Part shown: piece by piece, positions 1-64,000 of the stretch
How positions within the stretch are numbered: position 1 is the stretch's first letter
How the letters are laid out: the number at the start of each line of letters is the position of its first letter
Source of the DNA: an uncultured Eubacteriales bacterium
Lineage (GTDB): Bacteria; Bacillota_I; Bacilli_A; RFN20; UBA1709
DNA length: 64,000 bases
NCBI GenBank assembly: GCA_964367815.1
Contig: CAYIYR010000002.1
Location: 13,903-77,902, forward strand
Reading direction: 5' to 3'
The notes under the pieces: generated by a model
Told to the model about the DNA's origin: nothing
Seen by the model: the letters and a program-made list of their open reading frames with translations, nothing else
Database searches by the model: none
Made by a program: the position numbers and the translations under genes

Positions 1-722
1 CTCCAACAAATTATCAAACTTTAGAGTGGGTTTTTAACAACGTAAACAAAAACTATACTCGAGATACCGATATTAATTTAAATGAAGAAGCTTTTGCTAG
101 AGCAAAGGCCAAGAACAAGTTTGCATTTACGCTCCAAAGGACAACTCTTTGGATTGATCAAGGTCTATATATGTATTCGACTGATGGAACGGTGAATTCA
201 GGCTATTTTACTAACAGCACAGAAGCCAACAAAATGTACCATTATAATATCAATGGTGGTATTACAAACATTGCTGATTCCAGCAAAGTTCAAAATGTTG
301 CTTTCTCGTCTGATATTGTTGGGGGAATGAACGCTTTCTTTATTGATATGTGTAAATTCCACGATAATGCCAGTTCTTATTCGGCTTTATTTACAAATAC
401 AGCTAATAATACTTGGGAATCTACTGATTTAGATATGATTAATTATTTTTTAGCGTTTTGTGCGTCGTGCTATACCAACACCGAAGCTTGGGATGTTGAT
501 GGAAATGGTAGTATTGGGGAAAATGAAGTATTAGAATTCTCAAAAGTGATAGTTACTATTCCTGATAATTCCGGAAATTTTCTCTTCAAGTTATATGTTA
601 CTGAAGCCTGCAAGAGTGTTTTAGATAGTGAAAATATTAATGATTGTTTGTTTGCTTCTGCAAGTGTTCATAATATTGGCTCGACGGCAATTACTGCTCT
701 TTCAGTGGAAATGGGTAAATAG
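1..722 (+). CDS. C-terminal fragment of a larger secreted or surface protein whose 5' end lies outside the window. It carries an EF-hand/dockerin-like Ca-binding motif DVDGNGSIGENE.
   Basis: The frame containing the 171 ATG is open from position 3 with no upstream stop, so the tracked ORF is only the tail. The sequence is Asn/Thr/Ser-rich. A DxDxDG motif is followed by a hairpin/T-run terminator at 744-768. Confidence 0.45.
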   Translation, partial: PTNYQTLEWVFNNVNKNYTRDTDINLNEEAFARAKAKNKFAFTLQRTTLWIDQGLYMYSTDGTVNSGYFTNSTEANKMYHYNINGGITNIADSSKVQNVAFSSDIVGGMNAFFIDMCKFHDNASSYSALFTNTANNTWESTDLDMINYFLAFCASCYTNTEAWDVDGNGSIGENEVLEFSKVIVTIPDNSGNFLFKLYVTEACKSVLDSENINDCLFASASVHNIGSTAITALSVEMGK

Positions 723-743
723 AAAAGGGTTAAGATATTCTTA

Positions 744-768
744 GCAAGGCTTTGGCCTTGCTTTTTTG
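744..768 (+). terminator. Rho-independent terminator
   Basis: Hairpin GCAAGGC-tttg-GCCTTGC followed by TTTTTT. Confidence 0.7.
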
Positions 769-843
769 GTAGAAATCATACAAGAAAATGCAATCTGTGA
801 CTAAACGAATATTCTTTTTTTCTCTTGTATATGGTATCATTAA

Positions 844-2382
844 TTGATAGGAAGTGAGCCTGTGAAAGAACCGATTTTCCCGAAGCTGATGAAAAACTGG
901 CTGGCGAAGTTGAAAGAGTCTTTTTTTTCTATTCTACCTATCTTTTTAATCGTTTTATTATTACATTTCACTGGTCTTGCGCGGCTTAGCAATGATACTT
1001 TTGTTGATTTTCTAATTGCCTCGGCAATACTAGTTGTCGGTATGACAGCGTTTAGTATCGGAACTGATGCTTCAATTATGCCAATGGGCAATAATATTGC
1101 CACTAAATTAATTGGCAAAAGTAAAGCATATCTTTTAATTTTTGTCTGTTTGATTTTGGGAATTTTGATTTCTATCGCTGAGCCAGATCTTAGTGTTTTA
1201 GCTACTTTGGTGGAGAAAGCTATTCCGTACAACACAACATTTTTGACTATTTCAATTGGTGTTGGAATCTTTCTTGCTTTCTCAGTTTTAAGAGTGTTTT
1301 TCAAGATAAAACTAAAGTATTTAATTCTTTTATTGTATGCCTTGGTTTTTATTCTTGCCTCAATATGTGACGTATCTTTCATACCAGTCGCCTTTGATTC
1401 TGGTGGTGTCACTACTGGCCCTGTCACGGTCCCATTCATTATGGCCTTAGGTGTTGGTATCGCAACGATTACCAATCACCATAGTGAAGCCAAAGGAAAT
1501 GAAAACAACTTTGGTATGGTCGCTTTGTGTTCTGTTGGTCCAATCATGGCGATGTTAGTTTTGGGTATTATCAATGGTAATGCTGATATTGGCAGTCACG
1601 CCGTAACTACCCATGATTATTTACCTTTGTTATTACAATACATGAAGAGTGTTGCTTTTGCTTTAATCCCGATAATAGTGATATTTTTACTACTTCAATT
1701 TTCTTATCTAAAGTTAAGCAAAGCAAAGTTAAGATCTATTTTGGTGGGAGTAGTTAATAGTTATATTGGCCTAGTTTTATTTTTGTCAGCCGCTGAATTT
1801 GGCTTTTTGAAAGCTGGCAATGAAATCGGAATTCTTTTGGGTCAATCAGCTAGTACTGGTGCAATAGGTAAAACGGTAGTAATCGTTGTTGGTTTTGCCT
1901 TAGGTTTCTTAGCTGTTTTGGCTGAGCCAGCGGTTCATGTGTTAAATAAATTGATCAGTGAAACCAGTGGTGGAGTTATTAGTAAAAGAGCGATGCTATT
2001 GAGTTTAGCAATTGGCGTTGGTCTTGCAGTGGGCCTCTGTATGGTAAGAATATTATTTGATATTCCTTTCTTAATAATTGCTGGTATTGGCTATAGTATT
2101 GCTCTGATTCTTGCAGTCATTGTTGATGATGTCTATGTGGGAATTGCGTTTGATTCCGGTGGTGTTGCCAGCGGACCGTTATCTTCCTCATTTATTCTTC
2201 CTCTGGCACTAGGAGTCTGCAGTGCTCTAGGCAAAGATGTTTTAAAAAGTGGATTTGGTGTAGTCGCCATGATTGCCTTAACACCATTAATCACAATTCA
2301 AATTCTCGGCTTGATTGTTAAAATTCAGAATCACCAGATGGTTCCAAATTTTGTTGAAGATACAAAGATTATTCAATTTTAG
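844..2382 (+). CDS. DUF1538-family polytopic membrane protein with an internal duplication.
   Basis: 512 aa and very hydrophobic. The motif FDSGGVTTGPVTVPFIMALGVG repeats as FDSGGVASGPLSSSFILPLALGV, matching the two-repeat DUF1538 architecture. An alternative GTG start at 862 lies behind AGGAAGTGAG. Confidence 0.65.
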   Translation: MIGSEPVKEPIFPKLMKNWLAKLKESFFSILPIFLIVLLLHFTGLARLSNDTFVDFLIASAILVVGMTAFSIGTDASIMPMGNNIATKLIGKSKAYLLIFVCLILGILISIAEPDLSVLATLVEKAIPYNTTFLTISIGVGIFLAFSVLRVFFKIKLKYLILLLYALVFILASICDVSFIPVAFDSGGVTTGPVTVPFIMALGVGIATITNHHSEAKGNENNFGMVALCSVGPIMAMLVLGIINGNADIGSHAVTTHDYLPLLLQYMKSVAFALIPIIVIFLLLQFSYLKLSKAKLRSILVGVVNSYIGLVLFLSAAEFGFLKAGNEIGILLGQSASTGAIGKTVVIVVGFALGFLAVLAEPAVHVLNKLISETSGGVISKRAMLLSLAIGVGLAVGLCMVRILFDIPFLIIAGIGYSIALILAVIVDDVYVGIAFDSGGVASGPLSSSFILPLALGVCSALGKDVLKSGFGVVAMIALTPLITIQILGLIVKIQNHQMVPNFVEDTKIIQF

Positions 2383-2393
2383 GGAGGGCGGAT

Positions 2394-2741
2394 ATGAAAA
2401 AATTAAAAACAGTTTATGTAATCTGTAATCCTGATAAAGTCTTAATGGTTGAGAAAACATTGAAATCGCATCATTGTAATTATCTCTATTCTTATCACAG
2501 CCGTGGAGGAGCAACTAATGATATAATTGATTTGTTAGGGTTGAGGTCTTCCAATCGAATGGTTATAATTGGAGTAATTGCTGCCAATGAAGAAGCACGT
2601 TTATTGAAGGTATTAGGTAAGAAATTACAGGTTGAACATCATGGTACCGGAATTGCCTTCACTATCCCATTAGATAGTCTATTAGGAACATACACTTATC
2701 GCTTTTTAGCGAATGAAATAGGAGGACAACAAAATGGCTGA
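2394..2741 (+). CDS. PII-like (GlnB-fold) small signal-transduction protein, copy 1
   Basis: 115 aa with a strong SD (GGGAGGG). The context is the DUF1538-associated PII-like family. This copy is diverged from copy 2. Confidence 0.5.
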   Translation: MKKLKTVYVICNPDKVLMVEKTLKSHHCNYLYSYHSRGGATNDIIDLLGLRSSNRMVIIGVIAANEEARLLKVLGKKLQVEHHGTGIAFTIPLDSLLGTYTYRFLANEIGGQQNG

Positions 2742-3051
2742 TGCAAAAAAAGAATATGAATTAATAACCGTAATTGTAAATGTTGATTTTGCAGAGATTG
2801 CAATTGAGGCCTCCCAACAAGCTGGAGCACGCGGAGCAACAATTATAAATGCCCATGGCAGTGGATCAAAGGAAGCCGGTCTGCTAATGGGACTAAAAGT
2901 CACACCAGAAAAAGATGTGGTATTAATTGTTGTTGAAAGCAGCATGCGCGATGCGGTTATGACTGCCATCGGTGAGAAAGTCGGATTGAGTATGCCGGGG
3001 CAAGGAATTATTTTCTCTCAGAAGATTGATTCAGCAATCGGTTTAGCATAA
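2734..3051 (+). CDS. PII-like (GlnB-fold) small signal-transduction protein, copy 2
   Basis: 105 aa with a beta-alpha-beta layout (ELITVIVNVDFAEIAIEASQQAGARGATIINAHGSG...VVLIVVESSMRDAV) reminiscent of PII/GlnB. It overlaps the upstream gene by 8 nt, indicating translational coupling. Confidence 0.6.
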   Translation: MADAKKEYELITVIVNVDFAEIAIEASQQAGARGATIINAHGSGSKEAGLLMGLKVTPEKDVVLIVVESSMRDAVMTAIGEKVGLSMPGQGIIFSQKIDSAIGLA

Positions 3052-3064
3052 GGAGGAATATTCA

Positions 3065-3487
3065 ATGAAGAAAGAGTTTAAAACACAAGAATATAAGACT
3101 ATTGTTCAACACAAGATTGAGCAATCAGATTACACTTTTGCTATCAGGGTTTTACATTTTGATAAAAAGAAGTTAAGCATCAAAAAAGTACCTTACTTAC
3201 CAGCGATAATTGAAATTGACTTTAATCCATTAAAGGAAAATACCAGGATGAGTTTTACGGTATCAGCGACTTCAGCGACTGCTGCTACAAAGAGAATTCT
3301 TTTTAGTCCTGCTAAGTTTACTAGTTCCTTTCCTTTGAAACAACGCTACCTATTAAGAGTGCCAATTGTTGAAGATGAACCAATTCAAAGAATCGTTTTC
3401 CGAATCGAAGCTTATAAGAATGTTTTCTCAAAAGAAGGAAAACAAGTTGAGTTTCAACATAAGCTAGATGTCACGCAAATGCTATAA
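3065..3487 (+). CDS. Hypothetical protein, the last gene of the DUF1538/PII operon.
   Basis: 140 aa behind the SD AAGGAGG. No recognisable family. A terminator follows. Confidence 0.45.
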   Translation: MKKEFKTQEYKTIVQHKIEQSDYTFAIRVLHFDKKKLSIKKVPYLPAIIEIDFNPLKENTRMSFTVSATSATAATKRILFSPAKFTSSFPLKQRYLLRVPIVEDEPIQRIVFRIEAYKNVFSKEGKQVEFQHKLDVTQML

Positions 3488-3515
3488 CTTGCGCAGTAAT
3501 TTTTTCTCTTAAAAA

Positions 3516-3544
3516 CGCCATTTAAACACAATGGTGTTTTTTTG
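3516..3544 (+). terminator. Rho-independent terminator
   Basis: Stem CGCCATT/AATGGTG followed by TTTTTTT. Confidence 0.7.
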
Positions 3545-3624
3545 TTAGCGTTTACTTAAATTTTTCCTTGAATTAAGTTCATAGATTTGGTATAACTCAA
3601 TTGTGATTTTGGAGGTGCTGCATA

Positions 3625-5256
3625 ATGAAAGACACAAAGTTTATTTTTATTACGGGTGGAGTTGTATCTAGTTTAGGAAAAGGAATAACATCTTCCTGTA
3701 TTGGACGATTACTTAAGGAACGTGGCTTGAAAATCTTTATGCAGAAATTTGATCCATATCTTAACTATGATCCCGGGACAATGTCTCCCTATCAACATGG
3801 CGAGGTTTTTGTCACTTGTGATGGAGCGGAAACCGATTTGGATTTAGGTCACTATGAGAGATTTACTAATGAGTTAGTAACTAAAGATTCTAATGTTACT
3901 ACGGGAAAAATCTACTCAAGTGTTATCGATAAAGAACGCAAAGGTCATTATAATGGTGGGACTGTTCAAGTCATTCCTCATATTACTAATGAAATAAAAG
4001 GTTATCTTCATAGAGCGAAAGCAACTGGAGCAGATGTTGTCATCACCGAAATTGGTGGGACAGTAGGCGATATTGAATCACAACCATTTTTGGAAGCTAT
4101 TAGACAAGCTAGAAGAGAGTTTGGCTTTCATAATACTTTTTATGTTCATGTTACTTTAGTACCATATCTTCATAGTGCTCATGAGTTAAAGACAAAACCG
4201 ACCCAACATAGCGTTAAAGAGATGAAGGGATTAGGAATTCAACCCGATATGATTGTTCTGAGAACGGAAATTCCCGTACCAGAAGAGCATAAACAAAAAA
4301 TCGCCTTATTCTGTGATGTTGATGCCAAAGCAGTCATTGAAGCAAGAGACATGGGAATCGTTTATGATTTGGTTAATGAGTTTCAAAGACAAGGAGTCGA
4401 TGATTTCATTTGCAACCATTTTGAGTTAGAAACACCAGCAGCAGACCTTACCGATTGGAATAAAATGATTAATTGGATTAAGCATGCGAAAGGCAAAGTT
4501 ACTATTGGTTTAATTGGCAAATATATTTCGCTTAAAGATGCCTATATTTCAGTAAATGAAAGTTTAGCCCATGCTGGTTTCTTCTATGGTAAGAAAGTCG
4601 AGATTGTTGGGATAGAGTCAGAAACAATTACGGAAGCCACAGCGGATGAACTATTGGGAAATCTTGATGGTATTTTAGTTCCTGGCGGTTTTGGTGTGCG
4701 GGGCATTGCGGGAAAGATCATTGCATCACAATATGCCCGAGAGCATAAGATTCCTTATTTTGGCATCTGCTTAGGCATGCAAGTAGCCTTGATTGATATT
4801 GCTCGTAATGTTGCTCATCTTGAAGATGCTGATTCCACGGAGTTTAATGCCCAAACACCTTATAAGATTATTGATTTGTTGCCCGACCAATTTACAGGTA
4901 TAAATATTGGTGGAACCTTAAGGTTAGGAAACTATGAATGTCGAATTGATCCGAGTTCAAAGCCGTTTTCTTATTATAAGAATAGAGAGTCGGTTCAAGA
5001 AAGACATCGCCACCGGTATGAATTTAATAATGAATACAAGGAGCTTCTTCACCAAAATGGCGTGAAATTTATCGGTATTAATCCCCAAGCCAATCTAGTT
5101 GAAATGATTGAACTAGAGGGACATCCTTGGTATGTAGCGTGCCAATTCCATCCTGAATTTAGATCTAGACCTAATCATCCCCATCCTTTATTTAAGGGAT
5201 TTATTGATGCGGCGATTAAATATAAGCAAGAAAAAAACAAGAAGGCTTCAGTTTAA
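3625..5256 (+). CDS. pyrG: CTP synthase
   Basis: The N-terminus FITGGVVSSLGKGITSSCIGRLLKERGLKIFMQKFDPYLNYDPGTMSPYQHGEVFVTCDGAETDLDLGHYERF is diagnostic. A C-terminal glutamine amidotransferase domain is present. Confidence 0.95.
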   Translation: MKDTKFIFITGGVVSSLGKGITSSCIGRLLKERGLKIFMQKFDPYLNYDPGTMSPYQHGEVFVTCDGAETDLDLGHYERFTNELVTKDSNVTTGKIYSSVIDKERKGHYNGGTVQVIPHITNEIKGYLHRAKATGADVVITEIGGTVGDIESQPFLEAIRQARREFGFHNTFYVHVTLVPYLHSAHELKTKPTQHSVKEMKGLGIQPDMIVLRTEIPVPEEHKQKIALFCDVDAKAVIEARDMGIVYDLVNEFQRQGVDDFICNHFELETPAADLTDWNKMINWIKHAKGKVTIGLIGKYISLKDAYISVNESLAHAGFFYGKKVEIVGIESETITEATADELLGNLDGILVPGGFGVRGIAGKIIASQYAREHKIPYFGICLGMQVALIDIARNVAHLEDADSTEFNAQTPYKIIDLLPDQFTGINIGGTLRLGNYECRIDPSSKPFSYYKNRESVQERHRHRYEFNNEYKELLHQNGVKFIGINPQANLVEMIELEGHPWYVACQFHPEFRSRPNHPHPLFKGFIDAAIKYKQEKNKKASV

Positions 5257-5270
5257 CTGAAGCTTTTTTG
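5245..5270 (+). terminator. Rho-independent terminator overlapping the pyrG stop codon
   Basis: GCTTCAG-tttaa-CTGAAGC followed by TTTTTT. Confidence 0.75.
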
Positions 5271-5326
5271 ATGAATAATAGTGAAAATAGTATATAATAT
5301 AATCATATCATTAGGAGGAAATCACA

Positions 5327-5668
5327 ATGGATAAGAAACACTTATATGTTTTATGGACAAATGCTGATCCTGTTACTGCGAAGTTAATGGTTTTTATGTA
5401 TACAATTAATTCTATGAAACGGGGATGGTGGGAGAAAGTTACTCTAGTCATCTGGGGCGCCCCGACTAAATTAGTTGCCACCAATGAAGAAATGCAAGCG
5501 AAGATTAAAGAAGCTCAAGAAGCTGGTGTGGAAGTTGAAGCCTGTATCGCTTGTGCGCGAGAACTTGGTGTTATCGAGGATTTAGAAAATCTCGGCATCA
5601 AGGTTGTCTCCTGGGGACCATTATTGACAAATGTGCTCAAGGAAGATGAAACATTGATTACAATTTAA
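5327..5668 (+). CDS. DsrE/DsrF(YchN)-like small protein
   Basis: 113 aa with a CIAC cysteine pair. The overall pattern LYVLWTNADP...MVFMY...GWW..V.LVIWG resembles the DsrE family. Confidence 0.5.
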   Translation: MDKKHLYVLWTNADPVTAKLMVFMYTINSMKRGWWEKVTLVIWGAPTKLVATNEEMQAKIKEAQEAGVEVEACIACARELGVIEDLENLGIKVVSWGPLLTNVLKEDETLITI

Positions 5669-5708
5669 TTAACTCTGCTGGAAAGTTAATATGTCTATTG
5701 TTGAAATT

Positions 5709-5737
5709 GATAGCCAAATAGATTATAATTAAACCGC
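5709..5737 (+). promoter_or_regulatory. Sigma-A-type promoter for apt
   Basis: TTGAAA, a 17-nt spacer, then TATAAT. Confidence 0.55.
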
Positions 5738-5775
5738 TTTTCTGATTGAAATAGCGATAAAGTGAGGCTTTATTT

Positions 5776-6300
5776 ATGAAAAAAGTTGAAGATTATATTG
5801 TTACCATACCAAATTTCCCTGAACCAGGGATTATGTTTAGAGATGTTACTTCGGTTCTTCAAGATGCCGATGGTTTAAAGTTAGCTATTGATGAAATGGA
5901 CAATCTATTAAAGGATGTCGATTGTGATGTCATTGCGGGAACTGAATCTAGAGGTTTTATTTTTGGTATGCCAATCGCTTATAATCTTCATAAGCCTTTT
6001 GTTTTGATTCGGAAGAAAGGTAAGTTGCCAAGAGAAACTGTATCTATGACTTATGATTTAGAATACGGTAAAGCAACTATCGAGATGCATAAAAGTGCGA
6101 TTATTCCTGGTCAAAAGGTTGTTGTGGTTGATGATCTAATCGCAACTGGTGGTACACTAGAAGCCTGTGTTAAATTGATTGAAAGACTAGGCGGAGTTGT
6201 CGTAAAGATTATTGTATTAATGGAACTTAAGGGGCTTAATGGTCGTGATAAATTACAAGGTTATGATGTCGCTTCTGTAGTCTCGTATGACGGAAAATAA
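5776..6300 (+). CDS. apt: Adenine phosphoribosyltransferase
   Basis: The PRTase motif VVVVDDLIATGGT and Apt-typical N-terminal sequence. Confidence 0.93.
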   Translation: MKKVEDYIVTIPNFPEPGIMFRDVTSVLQDADGLKLAIDEMDNLLKDVDCDVIAGTESRGFIFGMPIAYNLHKPFVLIRKKGKLPRETVSMTYDLEYGKATIEMHKSAIIPGQKVVVVDDLIATGGTLEACVKLIERLGGVVVKIIVLMELKGLNGRDKLQGYDVASVVSYDGK

Positions 6301-6312
6301 ATTAATTAACTG

Positions 6313-6346
6313 AAAAGAACCATTCACGTGAATGGTTCTTTTTTTA
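6313..6346. terminator. Bidirectional terminator between the convergent apt and gpsA genes.
   Basis: AAAAGAACCATTCACGTGAATGGTTCTTTTTTT has an A-tract on the left and a T-tract on the right. Confidence 0.8.
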
Positions 6347-6350
6347 ATGG

Positions 6351-7310
6351 TTATTTGGTTTCGGATTTTAATTCTCTTAAGAATAATTGTTCAAGACTCT
6401 TTTCCGGGTCTTTGTTTTCAAACAGAACGCCATAGATGGCTTCGCATATTGGGAGGTCAACGTTGTATTTTTGGCCTAGTTTACACATGGCTTTAACAGT
6501 ATAATAACCTTCTGCTAAGTCGGTGTATGGTTCATGTTTGACAAATTTCTCACCAAACATCCGGTTATGTGAATAGGGCGAGAAGATTGTGGCTTGATAA
6601 TCGCCTAAATGGCAGAGGCCGTAGGCGGAAATCTCATTGCCACCTAAAGCTTTAATCAAACGAGCGACTTCCTTAGTTCCTCTAGCCATCAAAGGTCCTT
6701 TAAGCGGGGACATATTCAAGCCATCCAACATACCGGCCGCAATGCCGATTACGTTTTTGGCGGCCGCACCGATTTCATTACCAATGAGGTCTTCACCATA
6801 ATAGAAACGAATCAAGCTGCTAGAGAAATTTTTAACCAGCATGCGCTTAATTCCTTTATTCTCACAATCGACGGTCATGCAAGTAGGAATGCCACTATAG
6901 ATTTCCTGAACATGTCCGGGACCAATCCAAACAGCGACAGCGCAGGTATCATCAATATATTCATTAACAATTTCTGTTAAGCGTTCACCAGTTTCAACTT
7001 CTAAGCCTTTCATACAGAGAACAAAAACTTTATTATGCAGATTAAGTGGTTTCAGTTCTTCCATGAGATGTCTTAAGCCCTGTGAATCAACAGAAATGAC
7101 TATTGCGTCGGAATCATCAATTAATTTTTGATCGGATGTCAACCGAATCGATTCGGGTAAGACTACTTGACCGTTTGTCCGTGTTTCTTTCAATTGCTTT
7201 AAATGAGAGGAAGATTCACGACCATAAAGAATCACTTGGTGATTAAATTTGTTTAGATACCACGCTAGAAAAGTACCCCAGCGTCCACAACCAATAACAG
7301 CAACTTTCAT
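6351..7310 (-). CDS. gpsA: NAD(P)H-dependent glycerol-3-phosphate dehydrogenase
   Basis: MKVAVIGCGRWGTFLA Rossmann N-terminus and GpsA-typical length and sequence. Confidence 0.92.
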   Translation of the reverse strand: MKVAVIGCGRWGTFLAWYLNKFNHQVILYGRESSSHLKQLKETRTNGQVVLPESIRLTSDQKLIDDSDAIVISVDSQGLRHLMEELKPLNLHNKVFVLCMKGLEVETGERLTEIVNEYIDDTCAVAVWIGPGHVQEIYSGIPTCMTVDCENKGIKRMLVKNFSSSLIRFYYGEDLIGNEIGAAAKNVIGIAAGMLDGLNMSPLKGPLMARGTKEVARLIKALGGNEISAYGLCHLGDYQATIFSPYSHNRMFGEKFVKHEPYTDLAEGYYTVKAMCKLGQKYNVDLPICEAIYGVLFENKDPEKSLEQLFLRELKSETK

Positions 7311-7491
7311 TTGAGATCATCTCCTTGATTAATTATAACATATTATAACTGAGTAAGAGGAAAAAGTTTGACAGAAAAAATCTTCATTTTAGTGAGATTC
7401 TATTATAAATAATAGTTGATTCGATATACAAAATATGATATATTTATATCTAATGAGTAAAAACGCATTATGTTTTCTGCGGGGGTAGCAA

Positions 7492-10260
7492 ATGAAGCTT
7501 TCAAATAGGGTAAATAATGATTTGTTAAGGAATGTACTTGATAAAGCAAATATTTATTATTGGCGTTACGATGTTCAAAAAGATATTTGTTATTCTGGAT
7601 ATCGTTCGATTCAAGAATTTCAGATGCCCGAAATAGTTGAAAATGCCCCTTTTTCCTTCGCTGAGCAGGGATTTATTCATCCCGATTCAATAGAAGATTA
7701 TCTCCAACTACACTTAGATATGAAGAAAGGATTACCATACTCAGAAAAGAATATTCGGATGAGTAATCGTTTTAATAATGCTTGTTGGTATCATGTAAAA
7801 ATAACTAATTCTTTTGATAAAGCAGGTAAACCGACTATTGCTTTAGCAATAGCTAATGAAATAAGTGACTATAAAAACCTAGAAGAATGTTTCAATTTTG
7901 CTATTCAACATGAGGGAATGAATATTTGGACCTATGATTTTGCTACCGATACGATTAGAAATGATAGCAACGGCGATTCTCACTTGCCTTATGGAACGAT
8001 TAGTAATGTCCCCGATTCAATTATTGATTCATGTACTATTCATCCTGATGATATTAAAGAATTTAGAGCGATGTTTAATCGACTGAAAACCAATGGAGAT
8101 AATTTAGGCTGCATAATTAGAGTATATAACAAAACAAATAGTGATTATGATTGGATGCACATTACTTATTCGCTTCTTTATGATCAACATGGAAAACCAA
8201 TCAAAGCGATGGGCACATCGAAAAATATTAATGAGAAAATGGAAGCCGAGGAGAAATCTCGAGTATTTCAAACCTATCAGAGAATGGCCCTCAGTAATAC
8301 ATTAATGTCTTGCCGCTTGAATCTTACAACTAATCGCTGCGGTGATTTTCAAAGTGCAAAGCGCCATTTTTTAGTAGTAACTAAAGATAGTACAGTTGAT
8401 AGTTTCTTTGAAGGCGTTTGTCAGCACATTAACGAAGATGATCTTGGTAAGTTTACAAAGATTTTTGGTCATAGGGTACTATTAAGCGCTTATTTCCGTG
8501 GAGAAACATCGGTGTCAACCAAATTCCGTTATCATCCAACCCGTAATTCTGTTAGATGGATAAAGATGACTTGTGAGATGACAGAGAACCCTAATACTCA
8601 TCAGATTGAAGGCATGCTATATGCCCATGACATTCATAAAGAGAAGACTTTACAGTTAGTCATTGAACAATTAGTTGGCGTTGATTATGAGTTTATTGCC
8701 ACTTTGAATTTTCTTAATGATGAAGTTACTTTATTTGCTAAAGATAAGAAAGATATTTGGTGCTCTCCTTCGGAGGAGGAACCATATTCTACATCTCACG
8801 ATGCGATAATCAAAGCTTATGTAAAGAGCGACTATCAAGAAGAAGCTGTTGCGAAAATGAGTGTTAAAGCAATCAAAAAAGCTTTAAAAGTATCAAAGGT
8901 TTATAATGTAACTTTCCCTGTAATTAACAGTGATGGGGAGGAAGAGTATAAGACTTGGCGTTATTTCTATGTTGATGATGATCATAAAGCATGTATTTTC
9001 ACTAGAACTGATGTTACTGATATCATTAATGAGCAGAAAAAGCAGCAAAGAAACCTTGAAGAGGCTTTAAAAGTTGCTGAAGAAGCTAACCTAGCAAAAA
9101 CAGATTTTCTCTCCAGAATGAGTCATGATATGCGCACTCCTATGAATGGAATCTTAGGATTGATTAATTTGAGCAATGAAGAACCAATGTCACCTTCTTT
9201 GAAGGATAATTTACAAAAGATGCAATCATCGGGAAAATATCTACTGAATATTATTAATGATATTCTGGATATGAGTAAGATTGAGAGTAATAATATTACT
9301 TTGAAAATCGAAACAGTCAATCCGAAAGAGTTTTTAGAGAGTTTGTTAGCGGCAATTAAACCAGCAATTGTTGAGAAAAACATCGATCTTCAAGTAAGTC
9401 TTGAACAAATAATGTTCGATTATATTAATATTGATCCAGTTAGAACCCAGCAGACTCTCTTAAATATTTTATCTAATGCCATTAAGTTTACCCCTAATGA
9501 TGGGAAGATAGAGTTTCTCGCTGAAAGAATGAGAATAGATGATGACAAATTTTACGATTGTATCACTATCAGAGATAATGGAGTAGGTATTTCGCCAAAG
9601 TTTTTGCCTAATATCTATGATTTGTTCGCTCAAGAAGATAATGAGATTAATACCCAATACGCAGGTACTGGATTAGGTATGCCAATTGTAAAGCGACTAG
9701 TGGAACTGATGAATGGAAGCATTGAGATAAAAAGTGAATTAAATAAGGGAACAGAAGTTAAAATCTTCTTACCGATTACTAAAGGCAAGTGTTTGTCTGA
9801 TGAAAGTCAAGAAACCTTCTGCGACCAAAAGTCCTTAAGGGGCCGGAAAATTCTTCTTTGTGAGGACAATCATCTTAATTCAGAGATTGCAAGGCGTTTA
9901 TTAGAAATGCAAGGCTGTGTGGTTGATATAGCAGCTAACGGAAAGATAGGTTTAGACAAATTTATTCAGTCGAAGAAGAATTATTATGATTTAATTTTGA
10001 TGGATATCAGAATGCCGGAGATGGATGGTATAGATGCCACAAAAGCAATTAGAGCTTTACCAAGATGTGATGCTAGGCAGATACCAATTATTGCAATGAC
10101 AGCAAACGCTTATTTGGAAGACAAATTAAAATCACAGGAAGCGGGAATGAACGCTCATATTGCGAAGCCTTTTGATCCGCAACAATTATTCAATGTTATC
10201 AATGAAATGATAGAGCTGAAAAACAAGGGTTTAATGAAAGTAGATTTTTGGTTAAAATAG
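7492..10260 (+). CDS. Cytoplasmic hybrid sensor histidine kinase with multiple PAS-like regions, HisKA, HATPase_c and a C-terminal receiver domain.
   Basis: H-box FLSRMSHDMRTPMNGILGL. ATPase G-boxes DNGVGI and GTGLGM. A receiver domain ILLCEDN...LILMDIRMPEMDG...K. No clear TM segments. Confidence 0.85.
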   Translation: MKLSNRVNNDLLRNVLDKANIYYWRYDVQKDICYSGYRSIQEFQMPEIVENAPFSFAEQGFIHPDSIEDYLQLHLDMKKGLPYSEKNIRMSNRFNNACWYHVKITNSFDKAGKPTIALAIANEISDYKNLEECFNFAIQHEGMNIWTYDFATDTIRNDSNGDSHLPYGTISNVPDSIIDSCTIHPDDIKEFRAMFNRLKTNGDNLGCIIRVYNKTNSDYDWMHITYSLLYDQHGKPIKAMGTSKNINEKMEAEEKSRVFQTYQRMALSNTLMSCRLNLTTNRCGDFQSAKRHFLVVTKDSTVDSFFEGVCQHINEDDLGKFTKIFGHRVLLSAYFRGETSVSTKFRYHPTRNSVRWIKMTCEMTENPNTHQIEGMLYAHDIHKEKTLQLVIEQLVGVDYEFIATLNFLNDEVTLFAKDKKDIWCSPSEEEPYSTSHDAIIKAYVKSDYQEEAVAKMSVKAIKKALKVSKVYNVTFPVINSDGEEEYKTWRYFYVDDDHKACIFTRTDVTDIINEQKKQQRNLEEALKVAEEANLAKTDFLSRMSHDMRTPMNGILGLINLSNEEPMSPSLKDNLQKMQSSGKYLLNIINDILDMSKIESNNITLKIETVNPKEFLESLLAAIKPAIVEKNIDLQVSLEQIMFDYINIDPVRTQQTLLNILSNAIKFTPNDGKIEFLAERMRIDDDKFYDCITIRDNGVGISPKFLPNIYDLFAQEDNEINTQYAGTGLGMPIVKRLVELMNGSIEIKSELNKGTEVKIFLPITKGKCLSDESQETFCDQKSLRGRKILLCEDNHLNSEIARRLLEMQGCVVDIAANGKIGLDKFIQSKKNYYDLILMDIRMPEMDGIDATKAIRALPRCDARQIPIIAMTANAYLEDKLKSQEAGMNAHIAKPFDPQQLFNVINEMIELKNKGLMKVDFWLK

Positions 10261-10303
10261 TATATAATAATACTATCATTATGATAAAAAGGAGATGAAT
10301 CAT

Positions 10304-11119
10304 ATGAATGGAAGTACGAAAAATTATTCGAAGTCGCTAGTATTAATTTTTGTGGGCTTGTTGTGTTCAACTTTTGCCTTGAATTTATTTGATATTGCCG
10401 GAATATCTACCTCTGTGTATATTTCAGCGGCAGGATATATTCTGATGATTGTTGGAATTGTCAAGATGAAAGATATTAATCCTCGTTTCAAAGTAACAGC
10501 AATATTACTAGGAGCCTGTGCAATCGTGACAATTGGCGAAGGAATTTATGCGGGTTTAATTCAAACAGATATTCCCAATTTGGATGAAATTACCTCAACC
10601 GCGGGTTTAACAAAACTTGACCAATCAGTATTTGTTAATGTCTATGTTAGTTTGGTTATTGCTGTAGTAATGTCAGTCGTCAAGATAATGTCCGTCTATT
10701 ATGTCTTAATCGGTGTTAGAGAATATTGCAAAGATTACTGCCCTGATTTTTATGATGTTGGTGTTGTTAGAGCTAAAAAGTATAAGTTTTATGGTGTTCT
10801 AAGCGCTATTTCAACTATTTTGCTAACTGCTTCAACATTGCCAGTATTACGGGCATATAACCAATATGTTGACAATCAAATAAGCGCTGTAGAATTAGCT
10901 TCAAGTTCCTCGATTACCTTGATTATTTCAATTGTTTCACTTGTAGTTGGTATATGCTATATCGTTGCGATGATTAAAACTTTAGTTTATGTTTATAAGG
11001 TTAGCAATGCACCCATGACCGTACCGGTAATTGATGCAGAAGCAAGTTATGTCAATAGCAATGACGAGACAAAAGTTGAGCCAACCAAAAAAGATACTTG
11101 GAACGATGAGATAAAATAA
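10304..11119 (+). CDS. Hypothetical polytopic membrane protein
   Basis: About 6 TM helices. The start was moved to the second ATG because its spacing from AAGGAG is better. Confidence 0.5.
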   Translation: MNGSTKNYSKSLVLIFVGLLCSTFALNLFDIAGISTSVYISAAGYILMIVGIVKMKDINPRFKVTAILLGACAIVTIGEGIYAGLIQTDIPNLDEITSTAGLTKLDQSVFVNVYVSLVIAVVMSVVKIMSVYYVLIGVREYCKDYCPDFYDVGVVRAKKYKFYGVLSAISTILLTASTLPVLRAYNQYVDNQISAVELASSSSITLIISIVSLVVGICYIVAMIKTLVYVYKVSNAPMTVPVIDAEASYVNSNDETKVEPTKKDTWNDEIK

Positions 11120-11125
11120 GATTTT

Positions 11126-11148
11126 GGAGCCGAAAGGCTCTTTTTTTG
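11126..11148 (+). terminator. Rho-independent terminator
   Basis: GGAGCC-gaaa-GGCTC followed by TTTTTTT. Confidence 0.75.
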
Positions 11149-11198
11149 TGCATAAATAAGTGTATAATGTAGCGTTGTTGAGATTTGGTGGGAACAGT

Positions 11199-12368
11199 AT
11201 GAAAGAAATTTGGAAATACAAAATATTAACATTAGTTCGTTATTTTGGCGATGCACTATATTATCCGTTTTTATCTCTATATCTAGTAAGTACTGGACTG
11301 ACCACGGCATCCATTGGTTTTGTTTTGTCTATCACACCCATAATCGGTATTATCGTTAATCCTTTATATACCATGATTTGTAAGAATGTAAAGATTACGA
11401 GAAAAGTATTGGGTATAATCACCGTTGTTGAAGCCTTATTAATTATTTCTTTGACTTTTACAACTAATCTTTATCTAATATCCATAATAGTTGGACTAAT
11501 TGCCATCTTTGGCACTTCTCATTATGGATTAATGGATTCGTTAACAGCTGTTTTTGCGAATGAATCACATACAAGTTATACTTCATATCGGATGTTTGGT
11601 TCTATTGCATATATTATTGCTACCACTTTAGGCGGAATTATTATTGATAAAAGTAGTTATCAGATTTGTTTTATGATTGGTGCCAGCCTTTTCATTATCT
11701 CGGGACTACTGTATCGTTGGCTTAAACCCATTGAAATTGAGAATGTTGAAGAAGTTGGAAAAGAAAAAGTTAAATTCAAAGATCTATTAAAAAATAAGAC
11801 TTATATATTCTTCTTGATTTTCCATGTTTTATTTATGGGTGCCATGAATAGCACTGAGAACTTTTTCGCTGTTTATTTGGAAAGCCGGGGAGTGGGAGCC
11901 GATCAATACGGCTTGATCTATTCATATTTTGTTGTTTTTGAAGTAATTACCTTATTAATTCTAAATAAATTTTTCAAGAGAGCAAATTACCAAGTCCTAC
12001 ATTTAATTGCTGCCGGATTAATGCTGATGCGCTATATAATTAACTTCTTAGATCTTCCCGTCGGGCTAGTAATTGCGGTGGCCGGTGCTAGAGGGATTGC
12101 TTTCGCTATGATTCTTTTTATTACTTATCAATATATTGTCAAAATAGTGGGGGAAAGAAATTCTATTACTGCGGTTATGTTTTTGACTTTAGTTACCTCT
12201 ATTTATACTGCGATATTTAACAATATCTATGGAAATATTATCGATAATAGTGGTTATCAAGTTTTTTACCTAATCAGTGCGATTATCTTCGCTGCTGTAG
12301 TAATCCTTGCGGTGTTTAGATTAGTATACTATAAAAGAAAGGCGCATAAAGAAACAGAGAACAAATAA
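11199..12368 (+). CDS. MFS transporter
   Basis: About 12 TM helices with an MFS-like layout. The start was taken at MKEIWKYK, after a GGTGGGAAC SD. Confidence 0.65.
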   Translation: MKEIWKYKILTLVRYFGDALYYPFLSLYLVSTGLTTASIGFVLSITPIIGIIVNPLYTMICKNVKITRKVLGIITVVEALLIISLTFTTNLYLISIIVGLIAIFGTSHYGLMDSLTAVFANESHTSYTSYRMFGSIAYIIATTLGGIIIDKSSYQICFMIGASLFIISGLLYRWLKPIEIENVEEVGKEKVKFKDLLKNKTYIFFLIFHVLFMGAMNSTENFFAVYLESRGVGADQYGLIYSYFVVFEVITLLILNKFFKRANYQVLHLIAAGLMLMRYIINFLDLPVGLVIAVAGARGIAFAMILFITYQYIVKIVGERNSITAVMFLTLVTSIYTAIFNNIYGNIIDNSGYQVFYLISAIIFAAVVILAVFRLVYYKRKAHKETENK

Positions 12369-12421
12369 TTATTGTTATATTGGTAAATAGGCATAAATAT
12401 GCTAAAATAAAGAGCTGACAA

Positions 12422-12497
12422 CGGGGCGTAGCACAGTTGGTAGTGCGCTTGGTTCGGGACCAAGAGGTCGCGGGTTCGATTCCCACTGCTCCGACCA
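12422..12497 (+). tRNA. tRNA-Pro (anticodon CGG)
   Basis: 76-nt cloverleaf read by hand. Acceptor CGGGGCG/TGCTCCG, D-arm GCAC/GTGC, anticodon stem CTTGG/CCAAG with loop TTCGGGA, T-loop TTCGATT, and a 3' CCA. Confidence 0.8.
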
Positions 12498-12706
12498 ACT
12501 TAATTAAGATTTCCTCCATGATTTTGCCTTTTGGTAAAACTAGATGGGGGATTTTTTCTTTTTAATTGCCAACAAAATAATAAGTTGGGATAGACCATCC
12601 ATTCCCTTTTGTTTTTAGAAATGATATACTGATGCCAAATACATTCGAATAAAAATCCCAAATATTATGTATATTGAATTACAAAGAAAGATGGAGGAAA
12701 CAGAAA

Positions 12707-14086
12707 ATGGAAGAGAGAAAATTGAAGCTTAACACAAAGAATACTTTTTTTATTGGGTTGGCCTTTTTTGCCATCCTTATGCTTTGGCAAGTTTACAACA
12801 CTTATTGTCCTTTGATACTAGAAGAACTATTGGCATCAAAATATGGTGATGCCAATAAGCTCACTTATGTCATTGGAATTATTATGGCCGCTGATAATCT
12901 AGCAGCCCTAGTATTAATGCCAATCTTTGGCGTTATGTCCGATAAAACAAAAACGAAATTTGGCAAGAGAATGCCATACATTTTAATTGGCATGCTAGCA
13001 TCATCTTTGCTGTTCCCCTTTGTGGCGGTTACCTACATTTTAAATTCCTTAGTTGGCGTTATTATCACGATGGCTTTAATTCTAATTATCATGCAATGCT
13101 ATCGTTCACCAGCGGTAGCGCTGATGCCCGATGTTACGCCAAAACCTCTGCGTAGTAAAGCCAATGGAATAATTAATTTAGTTGGTTATATTGGTGCGAT
13201 TATTGCAGGTGCGATTGCCATGGTGTTTAAGAAAGCGGATGGAGAAGTCAATTCACTTGCTTATCTTTGGCCATTTGTAATCGCCAGTGTATGTATGCTA
13301 ATTGCAATGGTTATTCTATATGCAAAAATCAAAGAGCCAAAATTACTAGAAGAGAACAAAGAAGATATGGAATATGGTGAGAAACTAAGTTTATCTTTAG
13401 AAACTGTTAATGAGGATAAACCTCTTAGCAAAGCTGATAAGCGGAATTTAATTATTATCTTAATTTCTATTTTCTTCTGGTTTATGTCATTCAACGCAGT
13501 TGAAACATTTAATAGTTTATTTGCTAAAAACATTCTTGGTAGCAGTAGTATTCATGGTACTTTTACGATTATCTTAACAGTATCTTCTATTGTGGCCTTT
13601 ATTACCTTATCTTCGCTTTCAAATCGGATTGGCAGAAAGAAGACTATTGTTATTGGTCTGATAATGTTAGTTGTGGCTTTTGCAGTAGTGGCAGTGTTTG
13701 CCTATGTGGCGGAGCCAGCGGTTATTCAAAAGTTTGTTTGGGTCATCTATCTATGTACTGTCGTCTTAGGTATTGGCTGGGCAATGGTTAACGTTAATTC
13801 TTATCCAATGATAGTTGAGATGTCGAATAAAACTAATGTTGGCAAGTTTACAGGATATTATTATACAGCATCGATGATAGCTCAAACGGCGACCCCAGTA
13901 TTAATTGGCTTGATCATGTCTTTAAATCATTCGGGATTAAAATTATTATACATTTATGCAGCGGTGGTTATGCTCATTGCCTTAGTCGTTTTCTTCTTTG
14001 TAAAAGAGAACGAAGCGAATAAGAAAAAAGTAATGGAGCAGACAGCCAAAAAGAGCGTTTTAGAAAAATTGGCAGATAATGACTAG
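12707..14086 (+). CDS. GPH-family (MelB-like) MFS cation symporter
   Basis: SDKTKTKFGKRMPY matches the GPH DxTxSxxGRRRP-type motif. About 12 TM helices. The start was taken at the ATG preceded by GGAGG. Confidence 0.65.
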   Translation: MEERKLKLNTKNTFFIGLAFFAILMLWQVYNTYCPLILEELLASKYGDANKLTYVIGIIMAADNLAALVLMPIFGVMSDKTKTKFGKRMPYILIGMLASSLLFPFVAVTYILNSLVGVIITMALILIIMQCYRSPAVALMPDVTPKPLRSKANGIINLVGYIGAIIAGAIAMVFKKADGEVNSLAYLWPFVIASVCMLIAMVILYAKIKEPKLLEENKEDMEYGEKLSLSLETVNEDKPLSKADKRNLIIILISIFFWFMSFNAVETFNSLFAKNILGSSSIHGTFTIILTVSSIVAFITLSSLSNRIGRKKTIVIGLIMLVVAFAVVAVFAYVAEPAVIQKFVWVIYLCTVVLGIGWAMVNVNSYPMIVEMSNKTNVGKFTGYYYTASMIAQTATPVLIGLIMSLNHSGLKLLYIYAAVVMLIALVVFFFVKENEANKKKVMEQTAKKSVLEKLADND

Positions 14087-14117
14087 ATATATTTATTTTT
14101 TCTGCTAAAATAATTTA

Positions 14118-14245
14118 TAAATAAGGGAGTAGTTGGCACCTTTGTGCGTTTTGATCAACATGCTGATATGAATATATCTGGTCAAAGCTATCACAACGAG
14201 ACTTATTTACGTCATTAACGTAGTGAGTTTCACGGAGGGGCAATT
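14118..14245 (+). promoter_or_regulatory. Probable yybP-ykoY (Mn2+) riboswitch in the mntP leader
   Basis: An AAGGGAGTAG 5' motif, a GAGAC...ACGTCATTAACGT hairpin, and a GGAGGGG SD immediately upstream of the mntP ATG. Confidence 0.5.
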
Positions 14246-14812
14246 ATGGGGATAATTGAATTAGTTTTAACGGGTATTGGTTTAGCAATGGATGCTTTTG
14301 CGGTGGCAACTTGCAAAGGACTTGCTAGTAAGAAAGCAACCTGGACCAATGCTATTATCATTGGATTATGGTTTGGTATTTTTCAGGCCTTAATGCCTTT
14401 GGTTGGTTTTTTTGTTGGCTCTACTTTTAGTGCTTATATTGAATCTATAGATCATTGGGTGGCTTTTGCTTTGCTAGCTTTTATTGGTCTTAAGATGATA
14501 TATGATGCGTTTAAGGGTGGCGAAGAGAACAGCAATGCTTCATTAGCCTTTAAGGTAATGCTTGTTATGGCGATAGCTACTAGTATTGATGCATTAGCTG
14601 TGGGTATTAGTTTTTCTTTCTTACAGGTTAATATTTGGCTTGCTATTGCAATCATTGGCGTAATTACTTTTACGCTATCAATGATTGGATATAAGATAGG
14701 CAACCTTTTGGGTAGCAAATTTGAGAAATGGGCCGAACTGGCCGGTGGTATTATTTTGGTTCTTCTAGGACTAAAGATAATGCTTGAACACATTGGTGTA
14801 ATTGCTTTCTAA
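14246..14812 (+). CDS. mntP: Manganese efflux pump MntP
   Basis: 188 aa with an internal two-fold repeat containing a DAFAV motif. MntP/YebN-like. Confidence 0.85.
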   Translation: MGIIELVLTGIGLAMDAFAVATCKGLASKKATWTNAIIIGLWFGIFQALMPLVGFFVGSTFSAYIESIDHWVAFALLAFIGLKMIYDAFKGGEENSNASLAFKVMLVMAIATSIDALAVGISFSFLQVNIWLAIAIIGVITFTLSMIGYKIGNLLGSKFEKWAELAGGIILVLLGLKIMLEHIGVIAF

Positions 14813-15060
14813 TCTTAACCACGATTAAGAAAAGATAAGTAAATAGTCAATAGAAAATTTATTTAGAAAAACAAGAGGAAGTATTAAAAACCCTCTTCTT
14901 TTTATGAGAAAGAGGAATATATTATCTATATCACTAGAAAAATAAAAGCGAATTGTCTTTACTTTATTAATTTAAAGGTGGTAAAATGAAAGTTGTAATC
15001 TTTCGATGCGACATTGATAGATTATAAAGTAACGTAAATTTACGGAAGGGAAAATTTAAG

Positions 15061-15261
15061 ATGAAGGGCAAAGTCAAGATGTTTAGCAAAGAAAAAGGTT
15101 TCGGATTCATTCACACAGAGAATGGTCAAGATGTCTTTTTCCACTACTCCGAACTCCAAATGGAAGGCTTTAAGACTGCTGAAGTCGGCGATGAAGTAGA
15201 ATTCGATCTACAAGAATCCGATAGAGGTCCAAGAGCTTCTAACATTCGCAAAGTTGGATAG
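15061..15261 (+). CDS. Cold-shock protein (CspA family)
   Basis: KGFGFI RNP1 motif and VFFHYS RNP2-like motif in a 66-aa protein. Confidence 0.92.
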   Translation: MKGKVKMFSKEKGFGFIHTENGQDVFFHYSELQMEGFKTAEVGDEVEFDLQESDRGPRASNIRKVG

Positions 15262-15276
15262 AAAAAACAAGTAAGA

Positions 15277-15301
15277 AACCACTTCGGTGGTTTTTTCTTT
15301 G
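15277..15301 (+). terminator. Rho-independent terminator
   Basis: AACCAC-ttcg-GTGGTT followed by TTTTTCTTT. Confidence 0.8.
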
Positions 15302-15367
15302 TCTTTTTGCTATAATAGGTAATTGTAAAAACTAATGACACTATCTTGATAGTGGGAGGTATAGTCT

Positions 15368-16471
15368 ATGCCATTAACAGCTGGAATTATCGGGTTACCA
15401 AATGTTGGTAAATCGACTTTATTTAATGCGATAACATCATCGCATGTAATTGCGGAGAATTATCCGTTTGCGACCATTGAACCAAATACCGGAACGGTGG
15501 AAGTAGCTGATAAACGCTTAACCAAGTTGACTGAGATGTTTTCCTCAGCGAAAACAATTGCAGCAACTTTTGAATTTAGAGACATCGCTGGTCTCGTCAA
15601 GGGAGCCTCTAAGGGAGAGGGATTAGGAAATCAATTCTTATCACACATTAGGGAAACCGATGCTATCTGTCATGTTGTCAGATGCTTCGATGATGCGGAA
15701 GTCATCCATGTTGATGGTGATGTTAATCCTATTCGCGATGTGGAAACCATCAATATTGAATTAATTATGGCGGATTTAGATACTGTCGAAAAAAGAATTG
15801 CCCGCGTAGAGAATAAAGCCCGAGTTAACAAGGATCCTGATTCTGTTGCTGAATATAATGTTTTGAAGATTATTCAAGAAGTTTTACTCAAAGAGCAACC
15901 AGCGCGAAGCTTATCCTTTACTGATGCTCAATTAGCCATTGTAAAAGGATTTCATCTATTGACCTTAAAACCAATTATTTATATTGCAAATATCAGTGAA
16001 GAAGATTTAGCGGATCCCCAAAAGAATCACTATTATCAAGAATTAAAAATTGTTGCCGAGAAAGAGCATGCCCAGATAGTTGAAATTTGTGCCAAGATAG
16101 AAGAAGACCTTGTTTCCTTATCCGCCGAAGAGAAGAAAGAGTTCCTTCAGGATCTTGGGGTTGAGGAATCTGGTCTAGATAAAGTAGTTCATGCCGCCTA
16201 TTCTTTGTTGGGATTGAGAACTTTTTTCACAGCGGGACCAAAAGAATCTCGGGCTTGGACTTTCAAAGAAGGCATGAAAGCTCCTCAATGTGCGGGAATT
16301 ATTCATACAGATTTTGAAAAAGGCTTTATAAAAGCCGAGATATATAGTTATGATGATTTAATTAAATGTGGTAGCGAACAACTCGTAAAAGACAATGGGA
16401 AATTCCGTATTGAAGGAAAGGAATATATTGTAAAAGACGGGGACATAGTTCACTTCCGCTTCAATCTATAA
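15368..16471 (+). CDS. ychF: Ribosome-binding ATPase YchF (Obg-family)
   Basis: [17 protein letters not shown]-loop, a TGS-like C-terminus and a length of 367 aa. Confidence 0.93.
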
Positions 16472-16480
16472 TTCAAAAAA

Positions 16481-16506
16481 GGCGTTCAAACAGCGCCTTT
16501 TTTATT
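16481..16506 (+). terminator. Rho-independent terminator
   Basis: GGCGT-tcaaaca-GCGCC followed by TTTTTTATTTTT. Confidence 0.75.
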
Positions 16507-16553
16507 TTTGTCATAAAACTCAGTAGCGATATATATTGTATATATATCACTTC

Positions 16554-16582
16554 TTGCTTTATATTCTCTAATAGTATATAAT
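16554..16582 (+). promoter_or_regulatory. Sigma-A-type promoter of the ABC/giant-lipoprotein operon
   Basis: TTGCTT, a 17-nt spacer, then TATAAT. Confidence 0.55.
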
Positions 16583-16608
16583 GCCTTTATAAAAAAGAGG
16601 TTAATTTT

Positions 16609-18834
16609 GTGATATATATATTGCTCGGATTATCCGTTATCATCTCTGCGATAGTAATTTATTTATGTTTGTTTTGTAAAAAAATTCGTTTCCCTAAAAA
16701 GGTGAAACTTTCAATTGATGATGATAAAGATAACAAATTCTATGTTGTGATGCGTATCCTTTGTTGGATATTAATCGCAGCAGTCGCTGTTAGATTAGTG
16801 AATAACGATGTCATTGCTGCAATGGTAAAAAGAGACATCCTTTTTTCCACGTCTATGGCGACCATTGTTATAGTTATTCGCGCATTAACTATGGGTGCAG
16901 TTTTAGCTTGTGCGGTTGTCTCTTACTTTAATTATCGTAGCTTTCGGAATATCGTTGCGTTTTTTGTTCCGATTATCTACATTGTAAATATTCTATTTTT
17001 TACCCAAAATATCCAAGCGATGTTGGGAATTGTTAAGGTTCCAACGTATAATTATCGCGAGATTGTTTTTGCGATTGAATGCGTTTTAGGAGTAGTGATT
17101 GGGCTTTCTTTCTTGGTTAAGAAAATCAAAGATCGTGATTTCTCTAAGATGTATTTACAACTTCCAATCGCTCTATTTACCTTGATAGGCTTTTCCCTCG
17201 CCAATATGCATCCTTGCAGTATTGAGAATATGTGGGGAACTGATTGGTGTGGAGCCTCAACTAATTTCAATCGGATGCATATCTATATAATTATTGGAAT
17301 GCTGATTGTTACCGTCTTATTAATAGCCTTATTTAAGAAGTTGAAAAACGATGACATGACACACTGTTTCCTTTGCATCTGCTCGGTTTGTTGTGCCATG
17401 GTCTTTACTGCTAATCGCGACTATGCTAACTTTAAATTTTGGAATTTGCCCTTACATCTTTGTAATACGGGTGTCTTCTTGATGCTTTTTAGTTTTACTT
17501 GTCGTAATAAACCCATTTTCTATTTTAATTATTTAGTTAATGTGGTTGGAACTCTGTTTGCAATTATCTTGCCAGATTATGGGGCGGCCTTATTCTCAGA
17601 TCCAGGAATTCACTATTGGCATAACCACCTTTTGTTATTTATTCTACCATTGGTAGCGGTTGGTGCTGGCTATTATGAAAGACCGAAACTGAAGTATATT
17701 TATTATTCAATGGTTGTCTTTACAATCTATTTTCTTTTAGTTTGTTTTATTAATGCCTGGTTTAAGAATTTTGAACCAGGAGTAAACTACTTCTATTTAA
17801 ATGGCGATACTATTGTTAATCGATTTGTCTGGGCGCCGCATCTAAAAAATGATTTTATTTTTGTTTTCAAGATTCAGAATTGCACTTTCGAAATCTATTG
17901 GTTGTATTGGCTATTAACCTATGTCATTTATATTGGTTTTATTTTTGTCGCTTGGTTTGGCTTTGTCGCTTTATATAAGGTTAGTGATGGATATACAGAC
18001 TTGATTGTCCGCAATCACAAAATAGGTGAGGAACATAGTCATCTAATGCATGAGATGAAAGGGCGAAAACTTTCGGAGCCTCTGCATCCTGAGGACAAAG
18101 ATATGATAAAAATCAGCCATTTTACGAAGGTTTATAATGGTAGTAGCAATAAATCAGTTGATGATTTCTCTTTGCAGATACACGGTGGGGAAGTCTATGG
18201 TTTCCTCGGCCACAATGGTGCGGGAAAATCAACAACAATTAAATCTTTAGTGGGAATTCAAACAATTACTTCTGGAACCATGGAAGTATGTGGTTTTGAT
18301 GTTGAACGCCAACCTCTACAAGCGAAAAGAGTCATTGGCTATGTTTCAGATAATCATACTGTCTATGAAAACTTGACCGGCCGTGAGTATATCAATTATG
18401 TCGCTGATTTGTATTTGGTAGCACAAGCTGAAAGAGATGAGAGAATAACTAAATATGTGAAGATGTTCAACTTGGAAGATGCCATCGATCGAGAAATAAA
18501 GGGCTATTCCCATGGAATGAAGCAGAAAATTGTTGTCATAGCTTCATTGATTCATAATCCCAAAATTTGGATTCTTGATGAGCCACTTACCGGCTTAGAT
18601 CCTTCTAGTAGTTTCCAGATAAAATCAGTAATGAAAGAATATGCCAACAATGGCAACATTGTCTTTTTCAGCAGCCATGTTATCGAGGTTGTTGAGAAAA
18701 TCTGTGACAAGATCTGCATTATCAATCATGGTAAACTTGTGGGCGAATGGGCATTAAAAGATCTTTCGGCCCATGGGGAAACACTTCAAGATTTATATAT
18801 GAAGTATGTTTCGATAAATAAGGAGGATAACTAG
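16609..18834 (+). CDS. Fusion protein: N-terminal polytopic membrane domain (about 480 aa, LPLHLC motif, possibly YwaF/TMEM164-like) fused to a C-terminal ABC-2-type ATP-binding domain.
   Basis: GTG start after AAGAGG. At least 10 predicted TM segments. Walker A GHNGAGKST, signature variant YSHGMKQK, Walker B ILDEPLTGLDP. Confidence 0.7.
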   Translation: MIYILLGLSVIISAIVIYLCLFCKKIRFPKKVKLSIDDDKDNKFYVVMRILCWILIAAVAVRLVNNDVIAAMVKRDILFSTSMATIVIVIRALTMGAVLACAVVSYFNYRSFRNIVAFFVPIIYIVNILFFTQNIQAMLGIVKVPTYNYREIVFAIECVLGVVIGLSFLVKKIKDRDFSKMYLQLPIALFTLIGFSLANMHPCSIENMWGTDWCGASTNFNRMHIYIIIGMLIVTVLLIALFKKLKNDDMTHCFLCICSVCCAMVFTANRDYANFKFWNLPLHLCNTGVFLMLFSFTCRNKPIFYFNYLVNVVGTLFAIILPDYGAALFSDPGIHYWHNHLLLFILPLVAVGAGYYERPKLKYIYYSMVVFTIYFLLVCFINAWFKNFEPGVNYFYLNGDTIVNRFVWAPHLKNDFIFVFKIQNCTFEIYWLYWLLTYVIYIGFIFVAWFGFVALYKVSDGYTDLIVRNHKIGEEHSHLMHEMKGRKLSEPLHPEDKDMIKISHFTKVYNGSSNKSVDDFSLQIHGGEVYGFLGHNGAGKSTTIKSLVGIQTITSGTMEVCGFDVERQPLQAKRVIGYVSDNHTVYENLTGREYINYVADLYLVAQAERDERITKYVKMFNLEDAIDREIKGYSHGMKQKIVVIASLIHNPKIWILDEPLTGLDPSSSFQIKSVMKEYANNGNIVFFSSHVIEVVEKICDKICIINHGKLVGEWALKDLSAHGETLQDLYMKYVSINKEDN

Positions 18835-18835
18835 T

Positions 18836-20437
18836 ATGTTTGAAAGAATTAACACATTAGTCAAACTCCAGCTTGGTCATCGCTACCGGATCAAAAAGAG
18901 TGGCGATCAAATATGGAAATTAATCTTTAAAATTGCGGGTTTCTTCATCGTAGGAGCTGCCGCTTATTTAGTTATGTTTGCGATCAAGAAATTCGTTTAT
19001 CTAACAATTACGAATTCAATGATTCTTTTCATTATTTTCTTCACGCAGGTTTTAACTCTTTTAGCGAATGCCGCTTCCTTAACTAAATCTCTTTATGGTA
19101 GTAAAGATAATGCGATTCTTCTTTCTTTACCAGCTCATAATAGTGAAATCTATATTTCCAAATTAATCGTCTTTTATCTACTAGAACTCTATGGTAATGC
19201 GATGTTTCTCTTACCAATTCTAGCGGGTTATGGACTATTTTCTGGGCAGGGTTTATGGTATTATTTTGCTGCTGTTATTATTACCTTTTTATTACCAATA
19301 GTGTCCGTTCTTGCGGGAGCTTTACTATCCATACCGCTATCTTATGTTGCGAAATTGTTTAGAAAGTTTTCCATCTTATATGGTATATTTACATTAGGAA
19401 TTGTCGGCTTGGTCTTCTATTTTGTAACTAAACTAGTAGCTCTAATTCCTGTTCCGTTCCGCTTAGTTGCACTTTATAACTCATTGATGAACAAAATACT
19501 AGTGCTTGTTGAAACCGCTAATAGTTATGCTCTGTTCTACAAGTGGTTTTCTAATTTCCTTTTCAACATTCATGCGGGAATGAATATTGTCTTTATAATT
19601 CTATTAATTATCGGTTTAATTATTGCTAATATGTTATTGTCACAACCGTTATTCTTTAAGCTATCTAGTCATAGTGCGGAAGATGCAGTTCAAAAGAAGC
19701 ATAAAGGAATCAATAAAAAATCAAAGAGCACGTTCTTGGCCTTCTATAAAAAAGAGGTCATTATCTCCATTCGCTGTTTTGGCAAAGTATTAGAAAACTA
19801 TCTAATGATTATCTGCATGCCGATTATTCTCTATCTTATTAACAGTATATTTTTAGCACTGAATTTAAGCACGTTTGGTCAAACGCTTATTTTTGGAATT
19901 AATATTCTAATCGGACTAATGATGATGATTGCTAGCAACACCGCTAGTTCAATGTCACTGAGTGAAGAAGGCAGCGAGTTTGTGCTGCTGAAAACCTCAC
20001 CCGCAAATACGCAAAAAATAGCATGGGCTAAGATCGCTAACAACATTCTTATCTCCACGTTTTTACTGATTGTTTCTTTATTTATTCTAGCTTTTATGAA
20101 AGTGATGCCAATTAGATCGGTTGTAGTTTTAGGCATTATCTTCTTCTTGGTAAATTGCGGACATATTATGTGGTCCTTCCAATTGGATTTAAGGAATCCG
20201 CAGATTAAAGATGTGGCATTAACAGGAACAGTTAGTAATCAAGTTAATGTTACGAGTTGCTTGACAATCGGAACACTCATCTCTGTTGTTTTTGGTGCTT
20301 TAGCGGTCCTGCTTTCTTTTGGACTGGGCAGTGCGGCCTATTTACAAATGATAGATTTAGCAGTTTTATTTGTGGTTTGGAGATTCATTGTTTTCCGAAT
20401 CAACTTAAAAGTCTATTTCTATGATATAGAGTTATAG
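18836..20437 (+). CDS. Large polytopic membrane protein, the putative permease partner of the upstream ABC ATPase.
   Basis: Its ATG lies 2 nt after the upstream stop, indicating coupling. 533 aa with about 12 hydrophobic segments. Confidence 0.55.
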   Translation: MFERINTLVKLQLGHRYRIKKSGDQIWKLIFKIAGFFIVGAAAYLVMFAIKKFVYLTITNSMILFIIFFTQVLTLLANAASLTKSLYGSKDNAILLSLPAHNSEIYISKLIVFYLLELYGNAMFLLPILAGYGLFSGQGLWYYFAAVIITFLLPIVSVLAGALLSIPLSYVAKLFRKFSILYGIFTLGIVGLVFYFVTKLVALIPVPFRLVALYNSLMNKILVLVETANSYALFYKWFSNFLFNIHAGMNIVFIILLIIGLIIANMLLSQPLFFKLSSHSAEDAVQKKHKGINKKSKSTFLAFYKKEVIISIRCFGKVLENYLMIICMPIILYLINSIFLALNLSTFGQTLIFGINILIGLMMMIASNTASSMSLSEEGSEFVLLKTSPANTQKIAWAKIANNILISTFLLIVSLFILAFMKVMPIRSVVVLGIIFFLVNCGHIMWSFQLDLRNPQIKDVALTGTVSNQVNVTSCLTIGTLISVVFGALAVLLSFGLGSAAYLQMIDLAVLFVVWRFIVFRINLKVYFYDIEL

Positions 20438-20448
20438 GAGGAGAAGGT

Positions 20449-20931
20449 ATGAATAGAAAAACTATTATCTTATTAATTATTGCCTTCTCAATCATCTTTG
20501 TAGCGTTGGTTGGCTTCTATGGGGTGAAACCCTTCAATGATAATCCAGTTCAAGCGACTTATATTAAGTGGCAGAATGAAGAATTATCCATTGATGACAA
20601 CGGCAAGGTTTATTATTATTTACCCTGTGTCGAAGAGAATGAAACAAAGAGAGTTTATTTAGCAAACTTTGTAGTTTTGGACTCAGCAGCAACGCTGGGA
20701 AAAGAAACTTTGAAGTATTCGATTATCTACGATAAAGAGGAAGAAAAAGGTCGCTTAGAATTAACCGAAACCGGAACTTTTGCGGGTTGGTTAACCATCA
20801 AAGGTCAAACTACGGCGACAATTACTGTGTCCACTACAGATGGTAGTGGCATCGATGCCCGTTTATTTATTCGAAACAAGACAGCTTGTGTGATTCCGGG
20901 TGAAGTAATCGGTGGCGATATATTTAAATAG
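20449..20931 (+). CDS. Small membrane-anchored extracytoplasmic protein (N-terminal TM anchor plus a beta-rich domain).
   Basis: SD AGGAGGAG. N-terminal LLIIAFSIIFVALVGF, followed by about 130 hydrophilic residues. Confidence 0.5.
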   Translation: MNRKTIILLIIAFSIIFVALVGFYGVKPFNDNPVQATYIKWQNEELSIDDNGKVYYYLPCVEENETKRVYLANFVVLDSAATLGKETLKYSIIYDKEEEKGRLELTETGTFAGWLTIKGQTTATITVSTTDGSGIDARLFIRNKTACVIPGEVIGGDIFK

Positions 20932-20990
20932 TTTATAAAACTGTTAATTCAGTTTTGTAATATAAGCAGACAAAAAGAAGGAGGTTTAAT

Positions 20991-23900
20991 ATGAAAAAAC
21001 CATTTAAGAAAATAGCGTTTTTTCTGAGCATTTTGTTTCTATGCTTAGGGGTAGGCACATTAACATCATGTAATGAACAAGCAGCTGTCAAAGTTAAGTT
21101 CTATGACTCTTTGACGACTACCGAAACAACAGAAAAATTGTTATTTCCTGGATCTTATGATCTAGCGAAACTGGCTTCTGAAGGTCTTGATGACTTTGTT
21201 CCAGAAAAGAAGGGATATACCTTCGTAAAATGGACACTTGATAAAAGTGGGACAAGCGACTTTGATCCCAAAAAATATACAAGTGGAACAGAAACCGTCG
21301 TGAATGTCTATGCCCAATGGGAGGAGAGAGCAAAGATTGCTTACTATAACGGTAGCAATCCCATTGGAACCTATTATTTTGATGAACTAAAGACTGGCAC
21401 CCAAACAGTTGCGGCGCCCACAAGGACTGGATACACCTTTGTGAGATGGACAACTGATTCGGCCAATACAACAGAATTTGTTGCTTCAACCTTTAGTTAT
21501 CCAACTGATAAGAAAACCGTTAATGTCTACGCTCAATGGGAGAAAGTAGTTACCATTATTTATATGAATGGCAACACCGAAGCAGGAAGAGTATTATTAT
21601 CAGCTCTAAAAGAGGGTACTTCTACTGCACCAACAGTTACAAAAGTTGGTTTCAATTTTGATAAGTGGACAACTGATACTGAAGGGACAACCACATTTAA
21701 TCCCGCAACTTTAGTTACTGATAAAGATACAATAACTGTTTATGCGAAATTTAATGCGAAAGCCAAAGTGACTTATTATGATGCCTCGGTAGTTCTTTAT
21801 GATTATTATCTTGAAGACATCACCACATCGACTCCCCAACCAACCCCAACAAAAGTCGGCTATACATTTGTCGGCTGGGTCGATGGCAATAATGCCGCTT
21901 TTACAGTCAATTTAAGTGCAACTGCTAACCAAGTAGCTTATGCAAAGTGGGAGCAGAGAGCTCTAGTTAATTTCTATAATGGTTCAACAAAAGTTGAAAC
22001 CAAGTATTTAGATGAACTTAAAGCCGGAACAACCACACAACCAGTTGTTACCAAAACGGGTTATTCCTTCCTCGAATGGAATCTATCCGAGAATGGTGCG
22101 GGCGTAACCTTTAATCCAAATACTTATAATGGAAGTTCCAAAACTATTAATGTTTATGCTCAGTGGGAAAGAGTAGTAACTGTTATCTATATGAATGGTT
22201 CTACCGAAGTCGGAAGAGTTCTGCTATCTGCCTTAAAAGATGGCACATTACCAGCACCAACCGCTACCAAGGCTCACTATACGTTCAAGAACTGGACAAC
22301 TGATAGTGCGGGAACAACGCCATTTGTGGTAGCTAATTGCCCAATGACAAACGCCACATTCACTGTCTATGCTCAATGGACTGAGAATGTCAAAGTCATC
22401 TATATGAGCGATAATTCCATCTATCAAACTTATTATTTAGATGAATTATCAGCTGGATTTACTAATCCTGTCATTAATAAAACTGGATATACCTTTGTCA
22501 AATGGGAAAACAGTGAGAATGAAGAATTTGTTTTAAATCGTGAAGCGACTGTTAACCAGATTGCTTACGCCAAATGGGAACAAAGAGCGGTTGTTAAATA
22601 TTATGATGGCAACACTCTTGTTGAAACGAAGTATCTCGATGAATTGAAAGCGGGAACAACCACTCAACCATCAGTCACGAAGACTGGTTATACCTTTGTT
22701 GAATGGAATACTTCATCCGATGGAGAAGGAAATACCTTTAATTATGTGGCCTATGCCGGAACAGAAAAGACCATCAATGTTTATGCTAAATGGGATTTAA
22801 TTGTTACAGTTGTCTATATGAATGGTGCAAGTGAAGTCAATAGAATTCTTCTCTCAGCTTTGAGAAGCGGAACTTCTGAACCAGTAGTTACTAAGACCGG
22901 TTATTACTTCAGTGCTTGGACAACTGATCTTGAAGGTAACACTCCATTCGTTTATGGAAGTTATTTTGCTAGTACTGCCACAGTTACTGTCTATGCTCAA
23001 TGGACAGAAAAATTAGTTGTTACTTACTACAATGGTAATGATGTTTATGATACCAAATATCTAGAGGATATTACCAATTCTTATGTTCCAGCCGAGCCTA
23101 CTAAAACGGGTTATGACTTCCAAGGATGGGTTACCACTGATGATGGTTCAACAAGTTTTGTTCTTGACGTCGCTGCTTCAAGCAACATTAATGCTTACGC
23201 CAAATGGGAACAAAAAGTAACTGTTAGATATTATGATGGCGAAACCCTAGTTGCTTCTAGATATTTAGATGAACTAAAAGCAGATATTACTTCTGCTCCA
23301 GCTGCTCCATCTAAGACTGGTTATACCTTTATAAGATGGACTGTCAATGGCGAAACATTCAATTATGATACATATGTCAGTGCTGTAAAGACAGTTAATG
23401 TTAATACTGAATATGAGTTAATTGTTACAGTAATCTATATGAATGGTTCAAGTGAAACAGGTAGAGTTCTATTATCAGCTTTGAAAGCTGGGACTTCAAC
23501 TGCTCCAACTGCGACCAAACAACATTATACCTTCCAAGGATGGAAGACTGATGTTCTAGGGACAATTCCATTTGTCGTTTCTAACTGTCCAATGGACAAT
23601 GAAACAGTTACTGTTTATGCAAGTTGGACAGAAAATTCCAAGGTAACATACTATGTAGGCAATGAATTGTACGATAGTAAATATCTAGATGAAATTGCCA
23701 ATAGTTATGTTCCAACAACACCAACTGCTTCTGGTAAGTTCTTCAATACTTGGGTAACTACCGCTGAAGGTAGCACCGCCTTTGTTTTGGACTGTGCTTC
23801 TACAACAGACTTAGTTGCTTATGCAACTTGGTACAATGAGCCAGAAATTACTGGACTTAACTACGATGCTGCTAATGGCCGAATTGAATGGAATGCTTTG

Positions 23901-26522
23901 ATCGATGCGACTTATCAGATTAAGATTGATGCTGGTGAACCAGTTTCAACTGTTACAGTCGAAGGTGGAAAAGTTCATTACTCCTTAGATTCAAGTTTGG
24001 ACATTGGACAGCATACCGCGTATGTAATGATCACTTATCACGGACATAGCACAGTTTGGACAAGTTTATCATTCACAAAGCAGATTGTTTTATCAATTGG
24101 TACACCAAGTTTTAATGCGGAAACTCGTGTAATATCTTGGGATGAGCCTGCTGGTGATGGTTATTATTATGATGTTTATTGGAATGGCATTGTTGGTGTT
24201 ACTCCAGTAAGAGTCAATACTAATAGTTATACTATTCCAGCAAGCATCGTTACTGGTTCTTATGTTATCTATGTAAAGGCTTATAAAGAAGTCAATTCTG
24301 TTATTATTAGTTCTAATACTGATAGTGCTTCAGTAACAGTAGTTTCAGTTGAAAGATACGATGAAACATTAAAATTATTTATTAATGCCGATGATAGATA
24401 TGTTCTCATGACCGGTGTCGATTACACATTTGCTACAGTATCTTCCATTACTGAAAACACCGAATATTTCACTGTTACAGGTAACAAAATCACGATTAAG
24501 AACAATCTTGCCAATGGTACAATATTTGATGTAGTAACTAACTTGGGAACCATTCATGCTTGTGCAGAAAATGTTATCTTGAGCATATCACCAGATGATA
24601 ATTGGACCACTTATCAAAACAACGCGAAATTAAGCAATGTTAATAGTAATTCAAATCAAACTGGTTTTATGAATATTACTAATTTATATGAAGTTGGTAC
24701 AGGAGATGACAATTATCGCTTAGAGTTGAATATCACTAGTAGTAGTGCATTCGCCGCAACTTGTTTCCCTCTAGATGTTAGCGGAACAGTTGGTTTAAGC
24801 AGTAATATTGGTTACTATTTATCACTGAAGAAGGTTGGAGAATACTACTGCATTGATTGGACAGAGCATGCTTCTGAATTAGCAGATGGAACGGTTGTTT
24901 CATTAACTATTAAGGCACATTATGTAACTGGTGCACAGAAGGAAATACCTTTCTATACTTACACATTTAAAGTAAACAAAGGTGTTAACGTTTATACTGA
25001 TGCTGAATTAAGAGAAAATTTCAGTGATTTAGATGTTAAGTCAATTAATCTTCATAGCAATATTATCTTGAGTCAAGCCGAGTTAACAGAGCTAGGAATA
25101 GTCTACAGTAATCATACTGATACCACTGTAGAGAATCCGAAAAACAGTATTGAAAATAGTATTTATTTCCGTTCTTCCGCTGTGGATGATGATTTCAGAC
25201 TTAATGGAAACTATTTCCAAATTGATGCTTCAAACGTTAATAAACTAATTGGTAAAGCTAATTCTACTTTTGGCACCTACAAGATGTATTATGTGTTTGT
25301 TGCTGTCTTAGGAATTCAAGGTGGCGGAAGTGATTCAGTCAATTATGAAGAATTAGGTGGCGCCGTAACTGTGAGTAAAAAGCAGAATGCCTCTATAACA
25401 AATATTAAAGTAAAAGGTAATGCAACGCTTACTACAACTGAGGGTTCATTCTTAACCGATTCAGGGGCAATTGATGGCTTTATTAGCCAAACCTATGCAA
25501 CAACCTTAGATAACGTTGTAATCTACAATTGTAATGAAGGAATCAAGCTCGAATCACAAAATAATGGGACTCACTTTATCAGAAACAATCTACATATTGT
25601 AAAGAATACTGCAATTAGCCAATGTTGGAATAGTAGTACTTACTTATTTACAGATGGCGAAATCAGATTTGAAGATAGCCATTTCTATAAGTCATATAGC
25701 ACATCTTCAACTCTAGCTATGTCAGAGTCTAGCAATAGAAATATTGTTTTCACTGATGTTGATAATGGCATTTATGCAAGAGCATATCCATGCATCACAT
25801 TAGATAATATGATTTTTGATAACTGGGCATATGGTGATGAATTCTACTATCAAGCTGTCGGGTTTAGCTCATCATTAACAAGTTATAAGCAACAAATGGA
25901 TACCAATGTTAAAGCACTGACACAAGATGGCTATACCTTAGTCCGTACTAATCAAGATTCAACAACTCAAATCAATATGGAACTTATGATTAATGGTAAG
26001 AATGATAGTATGTACGAAATAAGATATGTCAAAGCTGATGGAACAGTTTATAGTTCATTGAGATCTTGTAAGCAAGTTGGCGATATAGACTGTCCAAATG
26101 ATCCTAGAGCCGGAGCTGACCCATATACTGTTTTATGGCCAGTAGGATCAACAAGTAGTTCAGAAAACTTTGGTGCATTAGCGACACAACTTACTAATGA
26201 ACTCACCGCTTTAGGTGCTCAATTATCAGGCAATTCTGAATATGCTACCGCTTATACTAATATGGAAGGTAAATTCTTGCTGGATTCCGTGTTTGGTGAT
26301 AATTTGATGACTTATGCACTAACTTTATTAGGACAAACTGGTGATGAAACAGCAACAAGTAACTTACGTACATCTACTCTTTACCAATACGCATTTGCTC
26401 AAGCATACAATGATGCTAACAGTGGCAGAATCCACATGGAAGCAACCTTGCCAAATGCCGGTCTTGGAAATGGTAATGATGGTATTTCAACAATACTTGT
26501 TGAAGCCATTAAAGCATCTTAA
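20991..26522 (+). CDS. Giant cell-surface lipoprotein of 1843 aa. It has 13 tandem Listeria-Bacteroides (Flg_new)-type repeats, two FN3-like modules and a C-terminal beta-helix-like region.
   Basis: Signal peptide with the lipobox LTSC. Repeats of about 72-88 aa end in the pattern KTGYTF..W......F.........V(Y)A.WE. The segment NIKVKGNATL...VVIYNCNEGIKL...IRNNLHIVKNTAIS is reminiscent of parallel beta-helix repeats. Confidence 0.8.
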   Translation: MKKPFKKIAFFLSILFLCLGVGTLTSCNEQAAVKVKFYDSLTTTETTEKLLFPGSYDLAKLASEGLDDFVPEKKGYTFVKWTLDKSGTSDFDPKKYTSGTETVVNVYAQWEERAKIAYYNGSNPIGTYYFDELKTGTQTVAAPTRTGYTFVRWTTDSANTTEFVASTFSYPTDKKTVNVYAQWEKVVTIIYMNGNTEAGRVLLSALKEGTSTAPTVTKVGFNFDKWTTDTEGTTTFNPATLVTDKDTITVYAKFNAKAKVTYYDASVVLYDYYLEDITTSTPQPTPTKVGYTFVGWVDGNNAAFTVNLSATANQVAYAKWEQRALVNFYNGSTKVETKYLDELKAGTTTQPVVTKTGYSFLEWNLSENGAGVTFNPNTYNGSSKTINVYAQWERVVTVIYMNGSTEVGRVLLSALKDGTLPAPTATKAHYTFKNWTTDSAGTTPFVVANCPMTNATFTVYAQWTENVKVIYMSDNSIYQTYYLDELSAGFTNPVINKTGYTFVKWENSENEEFVLNREATVNQIAYAKWEQRAVVKYYDGNTLVETKYLDELKAGTTTQPSVTKTGYTFVEWNTSSDGEGNTFNYVAYAGTEKTINVYAKWDLIVTVVYMNGASEVNRILLSALRSGTSEPVVTKTGYYFSAWTTDLEGNTPFVYGSYFASTATVTVYAQWTEKLVVTYYNGNDVYDTKYLEDITNSYVPAEPTKTGYDFQGWVTTDDGSTSFVLDVAASSNINAYAKWEQKVTVRYYDGETLVASRYLDELKADITSAPAAPSKTGYTFIRWTVNGETFNYDTYVSAVKTVNVNTEYELIVTVIYMNGSSETGRVLLSALKAGTSTAPTATKQHYTFQGWKTDVLGTIPFVVSNCPMDNETVTVYASWTENSKVTYYVGNELYDSKYLDEIANSYVPTTPTASGKFFNTWVTTAEGSTAFVLDCASTTDLVAYATWYNEPEITGLNYDAANGRIEWNALIDATYQIKIDAGEPVSTVTVEGGKVHYSLDSSLDIGQHTAYVMITYHGHSTVWTSLSFTKQIVLSIGTPSFNAETRVISWDEPAGDGYYYDVYWNGIVGVTPVRVNTNSYTIPASIVTGSYVIYVKAYKEVNSVIISSNTDSASVTVVSVERYDETLKLFINADDRYVLMTGVDYTFATVSSITENTEYFTVTGNKITIKNNLANGTIFDVVTNLGTIHACAENVILSISPDDNWTTYQNNAKLSNVNSNSNQTGFMNITNLYEVGTGDDNYRLELNITSSSAFAATCFPLDVSGTVGLSSNIGYYLSLKKVGEYYCIDWTEHASELADGTVVSLTIKAHYVTGAQKEIPFYTYTFKVNKGVNVYTDAELRENFSDLDVKSINLHSNIILSQAELTELGIVYSNHTDTTVENPKNSIENSIYFRSSAVDDDFRLNGNYFQIDASNVNKLIGKANSTFGTYKMYYVFVAVLGIQGGGSDSVNYEELGGAVTVSKKQNASITNIKVKGNATLTTTEGSFLTDSGAIDGFISQTYATTLDNVVIYNCNEGIKLESQNNGTHFIRNNLHIVKNTAISQCWNSSTYLFTDGEIRFEDSHFYKSYSTSSTLAMSESSNRNIVFTDVDNGIYARAYPCITLDNMIFDNWAYGDEFYYQAVGFSSSLTSYKQQMDTNVKALTQDGYTLVRTNQDSTTQINMELMINGKNDSMYEIRYVKADGTVYSSLRSCKQVGDIDCPNDPRAGADPYTVLWPVGSTSSSENFGALATQLTNELTALGAQLSGNSEYATAYTNMEGKFLLDSVFGDNLMTYALTLLGQTGDETATSNLRTSTLYQYAFAQAYNDANSGRIHMEATLPNAGLGNGNDGISTILVEAIKAS
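21072..23850 (+). repeat. Coding tandem repeat array: 13 Flg_new-like units with a higher-order 3-4-unit periodicity.
   Basis: Units R5 and R8 are near-identical at the protein level (AKWEQRA.V..Y.G.T.VETKYLDELKAGTTTQP.VTKTGY.F.EWN) but only about 75% identical at the DNA level. Confidence 0.8.
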
Positions 26523-26546
26523 GATTAGAAATTCTATTTAAAAAGG

Positions 26547-26578
26547 GGTACTGTTAATAACAGTGCCTCTTTTCTTTG
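26547..26578 (+). terminator. Rho-independent terminator of the operon
   Basis: GGTACTGTT-aat-AACAGTGCC followed by TCTTTTCTTT. Confidence 0.7.
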
Positions 26579-26617
26579 TAATTGTGTTATATTATTAGTG
26601 TTGTTGGAGGTGTTAAT

Positions 26618-26998
26618 ATGTCGTTATTAAGGAATGTCGATTGCGTATCATTTTTCTGTGATGATCTAGATGATGGAATCAAGTTTTATACAACTCTCGG
26701 ATTTAAGTCATTATGGCGAACAAAGAATTCCTGTGGTTTAGGAATGGATAGTGATATTACAGAAGTAGTATTGGTTAATGAACACAATCCAATAGTAGAT
26801 TTCAAAGTTGACAATGTTATTGATGCCATTGATGAGTATGTTAAAGCCGGTGGAAAAGTAAAATATGGTCCATTTTATATTGATATTGGCAAATGCGTGG
26901 TTGTTGAGGATAAATGGGGTAACACTTATTGCTTGCTCGATATGACCAAAGGTTTATACCAAGTTGATAAGGATGGAAAAGTCATTGGAGTTAAGTAA
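26618..26998 (+). CDS. VOC (glyoxalase/bleomycin-resistance) family protein
   Basis: About 127 aa from the ATG preceded by GGAGGTG. Fold-typical pattern. Confidence 0.55.
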   Translation: MSLLRNVDCVSFFCDDLDDGIKFYTTLGFKSLWRTKNSCGLGMDSDITEVVLVNEHNPIVDFKVDNVIDAIDEYVKAGGKVKYGPFYIDIGKCVVVEDKWGNTYCLLDMTKGLYQVDKDGKVIGVK

Positions 26999-27054
26999 AT
27001 TCAGTGTTTTAATTGAAGGATAAATGGATGTAAGGTAAAATATAGATGAAGTAG

Positions 27055-28011
27055 GTGGATGTAGTGAAAAGAAAAGTTGGATTAGTATTAGGTGGTGGCG
27101 GAGCAAAAGGTGCCTATCAGATTGGTGTCTATAAAGCGCTACGTGAATATAAGCAGATAGAACAAATCGTGGCTTTCTCTGGAACGTCAATAGGGGCTCT
27201 TAATTTGGTTTTGTTATCTTCTAAGGAAATTGATAAGGCTGAGCGAATTTGGTTAAATTTGAGCCGAAAAAACATCTTAACGTTGAAAAACTGGAAAGAA
27301 TATTTATCTTTCAAGAATTTTAGTGTTCTCTCAAGAAGGGGAATGTTAGAAATCTTTAGTAGTGATATAGATTTTGATAAAGTCTCTAAATGTGAATATC
27401 CATTATATGTTGGCGCGACAAATACAATTGAAGACTGTGGAGAGATATTTAAGTTGAATGGAATGGAATCTAATAAGATTATTGATTGTCTTTCAGCTTC
27501 AAGTGCAATCCCAAAGATATTCGCACAAGTATTTATTAATGGCAAAAAGTATTGTGATGGCTTTCGTTATTTAAATGTTCCCATTCAATGCCTCATTGAA
27601 GAGAAGTGTAACTTCCTATTCACCATTCCCTTAAGTCCTTATCTAGCACCTAAAGATGGTGATTTCCCAGACACCACGATTATCGACTTTAATGAGAAGA
27701 TTTTCGCTAATCTCAAAACTTGGGAAGGGACACTTGGTTTTGATGCCAAGATAGTTGAGGAGAGAATGAATCTTGGTTATAAGAATGCCATGAAATTATT
27801 GGAATTCTTAAGAAAAGAAGGAGTCATTACTGTCACCTTCAAGGATAAAGTCCGTTATTTCTTCGGCAAGATCACTGGTCGGAACAAGAAATTCAAAAAG
27901 TACTATTCTATGGAAGACGTGAATATAATTAAGGAACTACCAAAACCTAATGATGAGGTAGAACAAACCATAGAAGAGGGATCGACCACAGATGGGACAA
28001 AGACTAGTTGA
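27055..28011 (+). CDS. Patatin-like phospholipase
   Basis: GGGGAKG oxyanion motif and GTSIG nucleophile elbow. GTG start. Confidence 0.8.
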   Translation: MDVVKRKVGLVLGGGGAKGAYQIGVYKALREYKQIEQIVAFSGTSIGALNLVLLSSKEIDKAERIWLNLSRKNILTLKNWKEYLSFKNFSVLSRRGMLEIFSSDIDFDKVSKCEYPLYVGATNTIEDCGEIFKLNGMESNKIIDCLSASSAIPKIFAQVFINGKKYCDGFRYLNVPIQCLIEEKCNFLFTIPLSPYLAPKDGDFPDTTIIDFNEKIFANLKTWEGTLGFDAKIVEERMNLGYKNAMKLLEFLRKEGVITVTFKDKVRYFFGKITGRNKKFKKYYSMEDVNIIKELPKPNDEVEQTIEEGSTTDGTKTS

Positions 28012-28810
28012 GTTATTGAAGTATCTTTTGTTAGGCTTTGTGCAGGGCGCTTGTGAGATATTACCTATCTCATCAAGTGGGCATTTAATAATTTTCCAAT
28101 ATATTATGGGGAGGGAAGAAGTAAATCTTGCCTTCTCTGTTTTTTTGCATTTTGGTAGTTTGATAGCGGTATCCATTTTTCTACGCAAGCGAATAGTTGA
28201 ATTGTTAAGTGGAACGTATAAATATCTTATAAAGAAAGATCGGAATTATTATAATCAGGCTCATTATTGCTTGCTACTTGTTTTATCAACAATTGTTACT
28301 GGAATAATTGGTCTAGTATTTGAGGATAAAGTTCAACAGATAAGTACATTAGGCTTTGTGGGATGCGCACTAATTATTAATGGAATATGTTTGTTAATTG
28401 TTAATCGTATAAGTAACAAAGCAACTAAAACTATCAACAATATGCCTTGGTGGAAAGCCGTATTGATTGGACTGGGTCAAGGGGTCGGAATACTTCCTGG
28501 TATTTCTCGTAGTGGAGCGACACTTGGAACATCAATTGCGGTTGGAGTCAAAAAAGAAGTCGCTGCTGAGTATGCATTTCTTCTTTTTATTCCCGTAGAA
28601 TTTGGAGCATTAATCATCAGCATTGATGATTTAATGACAACTGAAAAGTCTCTGATTATCCCATATATTTTAGGAATGGTAATCGCCGCAATTACTACAT
28701 ACTTTGCGCTCGTTTTATTTTTGGGAGTAATTAAAAAGAAGAAGATTAATTACTTCTCCTTTTACTCGTTAATTGTTGGTGTTATTTGCACTCTGGTTTA
28801 TTTTTTTTAA
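27992..28810 (+). CDS. uppP: Undecaprenyl-diphosphatase
   Basis: EILPISSSGHL and GISRSGAT motifs typical of BacA/UppP. Confidence 0.9.
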   Translation: MGQRLVELLKYLLLGFVQGACEILPISSSGHLIIFQYIMGREEVNLAFSVFLHFGSLIAVSIFLRKRIVELLSGTYKYLIKKDRNYYNQAHYCLLLVLSTIVTGIIGLVFEDKVQQISTLGFVGCALIINGICLLIVNRISNKATKTINNMPWWKAVLIGLGQGVGILPGISRSGATLGTSIAVGVKKEVAAEYAFLLFIPVEFGALIISIDDLMTTEKSLIIPYILGMVIAAITTYFALVLFLGVIKKKKINYFSFYSLIVGVICTLVYFF

Positions 28811-29329
28811 TCGTTGAATAACGTCGCAATCGGGGCAAAGTTATAATTAGAACAAAGCAATAAAAGATGCCAAAAGCGATAGCAATCCCACATCTTGCAA
28901 CTAAGCCCGTGATGATATATGGGGTAGGATAACCCATGATTAATCCATCAAGCCACATGGCCAAAGTATTAAGTCCGGTGGCAACGGCGGAAGTTAGAAA
29001 AACAGTTACAATCACTTTCTTGGGATTAAAATCTTCACTCTTAAGGGCTTTTGCGAGTAGTCCACTAATGAAACCCCAAGCAATTGGTGCTAGCATCCAT
29101 AATGGTGCGGTAGCAGACAATCCATAAATAATTTGGGCAATCATGCCAGTAACAAAACCAGCTAAAGCACCAACTAGCGGACCAAAAAGTATGCCAGTAA
29201 TCATCAATGGCAGACCATAAAGCGTATATTTTGATTCGTTGGTTTTGAAACTAATATAGTCCAATACAATAGCGAAAGTTGCCATTGAGGCAGCAATAGC
29301 CATCTGCTTAGTCGTAATCTTGCTCATAA
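28782..29329 (-). CDS. folT: ECF transporter S component, folate family (FolT)
   Basis: ECF-S-like small 5-6 TM protein. Start taken at MSKITTK behind GGAGG. A THF riboswitch lies immediately upstream. Confidence 0.7.
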
Positions 29330-29452
29330 AAAAGACCTCCAAACGAGGTCCGCTATAACAGCGGACGCATTGGTAAACCGCCACATCGTGTGTTCGTGTA
29401 TTCACGACTTCCCATTGAATACCACTTAACGCTTACCAACTACTCTGTTGAA
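29330..29452 (-). promoter_or_regulatory. THF (tetrahydrofolate) riboswitch with an SD-sequestering expression platform.
   Basis: The minus-strand transcript contains AGAGUAG...GCGUUAAGUG...AAUGGGAAGUCGU...ACACGA...GCGGU...AAUGCGUCCGCU, which matches the THF aptamer consensus. A downstream ACCUC...GGAGGU helix occludes the folT SD. Confidence 0.8.
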
Positions 29453-29532
29453 ATCATTATATAATAATGCAGATAGAAATGCAAAAAGATAATCGGATAT
29501 GTTATAGTTAAAAAGTAGAAAGAAGGACGAGT

Positions 29533-30192
29533 ATGGTTACTAATGGTTGGAAAGAGATTATCGACAATGAAATCAAGCAAGATTATTTTCACGATTTGAG
29601 TGCCTTTGTTAAGAATGAATATGCCACCAAAACAATTTATCCGAAAGGAAAGAATATTTTTAAGGCCTTTGAATTAACAGACTTTTCTGATGTTCGTGTA
29701 GTAATCATTGGTCAAGATCCTTATCATAATCCAAACCAAGCCCAAGGTTTATGTTTTTCCGTTCCTGCTGATGAAGAAATACCGCCTAGTTTAGTCAATA
29801 TTTTCAAGGAGTTACACGATGATATAGGAATTGATATTCCCAAGAGTGGCAATTTGGAAAAATGGGCTAGCAATGGTGTATTATTATTAAATGCTATTTT
29901 AACGGTTCAAGCTCATCGTCCCTTGTCTCATAGTGGGAAGGGCTGGGAAATATTTTCGGAAAATATTATCAAAAAGCTCAATGAGGATGATAGTCCGAAA
30001 GTTTTTATGCTTTGGGGTAATTATGCGAAAACAAAAGCACCCCTTATTACCAATCCTAAGCATTTGGTTTTAATGGCTAATCACCCATCACCTTTATCTG
30101 CCTACCGAGGGTTCTTTGGCTGTCATCACTTCTCCCAAGCCAATAATTATTTGGTTGAGAATGGTCGTAAACCTATCGACTGGTCAATATAA
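29533..30192 (+). CDS. ung: Uracil-DNA glycosylase
   Basis: The motifs GQDPYH, LLLN and HPSPLSA. Confidence 0.92.
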   Translation: MVTNGWKEIIDNEIKQDYFHDLSAFVKNEYATKTIYPKGKNIFKAFELTDFSDVRVVIIGQDPYHNPNQAQGLCFSVPADEEIPPSLVNIFKELHDDIGIDIPKSGNLEKWASNGVLLLNAILTVQAHRPLSHSGKGWEIFSENIIKKLNEDDSPKVFMLWGNYAKTKAPLITNPKHLVLMANHPSPLSAYRGFFGCHHFSQANNYLVENGRKPIDWSI

Positions 30193-30195
30193 TTA

Positions 30196-30227
30196 AAGCA
30201 CCAACTTATTCAGCTGGTGCTTTTTCT
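30196..30227. terminator. Bidirectional terminator between the convergent ung and gerQ genes.
   Basis: AAAGCACCAAC...GCTGGTGCTTTTTCT. Confidence 0.75.
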
Positions 30228-30630
30228 ATCTAATTGGATATTCGTAATTAATCTCTTCGTTGAATTCCACCCAATCAAGATAAACATTCAATAAAATATA
30301 CCGTTTCCCATCTTTGGGGTTACTAATAATGATGTGGTCTCTTCCGGCCGCTTCAATTACGCCTTGGTAAACGCGATCTCTCCATTCCAGTGAATCACTA
30401 TAGGTAAAATAAAAGGTTCCAAATTTTCCTCTGTTTAGCCGAAGAATGTTTTCAATATAGGATTCTTCGATATCATCACGATTAGTGTTAAGACCTGGAT
30501 TGGTTGGAGTAGGATAAGTTGGGTAATTTTGTGGTGGTATTGGCCGTGGTGGAGGCGGATACATTGGTCCTTGATTTGGTACTGGTCCTCCTGGGTAAGG
30601 CATAGCAAATGGCATATTTGCTTCTTGCAT
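30226..30630 (-). CDS. gerQ: Spore coat protein GerQ-like
   Basis: Pro/Gln-rich N-terminus and the conserved C-terminal block SYIENILRLNRGK...GVIEAAGRDHIIISNPKDGKRYILL..YLDWVEF. Confidence 0.7.
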   Translation of the reverse strand: MQEANMPFAMPYPGGPVPNQGPMYPPPPRPIPPQNYPTYPTPTNPGLNTNRDDIEESYIENILRLNRGKFGTFYFTYSDSLEWRDRVYQGVIEAAGRDHIIISNPKDGKRYILLNVYLDWVEFNEEINYEYPIR

Positions 30631-30711
30631 AATATAGTCACTCCTTTTTCAGTTAAGTATATGCACTTTAGATTTAAAACTTGCTTAATTGTTTGTTTTG
30701 AAGCATAATAT

Positions 30712-30850
30712 TTACGGGAGTTCACCGAAGTGGACTGAGAGTATTCCTGATACGGGAATAGACCGGACCTGATCTAGGTAATGCTAGCGGAGGGATTTAG
30801 TGATAAACCTTTCTTAATCTTTGCTAGCCAAAGATTTTTCTTTTTTGGAG
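30712..30850 (+). promoter_or_regulatory. TPP riboswitch with an intrinsic terminator
   Basis: GGGAG...CUGAGA...ACCUGAUCUAGGUAAUGCUAGCGGAGGGA, followed by CTTTG-ctagc-CAAAG and a T-run. Confidence 0.85.
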
Positions 30851-30859
30851 GATAATTAG

Positions 30860-31441
30860 ATGAATAAGAGTATTAGAGTGATGTGTGAAACAGCAATTTT
30901 TGTGGCTTTAGCTGTTTTGCTGGATTGGTTATTTAAGATGATACCTTTCTTAGATATGCCGGCCGGTGGGAGCCTTTCTATTGCGATGCTTCCCATTATC
31001 TTGATTGGCTTCCGCAATGGAACAAAATGGGGGATTATCGGTGGCCTGTGTTACGCGGTAATCAATTTCTTTCTCGACGGTAGGTTTTGGCATTTAGGTT
31101 CAATCTTTTTTGACTATATCTTTGCTTTTGGTGTCCTGGGATTAACGGGATTATTCAAAAAGAAAGGGCAAAAAGTTGGTTGGTATGTATTCGCAATCGT
31201 ATTTGTTTGCTTTCTTCGCTATCTCTGTCATAGCTTAAGTGGAGTTTTGTTTTTTGCTAGTTATGCCGAAGATTGGTTTATAGAGAATCCTAACTCATTC
31301 GCAGTTGGTTCGGCCTTTCTTTATAGTTTTGTAATCTATAACCTTCCTTATATGCTTGCTAGTACTGTTGCAACTGTCATTATCGCTTTAGGATTATATC
31401 GTTTCATCTATCCAAAAACTAATGTAAATAAAGCTGTGTAG
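30860..31441 (+). CDS. thiT: ECF transporter S component for thiamine (ThiT)
   Basis: 193-aa ECF-S architecture directly downstream of the TPP riboswitch. Confidence 0.75.
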   Translation: MNKSIRVMCETAIFVALAVLLDWLFKMIPFLDMPAGGSLSIAMLPIILIGFRNGTKWGIIGGLCYAVINFFLDGRFWHLGSIFFDYIFAFGVLGLTGLFKKKGQKVGWYVFAIVFVCFLRYLCHSLSGVLFFASYAEDWFIENPNSFAVGSAFLYSFVIYNLPYMLASTVATVIIALGLYRFIYPKTNVNKAV

Positions 31442-31478
31442 TGTTATAATACTTATAACTACTACGGGGGATAATAAT

Positions 31479-32642
31479 ATGTTCGAAAAATTTAATAAAA
31501 AGCCCAATCGTCGCAACACAAATTGCTATAAATGGGATCTACAAGCGCCAGATAATCGTTTGCCTTTTGGTGTCGCAGATAGTGATTATCCTACGGTGCC
31601 TTGCATAATTAAAGCTATTCAAAGACGAGCAGAGAATGGTTATTTTGGTTATTCAATCATTGGCAATCAATATAAAGAAGCAATTAAGACATGGTATATT
31701 AAAAGTCATAATACATCAATTGAGACCGATTGGATTGTGCCGGTCACGGGAGTCTTAAAAGCGGTTGAAGTAATTTTGAAAGTTATTAGTCAACCCGGCG
31801 ACAAAGTGATTATTCAGACTCCAGTTTATGTATGCTTTTTTCAACTCCTTTCAGGAATGAATCGTAGCATTGTCGAAAATAAATTAATTAATGATGATGA
31901 ACATTATTCAATGGATTATAACGATTTGGAGGAGAAATTTAAGCAAGGAAATAAAATTCTTTTGTTGTGTAGCCCTCATAACCCTATTGGGAGAGTATGG
32001 ACAAAAGATGAATTAAAAAAAGTAGCCGAATTGGCCATAAAATATGATGTTACAGTTATTAGTGATGAAATACACGCTGACATTATTATGGAGAGTAATA
32101 GCTTTGTTTCAATGCTGAACTTTAAAGAATTATATAAGCATTTATTTGTTACCTCAGCGCCGAGCAAAACATTCAATATGGCCGGTCTTCATTCCTCTTA
32201 TCTTATTTGTCCAAACAAAGAGATAAAGGATAAGTGTCAAGCATATACTAGTGCAATCTATATGGCTGGTGTTAATTGCTTGGCCGAAGAGGCCACCATT
32301 GCGGCTTATATAGAAGAGGAAGCCTATGAATGGATGCTTACACAAAATCTCTTTATTAAGAGCAACTATGAGATGTTAGTCGATTACTTAGCACAACATC
32401 TGCCAAGGGCAAAAGTTCCGCCATTACAAGGAACCTTTCTTGTTTGGGTTAATCTTGAATATCTTAAATTGAACAGTGCTGAAATTTATAATCTACTTTA
32501 TTCGGCCGGCATTGCTATCAGCAAAGGGAAAGATTACGGAAGTGAATATGATGGTTATATCCGCTTCAATATTGCTTGTCCTCAACAGCAATTATTAACT
32601 GGACTAAAAGTCTTTTGTCAGTCTTTGAATTCTATTAAATAA
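31479..32642 (+). CDS. patB: PLP-dependent C-S lyase (MalY/PatB-type aminotransferase class I/II)
   Basis: 387 aa with LLCSPHNPIGRVW and SKTFNMAG (the PLP-lysine region). Confidence 0.75.
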   Translation: MFEKFNKKPNRRNTNCYKWDLQAPDNRLPFGVADSDYPTVPCIIKAIQRRAENGYFGYSIIGNQYKEAIKTWYIKSHNTSIETDWIVPVTGVLKAVEVILKVISQPGDKVIIQTPVYVCFFQLLSGMNRSIVENKLINDDEHYSMDYNDLEEKFKQGNKILLLCSPHNPIGRVWTKDELKKVAELAIKYDVTVISDEIHADIIMESNSFVSMLNFKELYKHLFVTSAPSKTFNMAGLHSSYLICPNKEIKDKCQAYTSAIYMAGVNCLAEEATIAAYIEEEAYEWMLTQNLFIKSNYEMLVDYLAQHLPRAKVPPLQGTFLVWVNLEYLKLNSAEIYNLLYSAGIAISKGKDYGSEYDGYIRFNIACPQQQLLTGLKVFCQSLNSIK

Positions 32643-32723
32643 GGTTTGTCGAACAGTAAGTATTGAAAAATAACGTGATTTTTAGTACAATAAGAAAGTT
32701 AAGTGCGAAAGGAATGAATTTAT

Positions 32724-33443
32724 ATGGGAAGAGCGCATGAAGTTAGAAAAGCCGCGATGGAAAAAACCAACGCTGCCAAAACAAAAGTATATTCGAAGTT
32801 TGGTAAAGAAATTTTGCTTGCAGCAAAAAGTGGCGTTCCTGACCCGGACATGAATTTATCCTTGCGGAGAACTATTGAAAGAGCCAAAAAAGCTCAAGTT
32901 CCTGCCGACATTATTAAAAGAGCAATTGAAAGAGCAAAATCTGGAAGCGGTGAAGATTATACTGTAGCTATTTATGAGGGCTTTGGTCCTGGTGCATCAA
33001 CGGTTATTGTCGAGTGCCTTACCGATAATCTAAATCGTTCAGTCAGTTCCGTTAGATCAACTATCACCAAGAACAAAGGAAAACTAGGTATTGGTGGTAG
33101 CGTTATGCATAACTATAATCATGTTTCACTAGTCAGTTGTACTGGCGTCAGCGAGGATCAAGCACTTGAAGCCTTACTTATGGCGGAAATTGATGTGAAA
33201 TCAGTGGAAACAGATGAAGATTTAGTAATAGTTTATGGTGAACCAAACGATCGTGATTCAATAAAAGAAACTCTTGAATCAATCGAGGGAGCAACTATTG
33301 ATTCGGCGGAAACAACCTATGTTCCCGAGAATGATGAATATGTTACTTTGGAAGGCGAAGATAAGGAATTATTTGTAAGAATGCTTCAAATGTTGGAAGA
33401 CATCGAAGACGTTCAAGAAGTATATCACAACGTCGACTTATAG
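32724..33443 (+). CDS. YebC/PmpR-family transcriptional regulator
   Basis: YebC-like N-terminus and a length of 239 aa. Confidence 0.88.
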   Translation: MGRAHEVRKAAMEKTNAAKTKVYSKFGKEILLAAKSGVPDPDMNLSLRRTIERAKKAQVPADIIKRAIERAKSGSGEDYTVAIYEGFGPGASTVIVECLTDNLNRSVSSVRSTITKNKGKLGIGGSVMHNYNHVSLVSCTGVSEDQALEALLMAEIDVKSVETDEDLVIVYGEPNDRDSIKETLESIEGATIDSAETTYVPENDEYVTLEGEDKELFVRMLQMLEDIEDVQEVYHNVDL

Positions 33444-33464
33444 ATACCTAACGGTTGAGGTGGT

Positions 33465-33494
33465 CAAGACAGCACACCAGTCTTGTTTAATTTA
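33465..33494 (+). terminator. Rho-independent terminator
   Basis: CAAGAC-agcacacca-GTCTTG followed by TTTAATTT. Confidence 0.65.
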
Positions 33495-33518
33495 ATCAAT
33501 GAAAGGGATTGACTAATT

Positions 33519-34685
33519 ATGATAAGATTACTTGCGCGGATTTTTATCAAAGATAGAAAAAACTATCAGGACCTCAAGGTTCGGGAGAAATACGGTATAT
33601 TATGTGGGGTTACAGGAATTGTTTGTAACATTATTTCCTCTGCGGGAAAAATTATTGTTGGCATTATAAGTGGCAGCATTGCAGTTCTATCCGATGGCTT
33701 GAATAACTTAGCGGATATGGCTTCATCAGTCATTGGAATTATCTCTGCCAAACTGTCTAATCGACGTCCCGATAAGGAACATCCATTTGGTCATGGTCGC
33801 TATGAATATATTGCGAGTTTGACAGTTGCTTTCCTTATTCTATTTATGGCTTTGGAATTAATGATTAGTTCTGTTCAGAAAGTAATCACGCCCGAGCCAG
33901 TTGATTTCAGTATTATTTTAATTATCGCTATGGGTGGATCGATTTTAATCAAACTATGGATGTTTGGTTACAACTATATTTATGCCAAGAAAACTCAATC
34001 AATGGTTTTAAAAGCAACCTCTTTTGATAGTATCAGTGATGTTATCACTACGAGTGTTATCTTAATTGCTACGATTGTTGGCCAATATACAACTTTTCCT
34101 TTAGATGCGTTAGGTGGAATTCTTGTTTCAGCGTTAATCGCTTTTGGTGGATTGAAGATTGCAAAAGAAGCAATTAAAACCTTATTAGGTAATCCTCCAT
34201 CCAAAGAGACCATTACGAAAATTACGAAAATGGTTATGAGTGGCAAGGGAATAATCGGAACTCACGATTTGATGGTTCATGATTATGGGCCTGGTCGTTC
34301 ATTTGCTTCCATTCATGCGGAGGTAAGTGACAAAGCTGATATTGTTCAAATTCATGAAGTCATTGATCGGATTGAAACGGAGATAAGTCAGGAGTTAGGT
34401 ATCATAATGGTCATCCATATGGATCCAATCTCAACTAGTGAAGATGTAGTTGAGCATAAACAAATGGTTCAGAATGTAATTACAGAGATTAGTCCATCTT
34501 TGAAACTTCATGATTTCCGTATGGTTGGTGGTGTGAATCAGATTAATTTAATTTTTGATTTGGTTGTTCCATATAATTGGACGGCCGAACAAAGAAGAAC
34601 GATATCTACACAGATAAGTGAGAAATTAACGGCCTTAGATTCTCGTTATAAATGTGTCATTCAAGTTGAAACAGAATTTGTTTAA
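33519..34685 (+). CDS. Cation diffusion facilitator (CDF) family metal efflux transporter
   Basis: Six TM helices plus a cytoplasmic domain. HPFGHGRYE motif. Confidence 0.85.
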   Translation: MIRLLARIFIKDRKNYQDLKVREKYGILCGVTGIVCNIISSAGKIIVGIISGSIAVLSDGLNNLADMASSVIGIISAKLSNRRPDKEHPFGHGRYEYIASLTVAFLILFMALELMISSVQKVITPEPVDFSIILIIAMGGSILIKLWMFGYNYIYAKKTQSMVLKATSFDSISDVITTSVILIATIVGQYTTFPLDALGGILVSALIAFGGLKIAKEAIKTLLGNPPSKETITKITKMVMSGKGIIGTHDLMVHDYGPGRSFASIHAEVSDKADIVQIHEVIDRIETEISQELGIIMVIHMDPISTSEDVVEHKQMVQNVITEISPSLKLHDFRMVGGVNQINLIFDLVVPYNWTAEQRRTISTQISEKLTALDSRYKCVIQVETEFV

Positions 34686-34778
34686 AGTCAGCGAAAGTTG
34701 ACTTTTTTTACTAATAAATCGTTTTAGTGGCAAAATAACACTCATTGTGGTAATATAACTTAGCAAAGGAGGGATAGC

Positions 34779-35765
34779 ATGGAAAAAGAAGTAAATAAAA
34801 AAGAAGAAGTTTCGTTTACAAAGACAGTTAAAGAAGAAGTATCCCTCTATGAAGAACGAACCCCTAACCAATTCAAAGTATTGTTGTCGGCTTTCATTAA
34901 AATTAATGGCCATTTGGTTTTAAGAAATAACGAATGGATAATTGTTATCAAGAGTGAAAATATTAAGACAGCGAAAATGATTTTGAAACATTTAAAGCTA
35001 CTATATGATGTTGAAACTAGGGTAGCAATTAGTGAAAAGCGCCGCTTGAGAGTCAGTGGTGATAACAAGATTGTTAATATTGAAGTCAGCCATAATGCGA
35101 AAGAAGTCCTCGAGGACTTGCAGATTTATAACGAGTCCCAAGGATTTGAAGGTTTACCAACCAGTCAATTCTTAGGTGAAGCCGAATTGAAGAAGGCATA
35201 TCTAGCGGGAGCATTTTTAGCATCAGGCAGTGTGAATTCGCCAGTTACAAAGAATTATCACTTAGAGATAGCGGTTAATGGTAAGTATTATGGAGATTAT
35301 ATAATTCGCTTATTAAAGCGTTTCTATCTTGATGGAAAACAGATTCAAAGAAGAAATCAGACAATCGTTTACTTAAAAAAGAGCGAACAAATAGGCGACT
35401 TTTTAAAGATTTTAGGTGCTTGGCAGAGTCTTCTGAAGTTTGAAGAGATAAGAATTCAACGTGATCAGTTTAATTCCTTAAATCGCATTTACAATTGCGA
35501 AATCTCTAATGAAAAAAAAGCGATGGAGATAGGAAACAAGCAAGCGGAAAGTATTAGTTGGTATCAACAAAATATTGGATTAGAGCATCTACCGGAAGCC
35601 CTGAAAGTGGTGGCGGAAGTAAGACTTGCAAATCCTGAGGGAACATACTTGGAATTAGCCGAAGAATGCCATGAAAACTTTGGGGTGCAGATTTCTAAAC
35701 CTGGGTTCTCTTACCGCATGCAGAAATTATTGGATGAAATAGCAAAAGTTAGAGGTGAACACTAA
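34779..35765 (+). CDS. whiA: DNA-binding protein WhiA
   Basis: SFTKTVKEEV N-terminus, LAGLIDADG-like core and a C-terminal HTH. 328 aa. Confidence 0.85.
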   Translation: MEKEVNKKEEVSFTKTVKEEVSLYEERTPNQFKVLLSAFIKINGHLVLRNNEWIIVIKSENIKTAKMILKHLKLLYDVETRVAISEKRRLRVSGDNKIVNIEVSHNAKEVLEDLQIYNESQGFEGLPTSQFLGEAELKKAYLAGAFLASGSVNSPVTKNYHLEIAVNGKYYGDYIIRLLKRFYLDGKQIQRRNQTIVYLKKSEQIGDFLKILGAWQSLLKFEEIRIQRDQFNSLNRIYNCEISNEKKAMEIGNKQAESISWYQQNIGLEHLPEALKVVAEVRLANPEGTYLELAEECHENFGVQISKPGFSYRMQKLLDEIAKVRGEH

Positions 35766-35977
35766 TGAAGCAAGAAATAGAAGTAGTATTTGGTGAGCGT
35801 GTTCGGGTTTTGAGAAAACTATTGAACATTTCTCAAGATGAGTTAGCTTTCAGAGCTGACTTACACCGCAACTATATTTCCGATGTAGAATGTGGAAGAC
35901 GCAATGTTTCATTGAAAGCCATTGAAAAGATTGCTAATGGGTTGAATGTTCCCATTGATACTTTATTTGTTAAATAG
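35765..35977 (+). CDS. XRE-family helix-turn-helix transcriptional regulator
   Basis: The LRKLLNISQDELAFRADLHRNYISDVECGRRNVSL HTH_3 pattern. Its start overlaps the whiA stop. Confidence 0.8.
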   Translation: MKQEIEVVFGERVRVLRKLLNISQDELAFRADLHRNYISDVECGRRNVSLKAIEKIANGLNVPIDTLFVK

Positions 35978-35985
35978 GAGAGTAT

Positions 35986-36873
35986 ATGAGTTTTAAAAGA
36001 ATTACAATCGAAGATTTAGGGTTGATTAAGAGTTATATTGACAATCAAGAGTATCGGTCATGTGATTATACCTTAGGTGGTGTCTTTATGTGGGTCGATT
36101 ATTTCAATTATCAATATGATATTATTGATGGTTTCTTAGTGATTAAGGGTAAATATCCTGAAAATGAGGAAGAATCATACGCTTTCCCACTAGGAAAAGG
36201 CGATATCAACAAAGTATTGGAAGAATTAGATAAGAAAGCAACAAAGCCTTTAGCCTTTGCTTCCGTTCCTGAAGAAGCAATAGGCATTCTTCAAGATTAC
36301 TTTAAAGAAAGAGTGGAGATTATTGATACTCCACAGTGGGCTGACTATCTGTACAATTATGCTGATTTGGCGACATTAAACGGAAAAGCAAATAGTAAGC
36401 ATCGAAATCATGTTAATAAGTTTATGCGGACTTATCCTGATTATCAATTTGATTGGATAAGTGAGGCTGACTTGCCAGAAGTAAATGAATTTCTAAAGGA
36501 ATATCATAAGGTTGGCAGCGAATCAGTTATCAGCAAATATGAGATACTAGCGGATATCAATGCTATCAATATGTTTAAGACCTTGAATCAAAAAGCCGCT
36601 TGTATTCGTATAGGTGGAAAAATGGTGGCTATAACTATGGGTGAGGTAGTTGGCGATACGCTTTATATCCATATAGAGAAAGCTTTTCGAGAGTATGAAG
36701 GTAGCTATGCAACTATCAACAAAGATTTTGCTTCCCATATGATGTCACCACAAATAAAGTACATCAATCGTGAAGATGATGCCGGTGATGAAGGGCTTAG
36801 AATTGCTAAGATGAACTATCATCCTGTTAAACTACTTAAAAAGTATTTAGCAGTCATTAAAAATAGTATATAA
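35986..36873 (+). CDS. DUF2156-like protein (lysyl-phosphatidylglycerol synthase C-terminal / GNAT-like fold)
   Basis: 295 aa. The family assignment is made from memory of the sequence pattern and needs an HMM search. Confidence 0.4.
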   Translation: MSFKRITIEDLGLIKSYIDNQEYRSCDYTLGGVFMWVDYFNYQYDIIDGFLVIKGKYPENEEESYAFPLGKGDINKVLEELDKKATKPLAFASVPEEAIGILQDYFKERVEIIDTPQWADYLYNYADLATLNGKANSKHRNHVNKFMRTYPDYQFDWISEADLPEVNEFLKEYHKVGSESVISKYEILADINAINMFKTLNQKAACIRIGGKMVAITMGEVVGDTLYIHIEKAFREYEGSYATINKDFASHMMSPQIKYINREDDAGDEGLRIAKMNYHPVKLLKKYLAVIKNSI

Positions 36874-36895
36874 TAGAATGGTTGGAGGGCTTGAT

Positions 36896-37975
36896 ATGGA
36901 CGAGAAAATGAGAGAAAGATTGGACACTATACTGCAAAGATGCACTTATCTAGAAAAGATGATGGAGCTTCCTTCAGTGGTTAGTGATTTCCAAAGATAT
37001 AAGTTATATGCGAAAGAGCATAGTAATCTCGAAGAGATTGCTAATATCTACAAAGAGTTTAAAGAAGCAGAAGCCACAGTTGAAGATGGTTTAGTTTTAG
37101 TTCACGATACTGATCCTGAAGTCTCTCAACTTGCAAAAGAAGAAATTGCCCAAGGTCAAGCTAAACAAGAAGAACTAACAGAGAAGATTAAAGTTATGTT
37201 ATTGCCAAAGGATCCTAATGATGAGAAAAATATTATTATGGAAATCAGAGGAGCTGCTGGTGGCGATGAAGGAAATATTTTTGCTGGCGATTTATTAAGA
37301 ATGTACACTAAGTTTTGTGACTATCGTGGCTGGCATTACGAAATGGTTGATTCTAATGAATGTGCAGCGGGAGGCTTTTCCTTTGTTTCAATATTGATTA
37401 GAGGCAAGAGAGTTTATTCAGAATTAAAATATGAATCTGGCGCTCATCGTGTTCAAAGAGTTCCCAAGACTGAGGCATCGGGAAGAATTCATACTTCTAC
37501 AGCGACCGTTTTAATTATGCCTGAAGCTGATGAAGTGGATGTTCAAATTAATCCTGGTGATATCCAAATAGATACTTATAGAGCTAGCGGTGCTGGTGGT
37601 CAGCATATTAATAAAACAGACTCAGCGGTAAGATTAACCCATATTCCAACTGGTATTGTTGTTACCTGCCAAGATGGAAGATCTCAAATTGAAAACAGAG
37701 AGAAAGCCATGGCAGTCTTGCGGACTAGAATCTATGATCATATGCGTGAAGAAAGTGAAATGCAAAGAGGAGCCGAGCGTCGTTCTAAAATAGGAACAGG
37801 CGATCGTAGCGAGAAAATTAGAACCTACAACTATCCACAAAATAGAGTTACCGATCATCGTATTGGCTTTACTATTCAGCAACTGGATCGGGTAATGGAA
37901 GGAAATCTATCGGATATCGTATCAGCACTAATAAACGAAGACCAACGGCGAAAACTAATGGGGAGCGGATTATAG
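36896..37975 (+). CDS. prfA: Peptide chain release factor 1
   Basis: PxT-type RF1 and a GGQ motif (GAGGQHINKT). Confidence 0.95.
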   Translation: MDEKMRERLDTILQRCTYLEKMMELPSVVSDFQRYKLYAKEHSNLEEIANIYKEFKEAEATVEDGLVLVHDTDPEVSQLAKEEIAQGQAKQEELTEKIKVMLLPKDPNDEKNIIMEIRGAAGGDEGNIFAGDLLRMYTKFCDYRGWHYEMVDSNECAAGGFSFVSILIRGKRVYSELKYESGAHRVQRVPKTEASGRIHTSTATVLIMPEADEVDVQINPGDIQIDTYRASGAGGQHINKTDSAVRLTHIPTGIVVTCQDGRSQIENREKAMAVLRTRIYDHMREESEMQRGAERRSKIGTGDRSEKIRTYNYPQNRVTDHRIGFTIQQLDRVMEGNLSDIVSALINEDQRRKLMGSGL

Positions 37976-37976
37976 A

Positions 37977-38810
37977 ATGGAAGAAAAGTACCTAAATTAT
38001 CAAAGAAAACTTGAAAACATTTTTGCTGAAAAGGGATTGGAGACAATGGCGGCAAGAATAATTATTGCTTCCGTTTTAGGCTGCAGAGTTGCTGAGATTA
38101 TTCAGCATGGTGATGAGCTAATAACCAATGAAGCGATGGAAAAAATCAATGCTTATGTTGAGGAATATATGGCTGGCAGACCAGTTCAATATGTTGTCAA
38201 CACAGCATATTTCTTTAACCTTGAACTTTATGTTGATGAATCAGTTCTTATTCCTCGGCCAGAAACTGAGGAGTTAGTGGAATGGGTATTAGGTGAATAT
38301 ACTGATGAACCGATAAATGTTGTTGATGCTGGCTGTGGAAGTGGATGCATCGGATTAGCAATCAAAGCAAATCGTCCATTATGGAATGTTTATGGAACGG
38401 ATATTTCCCAATCAGCTTTAATTGTGTCAGCAGCAAATGCTGAATCATTAGGACTACTAGTAGAATACAATAAAGGCAACTTCTTAGCGCCATTAATTGA
38501 TAAGGGCATTCATATTGATGTGGTTATTGCCAATCCACCTTATATTGCGCCAGATGATCCTGATGTATCGCAAACAGTTAAGAATTATGAACCTTCTATA
38601 GCGTTGTTTACGCATGATAAAGAAGGTCTCGAATATTATAAAGTTCTTTTGAACCAACTCGCTACTTTGAACTTTAGAGCCGCCTATTTCGAATTTGGTT
38701 ATACACAAAAAGAAGCTCTTGCAGAGTTGATTGAATCGTATGATTTTAAAGCGGTATTTAAACAAGATTTATCCAATCATGATCGGATGGTAAAAATAAC
38801 TAAAGTATAA
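37977..38810 (+). CDS. prmC: Release-factor glutamine N5-methyltransferase
   Basis: NPPY motif, the SAM-binding VVDAGCGSG, and coupling to prfA. Confidence 0.9.
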   Translation: MEEKYLNYQRKLENIFAEKGLETMAARIIIASVLGCRVAEIIQHGDELITNEAMEKINAYVEEYMAGRPVQYVVNTAYFFNLELYVDESVLIPRPETEELVEWVLGEYTDEPINVVDAGCGSGCIGLAIKANRPLWNVYGTDISQSALIVSAANAESLGLLVEYNKGNFLAPLIDKGIHIDVVIANPPYIAPDDPDVSQTVKNYEPSIALFTHDKEGLEYYKVLLNQLATLNFRAAYFEFGYTQKEALAELIESYDFKAVFKQDLSNHDRMVKITKV

Positions 38811-38854
38811 AATTGGAAATGTTTCCCATAATTAGGATGGGAGATGAAAAAATG

Positions 38855-39250
38855 ATCAAGAAATTATTTATGGGAGCGTTATTAACCTTATCAACTCTTT
38901 TTACAGGGTCAAGTGAGTGCGTTCCTTTTTCTTTTGAGTATCGAGTCGTAGCTTCAGATAATACAGCAAGTGAGTTAGTACATTTGTATGAAGTGAAAGA
39001 ATATATGCTAATAGAGTATGACAATTTGATTATGGATATCGAAAATGATGAAATATCACAGGTCATTTATGAGAACTATAGCAAAATGTGTAATTCAAGT
39101 GATGCTCAAATAAACTATGTTGATGGAGTCATTGAAATAATCATTGGCGAAGGCAAAGGAATTAGTCTAAAAGGCAAGTTTAAAAGTAGTTATTGTGATA
39201 GTCGTACTATCAATGGAAGATACTACTTTATTGAGGAAATACTACGGTAA
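38855..39250 (+). CDS. Hypothetical secreted protein with a signal peptide
   Basis: MIKKLFMGALLTLSTLF signal sequence. SD GGGAGATG. No recognisable family. Confidence 0.45.
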   Translation: MKKLFMGALLTLSTLFTGSSECVPFSFEYRVVASDNTASELVHLYEVKEYMLIEYDNLIMDIENDEISQVIYENYSKMCNSSDAQINYVDGVIEIIIGEGKGISLKGKFKSSYCDSRTINGRYYFIEEILR

Positions 39251-39312
39251 AAAATCTTTACAAATCCTCTCATAATTGTTATCATAAAAAAGGCAAAAAG
39301 GAAGTAACGTAA

Positions 39313-40047
39313 ATGGCACAAGAAAAGAAGTTTCAATATTCATTAGCAACACGGGCTTTTCGAGTTGTAATGAAACTTTTCTACAAGAAACCAAAAATAA
39401 TTTGCCTGTGTGATACATTAGAAAATCAAGCCATTTATATTTCCAATCATAGTTCAACGAGTGGTCCTATCGGTTATGTTATTCGTTTCCCAAAGATCTT
39501 CCAACCCTGGGGAACTTATGAAATGAATGGAACTCGAAAAGAAAGATGGAATTATATGTACCATATCTTCTATCGACATAAGAAGAAAAAAGGAAAAGTA
39601 TATTCCTTTATAATGGCTTCTATTATTAGCACTCTTTCTAAAATCTTTTATAACGGAGTTCATTTATTGCCGACCTATGGAGATTTAAGAATGGTTTCCA
39701 CCATTAAAAGCAGTATGAAAAGTCTTGATAATAATGTCAGCATCATGATTTTTCCGGAAGATTCAATGAATGGTGGTTATAAAACTATTCTTGAAAAGTA
39801 TCACCCTGGATTTGTTACTCTTGCGACAAGATATGCCGCGACTCGTAATATAGATTTGCCAATTTACACGGTTTATTACTCAAAACAAGTTAACACTATT
39901 GTTATTGATAAACCAGAAACAATCAAGCAGTATACAGATCAAAACATGACTAAAGAAGAGATTGCTGAATTGTTTTTGAAGAAGACAAATGACCTGTATT
40001 TCCGCTACATTTTACCACTCATTGCGAAAGGAAAAGTGCAGGAATAA
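39313..40047 (+). CDS. Putative lysophospholipid acyltransferase (PlsC-like, divergent)
   Basis: NHSSTSG (the HX4D position lacks the Asp) and an IFPEDS block. Confidence 0.35.
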   Translation: MAQEKKFQYSLATRAFRVVMKLFYKKPKIICLCDTLENQAIYISNHSSTSGPIGYVIRFPKIFQPWGTYEMNGTRKERWNYMYHIFYRHKKKKGKVYSFIMASIISTLSKIFYNGVHLLPTYGDLRMVSTIKSSMKSLDNNVSIMIFPEDSMNGGYKTILEKYHPGFVTLATRYAATRNIDLPIYTVYYSKQVNTIVIDKPETIKQYTDQNMTKEEIAELFLKKTNDLYFRYILPLIAKGKVQE

Positions 40048-40054
40048 AAGATAG

Positions 40055-40091
40055 ACTCAATCTGAATAATTATCGGATTGAGTTTTTTTAT
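40055..40091 (+). terminator. Rho-independent terminator
   Basis: ACTCAATC-...-GATTGAGT followed by TTTTTTT. Confidence 0.75.
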
Positions 40092-40155
40092 AAAAAAAGT
40101 ATTCACGGAATTTTGACTTGTCCATGAATACTTTATTCGATTAATTATAATTAAT

Positions 40156-41814
40156 TTAAACGTCTTGGAAACAACTATCACCAATGAATTCTCTTAACAG
40201 AGAGTTGCACGGTACTAACTTATCATCAATATCTTCATAATACTTAATAAACTTAATTAGATTATTTGCTGCTATGTAATGTGGACTAGTGTCGGGTATT
40301 CTTCTTAGTAAAGGTAATGCATGCTTCTTAAGAACACAAACCTCATATACTAAATCCGAGTTAAAGACAAAATCGACTCCTTCTTGGTTATCATAAATCC
40401 AGCGAAATTCACCGTTTCTTACTGAATCCCAGACATCCAAAGTTCTTTCAGCTTCAAAGCCTCTGAATTTATAGTCTCTAACGATTCTTCTAAGCAGTCT
40501 AATCTGCGTACTACTGATTGGAGAATGATTGTCGACATTGACTTGAACATGGGGAGCAATATAAATCTTAAACTTCTGATTACGGGGAATAGATGGCGTC
40601 AAGGCTTCATTCAAAGCATGAATGCCTTCGATGATTATTGGGCTATTAGGGCCGACTTTCATTTTTTTGCCGGGTCTGCGTGTTCCACTGATAAAATCAA
40701 AACTTGGAATATCTACTTCTTCACCATTAATTAAGGCAAATAAATGCTGATTGAATAGTTCAACATCAATAGTATTGATATGTTCTAAATCATAGCGACC
40801 ATTCTCATCGGGGACTAGTTTATCACGATTGACATAATAGTCATCGATGGACAGTTTTACTGGCGTTATTCCTCTAGTCATTAATTGGATACGCAGACGA
40901 TTTGAGAAAGTAGTTTTGCCACTGGATGATGGCCCAGCGATAGCGATAATCTTGATGTTATCAATATTTTCATAGATCTGTTGAGCCAAAAGACTTAAAC
41001 GATCATTATGACGAGCTTCACAGACATTAACAAAATCAACCATGGAAGCATTTCCGGCATCGATATGAGCATTTATTTCCGCAACACTCTCCGCGCCAAC
41101 AACCTTTGCCCACATATTAGCTCTTTTTAAAGTCTCACCATATGTAGGTTCATCTTCAAATGTAGGAATCTCACCATTAAACTCTGAACGAGGATAACGA
41201 AGAAGAATACCTGGTGAATAGAGTTTCAAGGCAAACTTGGACAAATAACCTGTTGAAGGAACCATGTAACTATAGACATAGTTCAAATACTCGGCGCATT
41301 GATATAAGTGAACAGTTTTCTCCGGACGATACTTGAGGATCTCTATTTTATCATCTAAGTGATATTGTTCATATATTGCGGCTGCTTCACTATTGGATAC
41401 AACACGACGACTTATATCTAAATCCATATTGATTAAACGATGCATCTCAGTTTCAATTTCTTTCAACATATCCAGATTAAAACGTCTATTTGGCGTCAAG
41501 ATATGGCAGAAAAGGGAACGCGAAATATGATAAGAGAATTTAATATCTAATTCGGGATATAAGCGTGATACGACCATCGCAAATAAATAGCGAAGAGAAG
41601 CATTGTAAATTTTGACCGCTTCTTCATCATCAAGACGTAAGAATTTTACGGTCGCATCATAATATATTTCGAAAGTTAATTCTCTGATACGATTATTAAC
41701 CGTACAAGCGATAATTGAATAGTCTTTTTCGGGCATTAAATCTAAAACTTTAACTTTTTTTTGAAAGGAAAGCTTTTTATCACCCAGTGTGATAGTAAAC
41801 ATTGTATTCCTCAT
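40156..41814 (-). CDS. Uridine/cytidine kinase-family nucleoside kinase with a long (about 280 aa) N-terminal extension, possibly a TGS/ThrRS-like domain.
   Basis: IAIAGPSSSGKTTFSNRL P-loop and a PRK-family core in the C-terminal half. Confidence 0.65.
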   Translation of the reverse strand: MRNTMFTITLGDKKLSFQKKVKVLDLMPEKDYSIIACTVNNRIRELTFEIYYDATVKFLRLDDEEAVKIYNASLRYLFAMVVSRLYPELDIKFSYHISRSLFCHILTPNRRFNLDMLKEIETEMHRLINMDLDISRRVVSNSEAAAIYEQYHLDDKIEILKYRPEKTVHLYQCAEYLNYVYSYMVPSTGYLSKFALKLYSPGILLRYPRSEFNGEIPTFEDEPTYGETLKRANMWAKVVGAESVAEINAHIDAGNASMVDFVNVCEARHNDRLSLLAQQIYENIDNIKIIAIAGPSSSGKTTFSNRLRIQLMTRGITPVKLSIDDYYVNRDKLVPDENGRYDLEHINTIDVELFNQHLFALINGEEVDIPSFDFISGTRRPGKKMKVGPNSPIIIEGIHALNEALTPSIPRNQKFKIYIAPHVQVNVDNHSPISSTQIRLLRRIVRDYKFRGFEAERTLDVWDSVRNGEFRWIYDNQEGVDFVFNSDLVYEVCVLKKHALPLLRRIPDTSPHYIAANNLIKFIKYYEDIDDKLVPCNSLLREFIGDSCFQDV

Positions 41815-41956
41815 TTCTGATAGTGGTCTTTTATGTATGCATATTTTATATTATACACTCCAAAATAGCAAACAATTATTTATTTCACACATTTTTTTAG
41901 AATAAGTTGTCTTTAGGTTTTCTAATCGTTATAATTGACCAAGAAGGAGTGATGAC

Positions 41957-42592
41957 ATGAAATACGATTACATCATTTGGGATTTTAATGGAACTATTAT
42001 TGATGATGCCCAGTTATGCTTAGACATCTTAAACTTCATGTTGATGGAGCGTCATCTTCCAACTGTTACCATGAAAGAATATCGCGAAATATTTGGCTTT
42101 CCGGTAATAGATTACTATCGTAAAGTTGGCTTTGATTTTGATAAGGAGCCATTTGCAGTTACGGCGATTGAATTTATCGAGTTATATCAATCTCGTAGTT
42201 TCAACTGTCCATTAGTCAAGAATAGTTTAATTGCCATCAAAAAATTGAAAGAACTTGGTTATCATTTGATTCTCCTTTCCGCTTCGAAGAAGGAAAATCT
42301 TTTGGAACAAATGAATCACTTTGACTTAGTCCAATACTTTGATGAGATTCTAGGCTTAGGTGATATTCATGCGACCAGCAAAGAAGCGATTGCCACGGAA
42401 TGGATTAATAGTTTAGAAATAAAGAATCCAAAGCTATTAATGATTGGTGATTCTCTGCATGACGCCGAAGTTGCTGAACAAATAGGTGCTCAATGTGTCC
42501 TTGTTGCTAGGGGACATCAAAGTAAAAGAAGACTACTAGAGTCTTCAGCTACGGTATTCGATAATGTTAGCGAAATATTTAAACTAGTTTAG
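41957..42592 (+). CDS. HAD-family hydrolase (subfamily IA)
   Basis: DFNGT motif I, the SAS motif II region and GDSLHD motif IV. Confidence 0.8.
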   Translation: MKYDYIIWDFNGTIIDDAQLCLDILNFMLMERHLPTVTMKEYREIFGFPVIDYYRKVGFDFDKEPFAVTAIEFIELYQSRSFNCPLVKNSLIAIKKLKELGYHLILLSASKKENLLEQMNHFDLVQYFDEILGLGDIHATSKEAIATEWINSLEIKNPKLLMIGDSLHDAEVAEQIGAQCVLVARGHQSKRRLLESSATVFDNVSEIFKLV

Positions 42593-42595
42593 GAA

Positions 42596-43618
42596 CTATT
42601 TGAGATAAGTCTCAATGGTTCCTTTTTTGTTAGTTAAATCGATTTTGACATAACTACCAGTAATCAAGGTATTGATTGGGGGAAGATGACCGATATCAGC
42701 ATCATAAATAATGGGGAAGTCATCATCGGCAAAAGCTTCTTTAAGAATATCTTCATATGTTAATCCAAAGGCTGATTCTCTATTATATGGCCGACCAATA
42801 ATTATGCCCTTACAATATTTGAACCATCCACATTGGTGCAGGAACCAATATGACCTTAATTGGCTGATAATATTTAAATCACAAGATTCGAAAAACCAAA
42901 CAAAACCATCATTCTTGTATTTCTCAAGAAAGTTTTTGACATTGTCAAAGGGAGTTCCAGGGAAAGAACACATAATATCTAAACAGCCGCCAATTAAGCG
43001 CCCTTCCATTTTGACATCATCACTACCGCGAAGATTCTTCCAACATGTTGGAACAATGTCATTCAGCGTGCATAGTTCTTGTCCTGGCGTGTGTTTTGGA
43101 TCATCTAATTGATAGAAATCATAGTTGTGTTGAAGCAAGCTTGTCCCGGTTATGATATTATAGCAATCACTTAATGATTGGTGCCACACAGTGCTTCCAA
43201 ACTCGGGAAGATTGTAGCCATAAATTGCCGCAACATCACAAATTGTAGGCAAAGCAAAAGCCAACCAAGAATTATCTGAGAAACCCATAAACCATTTAGG
43301 TGTCGATCTTTTGATTTTCTCAAAATTATAGTAAGGCATAGTTTCATTCATAACCTCACCACCGCCAACGGAGAAAATGAAATGAACATTATCATCAAAA
43401 TAGAGATCTTCAAATTCTTTGACTCTTTGCTGTGCTGAGGCACTACGTATATGGTCCAAAGAATAAACACTTTGAGATAATTTTAAACTATAGCCTTTGG
43501 CTTCAAACTTTTTGATAGCATTATTCAGCCTAGCACGATAAGGATTCTCACTGCAGCCAAATGATGGTGCACAAGCACCAATGGTTTGATTTTTACCTAA
43601 AAATTTTGGATATCTCAT
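42596..43618 (-). CDS. LD-carboxypeptidase (peptidase S66)
   Basis: About 340 aa with a GFSDNSWL nucleophile-elbow-like block. Family-typical length. Confidence 0.65.
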   Translation of the reverse strand: MRYPKFLGKNQTIGACAPSFGCSENPYRARLNNAIKKFEAKGYSLKLSQSVYSLDHIRSASAQQRVKEFEDLYFDDNVHFIFSVGGGEVMNETMPYYNFEKIKRSTPKWFMGFSDNSWLAFALPTICDVAAIYGYNLPEFGSTVWHQSLSDCYNIITGTSLLQHNYDFYQLDDPKHTPGQELCTLNDIVPTCWKNLRGSDDVKMEGRLIGGCLDIMCSFPGTPFDNVKNFLEKYKNDGFVWFFESCDLNIISQLRSYWFLHQCGWFKYCKGIIIGRPYNRESAFGLTYEDILKEAFADDDFPIIYDADIGHLPPINTLITGSYVKIDLTNKKGTIETYLK

Positions 43619-43752
43619 AAATAATGCCTTCTTTCTTCCTCTATAGAATATCTTATCTTGGATTTTTTGTCGACATTACATTCTTTATATAATAGCAAAA
43701 ATGCTTTCAATGGGCATAAAAAAAGTGATATGCAATATCACTGATTTGTTAA

Positions 43753-43828
43753 TGGTGGGAGCTGAGGGGATCGAACCCACGACCTTCTGTACGTCAAACA
43801 GATGCTCTCCCAACTGAGCTAAACTCCC
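43753..43828 (-). tRNA. tRNA-Val (anticodon GAC)
   Basis: The reverse complement folds as acceptor GGGAGTT/AGCTCCC, D-arm GCTC/GAGC, anticodon stem TCTGT/ACAGA with loop TTGACGT, and a 3' CCA. Confidence 0.8.
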
Positions 43829-43846
43829 ACGTGTTGAGAAAAATAA

Positions 43847-43922
43847 TGGTGCCGGCTACCGGAGTTGAACCAGTGACCCACTGATTACGATTCAGTAGCT
43901 CTACCAACTGAGCTAAGCCGGC
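43847..43922 (-). tRNA. tRNA-Thr (anticodon CGU)
   Basis: The reverse complement folds as acceptor GCCGGCT/AGCCGGC, anticodon stem ACTGA/TCAGT with loop ATCGTAA, T-arm ACTGG/CCGGT and a 3' CCA. Confidence 0.85.
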
Positions 43923-44145
43923 GGCTTAAAGCATAGATATTGTATATAATTTTAAAGAAAAATGCAAGAACTTTTTCGCTCATATTGGTCTATATGTCGA
44001 AAAGTTAGCGAAAACATTGAAAAAAAGATTAAGTTTTTTTGTAATAAAACTTTTATTTTACTATTTTATTTGGTAAACTATAGGTTACTAATGATTATAT
44101 AAAGACTTATGTCTTTTTGATAGATATTGTAAGGAAGGTGAAGTT

Positions 44146-44913
44146 ATGTATTTGAGTTTTTTCCAGGATTTAGTTACCAAGATTGGATCTTGGTCGCCAT
44201 ATGTTGACTTAATAGCTAGTTTTGTTGTCGCGGTTCTGCTAGGGGTAGTTATCACCAAAGTATCTAAACGTCCCTTCTTTGTAGTGACCTTTGTCATTTT
44301 ATATTTATTGATCATTATTGGCCAATATTTGGAATTGAAGATCTTTACTGATGTTGTCTTAGTCCTTATGTTCGGAATCATCTGTGGTTTCTTTGTCATC
44401 CACTCAAAAGAGTTTGTGGGAATGTTTGCTAAAAAGAAAAAGAAACGTTATTTTGAAACCTTTGATGGCGAAGCGAAAACAAAATTTGGCGATATTATCG
44501 AAAATGCTGTTCTCACTCTATCCGCAACAAAGACAGGCGCCATTATTACTTTTGAAAAGAATGAGAATCTTGATGAATATATTGCAAGGGGTGAAGTGGT
44601 TGATGCTCCAGTAACTAGTGAGTTATTAAGAACTATCTTCTATCCGGGAACTCCATTGCATGATGGAGCGGTTATTATCAGAGGATTTACGATTGAAGCC
44701 GCTTCCGTTTATTACACTCCGACCACCAAACCAATGACTGGTAAGTTCGGAGCTAGACATAGAGCAGCCATCGGATTCAGTGAAGTACATGATGCTGTTA
44801 CGGTCGTCGTTAGTGAAGAAACGGGACGTATTTCCTTCGCTATCGGTGGTGAATTAATTCCAGTCCCCCGGGATGGATTTAGAAAGAGATTCGAAGAATA
44901 CATCGAAAAATAG
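44146..44913 (+). CDS. cdaA: Diadenylate cyclase CdaA (c-di-AMP synthase)
   Basis: Three N-terminal TM helices. The DAC domain contains TPLHDGAVIIRG, GARHRAAIG and VVVSEETGRIS. Confidence 0.9.
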   Translation: MYLSFFQDLVTKIGSWSPYVDLIASFVVAVLLGVVITKVSKRPFFVVTFVILYLLIIIGQYLELKIFTDVVLVLMFGIICGFFVIHSKEFVGMFAKKKKKRYFETFDGEAKTKFGDIIENAVLTLSATKTGAIITFEKNENLDEYIARGEVVDAPVTSELLRTIFYPGTPLHDGAVIIRGFTIEAASVYYTPTTKPMTGKFGARHRAAIGFSEVHDAVTVVVSEETGRISFAIGGELIPVPRDGFRKRFEEYIEK

Positions 44914-44921
44914 CAAAAGAA

Positions 44922-44953
44922 AACTCCAGAGTTTAGTGCTCTGGAGTTTTTTA
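44922..44953. terminator. Bidirectional terminator between cdaA and the SPFH gene.
   Basis: CTCCAGAG-tttagtg-CTCTGGAG flanked by A and T tracts. Confidence 0.8.
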
Positions 44954-44963
44954 ATAACAATAA

Positions 44964-45929
44964 TTACTTTTTAGTTGTAGGTTTTACTTCAACTGGTTTT
45001 TTCTCTACTGGTTTGACCGGAGTGACTACTTCAGTTAAGGCACTTAAGGTACCAGCAAGATTTTGTAAGTTGGATGGAATGATAATCTTGGTAGATTGAC
45101 CATCAGCAACTTTCTCTAAAGCTTTGAAACCTTCAAGTGTAACATATTCTTGCGAAGGAGCAGCATCATTAATGAACTTAATGGCATCGGCTTGAGCGGA
45201 GAATAATTGTCTCAATGCTTCTGCACGACCTTCAGCTTCGGTAATAGTAGATTGTCTACTAGCTTCAGCTTTTAAGATCATTGATTCTTTTAAACCTTCA
45301 GCGGTTAGAATAGCAGCTTTCTTTTCACCTTCAGCACGTAGAATAGATTCACGTCTTTCACGTTCAGCTCTCATTTGTTTTTCCATGGCATCTTGGATAT
45401 CACGTGGTGGGAGAATATTCTTTACTTCAACACGGTTGACTTTAATGCCCCATGGATCGGTAGCTTCATCAAGAATAGCTCTCATTTTATAGTTGATAGT
45501 ATCACGAGAAGTTAAGGTTTCATCAAGTTCGAGTTCACCAATAATATTACGTAAGGTTGTAGCAGTTAAATTCTCAATAGCGTTCATTGGGCGTTCAACT
45601 CCATAGCAATACATCTTTGGATCTGTAACTTGGAAGTAAACAACAGTATCAATTTGCATAGTAACGTTATCTTTAGTGATAACGGGTTGTGGTGGGAAAT
45701 CGGCAACTCTTTCCTTTAAGGAAATCTTTGCTGCTACCCGATCAAAGAAAGGCCATAACCAGACTAGACCACTACCACAGACACGGTCAAATTTACCTAA
45801 GCGCTCGATTACAAGAGTTTCACTTTGACGAACAACACGAACAGAGACTAAACTTAACACGATTAAAACGAAAACAATAATACAGACTGCAATTAACCAA
45901 CCGACACCATTTCCAGCGAAAATTAACAT
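44964..45929 (-). CDS. SPFH/band-7 (stomatin/prohibitin-like) protein
   Basis: An N-terminal TM helix, an SPFH core, and a coiled-coil Glu/Arg/Ala-rich C-terminus. Confidence 0.85.
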   Translation of the reverse strand: MLIFAGNGVGWLIAVCIIVFVLIVLSLVSVRVVRQSETLVIERLGKFDRVCGSGLVWLWPFFDRVAAKISLKERVADFPPQPVITKDNVTMQIDTVVYFQVTDPKMYCYGVERPMNAIENLTATTLRNIIGELELDETLTSRDTINYKMRAILDEATDPWGIKVNRVEVKNILPPRDIQDAMEKQMRAERERRESILRAEGEKKAAILTAEGLKESMILKAEASRQSTITEAEGRAEALRQLFSAQADAIKFINDAAPSQEYVTLEGFKALEKVADGQSTKIIIPSNLQNLAGTLSALTEVVTPVKPVEKKPVEVKPTTKK

Positions 45930-45932
45930 ATT

Positions 45933-46406
45933 TTATTCCTCCTTGTTTATTTTCTTTTCAACTATCAATTTGTTACCGACAACTTCTAGAATAGTTGCAA
46001 TATCACCGACTTGAACTTTGGTTCCTTCTTTGCATGTGATTGTCCAAGAAAGACCATTATACTTACCCTCACCATAGTTCAAATAATCGGCATCCTTTGT
46101 AACTATGACTTCTTTACCGATGGCAGCATCAATATTTGTTGGATGGTTTTTATTCTTCATCATCCTATTTGCCCATCGGCCAACGGTAAATAGCAGTGTA
46201 CAGGAGACAACAACGAAGGCGATTACTTGAATCAATATTGATTGAACTCCGCATAACAAGAGAATCAATGCGACAATTGCGCCAGCTGTAAACCATACAC
46301 AATCTAACTCTTCGGTTGCTAACTCGATTACGATGGTGGCGACAATTAAAACGCCCCAAATAATGCCGATAGTACCAAAGAAGACTGCATTAAACATATC
46401 TATCAC
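45933..46406 (-). CDS. NfeD-family membrane protein, the partner of the SPFH protein.
   Basis: Membrane N-terminal half and an OB-like C-terminal half. It lies in the canonical nfeD-spfh gene order. Confidence 0.65.
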   Translation of the reverse strand: MIDMFNAVFFGTIGIIWGVLIVATIVIELATEELDCVWFTAGAIVALILLLCGVQSILIQVIAFVVVSCTLLFTVGRWANRMMKNKNHPTNIDAAIGKEVIVTKDADYLNYGEGKYNGLSWTITCKEGTKVQVGDIATILEVVGNKLIVEKKINKEE

Positions 46407-46492
46407 CTCACCTATAATATATCACACTATTATATGCACCGCAAGTAATATTTAGAAATTCATCTAAACGTTATTTCAACGATTTTTTCATA

Positions 46493-47233
46493 ATGTTTTT
46501 TGATTTATCATATATTTCTAGGGGTGATATGGTGGATGAAGTATATCAGTATCAAATAGTTGGTCAAGGAGTTGAAATCTTATTTCTTCCTGGCTGGGGC
46601 AATGCGAAAGAAACTTGGTTGCCTCTAGTTAGTCTATTAAAGAATAAGTATCAATGTATAATGCTAGATCTGCCAGGATTCGGTAAAGCTAATAAGCCCG
46701 ACTATCCTTTCGCACCCCAAGACTATGCCACTTTTGTAAAGAATTTCTTAATTAATAACAATTTAAATCCCCAGGTATTAATTGGTCATTCCTTTGGGGG
46801 AAAGGTAATTACCGAGATGGTATTAGGAGGGTATGATGCGAAAGTAATTTATGTCAGTGCATCAATAATTAAACCCAAGACAAGCTTATCAAAGCTTATT
46901 AAGAAAGTGCGGGTTAAGATTCTAAAAAAACTTAGAATAGAATACCAACAATTAGGCAGCAAGGATTATCGTGACAGTCAAGGTATTATGCGAGCTGTCC
47001 TAATCAAAGCCACCCATACTTATTATGACCATGAACTGACAAGAATAGCCGTGCCAGTTTTAGTATGCTTTGGATTGCATGACACAGAGACACCATTGTG
47101 GATGGGAAAAAAGATTTCCAAATTAATTAAGCATTCGCAATTTAAATTACTTGATGGTGGCCATTTTGCTCATCTTGAACAACCATATATCTTTGCCACC
47201 TATGTCGATAAATTCATTATGGAGGGAAAATAA
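46493..47233 (+). CDS. Alpha/beta hydrolase
   Basis: GHSFGG nucleophile elbow. LPGWG oxyanion region. The start may be the internal ATG at 46529. Confidence 0.75.
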   Translation: MFFDLSYISRGDMVDEVYQYQIVGQGVEILFLPGWGNAKETWLPLVSLLKNKYQCIMLDLPGFGKANKPDYPFAPQDYATFVKNFLINNNLNPQVLIGHSFGGKVITEMVLGGYDAKVIYVSASIIKPKTSLSKLIKKVRVKILKKLRIEYQQLGSKDYRDSQGIMRAVLIKATHTYYDHELTRIAVPVLVCFGLHDTETPLWMGKKISKLIKHSQFKLLDGGHFAHLEQPYIFATYVDKFIMEGK

Positions 47234-48747
47234 TGACGATTCTGCTAGTATCTTTACTTACTATACCAGTCTATTATCGCTTAGCCTATCAGCACACAAA
47301 ATTGTTTCAACAACAATTCTATAACCATCGACGTTATTTTTTGGGATTAAGAGATAGTATTAAATTTAGTTTACTTGATTTCCTACCCATTCTCATAATC
47401 ATTCCTTTTCTTGTGCTTCAGCCAAAACTTCTCTATGTCAGTGTCATGTTGTTTGCTATTTATGTGGTAGAAGTTGTTAAACGCAAACCAGAAATAATCA
47501 AACTGAAGTTTACGGCCCGTGTTTATCGCTTATTGATAGCACTAGCTGTTGTCATCTTTCTTATGATTGGAATACCCTCCTATTTTTATCCTCCCATCTA
47601 TTATTACTTGGTTTTGGGGATATATCTTTTGTTTCCTCTTTTCTTTGCTCTGATAGCTTACCTTATGAAACCATTAGAAGGAAGTATAAAGAATAAATAC
47701 CTTAAGAAAGCGAAAAAGAAGCTGGCAGAAATTGAACCAATCTTTGTCGCTATTACGGGAAGCTATGGCAAGACATCAACTAAAGAATGGGTAAGTGAAA
47801 TTCTCTCTAAGAAGTATAAAGTACTGGCCACACCAAAATCATATAATACGATGATGGGTATAACGAAAACAATCAATGAGAGTCTGCAAAAAGATCATCA
47901 AGTATTAGTAATTGAAGTCGGAGTAGACAAAGTCGGCGGTATGGATGAATTTAAAAAACTATTTACTCCTAATTTTGTGATAATCACAGGAATTGGTCCT
48001 CAGCATCTCAAAACATTTAAATCGTTAGATAATATTGCGAAAGAGAAAATGAAACTTGCAAGTTGGGTTGATAAAAACGGGGTGATTATTCTCAATGGTG
48101 ATTGTTCTGAACTAAGAGATGCTCCTGTGGGTGTCACTCAGCGTCTTTATTATGGTTTCAAGGAAAACAATGCTTATACGATTAAACTAGGAAAGAAGCG
48201 CAAGGACATGACCCGTTTCTCACTTAATAATTCCGACTTTGAAACCGGGGTTATTGGTGATCACTTTCTTCTTAACATCGCAGCCAGCATTATTCTGGCG
48301 CGGCGATTAATTATCCCAGAAAAGTTGATAGTGGATGCCGTGAAGGGATTATGTAATGCAGATCATCGGCTGAAGCTAATTCAAAAAGAAGATTATCAAA
48401 TCTTAGATGATTCCTATAATTCGAATCTTCATAGTTTTCGGTGTGCGATTAAGACCTTGAGTTCTTTTGCGGGTTATCGAGTATTGATTACGCCCGGATT
48501 AGTTGAACTAGGTGACAATTATTATTCCTATAATTATCAAGCTGCCGAGTTTTGTGTGGATAAGGTGGATTATGTTATTGTTGTTGGTAATATGAAACCA
48601 TTTAGAGATGCATTTGAGAACAAGAAATACGAAGAATATGTCTTTGTCGATGATTTCAAGTCAGCGATGGCTCATCTGCAAAAGATTAAGCAAGTAGGAA
48701 TGACAGTTCTAATTGAGAATGATTTGCCGGATATCTATCTGCGCTGA
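47233..48747 (+). CDS. Mur ligase family protein (MurF-like) with an unusual N-terminal multi-pass membrane domain of about 150 aa.
   Basis: The central P-loop VAITGSYGKTSTKE and Mur ligase middle and C-terminal regions are present. The N-terminus has about 5 hydrophobic helices. Confidence 0.6.
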   Translation: MTILLVSLLTIPVYYRLAYQHTKLFQQQFYNHRRYFLGLRDSIKFSLLDFLPILIIIPFLVLQPKLLYVSVMLFAIYVVEVVKRKPEIIKLKFTARVYRLLIALAVVIFLMIGIPSYFYPPIYYYLVLGIYLLFPLFFALIAYLMKPLEGSIKNKYLKKAKKKLAEIEPIFVAITGSYGKTSTKEWVSEILSKKYKVLATPKSYNTMMGITKTINESLQKDHQVLVIEVGVDKVGGMDEFKKLFTPNFVIITGIGPQHLKTFKSLDNIAKEKMKLASWVDKNGVIILNGDCSELRDAPVGVTQRLYYGFKENNAYTIKLGKKRKDMTRFSLNNSDFETGVIGDHFLLNIAASIILARRLIIPEKLIVDAVKGLCNADHRLKLIQKEDYQILDDSYNSNLHSFRCAIKTLSSFAGYRVLITPGLVELGDNYYSYNYQAAEFCVDKVDYVIVVGNMKPFRDAFENKKYEEYVFVDDFKSAMAHLQKIKQVGMTVLIENDLPDIYLR

Positions 48748-48782
48748 ATGATGCATAATAAAAGCGTAAGGGAAGTGTCAAC

Positions 48783-49382
48783 ATGGATGATATTTATAAG
48801 TTTATTACGAAAGTCCAGAGTATTGCGAAAATTGGGAAACTATTTTCCCAAGACCCCTATGCTTTAGAAAACTATGAAGAGTTGGAACAATTAAGCAAGC
48901 AGGCATTGGAAAAATATACTGGCGAAGATTATCAAAGGGATAATCTTTTTGTCAGAGACATTTATCCAACACCAAATATCTCAGTCAGAGCTTTAATCTT
49001 TAATGATAAAAAAGAAATATTATTAGTTAAGGAAGCGAAATGGGAAACCTGGTCCCTACCCGGTGGTTGGTGTGATTTATATGAGAGTCCAATGGAAGCT
49101 ATTGTCAAGGAGTGTTCACAAGAAGCAGGTTGTGATGTCAAGATAACTAGACTTTTGGCTCTAACTAATCGTGCTTCTTATTTACAGGATAAATCTTTAT
49201 GCGAGTATACTGCGTGTTTCTTAGGCGAAGTTCTGATTGATCATCATACTCATTGTCATGAGACAACACAGGTTGCATATTTCCCCCTCGATAAGTTACC
49301 AACAATTTCCCATAAGTACACTTTAGTTGAGATAAAACGTGTCATAGAAGCCCTTGAAAAAGGAATTACCGTTTTCGACTAG
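48783..49382 (+). CDS. NUDIX hydrolase
   Basis: Nudix box GGWCDLYESPMEAIVKECSQEAG. Confidence 0.8.
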   Translation: MDDIYKFITKVQSIAKIGKLFSQDPYALENYEELEQLSKQALEKYTGEDYQRDNLFVRDIYPTPNISVRALIFNDKKEILLVKEAKWETWSLPGGWCDLYESPMEAIVKECSQEAGCDVKITRLLALTNRASYLQDKSLCEYTACFLGEVLIDHHTHCHETTQVAYFPLDKLPTISHKYTLVEIKRVIEALEKGITVFD

Positions 49383-49429
49383 TATTTTTATTTTCTCTCT
49401 CGCATATTCTTTAAGCAAGGAGTGAGAAG

Positions 49430-50521
49430 ATGCGAAGTGCGATTTTTTATGGTGGTCGTAGTGTTGAACATGAGATAAGTATTGTCAGTGCGCTGCAGGC
49501 TTATCAGACATTGATTGGCCAAGGTCAGAAACCAATTTTAGTTTATTTAGATAAGAGTAATCGAATGTTTGTCGGTAAGGAATTAGAAGATAAATCAACC
49601 TATATAAATTTTGAAGGTCAAATAAAAAAACTTCGGGAAGTTTATATAGATTTTTTAGTTGGCCCAACTATAATATTTAAAAAGAGAAGAAAGAGAAAAA
49701 TCAATTTTGATGTCGCTTTATTATTGGTTCATGGTTATGGTGTGGAAGATGGGACTTTATCCGCTTTATTTGAATTATTAAATATTCCATACTTTGGTCC
49801 CTCCGTTTTATCTGGATCAATCTGCCAAGATAAAGTCTTAACTAAGACGATTTTACAATCTATACAGATTCCGGTCCTGCCAGCACTTGATTCTGCGAAA
49901 AAAGAGGAGTTCAAATATCCAATAATTGTTAAGCCAGCCCATTTAGGCTCATCAATAGGAATTCATGTTGCGGATAGTCTTAATAGTTTTGAAGATATAA
50001 TTCATACAGTCCAAGTATTTGACACGAAGATTCTAGTTGAACCTTATGTTGAAGATATGCGTGAATTCAATATTGCGATTATCGGTGATGAGACAACACA
50101 GGTAATTTCCCAAATAGAAGAAGTTCATGGAAGTCAAGAGATTCTGACTTTCAATGATAAGTACTTGGATGGGGGCAGCCTAGCTAATCTAAAAAGGAAA
50201 ATCCCTGCGAAAGTGAATCGGGCTTTAGCAAGCAGAATTGAGAAGTATGCGAAAGCGGCCTTTATAAACTTAGAATGTTTTGGCATTGTTCGTTTTGATT
50301 TTATTTATGACCGCAGCCAACACAAATTGTATCTTAATGAAGTGAATTCGATACCGGGTTCATTAGGTTTCTACTTATTCAAAGATCTGTCCTATGGTGA
50401 GCTTTTGGAGCAGGCGATGACTTTGGCCATTAAACGCTATGAAAAGAAGAATATGATGACCTCTTGTCTAGATAATCATCAAGTATTAGTAGGCCATAAT
50501 AACTTCAAATTCGTAAAATAA
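49430..50521 (+). CDS. ddl: D-alanine--D-alanine ligase
   Basis: Ddl N-terminus MRSAIFYGGRSVEHEISIVSA and an ATP-grasp core. Confidence 0.88.
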   Translation: MRSAIFYGGRSVEHEISIVSALQAYQTLIGQGQKPILVYLDKSNRMFVGKELEDKSTYINFEGQIKKLREVYIDFLVGPTIIFKKRRKRKINFDVALLLVHGYGVEDGTLSALFELLNIPYFGPSVLSGSICQDKVLTKTILQSIQIPVLPALDSAKKEEFKYPIIVKPAHLGSSIGIHVADSLNSFEDIIHTVQVFDTKILVEPYVEDMREFNIAIIGDETTQVISQIEEVHGSQEILTFNDKYLDGGSLANLKRKIPAKVNRALASRIEKYAKAAFINLECFGIVRFDFIYDRSQHKLYLNEVNSIPGSLGFYLFKDLSYGELLEQAMTLAIKRYEKKNMMTSCLDNHQVLVGHNNFKFVK

Positions 50522-50578
50522 GGTAAAGGCCTAAACATCTGCGTTTTATTGGAATATAGATAACTAGGAGGTATAAAT

Positions 50579-51007
50579 ATGAACAATCAGTATTTTGCAA
50601 TGAATTATGGCTATCCGGCTTTAAAAACACCGACTCCTAGTATCAACAATAATCAGCGTTTTTATTCTCAAGATGAAGCTTTTGTCTTAGGGAATATAGA
50701 AAAACGCCTTTATCGAGGCTATAAGAATTATCAATCGGTGCTACCAAGTCGGAATAACGAAAGAATGACTAGAATGCAAGAGATTATGCGTAGTGGGAGC
50801 AGCGCCCATGACTTAACGCTCTTTCTCGATGTATTCCCCGAAGATCAAGAAGCAATCCGCCTGTTCTCATATTTTCGTTTAGAAACCGAGCGGCTAATAA
50901 ATGAGTATGAGAAGAAGTATGGACCAATCCAACTGTCGTCTTCCTCGCTCGAGGCTTATCCTTGGGCCTGGGAAAGTGGTATTTGGCCTTGGGAGGTGGA
51001 TAATTAA
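50579..51007 (+). CDS. cotJB: Spore coat protein CotJB-like, with an N-terminal extension that may correspond to CotJA.
   Basis: The C-terminal half LTLFLDVFPEDQEAIRLF...YEKKYGPIQL...PWAWESGIWPWEV matches CotJB. It runs straight into cotJC. Confidence 0.65.
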   Translation: MNNQYFAMNYGYPALKTPTPSINNNQRFYSQDEAFVLGNIEKRLYRGYKNYQSVLPSRNNERMTRMQEIMRSGSSAHDLTLFLDVFPEDQEAIRLFSYFRLETERLINEYEKKYGPIQLSSSSLEAYPWAWESGIWPWEVDN

Positions 51008-51564
51008 TGTGGAATTATGAGAAAAGACTTCTTTATCCCATCAACATTAAAAGAAGAGATTTAAAATTTGCGAAAGTTGTGGTTGAGCAGTATGGTGGTG
51101 CGAATGGTGAATTAGGTGCCGCTATTCGTTATCTAAATCAACGTTACACAATGCCAGATGGTAGAGGGAAAGCCTTGTTAACCGATATTGGCACCGAAGA
51201 ATTAGGTCATGTTGAAATGATCTGCGCGATGATTTATCAATTGACTAAAGGGGCGACAGTTGAAGAAATGAAAGTGGCAGGTCTAACTGCCGATTATGTT
51301 CAGCATGGTTTAGATCCATTTCCCGCCAACTCATCCGGGGTTCCATTCACCACAGCCGGGATTGGTTCGGTTGGCGACCCAATTGTGAATCTTTATGAAG
51401 ATATGGCTGCCGAAGAAAAAGCTCGTGCAGTATATGAGCATTTGATTGATGTGGCCACTGATCCAGATGTTATTCAACCATTGTTGTATTTAAGACAAAG
51501 AGAAATAGTTCATTTCAATCGTTTTAAAGAATTATTGGAATATTATCAAGGTAAGGGATTGTAA
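51007..51564 (+). CDS. cotJC: Spore coat protein CotJC (manganese-catalase family)
   Basis: MWNYEKRLLYPI...QYGGANGELGAAIRYLNQRYTMPD...TDIGTEELGHVEMI...YEDMAAEEKAR closely matches CotJC. Confidence 0.9.
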   Translation: MWNYEKRLLYPINIKRRDLKFAKVVVEQYGGANGELGAAIRYLNQRYTMPDGRGKALLTDIGTEELGHVEMICAMIYQLTKGATVEEMKVAGLTADYVQHGLDPFPANSSGVPFTTAGIGSVGDPIVNLYEDMAAEEKARAVYEHLIDVATDPDVIQPLLYLRQREIVHFNRFKELLEYYQGKGL

Positions 51565-51628
51565 AACAATCCTTTTTAATTTATAAGAATAATTGACAAA
51601 AAAACCCGGAATGAGTCCGAGGTTTTTG

Positions 51629-53173
51629 TTATTTGTGTTTTAAATGTTTGAACAATGGTTTTAATTGTTTATACATTGGCTTATAAACTTCTTTATAGAT
51701 ACGATCATAAGTATTTGCAACTTCTTTATTAGGAGTGAATTCATCACAATAATGAATCATTGATTTCGCGGCTTCCTCATAATTTTTGAAGACACCACAG
51801 GAAACAAAACCAATCAGTGATGAGCCTAGAGCACAGGCTTCAGCGGTTTGAATTCTTTTAACAGGTAAGTTAAAGACATCCGAAGCGATTTGACAGACAA
51901 GGTCACTTGCGCTGCCCCCACCAGAGACAACTAGTTGATTAACAGGCTGTTTACGGGAGATATGTTCAAGTCCAGCTCTTAATCCGAAGCAGATACCTTC
52001 GATTATCGCTCTATATAAATGATATTTGGTATGAGAGGAATTAAAACCAATTATGCTGCCTCTAGCTTCCGGAATTTTTAAAGCTGGAGCCCAGAATGGT
52101 TGCAGAACTAAGCCGTTGCAACCGGGAGCAATGTCTTTAATCTTTTCATTTAAAATTTCTTCTGGTCTGACACCTTTTTCCTTGGCAAGATGGGCTTCAT
52201 CTTGACCAAATTGTTCGATAAACCAAGTTAGCATCCAGCAGCCTCTGAATAGTTGAACTTCAGGAGTATAATAATTTGGAATACTAGCAGGGTAGCAAGG
52301 CAAGAAGGTCTCGGGTTCAATATATTTTTTTGACATTATTTGAATAGAAGCAGCGGTACCAAAACTAATAGCAGCCGTTGATTCATCGATACCAATCGTA
52401 CCTAGAGTTTCACAACTCTTATCTGCTCCGGTGGCAACTATTTTTAACCCTTCTGGTAAGCCAGTTGCTAGGCTAGCTTCCTTCGTAATTGTTCCTAAGA
52501 GTTCTCCGGGAGCAACGATATCACAGTTCTTTGCTTCTTCAATGCCAAAGATGCCATATTTTAATGCACCCTTCTTATAATAAACCGATTTCTTGTTATC
52601 AAAAGAAATATGTCCAATTTGAGCGCTGGCAGAATCAATTAGTTTCCCACATAAACGATAAATAAAGTAGCCTGACAAGAAAACATATTTTTTAGTCTTG
52701 GCCCATATCTCTGGTTCATTCTCAATTATCCAATGTGATTTTCCTTGCTTTAGTAATGAATTCATACATTCACTCATTCCTACAAGATTGAAGACCGTTT
52801 TTTGAACGGCAGTTAATGGAGATTTCTCCAGTTTCGCAACTCTTTGGTCAGACCACATGATGCAGGGACGAAGGGGTTTGTTATCTTTATCTAAGTTGAC
52901 CATTGAATCCCGGAAAACGGTTACGGTTACAGCTACAATGTTAGGAATTATATCCGCATGGTTAGTTGTTACATTTTTCGCTGCTTGGCAAAGCAAGTCA
53001 TAAAAGACTTCTGGTTGCTGCTCAAACCATTCATCATGGAGTGAAATGTAAGGTGGCAATTTGATTTGTTTCATCGCTATGGTTTTGCCGTAACGGTCGA
53101 AAATTGAGGCGCGTACGCTTTGCGTACCGCAGTCAAATGTAAATATTAGTGGTTCATTGGGCATAGAATTCAC
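51629..53173 (-). CDS. FGGY-family carbohydrate kinase
   Basis: N-terminus FTFDCGTQSVRASIF. Family-typical length of 514 aa and sugar-kinase fold blocks. Confidence 0.75.
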   Translation of the reverse strand: MNSMPNEPLIFTFDCGTQSVRASIFDRYGKTIAMKQIKLPPYISLHDEWFEQQPEVFYDLLCQAAKNVTTNHADIIPNIVAVTVTVFRDSMVNLDKDNKPLRPCIMWSDQRVAKLEKSPLTAVQKTVFNLVGMSECMNSLLKQGKSHWIIENEPEIWAKTKKYVFLSGYFIYRLCGKLIDSASAQIGHISFDNKKSVYYKKGALKYGIFGIEEAKNCDIVAPGELLGTITKEASLATGLPEGLKIVATGADKSCETLGTIGIDESTAAISFGTAASIQIMSKKYIEPETFLPCYPASIPNYYTPEVQLFRGCWMLTWFIEQFGQDEAHLAKEKGVRPEEILNEKIKDIAPGCNGLVLQPFWAPALKIPEARGSIIGFNSSHTKYHLYRAIIEGICFGLRAGLEHISRKQPVNQLVVSGGGSASDLVCQIASDVFNLPVKRIQTAEACALGSSLIGFVSCGVFKNYEEAAKSMIHYCDEFTPNKEVANTYDRIYKEVYKPMYKQLKPLFKHLKHK

Positions 53174-53280
53174 CTCTTATGTTATTAATATAATAACACG
53201 AATGCGAAAGTTGGTGTGTCAAAATTGACAATTACTATGATATACTTTACAATTAGGTGGAAAATAGGAGCTGATGATAA

Positions 53281-54177
53281 ATGTTTTTAGGTATTGAATT
53301 GGAATTTTTACGCCTTCTTGAAGGAATTAGGACAGGTTTTTTAGATAAAGTCTTTGAGTACATAACAAAATTGGGCGAGGAAACAATTTTTATTTTTTTA
53401 CTAGCGATTATCTATTTTGTGATTGATAAGAAGTATGCTCAAAAACTATTGTTTGTTGTGGCGACATCAATGGGTATTAATGGTGTGGTTAAGAACTTCG
53501 CCAAGATTGTTAGACCATTTGATGTACTTAATAATCCTGTGCATCCGGTTGAGACAGCCAGAGAAGCAGCGACGGGTTATTCTTTCCCAAGTGGCCATAC
53601 ACAAACCTTTTCAACTTGGTCTACCTCGCTAGCTATTAAATTAAAAAAATATTGGGTTACCATTATTGCTGCTGTCTTGATTGCGGCTGTGGCTTTTTCA
53701 CGTTTATATCTAGGCGTCCATTATCCTAGTGATGTCATCGTTGGCGCCGCTTTAGGTATTGGCTGCGCTTTCTTGTTAGGATATGTTTATGATAAGGCTC
53801 CAAATAAGACAACCCTATTTTTAATTGTCACTTGTGCTTTGGTTCCTTTTGCCGTTTATTTTCTATTTGGCCAGGATTCAGATACCGCTGATTTCTATAA
53901 AATGTATGGATTATTAGCAGGATTTACCTTTGCGGTTATGTTTGAAGATAAGTATGTTAATTTTGACTGCAAGCAAAAAACATGGAAACGTATTGTGGCA
54001 TTAATCTTAGCCCTTGCGATTGCGCTAGGCGTTAAGGAAGGCGTTAAGTTTCTTTTCAATCTTATTACTACTCCTGTTTGGATTGATTTGATTCTGGCAT
54101 GGATAAGATATTTCTGCGTGGCCTTTATTACCTTGGGTTTATATCCTTGGGTTGCGAAAAAGATCAAACTACTTTAG
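53281..54177 (+). CDS. PAP2-family phosphatase (possibly BcrC-like undecaprenyl-PP phosphatase)
   Basis: Motifs KIVRP, PSGH and SRLYLGVHYPSD. Confidence 0.75.
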   Translation: MFLGIELEFLRLLEGIRTGFLDKVFEYITKLGEETIFIFLLAIIYFVIDKKYAQKLLFVVATSMGINGVVKNFAKIVRPFDVLNNPVHPVETAREAATGYSFPSGHTQTFSTWSTSLAIKLKKYWVTIIAAVLIAAVAFSRLYLGVHYPSDVIVGAALGIGCAFLLGYVYDKAPNKTTLFLIVTCALVPFAVYFLFGQDSDTADFYKMYGLLAGFTFAVMFEDKYVNFDCKQKTWKRIVALILALAIALGVKEGVKFLFNLITTPVWIDLILAWIRYFCVAFITLGLYPWVAKKIKLL

Positions 54178-54186
54178 AGGTATGAA

Positions 54187-54774
54187 ATGAATAAAAAGAT
54201 TATTAATATAACCAGAACAGCTATTTTTCTAGCTGTACTTTTAGTGGGTCAGTATATCGGAACATTAATTGGTGTTCCTATTGTCAAACAGTTAGTCACT
54301 GGCAGTATTGTCAATTTACTACTGATTCTCTCAACTGTTTATTGCGGATTGTTTGGTGGCCTTCTTATTGCGATTGCCTCACCATTTCTAGCTTTCGCCC
54401 TTGGTATTACCCCTTTGCCAAGTATCATTTTAGTGCCATTTATCGCTATTGGTAATGTCTTGATTGTCTTAATTAGTGGAATGGTACTTAGATATTCGGT
54501 TAATCGAATTCAAGATCGTAACAAGCGTCTAATTGTCCAAATTGGTGGTTCAATCATTGGATCATTTGTGAAGTTTGGTGCCATCTATATCGGTGTTATT
54601 GTTATAGCATTACCATTAATATTAAGTCAGAAACCTGAAGCTTCTCATGCAACTATTACCAATGCTTTGACCACAGCATTTACCTGGACACAATTGTTTA
54701 CTGCCCTAATTGGAAGTGCTTTTGCAATTACGCTTCTGCCAATCATTAAGATTGGGAGCAAAAGTTCTCGATAA
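54187..54774 (+). CDS. ECF-transporter S component of unknown substrate
   Basis: 195 aa with about 5-6 TM helices. ECF-S-like N-terminus TRTAIFLAVLLVGQY. Confidence 0.5.
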   Translation: MNKKIINITRTAIFLAVLLVGQYIGTLIGVPIVKQLVTGSIVNLLLILSTVYCGLFGGLLIAIASPFLAFALGITPLPSIILVPFIAIGNVLIVLISGMVLRYSVNRIQDRNKRLIVQIGGSIIGSFVKFGAIYIGVIVIALPLILSQKPEASHATITNALTTAFTWTQLFTALIGSAFAITLLPIIKIGSKSSR

Positions 54775-54814
54775 AAACGATTGTCAATTAGTTGGCAAAT
54801 GTAATATACTATCA

Positions 54815-55030
54815 ATGTAAATCGCAAGTGAGAATGAAATAGCAATTAACTTGTTAAGAGAGGATTTGGCTGGTGTGAAAATCCCAAGAAATGCTTAATG
54901 TGCCCTCACTAGAGTTTCTCGGAATTCAGTATGAGAAAACGTATATCGGCGTTAACGAGTAGAGTAGTTATTTCAATATAACTAAGTAGAGTGGAACCGT
55001 ACTCAAGTGCCTCTATGGGCACTTTTTTTG
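54815..55030 (+). promoter_or_regulatory. T-box riboswitch leader with a Cys (UGC) specifier and an intrinsic terminator.
   Basis: AGAGAG GA-motif in stem I. UGC in AAAUGCUU of the specifier loop. T-box-like AGAGTGGAACCGT. Terminator GTGCC-tctatg-GGCAC followed by TTTTTTT. Confidence 0.75.
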
Positions 55031-55044
55031 TGGAGGAAAGAAAA

Positions 55045-56376
55045 ATGGAAGTAAAAATATTTAACAGTTTAAGCAATCAATTAGAGGTCTTCAAACCACT
55101 AGAAGAAGGAAAGGTCTCAATGTATGTGTGTGGACCAACCGTCTATGATTATGCCCATATCGGTAACCTGCGGCCAGTAATTACTTTTGATGTAGTTCGC
55201 CGGATGTTTACCAAGCTCGGGTATGATGTGACCTATATCTCAAACATTACCGATATCGATGACAAGATTATCAATGCGGCCATTAAGAATAATACAACGG
55301 AAGAAGTAATCGCTAATAAATATGAGCAAAACTTCTTTGAAGTCTGCGCTAAAGTAAATGCGATGCGTCCGACTTATGTGCCTCATGCCACCAAAACCAT
55401 TTCGGACATGATTAAGTTCATTCAGAAACTGATTGATTTAGGCTATGCCTATGAGAGTGATGGCGATGTTTTCTTTAGAGTTACGAAAGTAAGCAATTAT
55501 GGTCAATTAAGTCACTTTGAGGTGGAGAATTTACAAAGTGGTGCGCGAATTGAAGAAAATACTAAAAAAGAAAATCCTCTTGATTTTGCCTTATGGAAGA
55601 AAACAGATGTCGGTATTAAGTTTCTTGCCCCCTTTGGTGATGGTCGGCCAGGTTGGCATACAGAATGTGTCGTTATGATTCAGCAGTATTATCCAAGTGC
55701 CCGAATTGATATTCATGGCGGTGGCTTTGATTTAAAATTCCCTCATCATGAGAATGAGATTGCGCAAGCAGAAGCCTGTTTCAATCATAATATTGCGACT
55801 TATTGGATGCATAATGGATTTATCAACATTGGCGATGTTAAGATGTCGAAATCCTTAGGCAATGTCAAACTTGCCAAAGATATTGTGGCTGAGTATGGTG
55901 GTAATGTTGTCAGAATGGTTATGTTGGAAGGCCATTATCGGGCGCCATTAAACTTCAGTGAAGAAGTAATGCAGAATGCTAGCAATGATGTCGATAAGAT
56001 TCTCACACCTTTGAAACAAGCCAGTATTCAATTACAACTGGCCCATAATAAGAGTAATGAGATTGACAAAGAAGCGATTGAACACTTCCTATCAGTCTTA
56101 TCAGTCGACTTGAACACATCTAATGCTTTGACAGATATTTATTTAATTATAAAAGATTTGAATATGTCTATCAGAAGAAAAGATGTTGCCAAGATGGCGA
56201 TATCGTTCAATACCATCAAAGAAATGATTGATGTATTGGGCTTGAAATATGATGATGTTGTTTTATCAGATGAACAAAAAGACTTATTCGCTCAGTGGAA
56301 TCAATGCCGCCAGAATAAGGATTTCGCTCAAGCTGATGTTATTAGAAATAAGTTAGTTGAAATGAATTTAATGTAG
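55045..56376 (+). CDS. cysS: Cysteine--tRNA ligase
   Basis: HIGN (a HIGH variant) and KMSKS motifs. Start at the ATG after GGAGGAAAG. Confidence 0.93.
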   Translation: MEVKIFNSLSNQLEVFKPLEEGKVSMYVCGPTVYDYAHIGNLRPVITFDVVRRMFTKLGYDVTYISNITDIDDKIINAAIKNNTTEEVIANKYEQNFFEVCAKVNAMRPTYVPHATKTISDMIKFIQKLIDLGYAYESDGDVFFRVTKVSNYGQLSHFEVENLQSGARIEENTKKENPLDFALWKKTDVGIKFLAPFGDGRPGWHTECVVMIQQYYPSARIDIHGGGFDLKFPHHENEIAQAEACFNHNIATYWMHNGFINIGDVKMSKSLGNVKLAKDIVAEYGGNVVRMVMLEGHYRAPLNFSEEVMQNASNDVDKILTPLKQASIQLQLAHNKSNEIDKEAIEHFLSVLSVDLNTSNALTDIYLIIKDLNMSIRRKDVAKMAISFNTIKEMIDVLGLKYDDVVLSDEQKDLFAQWNQCRQNKDFAQADVIRNKLVEMNLM

Positions 56377-56425
56377 TCTTTTGTCGAAAGTTGCGACTTT
56401 ATTGAGATTTTTGGAGGTAATATTT

Positions 56426-57145
56426 ATGGCACAATATATCTATGGGAAGAATGCTGTTTTGTCGAGAGTAGAGAATAAAGGAGATATTGAGGCGATTTAT
56501 GTCTTAGAAACGTTGAAGGACAGTCGAATTATCGCCAAACTCCAAGATTATTCTGTAAGCTATGTTTCCAAAGCCAAATTAAGTAATTTGTGCGGTAATC
56601 CCAATCATCAAGGCTTAGTCGCAAAGATTAAAACCTACGATTATGCTTCTTTAGAAGAAGTGATTAATATCGCTGAGCAACAAGAATACCCCTTGATTGT
56701 GATGCTTGATGGAATGGAAGATCCTCACAATGTTGGAGCAATCTTAAGAACTTGTGAATCGATTGGTGTTAATAGTGTCATTGTACCAAAACACAATTGT
56801 GCACCCTTAACCTCAACGGTTGCGAAAGTTTCAACCGGAGCTATTGAATATGTTAAAGTCGCAGAAGTAACCAATCTAACGACAACAATTAATAAGCTCC
56901 AAAAATTAGGCTATTGGGTCGTTGGAGCTGAGGCTAGTGGTGATACTGATTACCGGAAAGTTGATTATAAGACGAAAATTGTCTTAGTAATCGGCAGTGA
57001 AGGAAAAGGAATCGCACCATTAGTTTATAAGCAATGTGATTTTAAGATAAGTTTGCCGATGAAGGGAAAAATTAATTCTTTGAATGCTTCCAACGCTGCC
57101 GCTATTCTACTCTACGCCATTCATGCAAATCGCTATCCCATTTAG
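56426..57145 (+). CDS. rlmB: 23S rRNA (guanosine-2'-O)-methyltransferase RlmB (SpoU/TrmH family)
   Basis: SpoU motifs LDGMEDPHNVGAILRT, VIGSEGKG and SLNASNAAAI. It sits in the conserved position downstream of cysS. Confidence 0.85.
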   Translation: MAQYIYGKNAVLSRVENKGDIEAIYVLETLKDSRIIAKLQDYSVSYVSKAKLSNLCGNPNHQGLVAKIKTYDYASLEEVINIAEQQEYPLIVMLDGMEDPHNVGAILRTCESIGVNSVIVPKHNCAPLTSTVAKVSTGAIEYVKVAEVTNLTTTINKLQKLGYWVVGAEASGDTDYRKVDYKTKIVLVIGSEGKGIAPLVYKQCDFKISLPMKGKINSLNASNAAAILLYAIHANRYPI

Positions 57146-57157
57146 GAGGAATGCTAT

Positions 57158-57769
57158 TTGTATACAACTATTACTGACGATGAATTGATTACTTTGATCC
57201 GCCAAAACAATGCTCAAGCCTATGATTTATTAACAAATCGTTATTGGGTATTTTTATGCCAATGGTTAGATAAGATACTTTACAAGAATACTGATTATTA
57301 TGAAAGAGAAGATGCTTTCCAATGTGGATGGATGATGCTGCTCAGTTGCATCGATAATTACCAATCAGAGAAAGGACTTTTCTACACTTACGCAAAAACC
57401 TGCGTTGAAAGACGCTTAATGTTATTTGTTTCTCAGTATGCCCAAAGAGTTAACACAATCGGCTATTATCCTTTAGATGAATCAGCACAAAATGAAATTG
57501 TATCTCTGCGATTAGCCTCATTATCTTCAGCTGATAACATGCATAATCCAGTTCGCTGCTATCATCTAAAAGAGGAAGTATCAGATATTATGAGTCGTAG
57601 TAATCTGACAACCTTAGAGAAAAGAGTTTTTCTAGCAAGAATGACTGATATGAGTTATGCCGAAATTGCCGAGGCTTTGAATATTACTTTGAAGAAAGTG
57701 GAATATACTCTCAGCTGTGTCAAGCGAAAAGCCCAAGAAAAAAGACCGGGAATGCCGGTCAGTTTATAG
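57158..57769 (+). CDS. sigH: Sigma-70-family sigma factor, probably sigma-H
   Basis: Region 2 and region 4 are recognisable (LSYAEIAEALNITLKKVE HTH). It occupies the conserved cysS-rlmB-sigH-rpmG-secE-nusG locus. Confidence 0.7.
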   Translation: MYTTITDDELITLIRQNNAQAYDLLTNRYWVFLCQWLDKILYKNTDYYEREDAFQCGWMMLLSCIDNYQSEKGLFYTYAKTCVERRLMLFVSQYAQRVNTIGYYPLDESAQNEIVSLRLASLSSADNMHNPVRCYHLKEEVSDIMSRSNLTTLEKRVFLARMTDMSYAEIAEALNITLKKVEYTLSCVKRKAQEKRPGMPVSL

Positions 57770-57794
57770 TCACTTTATAGTGACTTTTTTTTAG
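57768..57794. terminator. Bidirectional terminator between sigH and gltS.
   Basis: AGTCACT-ttat-AGTGACT followed by TTTTTTTT. Confidence 0.8.
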
Positions 57795-59184
57795 CTTTAA
57801 ATTGGCTGCGTCTAATTAGATAAATTATCGCATTATAGACAATAAACATTGCGACTAAGATCCCTAAACAGATCCATTGCAGGGCTGTGCTTCGAGGCGC
57901 ATATCCTAACAAGAGGAGAACGGGGAATCCAAAGGCAATAGCAAACAAACTCTGATAGACTAAGTTATCAGCTGCTGGTGTTTCAAAGTTGGGATCGATT
58001 TCTCGTAATAGAATCATACCTGTACTAGCTGTACCTGTGAGCATTCCAAACATGGACATCATGCCTTGATATTCATATCCTGGCCACAAGAATTTACTAA
58101 CATGTTTTAAATAGACAAAGGTGACAATGGTTCCACCAATTCCTAAGACAATTAATGGTAACCATAGACTCTTCAAATCGGTGATTTCGATAGCAGCAAT
58201 TCCCGCTACGATCATCACATCAAAGAAGAATCCACTAATTCTATTTAGCAGATAATTGCTAGGATATTTATGTGTCATTAATTTAACCTTTTTGTTAAAA
58301 TCAAAGATCTTTTTGAGGCCGACAGCAAAGATTGTACCAAGTAAGAAGTTAAAGCCCCAAATCAAAGGCTTAACCGTATTAACGCCGAAATTTCCCAAGT
58401 AATTATTATCACATAAGAATGTAATTCCGGCCATGGCAAGATAAGTAATGAAATATACAAAGACCACCAATACAATTTGAATGGTGAACTTGTCAATCGA
58501 GTCACTGAGTGGTAATTCGTTCTCGGTTGAGACAACTTCTGTTTTGGCGGCCACTGTCTCTTTGTTAAAACCATCTTTTCTAACTAAACCTTTTCTTTTT
58601 AAAATGTTTAGATAGATAACACCTGCAATACAGGCAACTAAGAAACCAAGGGCAGCGATTGATAAACCAAAGCTAGCTCCACCAATGAACCCATATTGTG
58701 TTTCATAGACTGTTCCCCATGATAGTGCTTGACCAGGACCTTGGCCAAAGCCCAAAGGTAACAATAAACCAGCAGCAGGAATTAATCCTGTGATAAAGGT
58801 TGCCATCACAATAGTGATTACCAAACCAACAATACCTTGAATAATATAGGAGTTGACAGTAACAATACCAGTGTTAATTATGGTAGGCGTTTTTGCTGCA
58901 CCTTTAGCTTTGTTGGTATCCTTTAAGGCGATAGCGATAAAGCCTAATGCTAAAGCATGATAGGTCACAACCGACATAAAATCAACATCAATTAGACTGT
59001 CAAACCAAGGCCAAACTGATTTTAATATTAATAATAATAAACCAGAAATAACCGAAGTTGGTAAGAGGGTTTTCCGAATAAAGGGAATTTTCCTTCGCAA
59101 TGAATTACCCACTAAGATAGCGACACCGATAATGAAACATTCGATTAAGATTGTCCAGACACTAGATTCCCAAAAATTCGTCAT
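57775..59184 (-). CDS. gltS: Sodium/glutamate symporter (GltS family)
   Basis: The GltS-like blocks GFGQGPGQALSWGTVYETQYGF and GMLTGTASTGMILLREIDPNF. Confidence 0.65.
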   Translation of the reverse strand: MTNFWESSVWTILIECFIIGVAILVGNSLRRKIPFIRKTLLPTSVISGLLLLILKSVWPWFDSLIDVDFMSVVTYHALALGFIAIALKDTNKAKGAAKTPTIINTGIVTVNSYIIQGIVGLVITIVMATFITGLIPAAGLLLPLGFGQGPGQALSWGTVYETQYGFIGGASFGLSIAALGFLVACIAGVIYLNILKRKGLVRKDGFNKETVAAKTEVVSTENELPLSDSIDKFTIQIVLVVFVYFITYLAMAGITFLCDNNYLGNFGVNTVKPLIWGFNFLLGTIFAVGLKKIFDFNKKVKLMTHKYPSNYLLNRISGFFFDVMIVAGIAAIEITDLKSLWLPLIVLGIGGTIVTFVYLKHVSKFLWPGYEYQGMMSMFGMLTGTASTGMILLREIDPNFETPAADNLVYQSLFAIAFGFPVLLLLGYAPRSTALQWICLGILVAMFIVYNAIIYLIRRSQFKAKKKSL

Positions 59185-60370
59185 TAGTAACTCCTCCTCT
59201 TAAATTTGTTAAGTGATAGTATATTTGCATATATTTGACAGGGTTGAAATCTTCTTCGCCAACAACTTGATAGATTTCATTGTTTGAGAGATAGAAATTC
59301 ATTTTGTGTTTGCCAAGACATGCGATGGCTTTAATATCTTCTATTGAATAAACATATTTTTTGCTTGTTCCCTCTATCGTAAGATTGAGATTATCAATAA
59401 AGATATTACCTTTACTAATAAATCGTTTTCTCTTACCAATAATTGATTGTTTAAACACGATATTCTTATCACCAATTCCTAAATTAGCGAAATATTCTTC
59501 ATCGGTTTTACAGATGGTTTCTTCTTGATATCGATACCAATCGTATACGGTTGCGAAGGTGAATGCAGGATCATCTGATTTAAATGTTAAATCTTGTTGA
59601 TATTCAACTTCAAGTCCACAGTTATTACATTTAACCATATTTCCATGGGAAGATAGTGTAGAATAATGACCGCATTTCGGACAAATATAGAGAACCCGTT
59701 CTAGCTTCTCGGCTCGAATATCGCTAATTGATGATTGTTGCGTTTCAAATGGTGAGACATCAAGTTTTGTTTTAATCTCTAATAACAATTCCTCTTGATT
59801 CATCTGTGCTGCTATTTCTTTAGGGATAACTTCATTAACTCGACAGGTCATCTGGGCTTTTCTAACTTTACGTGCCCACCTTGGTTCAACCGCATATCCA
59901 CCAATAATGTTGATGATAACAACATCAATCTTTAAAACCTTTGCTAGTTTGGCGATACTCATATCAACACGACCAACTTTTCCACTATAGGTTCGATTGC
60001 CTTCAGGGGTAATAGCGATATTGCCCCCCTCTTTAGCAACTTTTAAGCAGTCCCTAACCGCACCCAAATCCTTAACTGACTTGCTTTTGGGAATGGGCTC
60101 GACCATAAATTTAATTGCTTTTGAACTAATTCCATTCGAAAACAAATCTTCGGTGGTCATATAATAGATTTGATCTTTGAAAACAAGACCAATCATGAAC
60201 TGATCCATACAGGTTTGATGATTATATAGAATCAAGCAGGGAGCTTTGATATCTTTGGCGGGCACAATGGTGCAACCATATTTTTTCTTAAGAAAGACAG
60301 TGAAAAACGGGCGAACTAAATCAGTGAATACCCGATGTCTTTTCTTAATCCAAGTTTTGCTTTTATCCAT
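59162..60370 (-). CDS. Lysophospholipid acyltransferase (PlsC-like) with a C-terminal Cys4 zinc-ribbon extension.
   Basis: NHQTCMD (the HX4D motif) and ITPEGNR (the PEGTR motif). The extension carries CPKCGH...CNNCG. Confidence 0.65.
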   Translation of the reverse strand: MDKSKTWIKKRHRVFTDLVRPFFTVFLKKKYGCTIVPAKDIKAPCLILYNHQTCMDQFMIGLVFKDQIYYMTTEDLFSNGISSKAIKFMVEPIPKSKSVKDLGAVRDCLKVAKEGGNIAITPEGNRTYSGKVGRVDMSIAKLAKVLKIDVVIINIIGGYAVEPRWARKVRKAQMTCRVNEVIPKEIAAQMNQEELLLEIKTKLDVSPFETQQSSISDIRAEKLERVLYICPKCGHYSTLSSHGNMVKCNNCGLEVEYQQDLTFKSDDPAFTFATVYDWYRYQEETICKTDEEYFANLGIGDKNIVFKQSIIGKRKRFISKGNIFIDNLNLTIEGTSKKYVYSIEDIKAIACLGKHKMNFYLSNNEIYQVVGEEDFNPVKYMQIYYHLTNLRGGVTNDEFLGI

Positions 60371-60522
60371 AATATCTCCTAATCTAAACGCTTATATTCT
60401 AATGCTATTTAACTAATTGTGCAATAAAACAGATACCATAAATTTACTATTTTCTTAAAAAAGATAGTGATTAAGAAAAAGCATTCACTGGCAAATTGCC
60501 CTGTGAATGCTTTCTTCAGTCT

Positions 60523-61197
60523 CTAAATTAGTTCAAGCCCATTTATCTTTAATTTGAAATTAATAGATAGTTTTGCTGCTGATTGCCGACATAAGTTCAT
60601 TCTTGTTAGAAATATTTCAAAATAATCCATAACTGGAGTGATCTCGGTATCAATGGTTAAATCGAGTGTCAATGTTCTTGCTTTTTTATCAATATCCACT
60701 TTGCTGTCAACAACAGCGTAGTTAACACGATCATGAATATTGAAATCATAAGTTAGAGGATTTCTAACTCTAGTTCTTCTAACATCTGTTTTATCAGCGA
60801 GAATCAAGGCAGCCGATATGGCATTGACTGGATATGCTGCTGATTCATCATGATTACCAATTGCGGCGATGATAACAGCGATGTCTTTAGGATCCATCTC
60901 TAGATCTGTTAAAATGGAAAAGGCCATAATCGCACCACTTTGACCATGGTTAACTCTGTTAACTGCATTGCCAATATCATGCATATAAGCAGCAATTTGT
61001 CCAAGATTAATCTCTCTTTGCGAATAGCCAAACGCTGATAGAATATCTTTAACTTGTTTCGCACATTTCATTACATGACCAAATGAATGATCAGTGTATC
61101 CCATGGAAGCCAGCGATAAATCAGCTTGAGTAATATATGTTGCAATTTCTTTGTTTTCTTTAATATCTTTATATGTAAATTCTTTATAAGCCATAGT
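60523..61197 (-). CDS. HD-domain phosphohydrolase
   Basis: HSFGHV...MHDIG HD motif. Start at the ATG behind AAAGGGGAG. Confidence 0.75.
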   Translation of the reverse strand, partial: TMAYKEFTYKDIKENKEIATYITQADLSLASMGYTDHSFGHVMKCAKQVKDILSAFGYSQREINLGQIAAYMHDIGNAVNRVNHGQSGAIMAFSILTDLEMDPKDIAVIIAAIGNHDESAAYPVNAISAALILADKTDVRRTRVRNPLTYDFNIHDRVNYAVVDSKVDIDKKARTLTLDLTIDTEITPVMDYFEIFLTRMNLCRQSAAKLSINFKLKINGLELI

Positions 61198-61275
61198 ATC
61201 TCCCCTTTCGCTTACCATATATTACCATTATTTGCATCTATTATCTATTCTTTTACTCTTTTTCGAAAAAATTAG

Positions 61276-61304
61276 TTGCTATTTCTAAAAAACGAGCATA
61301 TACT
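61276..61304 (+). promoter_or_regulatory. Sigma-A-type promoter of the unidentified small RNA
   Basis: TTGCTA, a 17-nt spacer, then TATACT. Confidence 0.5.
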
Positions 61305-61310
61305 ATCTGT

Positions 61311-61510
61311 AAGTGGTGAAAGCCACTCGATTACTATTTGCCAATACGTAGAGACTATGAACTATAAATGGCTCAGATGGTGAAGAAAATTAGTACTGAC
61401 TAATTGGTGGAACCTAGAGCAGTTCGCTTATCGTTTATGGATTAACTTACAGTATTGGTGAATCGTTTCATCAGTAAACTAACGGTCTTCGGGCCGTTTT
61501 TATTTTTCTT
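61311..61510 (+). ncRNA. Candidate stand-alone small RNA of about 200 nt (identity unknown; 6S-type or novel), ending in a UUCG-tetraloop terminator.
   Basis: A promoter sits upstream. The terminator AACGGTC-UUCG-GGCCGTT with a T-run sits at 61481-61510. The downstream gene has its own promoter at 61551-61579. Confidence 0.4.
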
Positions 61511-61550
61511 TATTATACGAATCATGTTCATTTGATATGCATAGATTTAG

Positions 61551-61579
61551 TTGCCATGCTTACATGCGAGTAGTAAAAT
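61551..61579 (+). promoter_or_regulatory. Sigma-A-type promoter for the amidohydrolase gene
   Basis: TTGCCA, a 17-nt spacer, then TAAAAT. Confidence 0.5.
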
Positions 61580-61605
61580 ATAGACAAAGGTTATAGGTGA
61601 TAATT

Positions 61606-62856
61606 ATGTATAACAAATTGCGGGAGACGATAGACGCATTACCAATGGTTGATGATCATAACCATCTGGGTTTTACTGTCGCCAATGATGAGATGCCAAA
61701 AGAGGCTAGAGTAGGGTTTAGGGATGCTTTCGCAACCCCCAAACAATCTTCATCTGGCTTCGCTTATCAAGAAAATCTTCATCGGGAAGCGTACATTAAG
61801 ATTTATGGATTGAAGAAGGAAGAAATTGATGATGAGGCCTATCGAGCTAAAAACAGTGCGATTTATGAGAAAGCTCGGACCGAAGATATTGATAAGACAC
61901 TAACAAAAATAATGGAAGTTGCCAATGTTGAGAAGGTCTTAACTACCTGTTATTTACCAAATAAGTTAAAACACTTCTCTAAACTAGGGTATTTACCATT
62001 AACAGACTTTTTGATGTTTCCTTTTAATAATGATTATTTACGGGAAAGACAGATTTCCGCTCAGTTTGTGAACCAATACGAATATATTCTTCACGAAGCC
62101 ATGCGAGATTATCATTTACCAGTAGATTATGATTTCAATGATTATTTATCATTTGTGAATCGCGTCTTAGATGATTTTCATCAAAAAGGTTATGTCGGTT
62201 ACAAGTTCTTATTGCCGTATGTTCGCAGCCTAAGAATGGATAAAGAGGAACTCACTGATGGACCAAAGTTATTTAAGGAAGCCAAAGAAGGCAACATTAA
62301 GTCTTACCATCGTTTCCAAAACCTTATTGGTTGGCTCATTGCAAGAAAAGCTGCTCAAAATGGCATGCCAATTCAAATACATACGGCTTTGATTGATCCT
62401 AACTTAGATTATGCGGATCCCTTAGGCTTAGAACCATTTCTCCATGATGCGGAAACCTATCAAGCTAAGATTGTAATGCTTCATGTTGGTTATCCAACCT
62501 TTAGTCAAGCATTGACTATTTCAATGGCTGCGAATTTATTTACGGTTAACAATCTTTATCCTGAGATTTCTGGTCGTTTCATTTTTGGTAATCATCCCAA
62601 GATTGTTGCGAAAGAACTGCGGAGATTTCTTGACTTTCCTATTCTTTGGAAGAAGATCACTTTTGGCAGTGATGCCTTAACCGGCGATCGTTATTTCTAT
62701 ACCGGTTCAAGAACGGGGCGCGATGCAGTTTACTATTGTCTAGAAGGTATGATTGATGATGGTATTGTTAGCGAAGAAGTTGCAATTGGAATTGCGAAAG
62801 ATATTCTTCGTAATAATGCGATTCGTTTGTATAATCTTGATATGAAAATTTTGTAA
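61606..62856 (+). CDS. Amidohydrolase-2 (metal-dependent TIM-barrel hydrolase) family protein
   Basis: The DDHNHLG HxH metal motif near the N-terminus and a C-terminal His/Asp pattern. SD AGGTGAT. Confidence 0.55.
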   Translation: MYNKLRETIDALPMVDDHNHLGFTVANDEMPKEARVGFRDAFATPKQSSSGFAYQENLHREAYIKIYGLKKEEIDDEAYRAKNSAIYEKARTEDIDKTLTKIMEVANVEKVLTTCYLPNKLKHFSKLGYLPLTDFLMFPFNNDYLRERQISAQFVNQYEYILHEAMRDYHLPVDYDFNDYLSFVNRVLDDFHQKGYVGYKFLLPYVRSLRMDKEELTDGPKLFKEAKEGNIKSYHRFQNLIGWLIARKAAQNGMPIQIHTALIDPNLDYADPLGLEPFLHDAETYQAKIVMLHVGYPTFSQALTISMAANLFTVNNLYPEISGRFIFGNHPKIVAKELRRFLDFPILWKKITFGSDALTGDRYFYTGSRTGRDAVYYCLEGMIDDGIVSEEVAIGIAKDILRNNAIRLYNLDMKIL

Positions 62857-62860
62857 TATG

Positions 62861-62890
62861 AATGAAGGGTAGCCCCCTTCATTTATTTTG
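62861..62890 (+). terminator. Rho-independent terminator
   Basis: ATGAAGGG-tagcc-CCCTTCAT followed by TTATTTTG. Confidence 0.75.
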
Positions 62891-63024
62891 ATAACTCACT
62901 ACAGGGGCCTGGTTTTAGGAAAGTTATGCTAAAACTGGCGAAAAATGTTAATAATTGGTCTATTCCCTTTGTTGACACATTTTAGTTACCTATGGTAAGA
63001 TATAGAAACGAAGGTGGTTTTACT

Positions 63025-63174
63025 ATGCGCGAAAAAGTGATTTTGGTTTGTACACAGTGTCTATCAAGAAACTATACAACCACAAAACAGAAGTACGAGA
63101 ATAAAGACCGCTTAGAGATCAAAAAGTACTGTAAGAAGTGCAATGCATATACGGTGCATAAAGAAAGCAAATAG
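63025..63174 (+). CDS. rpmG: 50S ribosomal protein L33
   Basis: 49 aa with a CxxC...CxxC zinc ribbon (CTQC...CKKC). SD AAGGTGG. Confidence 0.9.
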
Positions 63175-63183
63175 GTGATATAA

Positions 63184-63366
63184 ATGAAATTTAAAAATTA
63201 TTTAATTGGTGTCGGTCAGGAAGGCAGAAGAGTAAGATGGCCAAAGGGAGCACAATTCAGAGAGGATTGCGTAGTTGTCTTTGCCTACTCGGTATTCTTT
63301 GCATTATTCCTATTGCTATCTGATGCACTTGTCATTAGAATCTTACAACTAATCAATTTTAAATAG
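63184..63366 (+). CDS. secE: Preprotein translocase subunit SecE
   Basis: 60 aa with a single C-terminal TM helix. KVRWP motif. Conserved position between rpmG and nusG. Confidence 0.8.
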   Translation: MKFKNYLIGVGQEGRRVRWPKGAQFREDCVVVFAYSVFFALFLLLSDALVIRILQLINFK

Positions 63367-63375
63367 GTGAACAAC

Positions 63376-63936
63376 ATGGAAGAAAATTTAGCAGGTAAAC
63401 AATGGTACGTCGTTAATACGATGTCTGGCCATGAGAATAAAGTTAAAGCCAACCTTGAAAGACGTATTGAAACTCTCAATATGCAAGACTATATCTATCA
63501 AGTGTTAGTAGCAGAAGAAGAAGTACCAGTAATGAAAGATGGTGTTCCTAGTGGCAAAACAAGAATTAAGAACACTTATCCTGGTTATGTTTTTGTTGAG
63601 ATGGTTATGACTGATGAAGCATGGTTTGTTGTTCGTAACACTCCAGGAGTCACTGGCTTCGTTGGATCATCTGGTAAAGGAACCAAACCATTCCCAGTTC
63701 CAAAAGAACAAATCGACACAGTCTTGAAGAAGATTGGTATTGTAAATAAAGATATGTATGCTGACTATATGGTTGGAACAGAAGTTACAGTTCTAAGAGG
63801 TCCATTAGCTGGTAGTACAGGTCTTATTGTAAGCGTTGATGCTGAACGCGACTGTGTCTCTGTTAAGGCGACTTTCTTTGGCAGAGAAACTTCTGTCGAG
63901 TTAGACTTCGCTGATATTGAGAAAAAAGTCAAGTAA
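63376..63936 (+). CDS. nusG: Transcription termination/antitermination factor NusG
   Basis: KQWYVVNTMSGHENKV NGN domain and a C-terminal KOW domain. Confidence 0.93.
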   Translation: MEENLAGKQWYVVNTMSGHENKVKANLERRIETLNMQDYIYQVLVAEEEVPVMKDGVPSGKTRIKNTYPGYVFVEMVMTDEAWFVVRNTPGVTGFVGSSGKGTKPFPVPKEQIDTVLKKIGIVNKDMYADYMVGTEVTVLRGPLAGSTGLIVSVDAERDCVSVKATFFGRETSVELDFADIEKKVK

Positions 63937-63941
63937 CTAAT

Positions 63942-63968
63942 AGGCATCTACGGATGCCTTTTTGTTTA
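63942..63968 (+). terminator. Rho-independent terminator
   Basis: AGGCATC-tacg-GATGCCT followed by TTTTTGTTT. Confidence 0.8.
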
Positions 63969-64000
63969 GATGAGTAGACAATGCAGATTGGTGATGCAGT

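Follow-up and report, generated by a model that had tools for sequence, protein, structure and literature searches.

We found that the DUF1538 membrane-protein gene and the two small genes behind it (positions 862-3051 of the window, the whole 64,000-nucleotide stretch analysed here) are fairly likely to form a self-contained module in which a transporter is paired with a hetero-PII regulator, in the manner of AmtB-GlnK and SbtA-SbtB. PII and PII-like proteins are textbook small sensors that plug transporters such as AmtB and SbtA, and the DUF1538-PII pairing probably represents a mode of ion-transporter gating that has not been described before. Our literature search, which covered sources other than subscription-only reviews, found no paper linking DUF1538 with PII, and a preprint on the SbtB/GlnK 'valve plug' does not mention DUF1538. 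With this module, PII-like sensors would gain a third membrane partner, and a very common one. DUF1538 itself is an almost unstudied family with a confidently predicted fold that lacks a solved counterpart, and a regulator built as a hetero-pair or a tandem fusion is not obviously accommodated by the PII trimer paradigm. Work on this compact two- or three-gene unit could settle both the cargo of DUF1538 and its controlling signal in gut Clostridia and related anaerobes.

The membrane protein and the layout of the locus

All four open reading frames of the unit were observed at the positions given in a preliminary description of this DNA (Table 1). The first of them had been described as an internally duplicated DUF1538 protein of 512 aa, which is the length of the frame opening at TTG 844. 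Its family and its duplication stand, but the length is more likely to be 506 aa, because the database copy (P0001, 506 aa, 100% match) starts at GTG 862, behind a Shine-Dalgarno-like site, GGAAGTGAG. The Pfam model of DUF1538 scored 384.4 bits, above its gathering score (cut-off 22.6), in two stretches that cover both halves of the protein. The two halves, an N repeat at about nt 901-1572 and a C repeat at about nt 1633-2316, are 30% identical (E 9e-26). The AF2 model was found to be all-helical (pLDDT 90.2, pTM 0.90), and no counterpart was found in the PDB when it was searched with the sequence and with the predicted fold.

Table 1. Features of the DUF1538 unit and its boundaries in the window
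Feature	Position	Strand	Basis or remark
Terminator hairpin of the preceding gene	743..762	+	8-pair stem, 5 G-C pairs, then T-run
Fused double-DUF1538 membrane protein, 506 aa	862..2382	+	GTG start; Pfam PF07556
PA, diverged A-type PII-like protein, 115 aa	2394..2741	+	profile comparison and predicted structure
PB, B-type PII-like protein, 105 aa	2734..3051	+	Pfam P-II
140-aa protein, very small fast-evolving family	3065..3487	+	ORF; no family match
Intrinsic-terminator-like hairpin and U-run	3511..3544	+	folding; end of the unit

The motifs AEP(D/A) and (F/Y)D(S/A)GGVxxGP are present in each DUF1538 repeat. Among 93 DUF1538 sequences the columns E107-P108-D109, D179...P187, E355-P356 and D431...G438 were observed to be invariant, and they remained so once split proteobacterial subunits were added. 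In the model, the invariant carboxylates are predicted to be intramembrane and located at helix breaks. When scored against the NCBIfam equivalogs of UmpA (NF041627) and UmpB (NF041628), the halves reached 142.6 bits (cut-off 490) and 111.3 bits (cut-off 500), below both cut-offs. More than 8,000 close DUF1538 homologues were scored. Two long proteins, P0006 and P0008 (663 and 617 aa), were considered as DUF1538-PII fusions and rejected as internal assembly duplications.

The genes of the unit are tightly spaced. A gap of 11 nt separates the DUF1538 gene from the gene of PA, and the genes of PA and PB overlap by 8 nt (ATGGCTGA), as had been described, with a Shine-Dalgarno site at each junction. 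The 140-aa ORF starts 13 nt past the end of PB with an AAGGAGG site ahead of it. The terminator hairpin of the preceding gene is the upstream boundary of the DUF1538 unit; a promoter scan of positions 763-861 gave no convincing promoter, and an Rfam scan for riboswitches, such as c-di-AMP and other leaders, found no credible match within positions 1-6000. At the other end, the unit had been proposed to finish at a terminator (3516-3544), and this agrees with a hairpin at about 3511-3541 and the U-run behind it, for which folding gave -14.5 kcal/mol and z = -2.5. A consensus terminator scan did not pick up this hairpin and its support comes from folding instead. A promoter-like TTGAAT-17-TATAAC for pyrG lies on its 3' side.

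The 140-aa ORF had been included in the same operon. It is probably co-transcribed with DUF1538-PA-PB here, but from the sequence comparisons it is a passenger that belongs with pyrG and not a conserved member of the module. The protein gave no match in Pfam, NCBIfam or the PDB, and a homologue was absent from 84 of 84 related loci. A search of 1.84 billion representative proteins gave only four full-length homologues. The gene of each sits immediately upstream of pyrG, and a single one of these genes also follows a PB gene; of the other three, two come after a DUF5677 gene and one after an unrelated gene, and neither DUF1538 nor PII occurs nearby. We therefore think it very unlikely that there is a lineage-specific four-gene system with the 140-aa protein as its functional fourth subunit, even though its gene is on the same strand, has a strong Shine-Dalgarno site and is separated from PB by a short gap with no terminator before 3511, and even though the order of PB and the 140-aa gene is retained in the closest relative (L089). 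Its identity of 46%, against about 90% for pyrG and the C-terminus of PB, indicates that it diverges much faster than its neighbours. A 1516-aa repeat protein (P0128) that matched the 140-aa ORF was dismissed as a low-complexity repeat match.

The PII-like pair and its linkage to DUF1538

Both small proteins had been proposed to be PII-like, and the ferredoxin-like PII fold was matched at the family, profile and model level. PB was recognized by the Pfam P-II model (PF00543) with 30.4 bits against a cut-off of 25, as were 74 of 78 B-type homologues, and the profile of the B family matches PII proteins in the PDB. PA gave no match in Pfam, the P-II model included, and a single-sequence word-index search with PA returned only PA itself. 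Homologues of PA were collected from the related loci and the search was then run again with a profile. Pfam P-II was matched by 13 of 80 A-type homologues and one matches DUF2179 weakly; in public annotation the A-type half is almost entirely 'hypothetical'. The assignment of PA is carried by hhalign, which aligned the A family to the B family at 98.9% (E 3e-17), and by the AF2 model (pLDDT 87.5), which has a twofold ferredoxin-like beta-alpha-beta arrangement (E4-11, H13-25, E29-35, loop, E56-63, H64-78, E86-93). All the top Foldseek matches of this model were PII or PII-like proteins (GlnK1, CPII, SbtB and PstA). By profile comparison and predicted structure, PA is a diverged paralogue of PB.

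The label PII/GlnB-fold-like holds at the level of the superfamily fold. Among the functional residues, neither the ATP-binding lysine nor the Arg38/Gln39 positions nor the modifiable T-loop tyrosine is present. Judged by these residues, PA and PB are not canonical PII proteins. The canonical B-loop signature, which we take to be T-x3-G-[DY]-G-[KR]-[IV]-[FW] (PROSITE) and to include the ATP-binding Lys90, is replaced by S-M-P-G-Q-G-I-I-F in PB and H-H-G-T-G-I-A-F in PA, with a family consensus of GxGI(x)F where Ile stands in place of Lys90. Equivalents of the nucleotide-contacting residues Lys90, Arg38, Arg101 and Arg103 are absent, and the T-loop equivalents contain no R-Q (Arg38/Gln39) and no Tyr (Tyr51). 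The T-loop spans about 17 residues from GxG to the conserved Lys, against about 20 in canonical proteins. The T-loop and the B-loop were nevertheless found to be the best-conserved parts of both families, with T-loop consensus sequences of GTAxSExLDxLGL in the A family and GTGxxxAExFFGI in the B family. The Lys58 equivalent, where the T-loop begins, is kept almost throughout, as K60 in the B family and as K55 in the A family; PA of the window has Arg at this position. The glycine-rich elements of the cleft are also kept (GxT on beta2, GxG at the T-loop base and GxG in the B-loop), which together with the Lys58 equivalent suggests a retained ligand pocket. Ligand binding by PA and PB is only putative because the canonical nucleotide-contacting residues are absent, and the loss of the phosphate- and 2-oxoglutarate-binding residues makes the canonical pair, ATP/2-oxoglutarate, an improbable effector.

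The linkage between DUF1538 and PII-like genes was observed to be strict. The loci surveyed were the best 80 matches of two scans (genomes and metagenomes), which cover the closer DUF1538 lineages. Among the matches listed, an A domain and then a B domain directly follow DUF1538 in 79 of 79 genome loci with downstream room (fused in 50 and split in 29), and PII-like genes directly follow it in 68 of 68 loci on metagenome contigs with at least 400 nt downstream. The pairing therefore occurs in all 147 such related loci listed, which is far beyond chance and the reverse of DUF1538 homologues generally lacking linked PII-like genes. In RefSeq, a 'P-II family nitrogen regulator' adjoins DUF1538 in 5 of 5 annotated plasmid or chromid loci. 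As in GlnK- and SbtB-type systems, the PII-like gene is adjacent to and co-oriented with its membrane partner across lineages.

We noticed that the architecture of DUF1538 co-varies with the A and B types. Among the matches listed, fused DUF1538 proteins are always accompanied by A then B, as two genes in 31 loci and as a single tandem protein in 84, and split DUF1538 pairs mostly have one B-type gene; the alphaproteobacterial PII is of the B type. On a single metagenomic contig (L098) a DUF1538 half is fused in frame to a B-type PII domain, which locates PII cytoplasmically and suggests that it contacts DUF1538. Clustering of neighbouring genes found no conserved third partner among about 160 loci. 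The neighbour families were generic and infrequent, among them ABC ATPase (16), MatE (9), P-type cation ATPase (8) and response regulator (7).

The proposed module and alternative readings

Because the PII fold and the strict DUF1538 linkage both held, the resemblance to AmtB-GlnK and SbtA-SbtB that had been pointed out is reasonable. For DUF1538-PA-PB we infer physical binding, gating, an effector and a substrate along the following lines. The DUF1538 protein would be a two-repeat, all-helical membrane transporter with invariant intramembrane carboxylates, and by analogy with UmpAB, the only studied relative, it most likely exchanges monovalent cations for protons. PA and PB would be made in a fixed proportion through translational coupling; in most relatives they are fused as a single tandem protein. 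The two would assemble as a hetero-oligomer at the cytoplasmic face of the DUF1538 protein. Their T-loops, short and highly conserved, may be inserted into the transporter and open or plug its pathway, and gating would be set by a small-molecule effector in the inter-subunit cleft.

One different reading concerns the cargo. A single study, which used complementation of E. coli KNabc and vesicle assays, reported that UmpAB of Halomonas zhaodongensis acts in E. coli as a Na+(Li+,K+)/H+ antiporter, with no PII gene among the listed ORFs of the clone (PMC5484666). The preliminary description had called the substrate unknown, which is not wholly so, since a family member with a reported activity does exist. 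The window protein, however, falls far below the UmpA and UmpB cut-offs (143 and 111 bits against 490 and 500), and its substrate may therefore differ from that of UmpAB. It is possible, though rather doubtful, that the same module carries another cargo such as bicarbonate, ammonium, an organic acid or a divalent metal, and that the PII-like pair, like SbtB and CPII in the case of inorganic carbon, senses a metabolite tied to this cargo. The well-studied PII-like proteins linked to transporters all control carbon or nitrogen uptake, and no consistently cation-related neighbour was found among about 160 loci. Against this, antiport is the only experimental datum for the DUF1538 family (PMC5484666), invariant carboxylates placed within the membrane where helices break are a typical feature of cation or proton sites, and the P-type cation ATPases together with the V-type ATPases (4 of about 160 loci) give a weak hint of ion homeostasis.

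The role of the PII-like proteins was also weighed. The linkage in every locus listed, with fusions and overlaps that imply a fixed stoichiometry, and the loss of the canonical effector-binding residues would suit obligatory structural or catalytic subunits, comparable to a cytoplasmic ring that the transporter needs in order to work, in place of ligand-responsive regulators. We consider this improbable, as UmpAB alone, on a clone with no PII gene among its listed ORFs, conferred antiport on E. coli (PMC5484666), which fits a regulatory and not a catalytic role for PII, and as the retained cleft elements suggest a ligand pocket. The predicted fold of DUF1538 matches no known transporter and PII proteins typically have several targets, so DUF1538 could be pictured as a membrane sensor or receptor from which the PII-like pair relays a signal to other cytoplasmic targets. 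This is hardly likely given the published UmpAB activity (PMC5484666), the two parallel repeats with conserved buried carboxylates, which fit a transport pathway, and the lack of an output domain and, in about 160 loci, of any conserved target gene downstream.

The assembly of this pair may be unlike that of GlnK or SbtB. PII proteins are trimers, and equimolar A:B pairs or tandem AB fusions do not fit a simple trimer; from the gene arrangements they would argue against a simple homotrimer. A bolder version of the proposal, which we offer only tentatively and think unlikely, is that DUF1538 has a transporter fold without solved precedent and that A and B, often in a single chain, form a pseudo-dimer that breaks the PII trimer rule, with each domain docked on one of the two parallel repeats and sensing an effector other than ATP/2-oxoglutarate. 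If true, one of the most widespread signalling folds would have a quaternary and regulatory logic that is new for it, in very many gut and environmental anaerobes.

Comparison with known systems

NifI1 and NifI2 are PII paralogues encoded in nif operons that regulate nitrogenase, with 2-oxoglutarate/ATP as their effector. They resemble PA and PB in that two different PII paralogues lie side by side, and the NifI pair acts as a hetero-oligomer. Their target is a soluble enzyme in contrast to the membrane protein here, and we know of no tandem single-chain fusions of NifI1 and NifI2.

UmpAB belongs to the same Pfam family, shares the DUF1538 motifs and likewise has two homologous halves that must work together. 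These are separate UmpA and UmpB subunits, unlike the single fused chain of the window, which lies far below the equivalog cut-offs, and the UmpAB paper makes no mention of a PII partner (PMC5484666). In the YitT/DUF2179 proteins (for example Borrelia BB0017) a PII-like domain is also coupled to a multi-pass membrane domain, but this domain is of the YitT family with four TM helices, and the PII-like domain, whose loops are truncated, occurs always as a fusion with it; BB0017 was rejected as a DUF1538 lead for this family membership (PMC6516651). The c-di-AMP receptors PstA/DarA have swapped loop lengths, a long B-loop and a short T-loop (PMC6516651). PA was rejected as a protein of this type, as the B-loop of its model (79-85) is short and its T-loop (36-55) is long.

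SbtA-SbtB and DabAB-CPII share with the present module the use of non-canonical PII-like proteins dedicated to one adjacent transporter, and the PA model has SbtB and CPII among its best matches in structure. SbtA and DabAB have no sequence relationship to DUF1538, and SbtB and CPII are single genes, unlike the A/B pairs or tandem fusions found here. The C-terminal redox loop of many SbtB proteins (CGPxGC) is also absent, with PB ending in ...DSAIGLA and PA in ...EIGGQQNG and no Cys motif in either. AmtB-GlnK differs in having an unrelated membrane partner and one homotrimeric GlnK where two diverged paralogues are found here, and the T-loop of PA and PB is about 4 residues shorter than that of GlnK, with the Tyr51, Arg38, Gln39 and Lys90 equivalents and the C-terminal arginines lost. 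In both systems, however, a PII-fold gene lies directly 3' of and co-oriented with a membrane transport gene, and by analogy the expected logic would be the same, with the T-loop plugging the transporter from the cytoplasmic side in response to a bound effector.

Gene order and linkage of DUF1538 to PII-like genes

Four ORFs on one strand fill positions 844-3487 of the window and encode a DUF1538 protein, an A-type and a B-type PII-like protein (PA and PB) and a 140-residue protein. GTG 862 was taken as the probable start of the DUF1538 gene because P0001, a database protein of 506 residues identical to the window protein, begins there behind a ribosome-binding-like site (GGAAGTGAG). The 8-nt overlap of PA and PB and the terminator after the 140-aa ORF, both reported in the preliminary description, were recovered. 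No Rfam elements were found in positions 1-6000, and the 64-kb window holds no DUF1538 or PII-like gene besides those of the module. On the minus strand, long ORFs run antisense to the DUF1538 and PII genes; ORFs of this kind form clusters across 141 related loci, and they were taken as shadow ORFs cast by conserved sense genes, not as genes in their own right.

Coordinates of features in the window and in related loci (L numbers)
Feature	Position	Strand	Size	Remarks
183-aa ORF	171-722		183 aa	Upstream of module; no significant Pfam or NCBIfam match
Upstream terminator	743-762			Strong hairpin; closes the preceding gene (183-aa ORF)
DUF1538 gene	from TTG 844 or GTG 862	+	512 or 506 aa	First ORF
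PA	2394-2741	+	115 aa	11 nt past DUF1538 stop; GGGAGG upstream of start
PB	2734-3051	+	105 aa	Overlaps PA; AGGAGG upstream of start
140-aa ORF	3065-3487	+	140 aa	Begins 13 nt past PB; AAGGAGG upstream of start
Hairpin	~3511-3544			12 pairs, then U-run; folding -14.5 kcal/mol, z -2.5
Promoter-like TTGAAT-17-TATAAC	3' of hairpin, 5' of pyrG (3625)
DsrE/DsrF-like gene	5327-5668		113 aa	Pfam 28.5 bits
Minus-strand ORFs	840-1475; 2287-2514; 2706-2969	-		Taken as shadow ORFs
A-B tandem example	L001:5060-5764
DUF1538-B fusion	L098:3956-5026		357 aa
140-aa homologues	L089:89-511; L090:112-534; L091:1263-1679; L092:2137-2565		138-142 aa

The genome scan covered the best 80 loci, with fused DUF1538 proteins 41-47% identical, from Clostridia, Bacilli and one spirochaete, together with two further contexts. 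An A domain followed by a B domain was observed directly 3' of DUF1538 in 79 of the 79 listed loci with enough downstream DNA, and the loci without them end at a contig edge. The two domains form one tandem protein (~225-235 aa) in 50 listed loci and two genes in 29, and the closest genome among the matches listed (DUF1538 60% identical) has the tandem. The split arrangement of the window, with its overlap, is the minority form among the listed relatives.

Single DUF1538 repeats (D), including split alphaproteobacterial subunits, served as seeds for the metagenome scan, where a PII-like gene was found in all 68 listed loci whose downstream DNA extends for 400 nt or more. Fused repeats (DD) are followed by fused AB in 34 listed loci and by A and B as two genes in 2. 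Separate repeats (D, D) precede one B in 19 loci and, with one D truncated, in 4 more; they precede two B genes in 4, fused BB in 3 and fused AB in 1. Among the matches listed, fused DUF1538 therefore always occurs with A and B, and split DUF1538 usually with just one B-type gene; on alphaproteobacterial plasmids the lone PII gene is likewise B-type. In one further listed locus, L098, the reading frame of the second DUF1538 subunit continues without a stop into a PII domain of B type (junction ...RTKKRRKEEKT-MPEKSLIVSIV...), which on this one metagenomic contig reflects a natural fusion or else the loss of a stop codon.

Among the matches listed in both scans, DUF1538 homologues are thus generally linked to PII-like genes, in agreement with the pairing put forward in the preliminary description. 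Neighbour-ORF clustering across ~160 listed loci gave no conserved third gene, so the module is self-contained; the commonest neighbours were generic, namely an ABC ATPase (16), MatE (9), a P-type cation ATPase (8) and a response regulator (7). RefSeq product names already show the adjacency: Chelativorans, Methylocystis, Paraclostridium, Peptoclostridium and Vescimonas each have a gene named 'P-II family nitrogen regulator' after one named 'DUF1538 domain-containing protein'. In the openly searchable literature we found no paper linking DUF1538 with PII or describing the A-type paralogue. The DUF1538 transporter-like protein and its PII-like proteins almost certainly form a conserved two- or three-gene module.

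Folds of the membrane protein and the PII-like proteins

The window DUF1538 protein matches its Pfam family with 384 bits in two stretches, and its two halves share 30% identity (E 9e-26), so the internal duplication described earlier is real. An AlphaFold2 model (93-sequence alignment; pLDDT 90.2, pTM 0.90) consists of two sets of about ten helices each, where the invariant AEPD/AEPA and FDSGGVxxGP motifs are placed at short-helix breaks in both repeats. Helix breaks with buried carboxylates are a common geometry at the ion sites of secondary transporters. Foldseek with this model returned nothing at E <= 0.001 (TM <= 0.19), and the PDB sequence search with the protein was empty. A Lys-rich N-terminus, and a C-terminus to which a PII domain can be fused, make it probable that both ends face the cytoplasm and that the repeats run parallel. 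In two over-long DUF1538 proteins (P0006, 663 aa; P0008, 617 aa), stretches of ~100-170 residues recur within the chain exactly or nearly so, and the extra length seems to stem from assembly duplication, not from biology.

PB matches Pfam P-II with 30.4 bits (cut-off 25). PA alone has no match in Pfam, NCBIfam or PDB sequences and a word-index search retrieved PA only; homologues were therefore harvested from genes 3' of DUF1538 in related loci with iterated profiles, and the A family (80 sequences, A2) and B family (78 sequences, A3) were aligned separately. The two profiles match over their full length (98.9% probability, E 3.4e-17). Pfam P-II is matched by 74 of the 78 B members and by just 13 of the 80 A members, and A-type proteins in public data are mostly labelled 'hypothetical' with no Pfam domain. 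The B profile retrieves solved PII proteins, with 9p1x_H the best (1.7e-5) and GlnB and GlnK next. The AlphaFold2 model of PA (63-sequence alignment; pLDDT 87.5) folds as two beta-alpha-beta units, with beta2 and beta3 separated by a loop plus a short helix, and gave 120 Foldseek matches at E <= 0.001. The top ones belong exclusively to the PII superfamily (GlnK1, C. glutamicum GlnK, Chlamydomonas PII, CPII, SbtB and PstA). From the Pfam match of PB, the A-B profile match and the PA model, both proteins have the PII fold, as had been claimed, PA being a strongly divergent paralogue.

For the A and B profiles alike, the solved structure that matches best by sequence is chain H of PDB 9p1x, a 'P-II family nitrogen regulatory protein' of 105 aa that makes up 12 chains of the entry; its T-loop is short, like those of the A and B families. 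An A-type protein labelled Cutibacterium acnes (P0142, 512-nt contig) is a taxonomic outlier among Clostridia matches and is possibly contamination.

The 140-aa ORF and pyrG

The 140-aa ORF has no family or PDB match, and no homologue of it was observed in 84 related loci. The family is very small: when 1.84 billion representative proteins were searched exhaustively with HMMER, four genuine full-length homologues (34-46% identity) emerged; an additional match, to a repeat protein, was spurious. All four adjoin pyrG (CTP synthase) on its upstream side. The gene upstream of the homologue ends ...GLSMPGQGIIFSQKIDSVIGIA in L089 and is a PB orthologue, an unrelated protein is encoded there in L090, and a DUF5677 gene in L091 and L092, with DUF1538 and PII absent nearby. 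Because all four abut pyrG, mostly with no PB upstream, this family travels with pyrG. The preliminary description had placed the ORF in the operon; it is probably co-transcribed here, merely since the module stands in front, and the pyrG linkage and its absence from the 84 loci speak against membership. Between L089 and the window the 140-aa protein is 46% identical, pyrG 90% and the PB C-terminus 91%, so it diverges fast, well beyond its neighbours. Conceivably, its function is tied to CTP metabolism or to how pyrG is expressed. Further downstream, the DsrE/DsrF-like gene lies between pyrG and an adenine phosphoribosyltransferase gene; it looks like an insertion in the window lineage, since in L091 and L092 a phosphoribosyltransferase directly follows pyrG.

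Putative gating and comparison with known systems

PB residues were placed on GlnB-type sequences through B-profile/PDB alignments. PB keeps the glycine-rich cleft, with G34-x-T36 in beta2, G42-x-G44 at the T-loop base and G89-x-G91 in the B-loop. The Lys58 equivalent is kept as K60 in PB and K55 in the A family, and is Arg in window PA. Lys90 is replaced by Ile in both families, and Arg38, Gln39, the T-loop tyrosine and the C-terminal arginines are all missing. The T-loop, ~4 residues short of canonical length, has a hydrophobic motif particular to each family (L-D-x-L-G-L in A, F-F-G-I in B); T-loop and B-loop are the best-conserved regions of both families. These residues suggest that a ligand cleft has been retained with altered specificity, together with a conserved docking loop. 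The classical MgATP/2-oxoglutarate effector mode is made less likely by the missing equivalents of Lys90, Arg38 and Gln39.

UmpAB of Halomonas zhaodongensis is the sole experimental work on the DUF1538 family (PMC5484666). UmpA and UmpB, two separate DUF1538 subunits, jointly but not alone confer Na+(Li+,K+)/H+ antiport in E. coli KNabc, and no PII gene is among the clone's listed ORFs (PMC5484666). Against the NCBIfam UmpA and UmpB models the window protein scores 143 and 111 bits (equivalog cut-offs 490 and 500), which points to a relative and not an equivalent. Monovalent cation/H+ exchange is a tentative candidate for what it transports.

We consider it reasonably likely that the T-loops of the PII-like proteins would dock on the cytoplasmic face of the DUF1538 protein and that a small ligand would gate transport through them, as with GlnK/AmtB and SbtB/SbtA. 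This reading is drawn from the strict linkage, translational coupling, fusions and co-varying architectures, from the conserved T-loops and from the activity of UmpAB without PII. The likeness to AmtB-GlnK and SbtA-SbtB proposed earlier thus gains support from linkage, fold and T-loop conservation, while the gating itself we infer. PII proteins are trimers; equimolar A:B pairs or tandem AB chains might assemble as stacked or mixed hexamers, or as a pseudo-dimer that mirrors the two repeats.

The module would be a PII-like regulator coupled to a transporter, a kind already known; what is unusual is a membrane fold with no solved precedent together with a hetero or tandem PII regulator. It falls outside canonical GlnB/GlnK, SbtB, PstA/DarA and the UmpAB equivalogs. 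Functionally its nearest systems are AmtB-GlnK, SbtA-SbtB and DabAB-CPII, its paired paralogues recall NifI1/NifI2, and its membrane partner groups with UmpAB.

Follow-up and report, generated by a model that had tools for sequence, protein, structure and literature searches.

The closest architectural analogue of the locus described here is NosDFY(L), an ABC-2 complex that matures nitrous oxide reductase. It combines an ABC-2/type V permease (NosY, a 6-TM homodimer) and a DrrA-like ATPase with a membrane-held extracytoplasmic right-handed beta-helix partner and an associated lipoprotein. The type V transporter Rv1217c-Rv1218c of Mycobacterium tuberculosis is an exporter of drugs and lipids, in which a chain of ~530-550 residues carries both transmembrane domains and the ATPase is a homodimer. 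It has neither extracytoplasmic partners nor an enzyme domain. Type V exporters were described as having a common lipophilic character (PMC11406275). BceAB, FtsEX and LolCDE, which belong to type VII mechanotransmission, are also ABC ATPases with extracytoplasmic partners or lipoproteins.

The ATGY superfamily (TMEM164/YwaF/YpjA (LhaT)/AIG1/GPC1) consists of 6-TM lipid acyltransferases and hydrolases. Its defining features are a nucleophile on TM2 together with an invariant His on TM4, and the proteins act on the acyl groups of lipids, by transfer or by hydrolysis (bioRxiv 10.1101/2022.07.06.498872). Extracellular acetylation of lipoproteins is carried out by the bacterial member LhaT; the lipid carrier that it uses has to cross the membrane, and the enzyme shows that ATGY proteins can work at the outer face (PMC12345273). 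The described ATGY members are all stand-alone proteins. A lipid-modifying enzyme and a translocator are combined on one polypeptide in MprF, a lysyl-phosphatidylglycerol synthase fused to a flippase that serves envelope remodelling; the enzyme part of MprF lies in the cytoplasm, and its flippase is not powered by ATP.

The window under study, a stretch of 64,000 nucleotides from an uncultured Eubacteriales bacterium (contig CAYIYR010000002.1), was found to contain a four-gene cell-envelope unit that is real and conserved, and that, with the g1 fusion, has so far not been described. The open reading frame list gave four co-directional genes on the + strand, spanning positions 16609-26522: g1 (16609-18834, 741 aa, GTG start), g2 (18836-20437, 533 aa), g3 (20449-20931, 160 aa) and g4 (20991-26522, 1843 aa). 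The gaps between them were 1, 11 and 59 nt, and all four starts were preceded by a GAGG/GGAGG Shine-Dalgarno sequence. The unit was flanked upstream by ychF (15368-16471; TIGR00092, 501 bits) and downstream by a gene for a Glyoxalase/VOC protein (26582-26998). Terminator-like hairpins on the + strand marked both boundaries, one after ychF (16475-16503, a 12-bp stem followed by a T-run) and the other after g4 (26541-26573, a 15-bp stem followed by a T-run), and a terminator scan found no + strand site of this type in the intergenic gaps of the unit. These results agreed with the first-pass annotation of the DNA, which had described four tightly spaced co-directional genes bracketed by a promoter and a terminator and flanked by ychF and a VOC-family gene. 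Three short + strand terminator-like hairpins of 5 pairs each were also present inside the unit, at 18642-18655 (in g1), 20588-20603 and 21950-21964, all in coding sequence.

Two promoter candidates were recorded on the + strand, both as sequence matches only. The scan preferred TTGTCA-18-TATATT at 16508-16537, and the other candidate (16554-16582) consisted of TTGCTT (16554-16559), a 17-nt spacer and TATAAT (16577-16582). The latter had been called a strong promoter in the first-pass annotation. Its hexamers were present, but the word "strong" was overstated, since the -35 element TTGCTT matched the consensus at 3 of 6 positions. Promoter-like matches were not enriched in the region (42 found against 45.5 expected from shuffles). 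The GC content of the unit (0.34-0.39) was the same as that of the flanks, thus the composition gave no sign of a recent insertion, and no mobility genes, integrase or repeats were found at the locus. Hence, a mobile element or island was rejected on the lack of an integrase, repeats or a GC shift. The idea of an accessory insertion was weakly supported: the location of the unit varied between genomes and its distribution was patchy, whereas a compositional anomaly and mobility genes were missing. A defence system was likewise rejected, because PADLOC returned generic ATPase matches only.

The g1 product had ~13 TM helices, which contained a domain of the TMEM164/YwaF (ATGY) acyltransferase family, and behind them an intact ATPase of the ABC-2 type. 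The fusion of a membrane domain to an ABC ATPase, as first annotated, was borne out by Pfam: PF14808 (TMEM164) matched residues 221-404 with 67.1 bits at a cut-off of 25, and PF00005 (ABC_tran) matched residues 518-660 with 92.6 bits. Unlike the stand-alone ATGY members, the g1 domain had about six extra N-terminal helices in addition to the ATPase, and unlike g1, NosF has no fused membrane acyltransferase domain. The likeness of g1 to MprF was in concept only, the folds being unrelated. The match to TIGR02206 ("TMEM164-related integral membrane acyltransferase") had an E-value of 2.5e-15 and 56.4 bits and missed the curated cut-off of 75 bits. Only TMEM164 and TIGR02206 were matched; no YpjA-family (DUF1405) match was obtained, which placed g1 outside the YpjA/DUF1405 branch of LhaT. 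A PDB sequence search with the g1 N-domain gave no meaningful match. Judged by these profile scores, the domain is a divergent branch of the TMEM164/YwaF family. At least 42 clusters of fused g1 homologues were listed, with E-values of 3.5e-117 or better.

The TMEM164/YwaF-family core of g1 (residues 221-404) was encoded at 17269-17820 on the + strand, with the codons of H224 at 17278-17280, of P281-L-H283-L-C285 at 17449-17463 and of H340 at 17626-17628. H224, P281, H283, C285, N311 and H340 showed no variation across 32 fusions and the complete set of 13 module loci. Cys285 (in PLHLCN) and His340 (in W.NH) were ~55 residues apart on separate helices, an arrangement that resembles the published ATGY dyad (bioRxiv 10.1101/2022.07.06.498872). 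A standalone YwaF-like protein of one of the loci (L085) had the same PL..C and His motifs, aligned at the same HMM positions as in g1, and also fell below the TIGR02206 cut-off (65.7 bits). No similarity between this protein and the g1 N-domain was detected by BLAST, and their kinship was visible only via the common HMM and the motifs. From the motif and spacing in comparison with this one standalone paralogue, we infer that C285/H340 probably correspond to the published dyad. The gene of the standalone protein was an extra one located directly upstream of the L085 module. The topology was derived from hydropathy, the positive-inside rule and the cytoplasmic ATPase, which left five K/R-rich loops inside and H224, C285 and H340 at the outer helix ends. 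By this crude hydropathy analysis, the His/Cys/His residues are predicted to face outward.

The ATPase domain (residues 499-741, 18103-18834 on the + strand) contained the full set of motifs of a PF00005 ATPase: a Walker A GHNGAGKS, a signature YSHGMKQK, a Walker B D657-E658 and an H-loop H690. Its residues K540, S634, D657, E658 and H690 were invariant in the same 32 fusions and 13 loci, and so were the GHNGAGKS and YSHGMKQK motifs, so that every catalytic residue was kept. Among the NCBIfam models the nearest were the DrrA subfamily and GldA, neither of which reached its cut-off, and DrrA, GldA and NodI were the nearest ABC-2 families. A Wzt-type carbohydrate-binding extension was absent from the domain. 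The YSHGM of the signature and the YSKGN of Rv1217c-Rv1218c are both non-canonical (PMC11406275).

The g2 product was a tandem (2 x 6 TM) 12-TM permease of the type V / ABC-2 fold. Its AF2 model (pLDDT 79) consisted of two 6-helix halves with an amphipathic helix ahead of each. Foldseek matched the model with a probability of 0.99 to Rv1217c (8k1p), NosY (7o0z) and CcmB (8ce1), at weak E-values (0.1-2) and TM-scores of 0.4-0.58, and weaker matches were obtained to Wzm and ABCG2. Rv1217c was the best full-length match, but with ~10% identity and a TM-score of 0.4. Pfam PF16949 (ABC_tran_2) was matched by five of nine g2 family members, with a best E-value of 5.8e-14, and was not matched by the g2 of the window. 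A PDB sequence search with the g2 profile gave no meaningful match. According to the structural model, g2 can be assigned to the type V (ABC-2) permeases, and g1 and g2 form a type V transporter with one tandem 12-TM permease, in contrast to NosY with its two 6-TM subunits. By analogy with Rv1217c-1218c, the ATPase would be present as two copies per transporter. Neither an FtsX match nor an FtsX/MacB-type domain with a large extracellular domain was found in g2, and no two-component system was adjacent to the module in the listed loci with called genes. The locus therefore differs from BceAB, FtsEX and LolCDE, and the Bce-like sensing or resistance module suggested by the first-pass annotation did not hold.

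The g3 product had one N-terminal TM anchor and one putative Big_2-like Ig domain outside the membrane. An alignment of nine members showed a Big_2-like P.NAT...G.V.F...S.DGS pattern; the g3 of locus L087 matched Pfam Big_2 (PF02368) at 1.8e-11, and the g3 of the window had no significant Pfam match. The g4 product began with a signal peptide (20991-21071, + strand) with a lipobox L24-T25-S26-C27, read from sequence, and the lipobox Cys was present in 12 of 12 separate g4 homologues. The protein is thus predicted to be a bacterial lipoprotein (SPase II substrate). No conserved motif followed the lipobox Cys of the homologues. Both the small anchored protein and the giant lipoprotein of the first-pass annotation were confirmed by these features.

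Behind the signal peptide, g4 had a stalk (21093-23840, + strand) of 13 repeats of ~70 aa of the Listeria-Bacteroides (Flg_new) type, matched by Pfam PF09479 with 199 bits in 10 stretches and with a motif spacing of 66-73 aa. The repeats were present at the protein level only, as Tandem Repeats Finder detected no DNA-level repeat in g4. The conserved core (residues 1100-1843, 24288-26519, + strand) consisted of a pair of Ig-like domains, a right-handed beta-helix (approximately residues 1331-1669, 24981-25997, + strand) and a helical C-terminal region. The core was assigned to the pectin-lyase-like right-handed (parallel) beta-helix fold, with 6-19% sequence identity to all structural matches. 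Considered against the family-specific catalytic residues of CAZy lyases, hydrolases and epimerases, its invariant positions were only an Asn/Gly ladder, E518 and N563, and D605 was kept in at least 90% of the sequences (core numbering). A PDB sequence search with the g4 profile gave no meaningful match. Word-indexed protein searches with the core, as a single sequence or as an 8-sequence profile, returned no relatives; however, a full HMMER scan found 23, hence the blank result came from the prefilter and does not mean that relatives are lacking. Compared with NosDFY(L), the beta-helix protein was itself the lipoprotein here, g4 failed to match the NosD family and there was no nosZ in the locus, which was not classified as NosDFY(L). 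Both g3 and g4 diverged very fast, which suggests that they face the environment or a host.

All four genes were found together in 13 loci with unrelated flanking genes. The hosts were Acholeplasmataceae, Izimaplasma, "Bacilli" and Christensenellales-like MAGs. The module thus occurs in Gram-positive as well as wall-less groups, from communities of the gut and of anaerobic digesters. One locus had a different gene order, and in another (L087) g3 and g4 were fused into one protein. The beta-helix partner of L087 had a TM-helix anchor and no lipobox Cys, while its g1 kept the full dyad. A scan of species representatives by ABC motif patterns found at least four fused loci. Look-ups that started from a g4 homologue recovered the module in four of the four informative cases, and among 89 loci searched, the g3 and g4 HMMs matched only those with a fused ATPase. 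The pairwise identity matrices of the four proteins were correlated (r 0.54-0.93); all four proteins are inherited together and co-diverge. The view of a self-contained unit in the first-pass annotation is supported by these results.

The closest unfused ATPase among the matches listed (49% identity) was that of locus L009, where the next genes encoded a g2-like permease and a pair of TM-Big_2-beta-helix proteins. More distant unfused relatives adjoined ORFs that resembled ECF sigma/anti-sigma genes by their N-terminal sequences. No glycosyltransferase, polymerase, sugar-nucleotide or lipid-synthesis gene was conserved beside the module in the 13 loci. Searches of Pfam, NCBIfam, PADLOC, PDB sequences and the literature matched no named or characterised system and gave domain-level matches only, in line with the first-pass annotation, and the literature search found nothing on a TMEM164/YwaF-ABC ATPase fusion.

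We proposed that the four gene products would act as one membrane machine. Cys285 and His340 would be the acyl-transfer dyad of the family and would lie on the outer-leaflet side of the membrane. Powered by ATP, the transporter would flip or extract a membrane lipid, a glycolipid or a lipid-linked glycan, as the acyl donor or acceptor, and on the outer side the fused domain of g1 would transfer an acyl group or take one off. Together, g3 and g4 would dock on the permease, as NosD does on NosFY, and either handle the glycan part or receive the product, so that the giant g4 protein would be a partner of the transporter and not its cargo. This docking is drawn by analogy only, since NosD was absent from the best structural matches of g4. 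Physical partnership is supported by the single g3-g4 protein of L087 and by the ABC pair with beta-helix partners in L009. The model as a whole, namely lipid or glycolipid translocation, outer-face acyl remodelling and participation of g3/g4, is tentative, and its chance was put somewhat below even. Because the L009 relative works without an ATGY domain, acyl transfer may be accessory rather than the core of the activity. The lack of a conserved glycosyltransferase or lipid-synthesis gene beside the module, the g1 score under the TIGR02206 cut-off and the weak E-values of the g2 fold matches also speak against the model. Possible, though rather doubtful, is the more specific proposal of an ATP-coupled extracytoplasmic acylation machine, the first of its kind, in which an ABC flippase joined to an outward ATGY acyltransferase would let lipid translocation directly feed the acylation of a surface glycoconjugate or lipid handled by the beta-helix partner.

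Several other readings were weighed against this model. Mechanotransmission alone, as in NosDFY, FtsEX or CcmAB, in which nothing crosses the membrane and ATP hydrolysis switches g3/g4 via g2, was judged unlikely. The beta-helix protein would then be an adhesin or a glycan enzyme, and the TMEM164-like domain a scaffold or lipid sensor. The fold matches of g2 to NosY and CcmB, both from non-canonical ABC machines, agree with such a switch, as does NosD, a right-handed beta-helix attached to NosFY (PMC8457098; PMC13452462). The L009 locus without an ATGY domain and the g3-g4 fusion point the same way. However, an ATGY His/Cys/His set invariant in 13 loci and 32 fusions is hard to square with a passive scaffold, and beyond the general fold g4 is not NosD-like. 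If the ABC-2 part instead exported a lipid-linked polysaccharide (Wzm/Wzt, TarGH), which the ATGY domain O-acylates and the beta-helix protein epimerises or trims, the module would be comparable to alginate maturation (AlgI/J/F/X with AlgG and AlgL). Such an export is consistent with the appearance of Wzm in the fold search with g2 and with an ATPase nearest to the ABC-2 families DrrA, GldA and NodI, but the missing Wzt-type extension and the lack of a conserved glycosyltransferase, polymerase or sugar-nucleotide gene beside the module make it rather improbable.

Tailoring of the lipid anchor of g4 was considered quite improbable. Here the ATGY domain would N-acylate, transacylate or de-acylate the diacylglyceryl-Cys in a LhaT- or Lit-like manner, and the ABC part would supply the acyl donor or extract the anchor. 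The lipobox in 12 of 12 separate homologues is in line with this, as is the extracellular modification of lipoprotein N-termini by LhaT, an ATGY enzyme (PMC12345273). On the other hand, the partner in L087 is TM-anchored without a lipobox Cys although its g1 retains the dyad, the L009 partners are likewise TM-anchored, and no motif is kept after the lipobox Cys. It is very unlikely that the transporter is a pump of the Rv1217c-1218c kind, for efflux of or resistance to hydrophobic compounds, or a Bce-like sensor, and that a surface gene adjoins it by chance. Over its full length, the g2 model is indeed best matched by a rifampicin-resistance transporter, Rv1217c (PMC11406275), YSHGM resembles the YSKGN of Rv1218c, and the distant unfused relatives lie beside ECF sigma/anti-sigma-like ORFs. 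Such a pump would leave the strict co-inheritance of g3/g4 with g1/g2 and the g3-g4 fusion unexplained, and neither a conserved nearby two-component system nor an FtsX-type permease was found. Secretion of the giant g4 protein by the transporter, for which only gene adjacency speaks, is extremely improbable, because g4 and its separate homologues bear their own Sec/lipoprotein signal peptides. Type V transporters are not known to export proteins of this size. Of the roles first suggested for the locus, export of the surface protein thus fails, while its anchoring or processing at the surface was the right general area.

The lipid translocation and acyl remodelling model bears on a widespread group of proteins, since bacterial YwaF/TMEM164-type proteins are common and no assigned function was found for them. 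For LhaT, the only bacterial protein of the superfamily that has been characterised, the route of the lipid-borne acyl donor across the membrane was left open. Here, an ATGY domain is naturally fused to an ABC ATPase, and the fusion gene shares a conserved operon with the genes of a type V permease and of surface partners. This arrangement points to translocation being directly linked with acylation at the outer face, and the module is a compact four-gene system in which such a link can be tested. Besides NosDFY, it is also a second case in which an ABC-2 transporter has an extracytoplasmic beta-helix partner. If the module is an ATP-coupled acylation machine, it would place the bacterial YwaF/TMEM164 family in a functional context for the first time and offer a new explanation of how molecules beyond the membrane are acylated.

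Four co-directional open reading frames were found on the + strand of the window: g1 (16609-18834, 741 aa), g2 (18836-20437, 533 aa), g3 (20449-20931, 160 aa) and g4 (20991-26522, 1843 aa). The intergenic gaps were 1, 11 and 59 nt and a good Shine-Dalgarno sequence preceded every start, so the tight linkage described in the first-pass annotation was confirmed, as were its flanking genes, ychF on the 5' side (TIGR00092, 501 bits) and a Glyoxalase/VOC protein on the 3' side (family search). Terminator-like hairpins lay on the 5' (16475-16503) and 3' (26541-26573) sides of the unit. A hairpin scan revealed no + strand terminator-like site in the intergenic gaps, and three short 5-pair hairpins were located inside the coding sequence (18642-18655, 20588-20603 and 21950-21964). 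One strong promoter and one terminator had been claimed; the terminator agreed with the 3' hairpin and the promoter sequence was present (TTGCTT-17-TATAAT, 16554-16582), but the word "strong" was not justified, as the -35 element agreed at only 3/6 positions. A second candidate (TTGTCA-18-TATATT, 16508-16537) scored better. Promoter-like matches were not enriched relative to shuffles, so the promoter is a sequence match only. The GC content of the unit resembled that of its own flanks, and neither an integrase nor flanking repeats were seen in the window.

Several neighboring genes were also recorded. A patatin-like phospholipase gene (27055-28011) was located just 3' of the VOC gene and was overlapped by a UppP/BacA undecaprenyl-diphosphatase gene (27992-28810); both of these have a link to lipids, and neither adjoined the module in the loci with called genes listed. 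A uracil-DNA glycosylase family gene was found a few kb 3' of the module, in the window (29533-30192) as well as in locus L087 (18023-18688), probably by coincidence. A 922-aa hybrid histidine kinase (PAS-HisKA-HATPase-receiver, 7492-10260) was encoded 6 kb upstream, with transporter genes, a tRNA-Pro gene and ychF in between, and was not conserved with the module. The tRNA-Pro(CGG), tRNA-Val(GAC) and tRNA-Thr(CGT) genes at 12422-12497 and 43753-43922 did not adjoin the module.

The four genes were found to co-occur and co-vary, as expected of the self-contained module proposed earlier. Fused g1 homologues formed 42 clusters among the matches listed from a 5.8-billion-cluster protein collection, all originating from metagenomes or MAGs. 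Eight neighborhoods with unrelated flanking genes shared a common order of fusion, permease, small protein of ~140-180 aa and large lipoprotein; in L008 the g4 homologue was placed upstream instead, and in L087 g3 and g4 were a single 1052-aa protein with a TM anchor. An HMMER scan with the g4 core (residues 1100-1843) retrieved only 23 representatives among 1.84 billion. Look-ups from g4 homologues led to the complete module in 4/4 informative cases, a fifth contig being cut at the gene, and across the 89 loci searched the g3 and g4 HMMs matched only in fused-ATPase loci. Mean pairwise identities were 39% (g1), 29% (g2), 23% (g3) and 20% (g4), and the identity matrices correlated (r 0.54-0.93); thus, the proteins diverge together, the exposed parts fastest. 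It was strongly concluded that g1-g4 are one unit.

The carriers included at least Acholeplasmataceae, Candidatus Izimaplasma, "Bacilli/Tenericutes" and Borkfalkiaceae/Christensenellaceae-like MAGs. Peptidoglycan is an unlikely target, since the first two are wall-less lineages and several other module loci contained Mur, FtsW and spore-coat genes. The module directly adjoined ftsZ in two distantly related genomes (L001:8668-9822 and L089:16712-17932) and lay close to Mur ligase, Ddl, MinCD or EzrA genes in L088 and L004; these placements may be the relic of an ancestral site next to the cell-wall and division cluster, or chance.

The membrane-domain::ABC-ATPase fusion was recovered in g1 by Pfam as TMEM164 (PF14808, residues 221-404, 67 bits) and ABC_tran (residues 518-660). 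The N-domain alone matched TIGR02206 ("TMEM164-related integral membrane acyltransferase") with an E-value of 2.5e-15 at 56 bits, below the curated cut-off of 75 bits; it is a divergent, uniquely fused branch of the Pfam TMEM164 family. The ATPase was nearest to the ABC-2-type families DrrA, GldA and NodI, each below its own cut-off. When 32 fusion proteins were aligned, H224, P281, H283, L284, C285, N311, W337, H340 and all ATPase catalytic residues were invariant. Across the 13 module loci, H224, P281, H283, C285, N311 and H340 and the ATPase residues K540, S634, D657, E658 and H690 were invariant (13/13), and W337 was not fixed (W, V, Y or F). The defining feature of the TMEM164/YwaF/YpjA/AIG1/GPC1 (ATGY) superfamily is a 6-TM core in which TM2 bears a Cys/Ser/Thr nucleophile and TM4 an invariant His; its members transfer or hydrolyze lipid acyl groups (bioRxiv 10.1101/2022.07.06.498872). 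In L085, the closest relative (g1 59% identical), a standalone 252-aa TMEM164/YwaF-family gene (3589-4347, TIGR02206 65.7 bits) was located directly 5' of the fusion gene, giving that module two ATGY-type domains. Because its product shares the same HMM positions and the LTH, PL..C and His motifs, C285/H340 is most likely the family dyad. Hydropathy indicated ~13 helices; with the ATPase cytoplasmic, the K/R-rich loops of g1 fall inside and H224, C285 and H340 at outer helix ends, an outward placement suggested by this crude method.

No Pfam match was obtained for g2 of the window itself, and 5/9 family members matched PF16949 (ABC_tran_2; best E 5.8e-14); a homologue cluster was annotated by JGI as an ABC-2 permease. 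The AlphaFold2 model of g2 (pLDDT 79) matched the tandem-TMD type V exporter Rv1217c (8k1p), NosY of NosDFY and CcmB with a probability of 0.99 each and TM-scores of 0.4-0.58, Wzm and ABCG2 being among the weaker matches. Rv1217c-1218c, the closest transporter fold, carries both TMDs on one ~548-residue chain, with an ATPase homodimer and a non-canonical signature motif, and type V transporters are said to have lipophilic character in common (PMC11406275).

The small anchored protein and giant lipoprotein were likewise borne out. The g3 protein had a single N-terminal TM helix and an ectodomain with a Big_2-like pattern in the family alignment; its L087 counterpart matched Pfam Big_2 at 1.8e-11. 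A lipoprotein signal (L-T-S-C27) opened g4 and was followed by 13 Listeria-Bacteroides repeats of ~70 aa each and a conserved core of ~740 aa. The core model from 21 sequences (pLDDT 68, pTM 0.72) contained two Ig-like domains, a right-handed beta-helix and a helical tail, and two family members matched PF20585 ("pectate lyase-like adhesive domain"). An Acholeplasmataceae MAG (L005:14034-21935) encoded a g4 counterpart of >2600 aa running beyond the locus, with lipobox LAAC and many such repeats. Further giant ORFs were near the module in L092 (18440-19990; >2000 aa, Flg_new and LRR domains), which also had an MMPL transporter gene nearby, and, cut, in L091 (1-2285; 2276 aa) and L094 (1-1169; 1310 aa).

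The closest unfused ATPase among the matches listed (275 aa, sharing 49% identity with the ATPase domain of g1) was encoded in an uncultured Clostridiales MAG (L009:10049-18073), followed by a g2-like 567-aa permease and two ~900-aa proteins, both of which combined a TM anchor with Big_2 domains and a g4-type beta-helix motif. This locus lacked an ATGY domain and resembles a form of the system without one; therefore, the pairing of an ABC transporter with a beta-helix protein is probably the older core, to which acyl transfer would have been added. More distant pairs of an unfused ATPase and a g2-like permease in Terrilactibacillus (L026:12309-13161) and Ruminiclostridium (L029:8954-9800) adjoined putative ECF sigma/anti-sigma ORF pairs, judged by N-terminal sequences only.

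NosDFY(L) was the closest system in architecture; membership was rejected, as neither a match to the NosD family nor a nos context was present. The permease type and the absence of any conserved two-component system excluded Bce, FtsEX and Lol-type systems, and the Bce-like role suggested earlier was dropped with them. The earlier impression that no named system matched held, as literature searches covering YwaF, bacterial TMEM164, PF16949 and ABC fusions yielded no account of the arrangement.

It was firmly concluded that the module comprises a type V ABC transporter, an ATPase bearing a predicted outward acyltransferase-family domain with an invariant dyad, and an Ig-like anchor and beta-helix surface protein alongside. 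Support is good for the identities of the components and for their linkage; substrate and chemistry are inferences. It was tentatively proposed, at somewhat under even chances, that a membrane lipid, glycolipid or lipid-linked glycan would reach the outer leaflet by ATP-driven flipping or extraction and be acyl-remodeled there by the fused g1 domain, and that the g3/g4 pair, docked as NosD docks on NosFY (PMC8457098; PMC13452462), might bind or process the glycan part. This model is limited by L009, with its ATGY-less locus, and by L087, with its dyad beside a partner that is not lipid-anchored. Pure mechanotransmission was considered unlikely, and glycopolymer export with O-acylation rather less likely. 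Tailoring of the lipoprotein anchor was rated slightly lower again: in L087 the dyad is retained although the beta-helix partner has no lipid anchor, which argues against the anchor of g4 as an obligate substrate. Efflux or resistance appeared improbable. Secretion of g4 by the transporter, the export role raised in the first-pass annotation, was judged very improbable, because every separate g4 homologue bears its own lipoprotein signal.

For the favored delivery and acyl-remodeling model, the LhaT pathway offers a parallel, since there an ATGY superfamily enzyme can act extracellularly on a lipid-borne donor whose route across the membrane is unsettled (PMC12345273); an ABC ATPase fusion would solve exactly this type of problem. 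It was concluded that g1-g4 constitute a real, conserved, uncharacterized four-component envelope system, whose parts are of known kinds and whose combination is previously undescribed.

Follow-up and report, generated by a model that had tools for sequence, protein, structure and literature searches.

A TMEM164/YwaF-type membrane module fused to an ABC ATPase heads a conserved four-gene operon in largely uncultured Bacillota

We describe a family of bacterial proteins, carried by at least 355 species genomes, in which a polytopic membrane module with a TMEM164/YwaF-type core is fused to an ABC ATPase. The fusion gene heads an operon that continues with genes for a 12-TM type V permease, a small anchored Ig-like protein and a lipoprotein of 700-1900 aa; this genomic context, the conserved four-gene operon, is the new part of the finding. 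We favour, tentatively, the reading that the fusion protein supplies the ATPase of a type V (ABC-2) transporter and that its 13-helix N-terminal module would include an outward-facing Cys-His acyltransferase, the whole acting as a lipid or lipoprotein machine.

The operon in the window and in other genomes

The window is the whole 64,000-nucleotide stretch of DNA that was analysed. The cassette and its signals occupy the following positions:

16475..16503, + strand: intrinsic-terminator-like hairpin (12-pair stem, then T-run) closing the upstream ychF unit
16508..16537, + strand: promoter-like site TTGTCA-18-TATATT 5′ of the operon (10/12 consensus; a consensus match only)
16595..16600, + strand: ribosome-binding site AAGAGG, 8 nt 5′ of the GTG, read directly from the sequence
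16609..18834, + strand: fusion gene, 741 aa, 13-TM membrane module and ABC ATPase
18836..20437, + strand: 12-TM permease, 533 aa, both halves of a type V ABC exporter fold in a single chain
20449..20931, + strand: small bitopic protein, 160 aa, anchored by an N-terminal TM helix, with an Ig-like (Big_2-like) ectodomain
20991..26522, + strand: giant surface lipoprotein, 1843 aa, signal peptide and lipobox LTSC (Cys27)
26541..26573, + strand: strong terminator-like hairpin (15-pair stem and T-run) closing the four-gene unit

GTG is the start codon of the fusion gene, whose stop codon is followed by the permease start after 2 nt. The closing hairpin lies 19 nt past the lipoprotein stop codon, and the four genes sit between two strong terminator-like hairpins.

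The preliminary description of this DNA had reported an ABC ATPase fused to a polytopic membrane domain; the open reading frame and its Pfam matches (PF14808 and PF00005) confirm this. It had also suggested surveying whether the fusion recurs. The two-domain architecture is common to 40 of 41 database relatives of aa 1-490, at 25-50% identity, and is therefore not a product of chance. We fetched 80 species loci. Both domains are in one ORF at 79 of these, the remaining locus being split, and the fusion heads the four-gene operon wherever the contig allows. Of the downstream genes, that for the permease was present at 75 loci, that for the small protein at 67 (and at more on inspection) and that for the large protein at 57; these counts are limited mainly by contig ends. 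Split variants retain the same gene order, and the synteny is strict over at least two classes of Bacillota.

Two apparent exceptions were artefacts. At locus L087, an ‘ATPase without membrane domain’ is explained by an assembly gap of Ns, and a ‘standalone’ 371-aa protein (P0041/L085) is a frameshifted fusion with its profile split over two ORFs. The window's flanking genes for a patatin-like phospholipase, glyoxalase, YchF, Csp and MntP were rejected as partners, since they recur in no other locus; a BacA flanking gene recurs in two loci.

The hosts are almost all uncultured Clostridia, Acholeplasmataceae, Izemoplasmatales and Bacilli. Acholeplasmataceae and Izemoplasmatales are wall-less, which favours a role centred on the membrane or cell surface over one in the cell wall.

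The fusion protein

Within the fusion gene we distinguish these parts:

16609..17253, + strand: N-terminal six-helix module, aa 1-215, subfamily-specific (AlphaFold2 helices)
17254..17973, + strand: TMEM164/YwaF-type (ATGY superfamily) acyltransferase core, aa 216-455, seven helices
17449..17463, + strand: helix 9, outer end: P281-L-H283-L-C285 motif, with Cys285 as candidate nucleophile for an acyl-thioester
17626..17628, + strand: codon of His340, candidate general base, equivalent of human TMEM164 His181 by alignment
17974..18096, + strand: cytoplasmic continuation of the long helix 431-482, tether between module and ATPase (AlphaFold2 model)
18097..18834, + strand: ABC-2/DrrA-like nucleotide-binding domain, aa 497-741 and stop codon (PF00005)

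The AlphaFold2 model (pLDDT 89.7, pTM 0.85) has 13 membrane helices ahead of the ATPase, in keeping with the ten or more first proposed. The motifs quoted at that stage were all located in the 741-aa protein: LPLHLC at 280-285, GHNGAGKST at 534-542, YSHGMKQK at 633-640 and ILDEPLTGLDP at 655-665; the two membrane segments WNLPLHLCNTGVFLMLF and CFLCICSVCCAMVF are at 278-294 and 253-266.

A resemblance of the membrane half to YwaF/TMEM164 (TIGR02206) had been suspected, and HMM searches bear it out. Helices 7-13 are the part that matches Pfam TMEM164 (PF14808; 67.1 bits over aa 221-404, gathering score 25 bits, E 2e-18, profile positions 3-190 of 217), a domain present in 41/41 database relatives. 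In NCBIfam, aa 1-490 match TIGR02206 alone, a family now called ‘TMEM164-related integral membrane acyltransferase’, and human TMEM164 is the only PDB match of the family profile. Since the TIGR02206 score of 56.5 bits falls below the NCBI cut-off of 75 bits, the membrane domain is, by this measure, a distinct subfamily and not canonical YwaF. Linkage of a YwaF-type family to ABC ATPases, previously suggested, is systematic in the fusion subfamily. The domain is also not an ABC-2 permease, in line with the earlier view that it does not look like a canonical ABC exporter domain; the permease is the separate downstream gene. A phospholipase A2, the sole PDB match in a single-sequence search of aa 1-490, was a chance match.

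The N-terminal module (helices 2-22, 42-62, 81-104, 110-139, 149-175 and 181-198) has no Pfam or NCBIfam match; G140 and E157 are near-invariant in it. That it is an internal duplicate of the TMEM164-like core is ruled out by an hhalign probability of 2%. The core has the conserved six-TM fold of the ATGY superfamily, which takes in AIG1, TMEM164, GPC1, YwaF and YpjA, and the DUF1405 (LhaT/YpjA) model gave no match at E<=1 in a Pfam scan of the fusion protein.

The preliminary description read a conserved His-Cys pair in LPLHLC as a sign of a catalytic membrane domain. The P281-L-H283-L-C285 motif is indeed invariant among the 40 closest relatives. Among motif-unbiased representatives P281 (133/133), C285 (128/132), G314 (134/138) and H340 (130/135) are kept, and position 283 is His in 84 and Gln in 40, Gln making up about 30% of the wider family. 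Of the pair, His283 is the less conserved. The catalytic reading is supported in a refined form, the partner of Cys285 being His340 on another helix, not His283 on the same one; Cys285 and His340 are about 97% conserved over fused, split and standalone relatives. The Cys-rich helix 253-266, which had been cited as part of the resemblance to YwaF, is a feature of this sequence alone: not one of its cysteines is conserved, and it has no bearing on the reading.

Human TMEM164 (PDB 9lw1/9lw3), of the same Pfam family, is a CoA-independent phospholipid:lyso-ether-phospholipid transacylase whose C123 is acylated as a thioester and whose function depends on H181 (10.1101/2022.07.06.498872, PMC12830759). 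Its catalytic pocket as given in the cryo-EM paper includes P122, H124, G155, Y177 and H181, and not P163 or P188 (PMC12830759). Profile alignment sets P281, H283, G314, P322, Y336, H340 and P347 opposite human P122, H124, G155, P163, Y177, H181 and P188, with the motif region against human P122-C123-H124-L125-V126. The two proteins, at only 12% identity, have in common P-x-H-L, G155/G314, Y177/Y336, H181/H340 and a conserved Cys on the nucleophile helix. The human nucleophile C123 is aligned opposite Leu282, with Cys285 three residues later on the same helix, and human Glu106 has no counterpart; because of the offset, Cys285 can be called only a possible structural equivalent of C123. The fusion further differs from the human protein in its six extra N-terminal helices, its C-terminal ABC ATPase, its bacterial origin and its predicted outward-facing site.

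ATGY enzymes have an invariant His on core helix 4, which is H340 here by its alignment to H181, and a Cys, Ser or Thr opposite it on core helix 2; C285 is on that helix, at the three-residue offset. These matches to the superfamily's Cys/His dyad support Cys285 and His340 as a candidate catalytic pair. Together with the less conserved His224 and His283 they could instead form a structural metal site. Short standalone relatives of the YwaF/TP0381 (TIGR02206) type (~230-260 aa), at the weak end of our exhaustive search, keep the Cys and the His; canonical members are standalone proteins of ~220 aa, without the fusion's N-terminal module and ATPase.

Since the ATPase must be cytoplasmic and the predicted cytoplasmic loops are K/R-rich (six of six, from the sequence and the AlphaFold2 helices), the Cys285/His340 site is predicted to lie at the outer face of the membrane, and E157, H224, H283, C285 and H340 would fall in its outer half. 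The TMEM164 cryo-EM paper makes no statement on the membrane face onto which the pocket opens (PMC12830759).

The ATPase half matches ABC_tran (PF00005) at aa 518-660 (E 4e-26). Walker A (GxNGAGKST), YSHGMKQK, Walker B D657-E658 (LDEP) and H690 (SSH) are invariant in 39/39 relatives, as is Asp581 (GYV[PS]D), which by motif register takes the Q-loop Gln position. With every catalytic motif but the Q-loop Gln invariant, a pseudo-enzyme is ruled out, and the ATPase is, judged by its motifs, competent. Its best NCBIfam matches are the DrrA, GldA, lantibiotic-protection and PSM-export ATPases, all below the curated cut-offs (TIGR01188, DrrA, 207.6 against 312.45; TIGR03522, GldA, 185.9 against 402.6), which would make it ABC-2-type in general, with no named equivalog. 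Such matches, and the presence of PmtD and Rv1217c among the fold neighbours of the permease, are what an ordinary ABC-2 drug or peptide exporter would give, its membrane module a non-catalytic anchor or regulator and the neighbouring surface proteins unrelated in function. We consider this highly improbable: the Cys/His pair and pocket residues are near-invariant over 25-50% identity, the four-gene synteny crosses classes, small and large proteins can be fused to each other, and split and fused variants retain the gene order.

The permease and the surface proteins

By fold, the second gene's product belongs with the transmembrane domains of ABC-2, ABCA and ABCG transporters. A Pfam scan of the window permease gave no match at E<=1. 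Orthologous permeases match PF16949 (ABC_tran_2) or PF09847 (12TM_1), precomputed matches included, and full-length orthologues (26-52% identity) reach 52.3 and 36.7 bits with PF16949 against a gathering score of 25.7. The nearest folds include the lipid transporters ABCA4, ABCA3, ABCG1 and ABCG5, and polymer exporters score below transporters of lipids and hydrophobic cargo.

These neighbours are also compatible with bulk lipid remodelling or scavenging, in which the transporter would flip or import lipids, the fused transacylase would re-tailor them, and the lipoprotein would capture or present exogenous lipid as a partner and not a substrate. Many of the Mollicutes-related and uncultured Clostridia and Bacilli hosts have small genomes and depend on external lipids. 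CoA-independent phospholipid:lysophospholipid transacylation is, moreover, the family's only proven chemistry (10.1101/2022.07.06.498872, PMC12830759). We nevertheless judge this reading somewhat unlikely. No other lipid-metabolism gene was found conserved next to the cassette, the window's patatin-like gene being non-recurrent; signals in the lipoprotein core are weak and of a beta-helix or adhesin-like kind, and no lipid-binding domain could be recognised there; and the need for a 700-1900 aa surface protein in every operon is left unexplained.

The small protein has one TM helix (aa 5-23) and the consensus motif S/T-D-G-S. Big_2 matches occur in 2 of 10 orthologues, one of them over the gathering score. 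The lipoprotein begins with a signal peptide and lipobox, MKKPFKKIAFFLSILFLCLGVGTLTSC, typical of bacterial lipoproteins, with lipidation predicted at Cys27; some 53-55 of the 57 large proteins encoded at this place in the operon have both. At two loci, L005 and L073, large and small anchored proteins form a single chain that lacks a lipobox, so the lipobox Cys is not the obligatory acceptor everywhere; these loci would also fit lipid remodelling. About ten Listeria-Bacteroides (Flg_new) repeats (ten stretches in Pfam) lead to a conserved core:

24738..25940, + strand: conserved lipoprotein core, aa ~1250-1650, possible right-handed beta-helix

By BLAST, as many as 25 of the 56 cassette lipoproteins share this core. 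It has no PDB relative by sequence at E<=10 and 0 matches in a search of 5.8 billion proteins. Weak, sub-threshold matches to Pectate_lyase_5 (5/11 members) and Beta_helix (1/11) suggest that it is possibly a right-handed beta-helix.

NosD of the NosDFY system is an extracytoplasmic beta-helix that works with NosL. The hints of such a fold in the core, with an extracytoplasmic partner in every operon, recall this system, in which NosL is a lipoprotein (PMC8457098). By analogy nothing would be transported; ATP would drive a conformational change in a permease-docked, beta-helix-like lipoprotein, with the acyltransferase-like module an auxiliary or loading site. We find this rather unlikely. The NosY score of the permease barely exceeds those of ABCA4, ABCG5 and CcmB, so no specific relationship is shown; the beta-helix call is sub-threshold; neither nos nor copper genes, the NosL copper chaperone among them, were found in the neighbourhoods examined; and the strong conservation of Cys285 and His340 would go unexplained.

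Carbohydrate-associated repeats and beta-helix-like signals in the lipoprotein, with an active site predicted to face outward, would also suit export of a glycopolymer or glycolipid (as by Wzm/Wzt or TarGH), O-acylated outside the cytoplasm by the fused enzyme and bound or processed by the large protein. This is quite improbable, given the lower scores of polymer exporters and the cassette's presence in wall-less lineages; no conserved glycosyltransferase or polymer-synthesis gene adjoins it, the flanks differing in every locus examined.

A proposed acyl-transfer machine and related systems

Under the reading we favour, an acyltransferase coupled to a type V transporter, two fusion subunits would dock their ATPase domains beneath the pseudo-dimeric permease, setting two acyltransferase modules beside it in the bilayer. 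With His340 as general base, Cys285 would pick up an acyl chain, as a thioester, from a glycerolipid of the membrane and hand it to an acceptor in the outer leaflet; thioester chemistry of this kind has been demonstrated for human TMEM164. Powered by ATP hydrolysis, the permease would bring in or carry off the lipid partner, which could be the donor, the lyso-lipid left over from the transfer or the lipoprotein's lipid-anchored N-terminus. We infer the substrate entirely from the gene neighbourhood; as acceptor we favour the cognate surface lipoprotein complex, at its lipid anchor or N-terminus. The result would be a dedicated acyl-remodelling and handling machine, with a logic like that of Lnt and LolCDE or of Aat/Cex and built from unrelated parts.

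In Lnt, a Cys thioester moves an acyl chain from phospholipid to lipoprotein at the outer face, after which ATP-driven handling of the lipoprotein falls to LolCDE. In LplT-Aas, a flippase for lyso-lipids works together with an acyltransferase. Both were described in diderm bacteria, and their folds are unrelated to those of the cassette and their components not fused in this way. The Aat/Cex systems share the cassette's logic of acyltransferase, ABC transporter and lipidated surface protein, with no homology. AatD is an Lnt-type enzyme, and the Aat transporter is MacB-like with a TolC-like duct. In enteric pathogens the acyltransferase AatD, the ABC transporter AatPC and the cognate Aap/CexE are encoded together (PMC7943197, PMC7478709). 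These Gram-negative systems have separate components; the cassette has no Lnt-family AatD, MacB-type transporter or outer-membrane duct.

A precedent for a lipoprotein acceptor is LhaT (YpjA, DUF1405) of Bacillus subtilis, which acetylates lipoprotein N-termini outside the cell and for whose acetyl-polyprenylglycerol donor the flippase is unidentified (PMC12345273). Like the fusion, LhaT is an integral-membrane enzyme of the ATGY superfamily; it belongs to a different branch, is a standalone six-TM protein with that other donor, and has no link to an ABC transporter. Among type V transporters (NosFY, ABCA/ABCG, CcmAB, PmtCD, DrrAB), the fusion's ATPase is of the DrrA/GldA/NodI type, and the cassette stands apart in its single-chain 12-TM permease and its Q-loop Gln to Asp change. 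We know of no described type V member with its ATPase fused to an acyltransferase membrane module. The literature searched (YwaF, ATGY, Pfam and TIGRFAM accessions) held no study of the bacterial fusion or cassette, no characterised function for bacterial YwaF/TMEM164-type proteins and no ABC transporter with an integral-membrane enzyme on its ATPase subunit.

A more specific version, which we regard as unlikely but worth stating, is a self-contained pathway by which monoderm and wall-less Bacillota would acylate and handle lipoproteins. The outward-facing transacylase would add or exchange an acyl chain on the giant lipoprotein of its own operon, for example by N-acylation from a phospholipid donor, with the permease supplying the donor, removing the lyso-lipid or positioning the anchor. 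Lipoprotein N-acyltransferase activity has been reported in Acholeplasma-type Mollicutes, with no enzyme known for it. If this version were true, the fusion would be a candidate for that enzyme and the cassette a functional counterpart of Lnt and Lol, or of Aat, made from unrelated parts.

Bacterial TMEM164/YwaF-type proteins are widespread, and their characterised relatives are only human TMEM164 and the distant LhaT. The fusion family offers a first functional handle on them, an enzyme domain that shares a chain with an ABC motor and, in several hundred species, an operon with a permease and a surface lipoprotein, and a testable hypothesis, that acyl transfer in the outer leaflet may be coupled to ATP-driven handling of lipids or lipoproteins. 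Most of the hosts are uncultured gut Clostridia (Christensenellales-like groups) or belong to Mollicutes-related lineages, organisms about whose surface biology next to nothing is known, and the cassette lipoproteins are the kind of molecule that is sensed by host innate immunity (TLR2).

The fusion gene and the four-gene unit

The ATPase-membrane fusion is a real open reading frame with a ribosome-binding site, AAGAGG, 8 nt 5' of its start codon and, further 5', a hairpin resembling a terminator and a promoter-like site. It heads a four-gene unit on the forward strand of the window:

16609..18834, +, fusion ORF of 741 aa with a GTG start
18836..20437, +, permease, second cassette gene; 12 TM helices, two halves in one chain
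20449..20931, +, small anchored protein, third cassette gene
20991..26522, +, large lipoprotein (lipobox LTSC); contains ten Flg_new repeats, and aa ~1250-1650 form a conserved core
26541-26573, strong terminator-like hairpin that ends the unit

In Pfam, the fusion protein matches TMEM164 (PF14808) over aa 221-404 (67.1 bits; gathering score 25) and ABC_tran at aa 518-660 (E 4e-26). Searched alone, aa 1-490 matched TIGR02206 ('TMEM164-related integral membrane acyltransferase') and no other NCBIfam model; the score, 56.5 bits, is under the cut-off of 75. The likeness of the N-terminal half to the YwaF/TMEM164 family, proposed in a preliminary description, is thus upheld by PF14808, with the TIGR02206 match remaining under its cut-off; all the motifs quoted in that description were found where it had placed them. 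The Cys-rich helix that it had counted in this likeness is not conserved. In NCBIfam the ATPase half comes closest to ATPases of the ABC-2 type (DrrA, GldA, NodI, lantibiotic-protection and PSM export), without attaining the curated cut-off of any. At the domain level the protein is placed in the PF14808 and ABC ATPase families, and by curated cut-offs outside TIGR02206, DrrA and GldA.

The Walker A, the YSHGMKQK signature, the Walker B and its catalytic Glu, the D-loop and the His of the H-loop do not vary across 39/39 sequences; the motor is under selection to hydrolyse ATP. In our register the Q-loop position, canonically Gln, is taken by an invariant Asp581 within the motif GYV[PS]D (39/39 homologues; window 18349-18351), the other catalytic motifs in these homologues all being canonical.

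Several neighbours in the window may be recorded here. A patatin-like phospholipase gene (27055..28011), ~500 nt 3' of the cassette, overlaps the start of a gene for BacA/UppP, the undecaprenyl-pyrophosphate phosphatase (27992..28810); at other loci the patatin gene does not recur and BacA is found in two. A DUF1538 membrane protein gene lies at 844-2382, and another ~2 kb 3' of the cassette at L003, a distant locus (16683-18017), possibly by coincidence. Upstream, 7492-10260 encodes a hybrid sensor kinase of 922 aa whose domains are PAS, HisKA, HATPase and a C-terminal receiver; after it come a 274-aa ORF that matched nothing in Pfam and two MFS transporters. A 67-aa ORF at 12316-12519 (-) overlaps the tRNA-Pro(CGG) gene at 12422-12497 (+) and is almost certainly spurious.

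The membrane module and its conserved residues

The AlphaFold2 model for aa 1-490 drew on 40 homologues and is confident (pLDDT 89.7, pTM 0.85). It contains 13 membrane helices, the last of which continues into the ATPase as one long helix (431-482). Residues 1-215 form six helices that matched no known family in Pfam or NCBIfam; that they duplicate the TMEM164-like core was ruled out. Among PDB sequences, the family profile matched TMEM164 and nothing else (E 0.25).

Topology was inferred by counting helices back from the ATPase, which must be cytoplasmic. The predicted cytoplasmic loops (aa 23-41, 105-113, 173-180, 243-249, 298-302 and 355-362) are all rich in Lys/Arg. E157, H224, H283, C285 and H340 are all predicted to lie within the membrane's outer half; the active site is therefore expected on the side of the outer leaflet. 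LhaT (YpjA), from another branch of the ATGY superfamily (AIG1/TMEM164/GPC1/YwaF/YpjA), acetylates lipoprotein N-termini in Bacillus subtilis, likewise on the outer side (PMC12345273). Helices 12 and 13 are linked by an extracytoplasmic loop of ~45 residues (aa 392-429; window 17782-17896), in which the motif V-[DN]-Y-F-F-L-N (F395, F396) is near-invariant and residues 418-429 are predicted to form a beta-hairpin; the loop may serve as a lid or docking element above the active site.

The family-profile alignment pairs the fusion with human TMEM164 as follows: P281=P122, H283=H124, G314=G155, A318=A159, P322=P163, Y336=Y177, H340=H181 and P347=P188. The cryo-EM paper on the human protein lists P122, H124, G155, Y177 and H181 as pocket residues and reports an acyl-thioester on C123 and an essential H181. 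Invariant positions among the 40 nearest homologues are H224, P281, H283, L284, C285, N311, G314, H340 and several others. A motif-unbiased set was assembled by searching 1.84 billion representatives exhaustively; the 176 clusters found at E<=1e-3 include fused, ~480-aa split and ~240-aa standalone forms. There, P281 is kept in 133/133, C285 in 128/132 and H340 in 130/135, position 283 is His in 84 and Gln in 40, and H224 and E157 are less conserved. By these counts the conserved pair is Cys285/His340. The hallmark of the ATGY superfamily is a nucleophile on core helix 2 combined with a His on core helix 4 that is invariant. In the sequence alignment human C123 stands opposite Leu282, and Cys285 comes three residues, about one helical turn, further on; the register is ambiguous here, the alternative being C285=C123 and N/H286=H124.

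Distribution and gene order of the operon

An ABC domain is present in 40/41 database relatives of the membrane half, and when one genome per species was scanned, at least 355 genomes contained a relative. Both domains lie in one ORF in 79/80 fetched loci. Two apparent exceptions to the fusion proved to be artefacts, one an assembly gap and the other a frameshift. The hosts are nearly all uncultured: Clostridia (including Christensenellales, Borkfalkia, Scatosoma and Caccovivens), Acholeplasmataceae, Izemoplasmatales and Bacilli MAGs. Three loci (L029, L036 and L040) come from bins named Parasutterella, Bacteroidales and Corallococcus; such names do not fit an otherwise Bacillota/Mollicutes distribution, so the contigs are probably mis-binned.

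The flanking genes vary from locus to locus. At every locus whose contig continues, the same three genes come after the fusion. The first encodes a permease of 530-580 aa, usually overlapping the fusion or a few bases away; the second a protein of 130-180 aa with a single TM helix at its N-terminus and an Ig-like ectodomain (Big_2 matches in 2/10 orthologues); and the third a protein of 684-1890 aa, begun in ~53-55/57 cases by a lipoprotein signal peptide and lipobox Cys. Variants on this plan reinforce the linkage of the genes. The split form at locus L021 leaves the gene order unchanged, and the exhaustive search found many ~480-aa membrane-only clusters; at L086 the large protein is upstream; and at L005 and L073 the small and large proteins are fused, with an N-terminal TM anchor in place of the lipobox (ORFs of 1022 and 1011 aa, 3' of the permease). 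Because of these fusions, the data suggest that the small and large proteins form a complex at other loci.

The split locus, with a 483-aa membrane protein and a separate 380-aa ATPase, is one of two copies that a single Acholeplasmataceae MAG carries on different contigs, the other being L083 (CAUTZD010000002.1 for L021 and CAUTZD010000003.1 for L083). A standalone YwaF-like gene of 243 aa lies ~3 kb 5' of the fusion gene at L014 (4981-5712).

The permease and a candidate function

The permease model (pLDDT 83.3) matches type V ABC transmembrane domains, with these scores: NosY 15.9, ABCA4 15.1, ABCG5 15.0, CcmB 14.6, Cdr1 14.6, ABCG2 14.1, ABCG1 13.4, ABCA3 13.2 and PmtD 12.2, with Wzm and LptF/G at ~10. 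By these matches the transport domain proper is the separate 12-TM permease; the membrane module that the ATPase carries is a putative added enzyme, not the channel. An ordinary exporter carrying an inert anchor is scarcely credible. A NosDFY-like mechanotransducer working on a beta-helix partner is improbable, the beta-helix evidence being sub-threshold only.

The unit holds an intact ABC motor fused to a membrane domain, a type V permease and an invariant pairing with two surface-anchored proteins. We rate the cassette as an ABC-2 transporter into which a predicted ATGY acyltransferase is built, accompanied by a constant set of surface partners. One permease would be flanked by two fusion subunits; at the outer leaflet, Cys285 and His340 would move an acyl group off a membrane lipid, and ATP-driven movements of the permease would supply or remove the lipid partner. 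As acyl acceptor our tentative choice is the cognate lipoprotein complex, at its anchor or N-terminus, because of the LhaT precedent and that of Aat/Cex, in which a dedicated acyltransferase, an ABC transporter and a cognate lipoprotein go together (PMC7943197); the wall-less lineages among the hosts also fit. The two loci lacking a lipobox count against an obligatory lipobox acceptor. Bulk remodelling or scavenging of lipid is a rather unlikely role for the cassette, and glycopolymer export with O-acylation a very improbable one.

The searchable literature yielded no account of the fusion, of bacterial YwaF function or of the cassette, nor any description of such an ABC architecture. With the cassette, a bacterial enzyme family hitherto unstudied gains a testable function.
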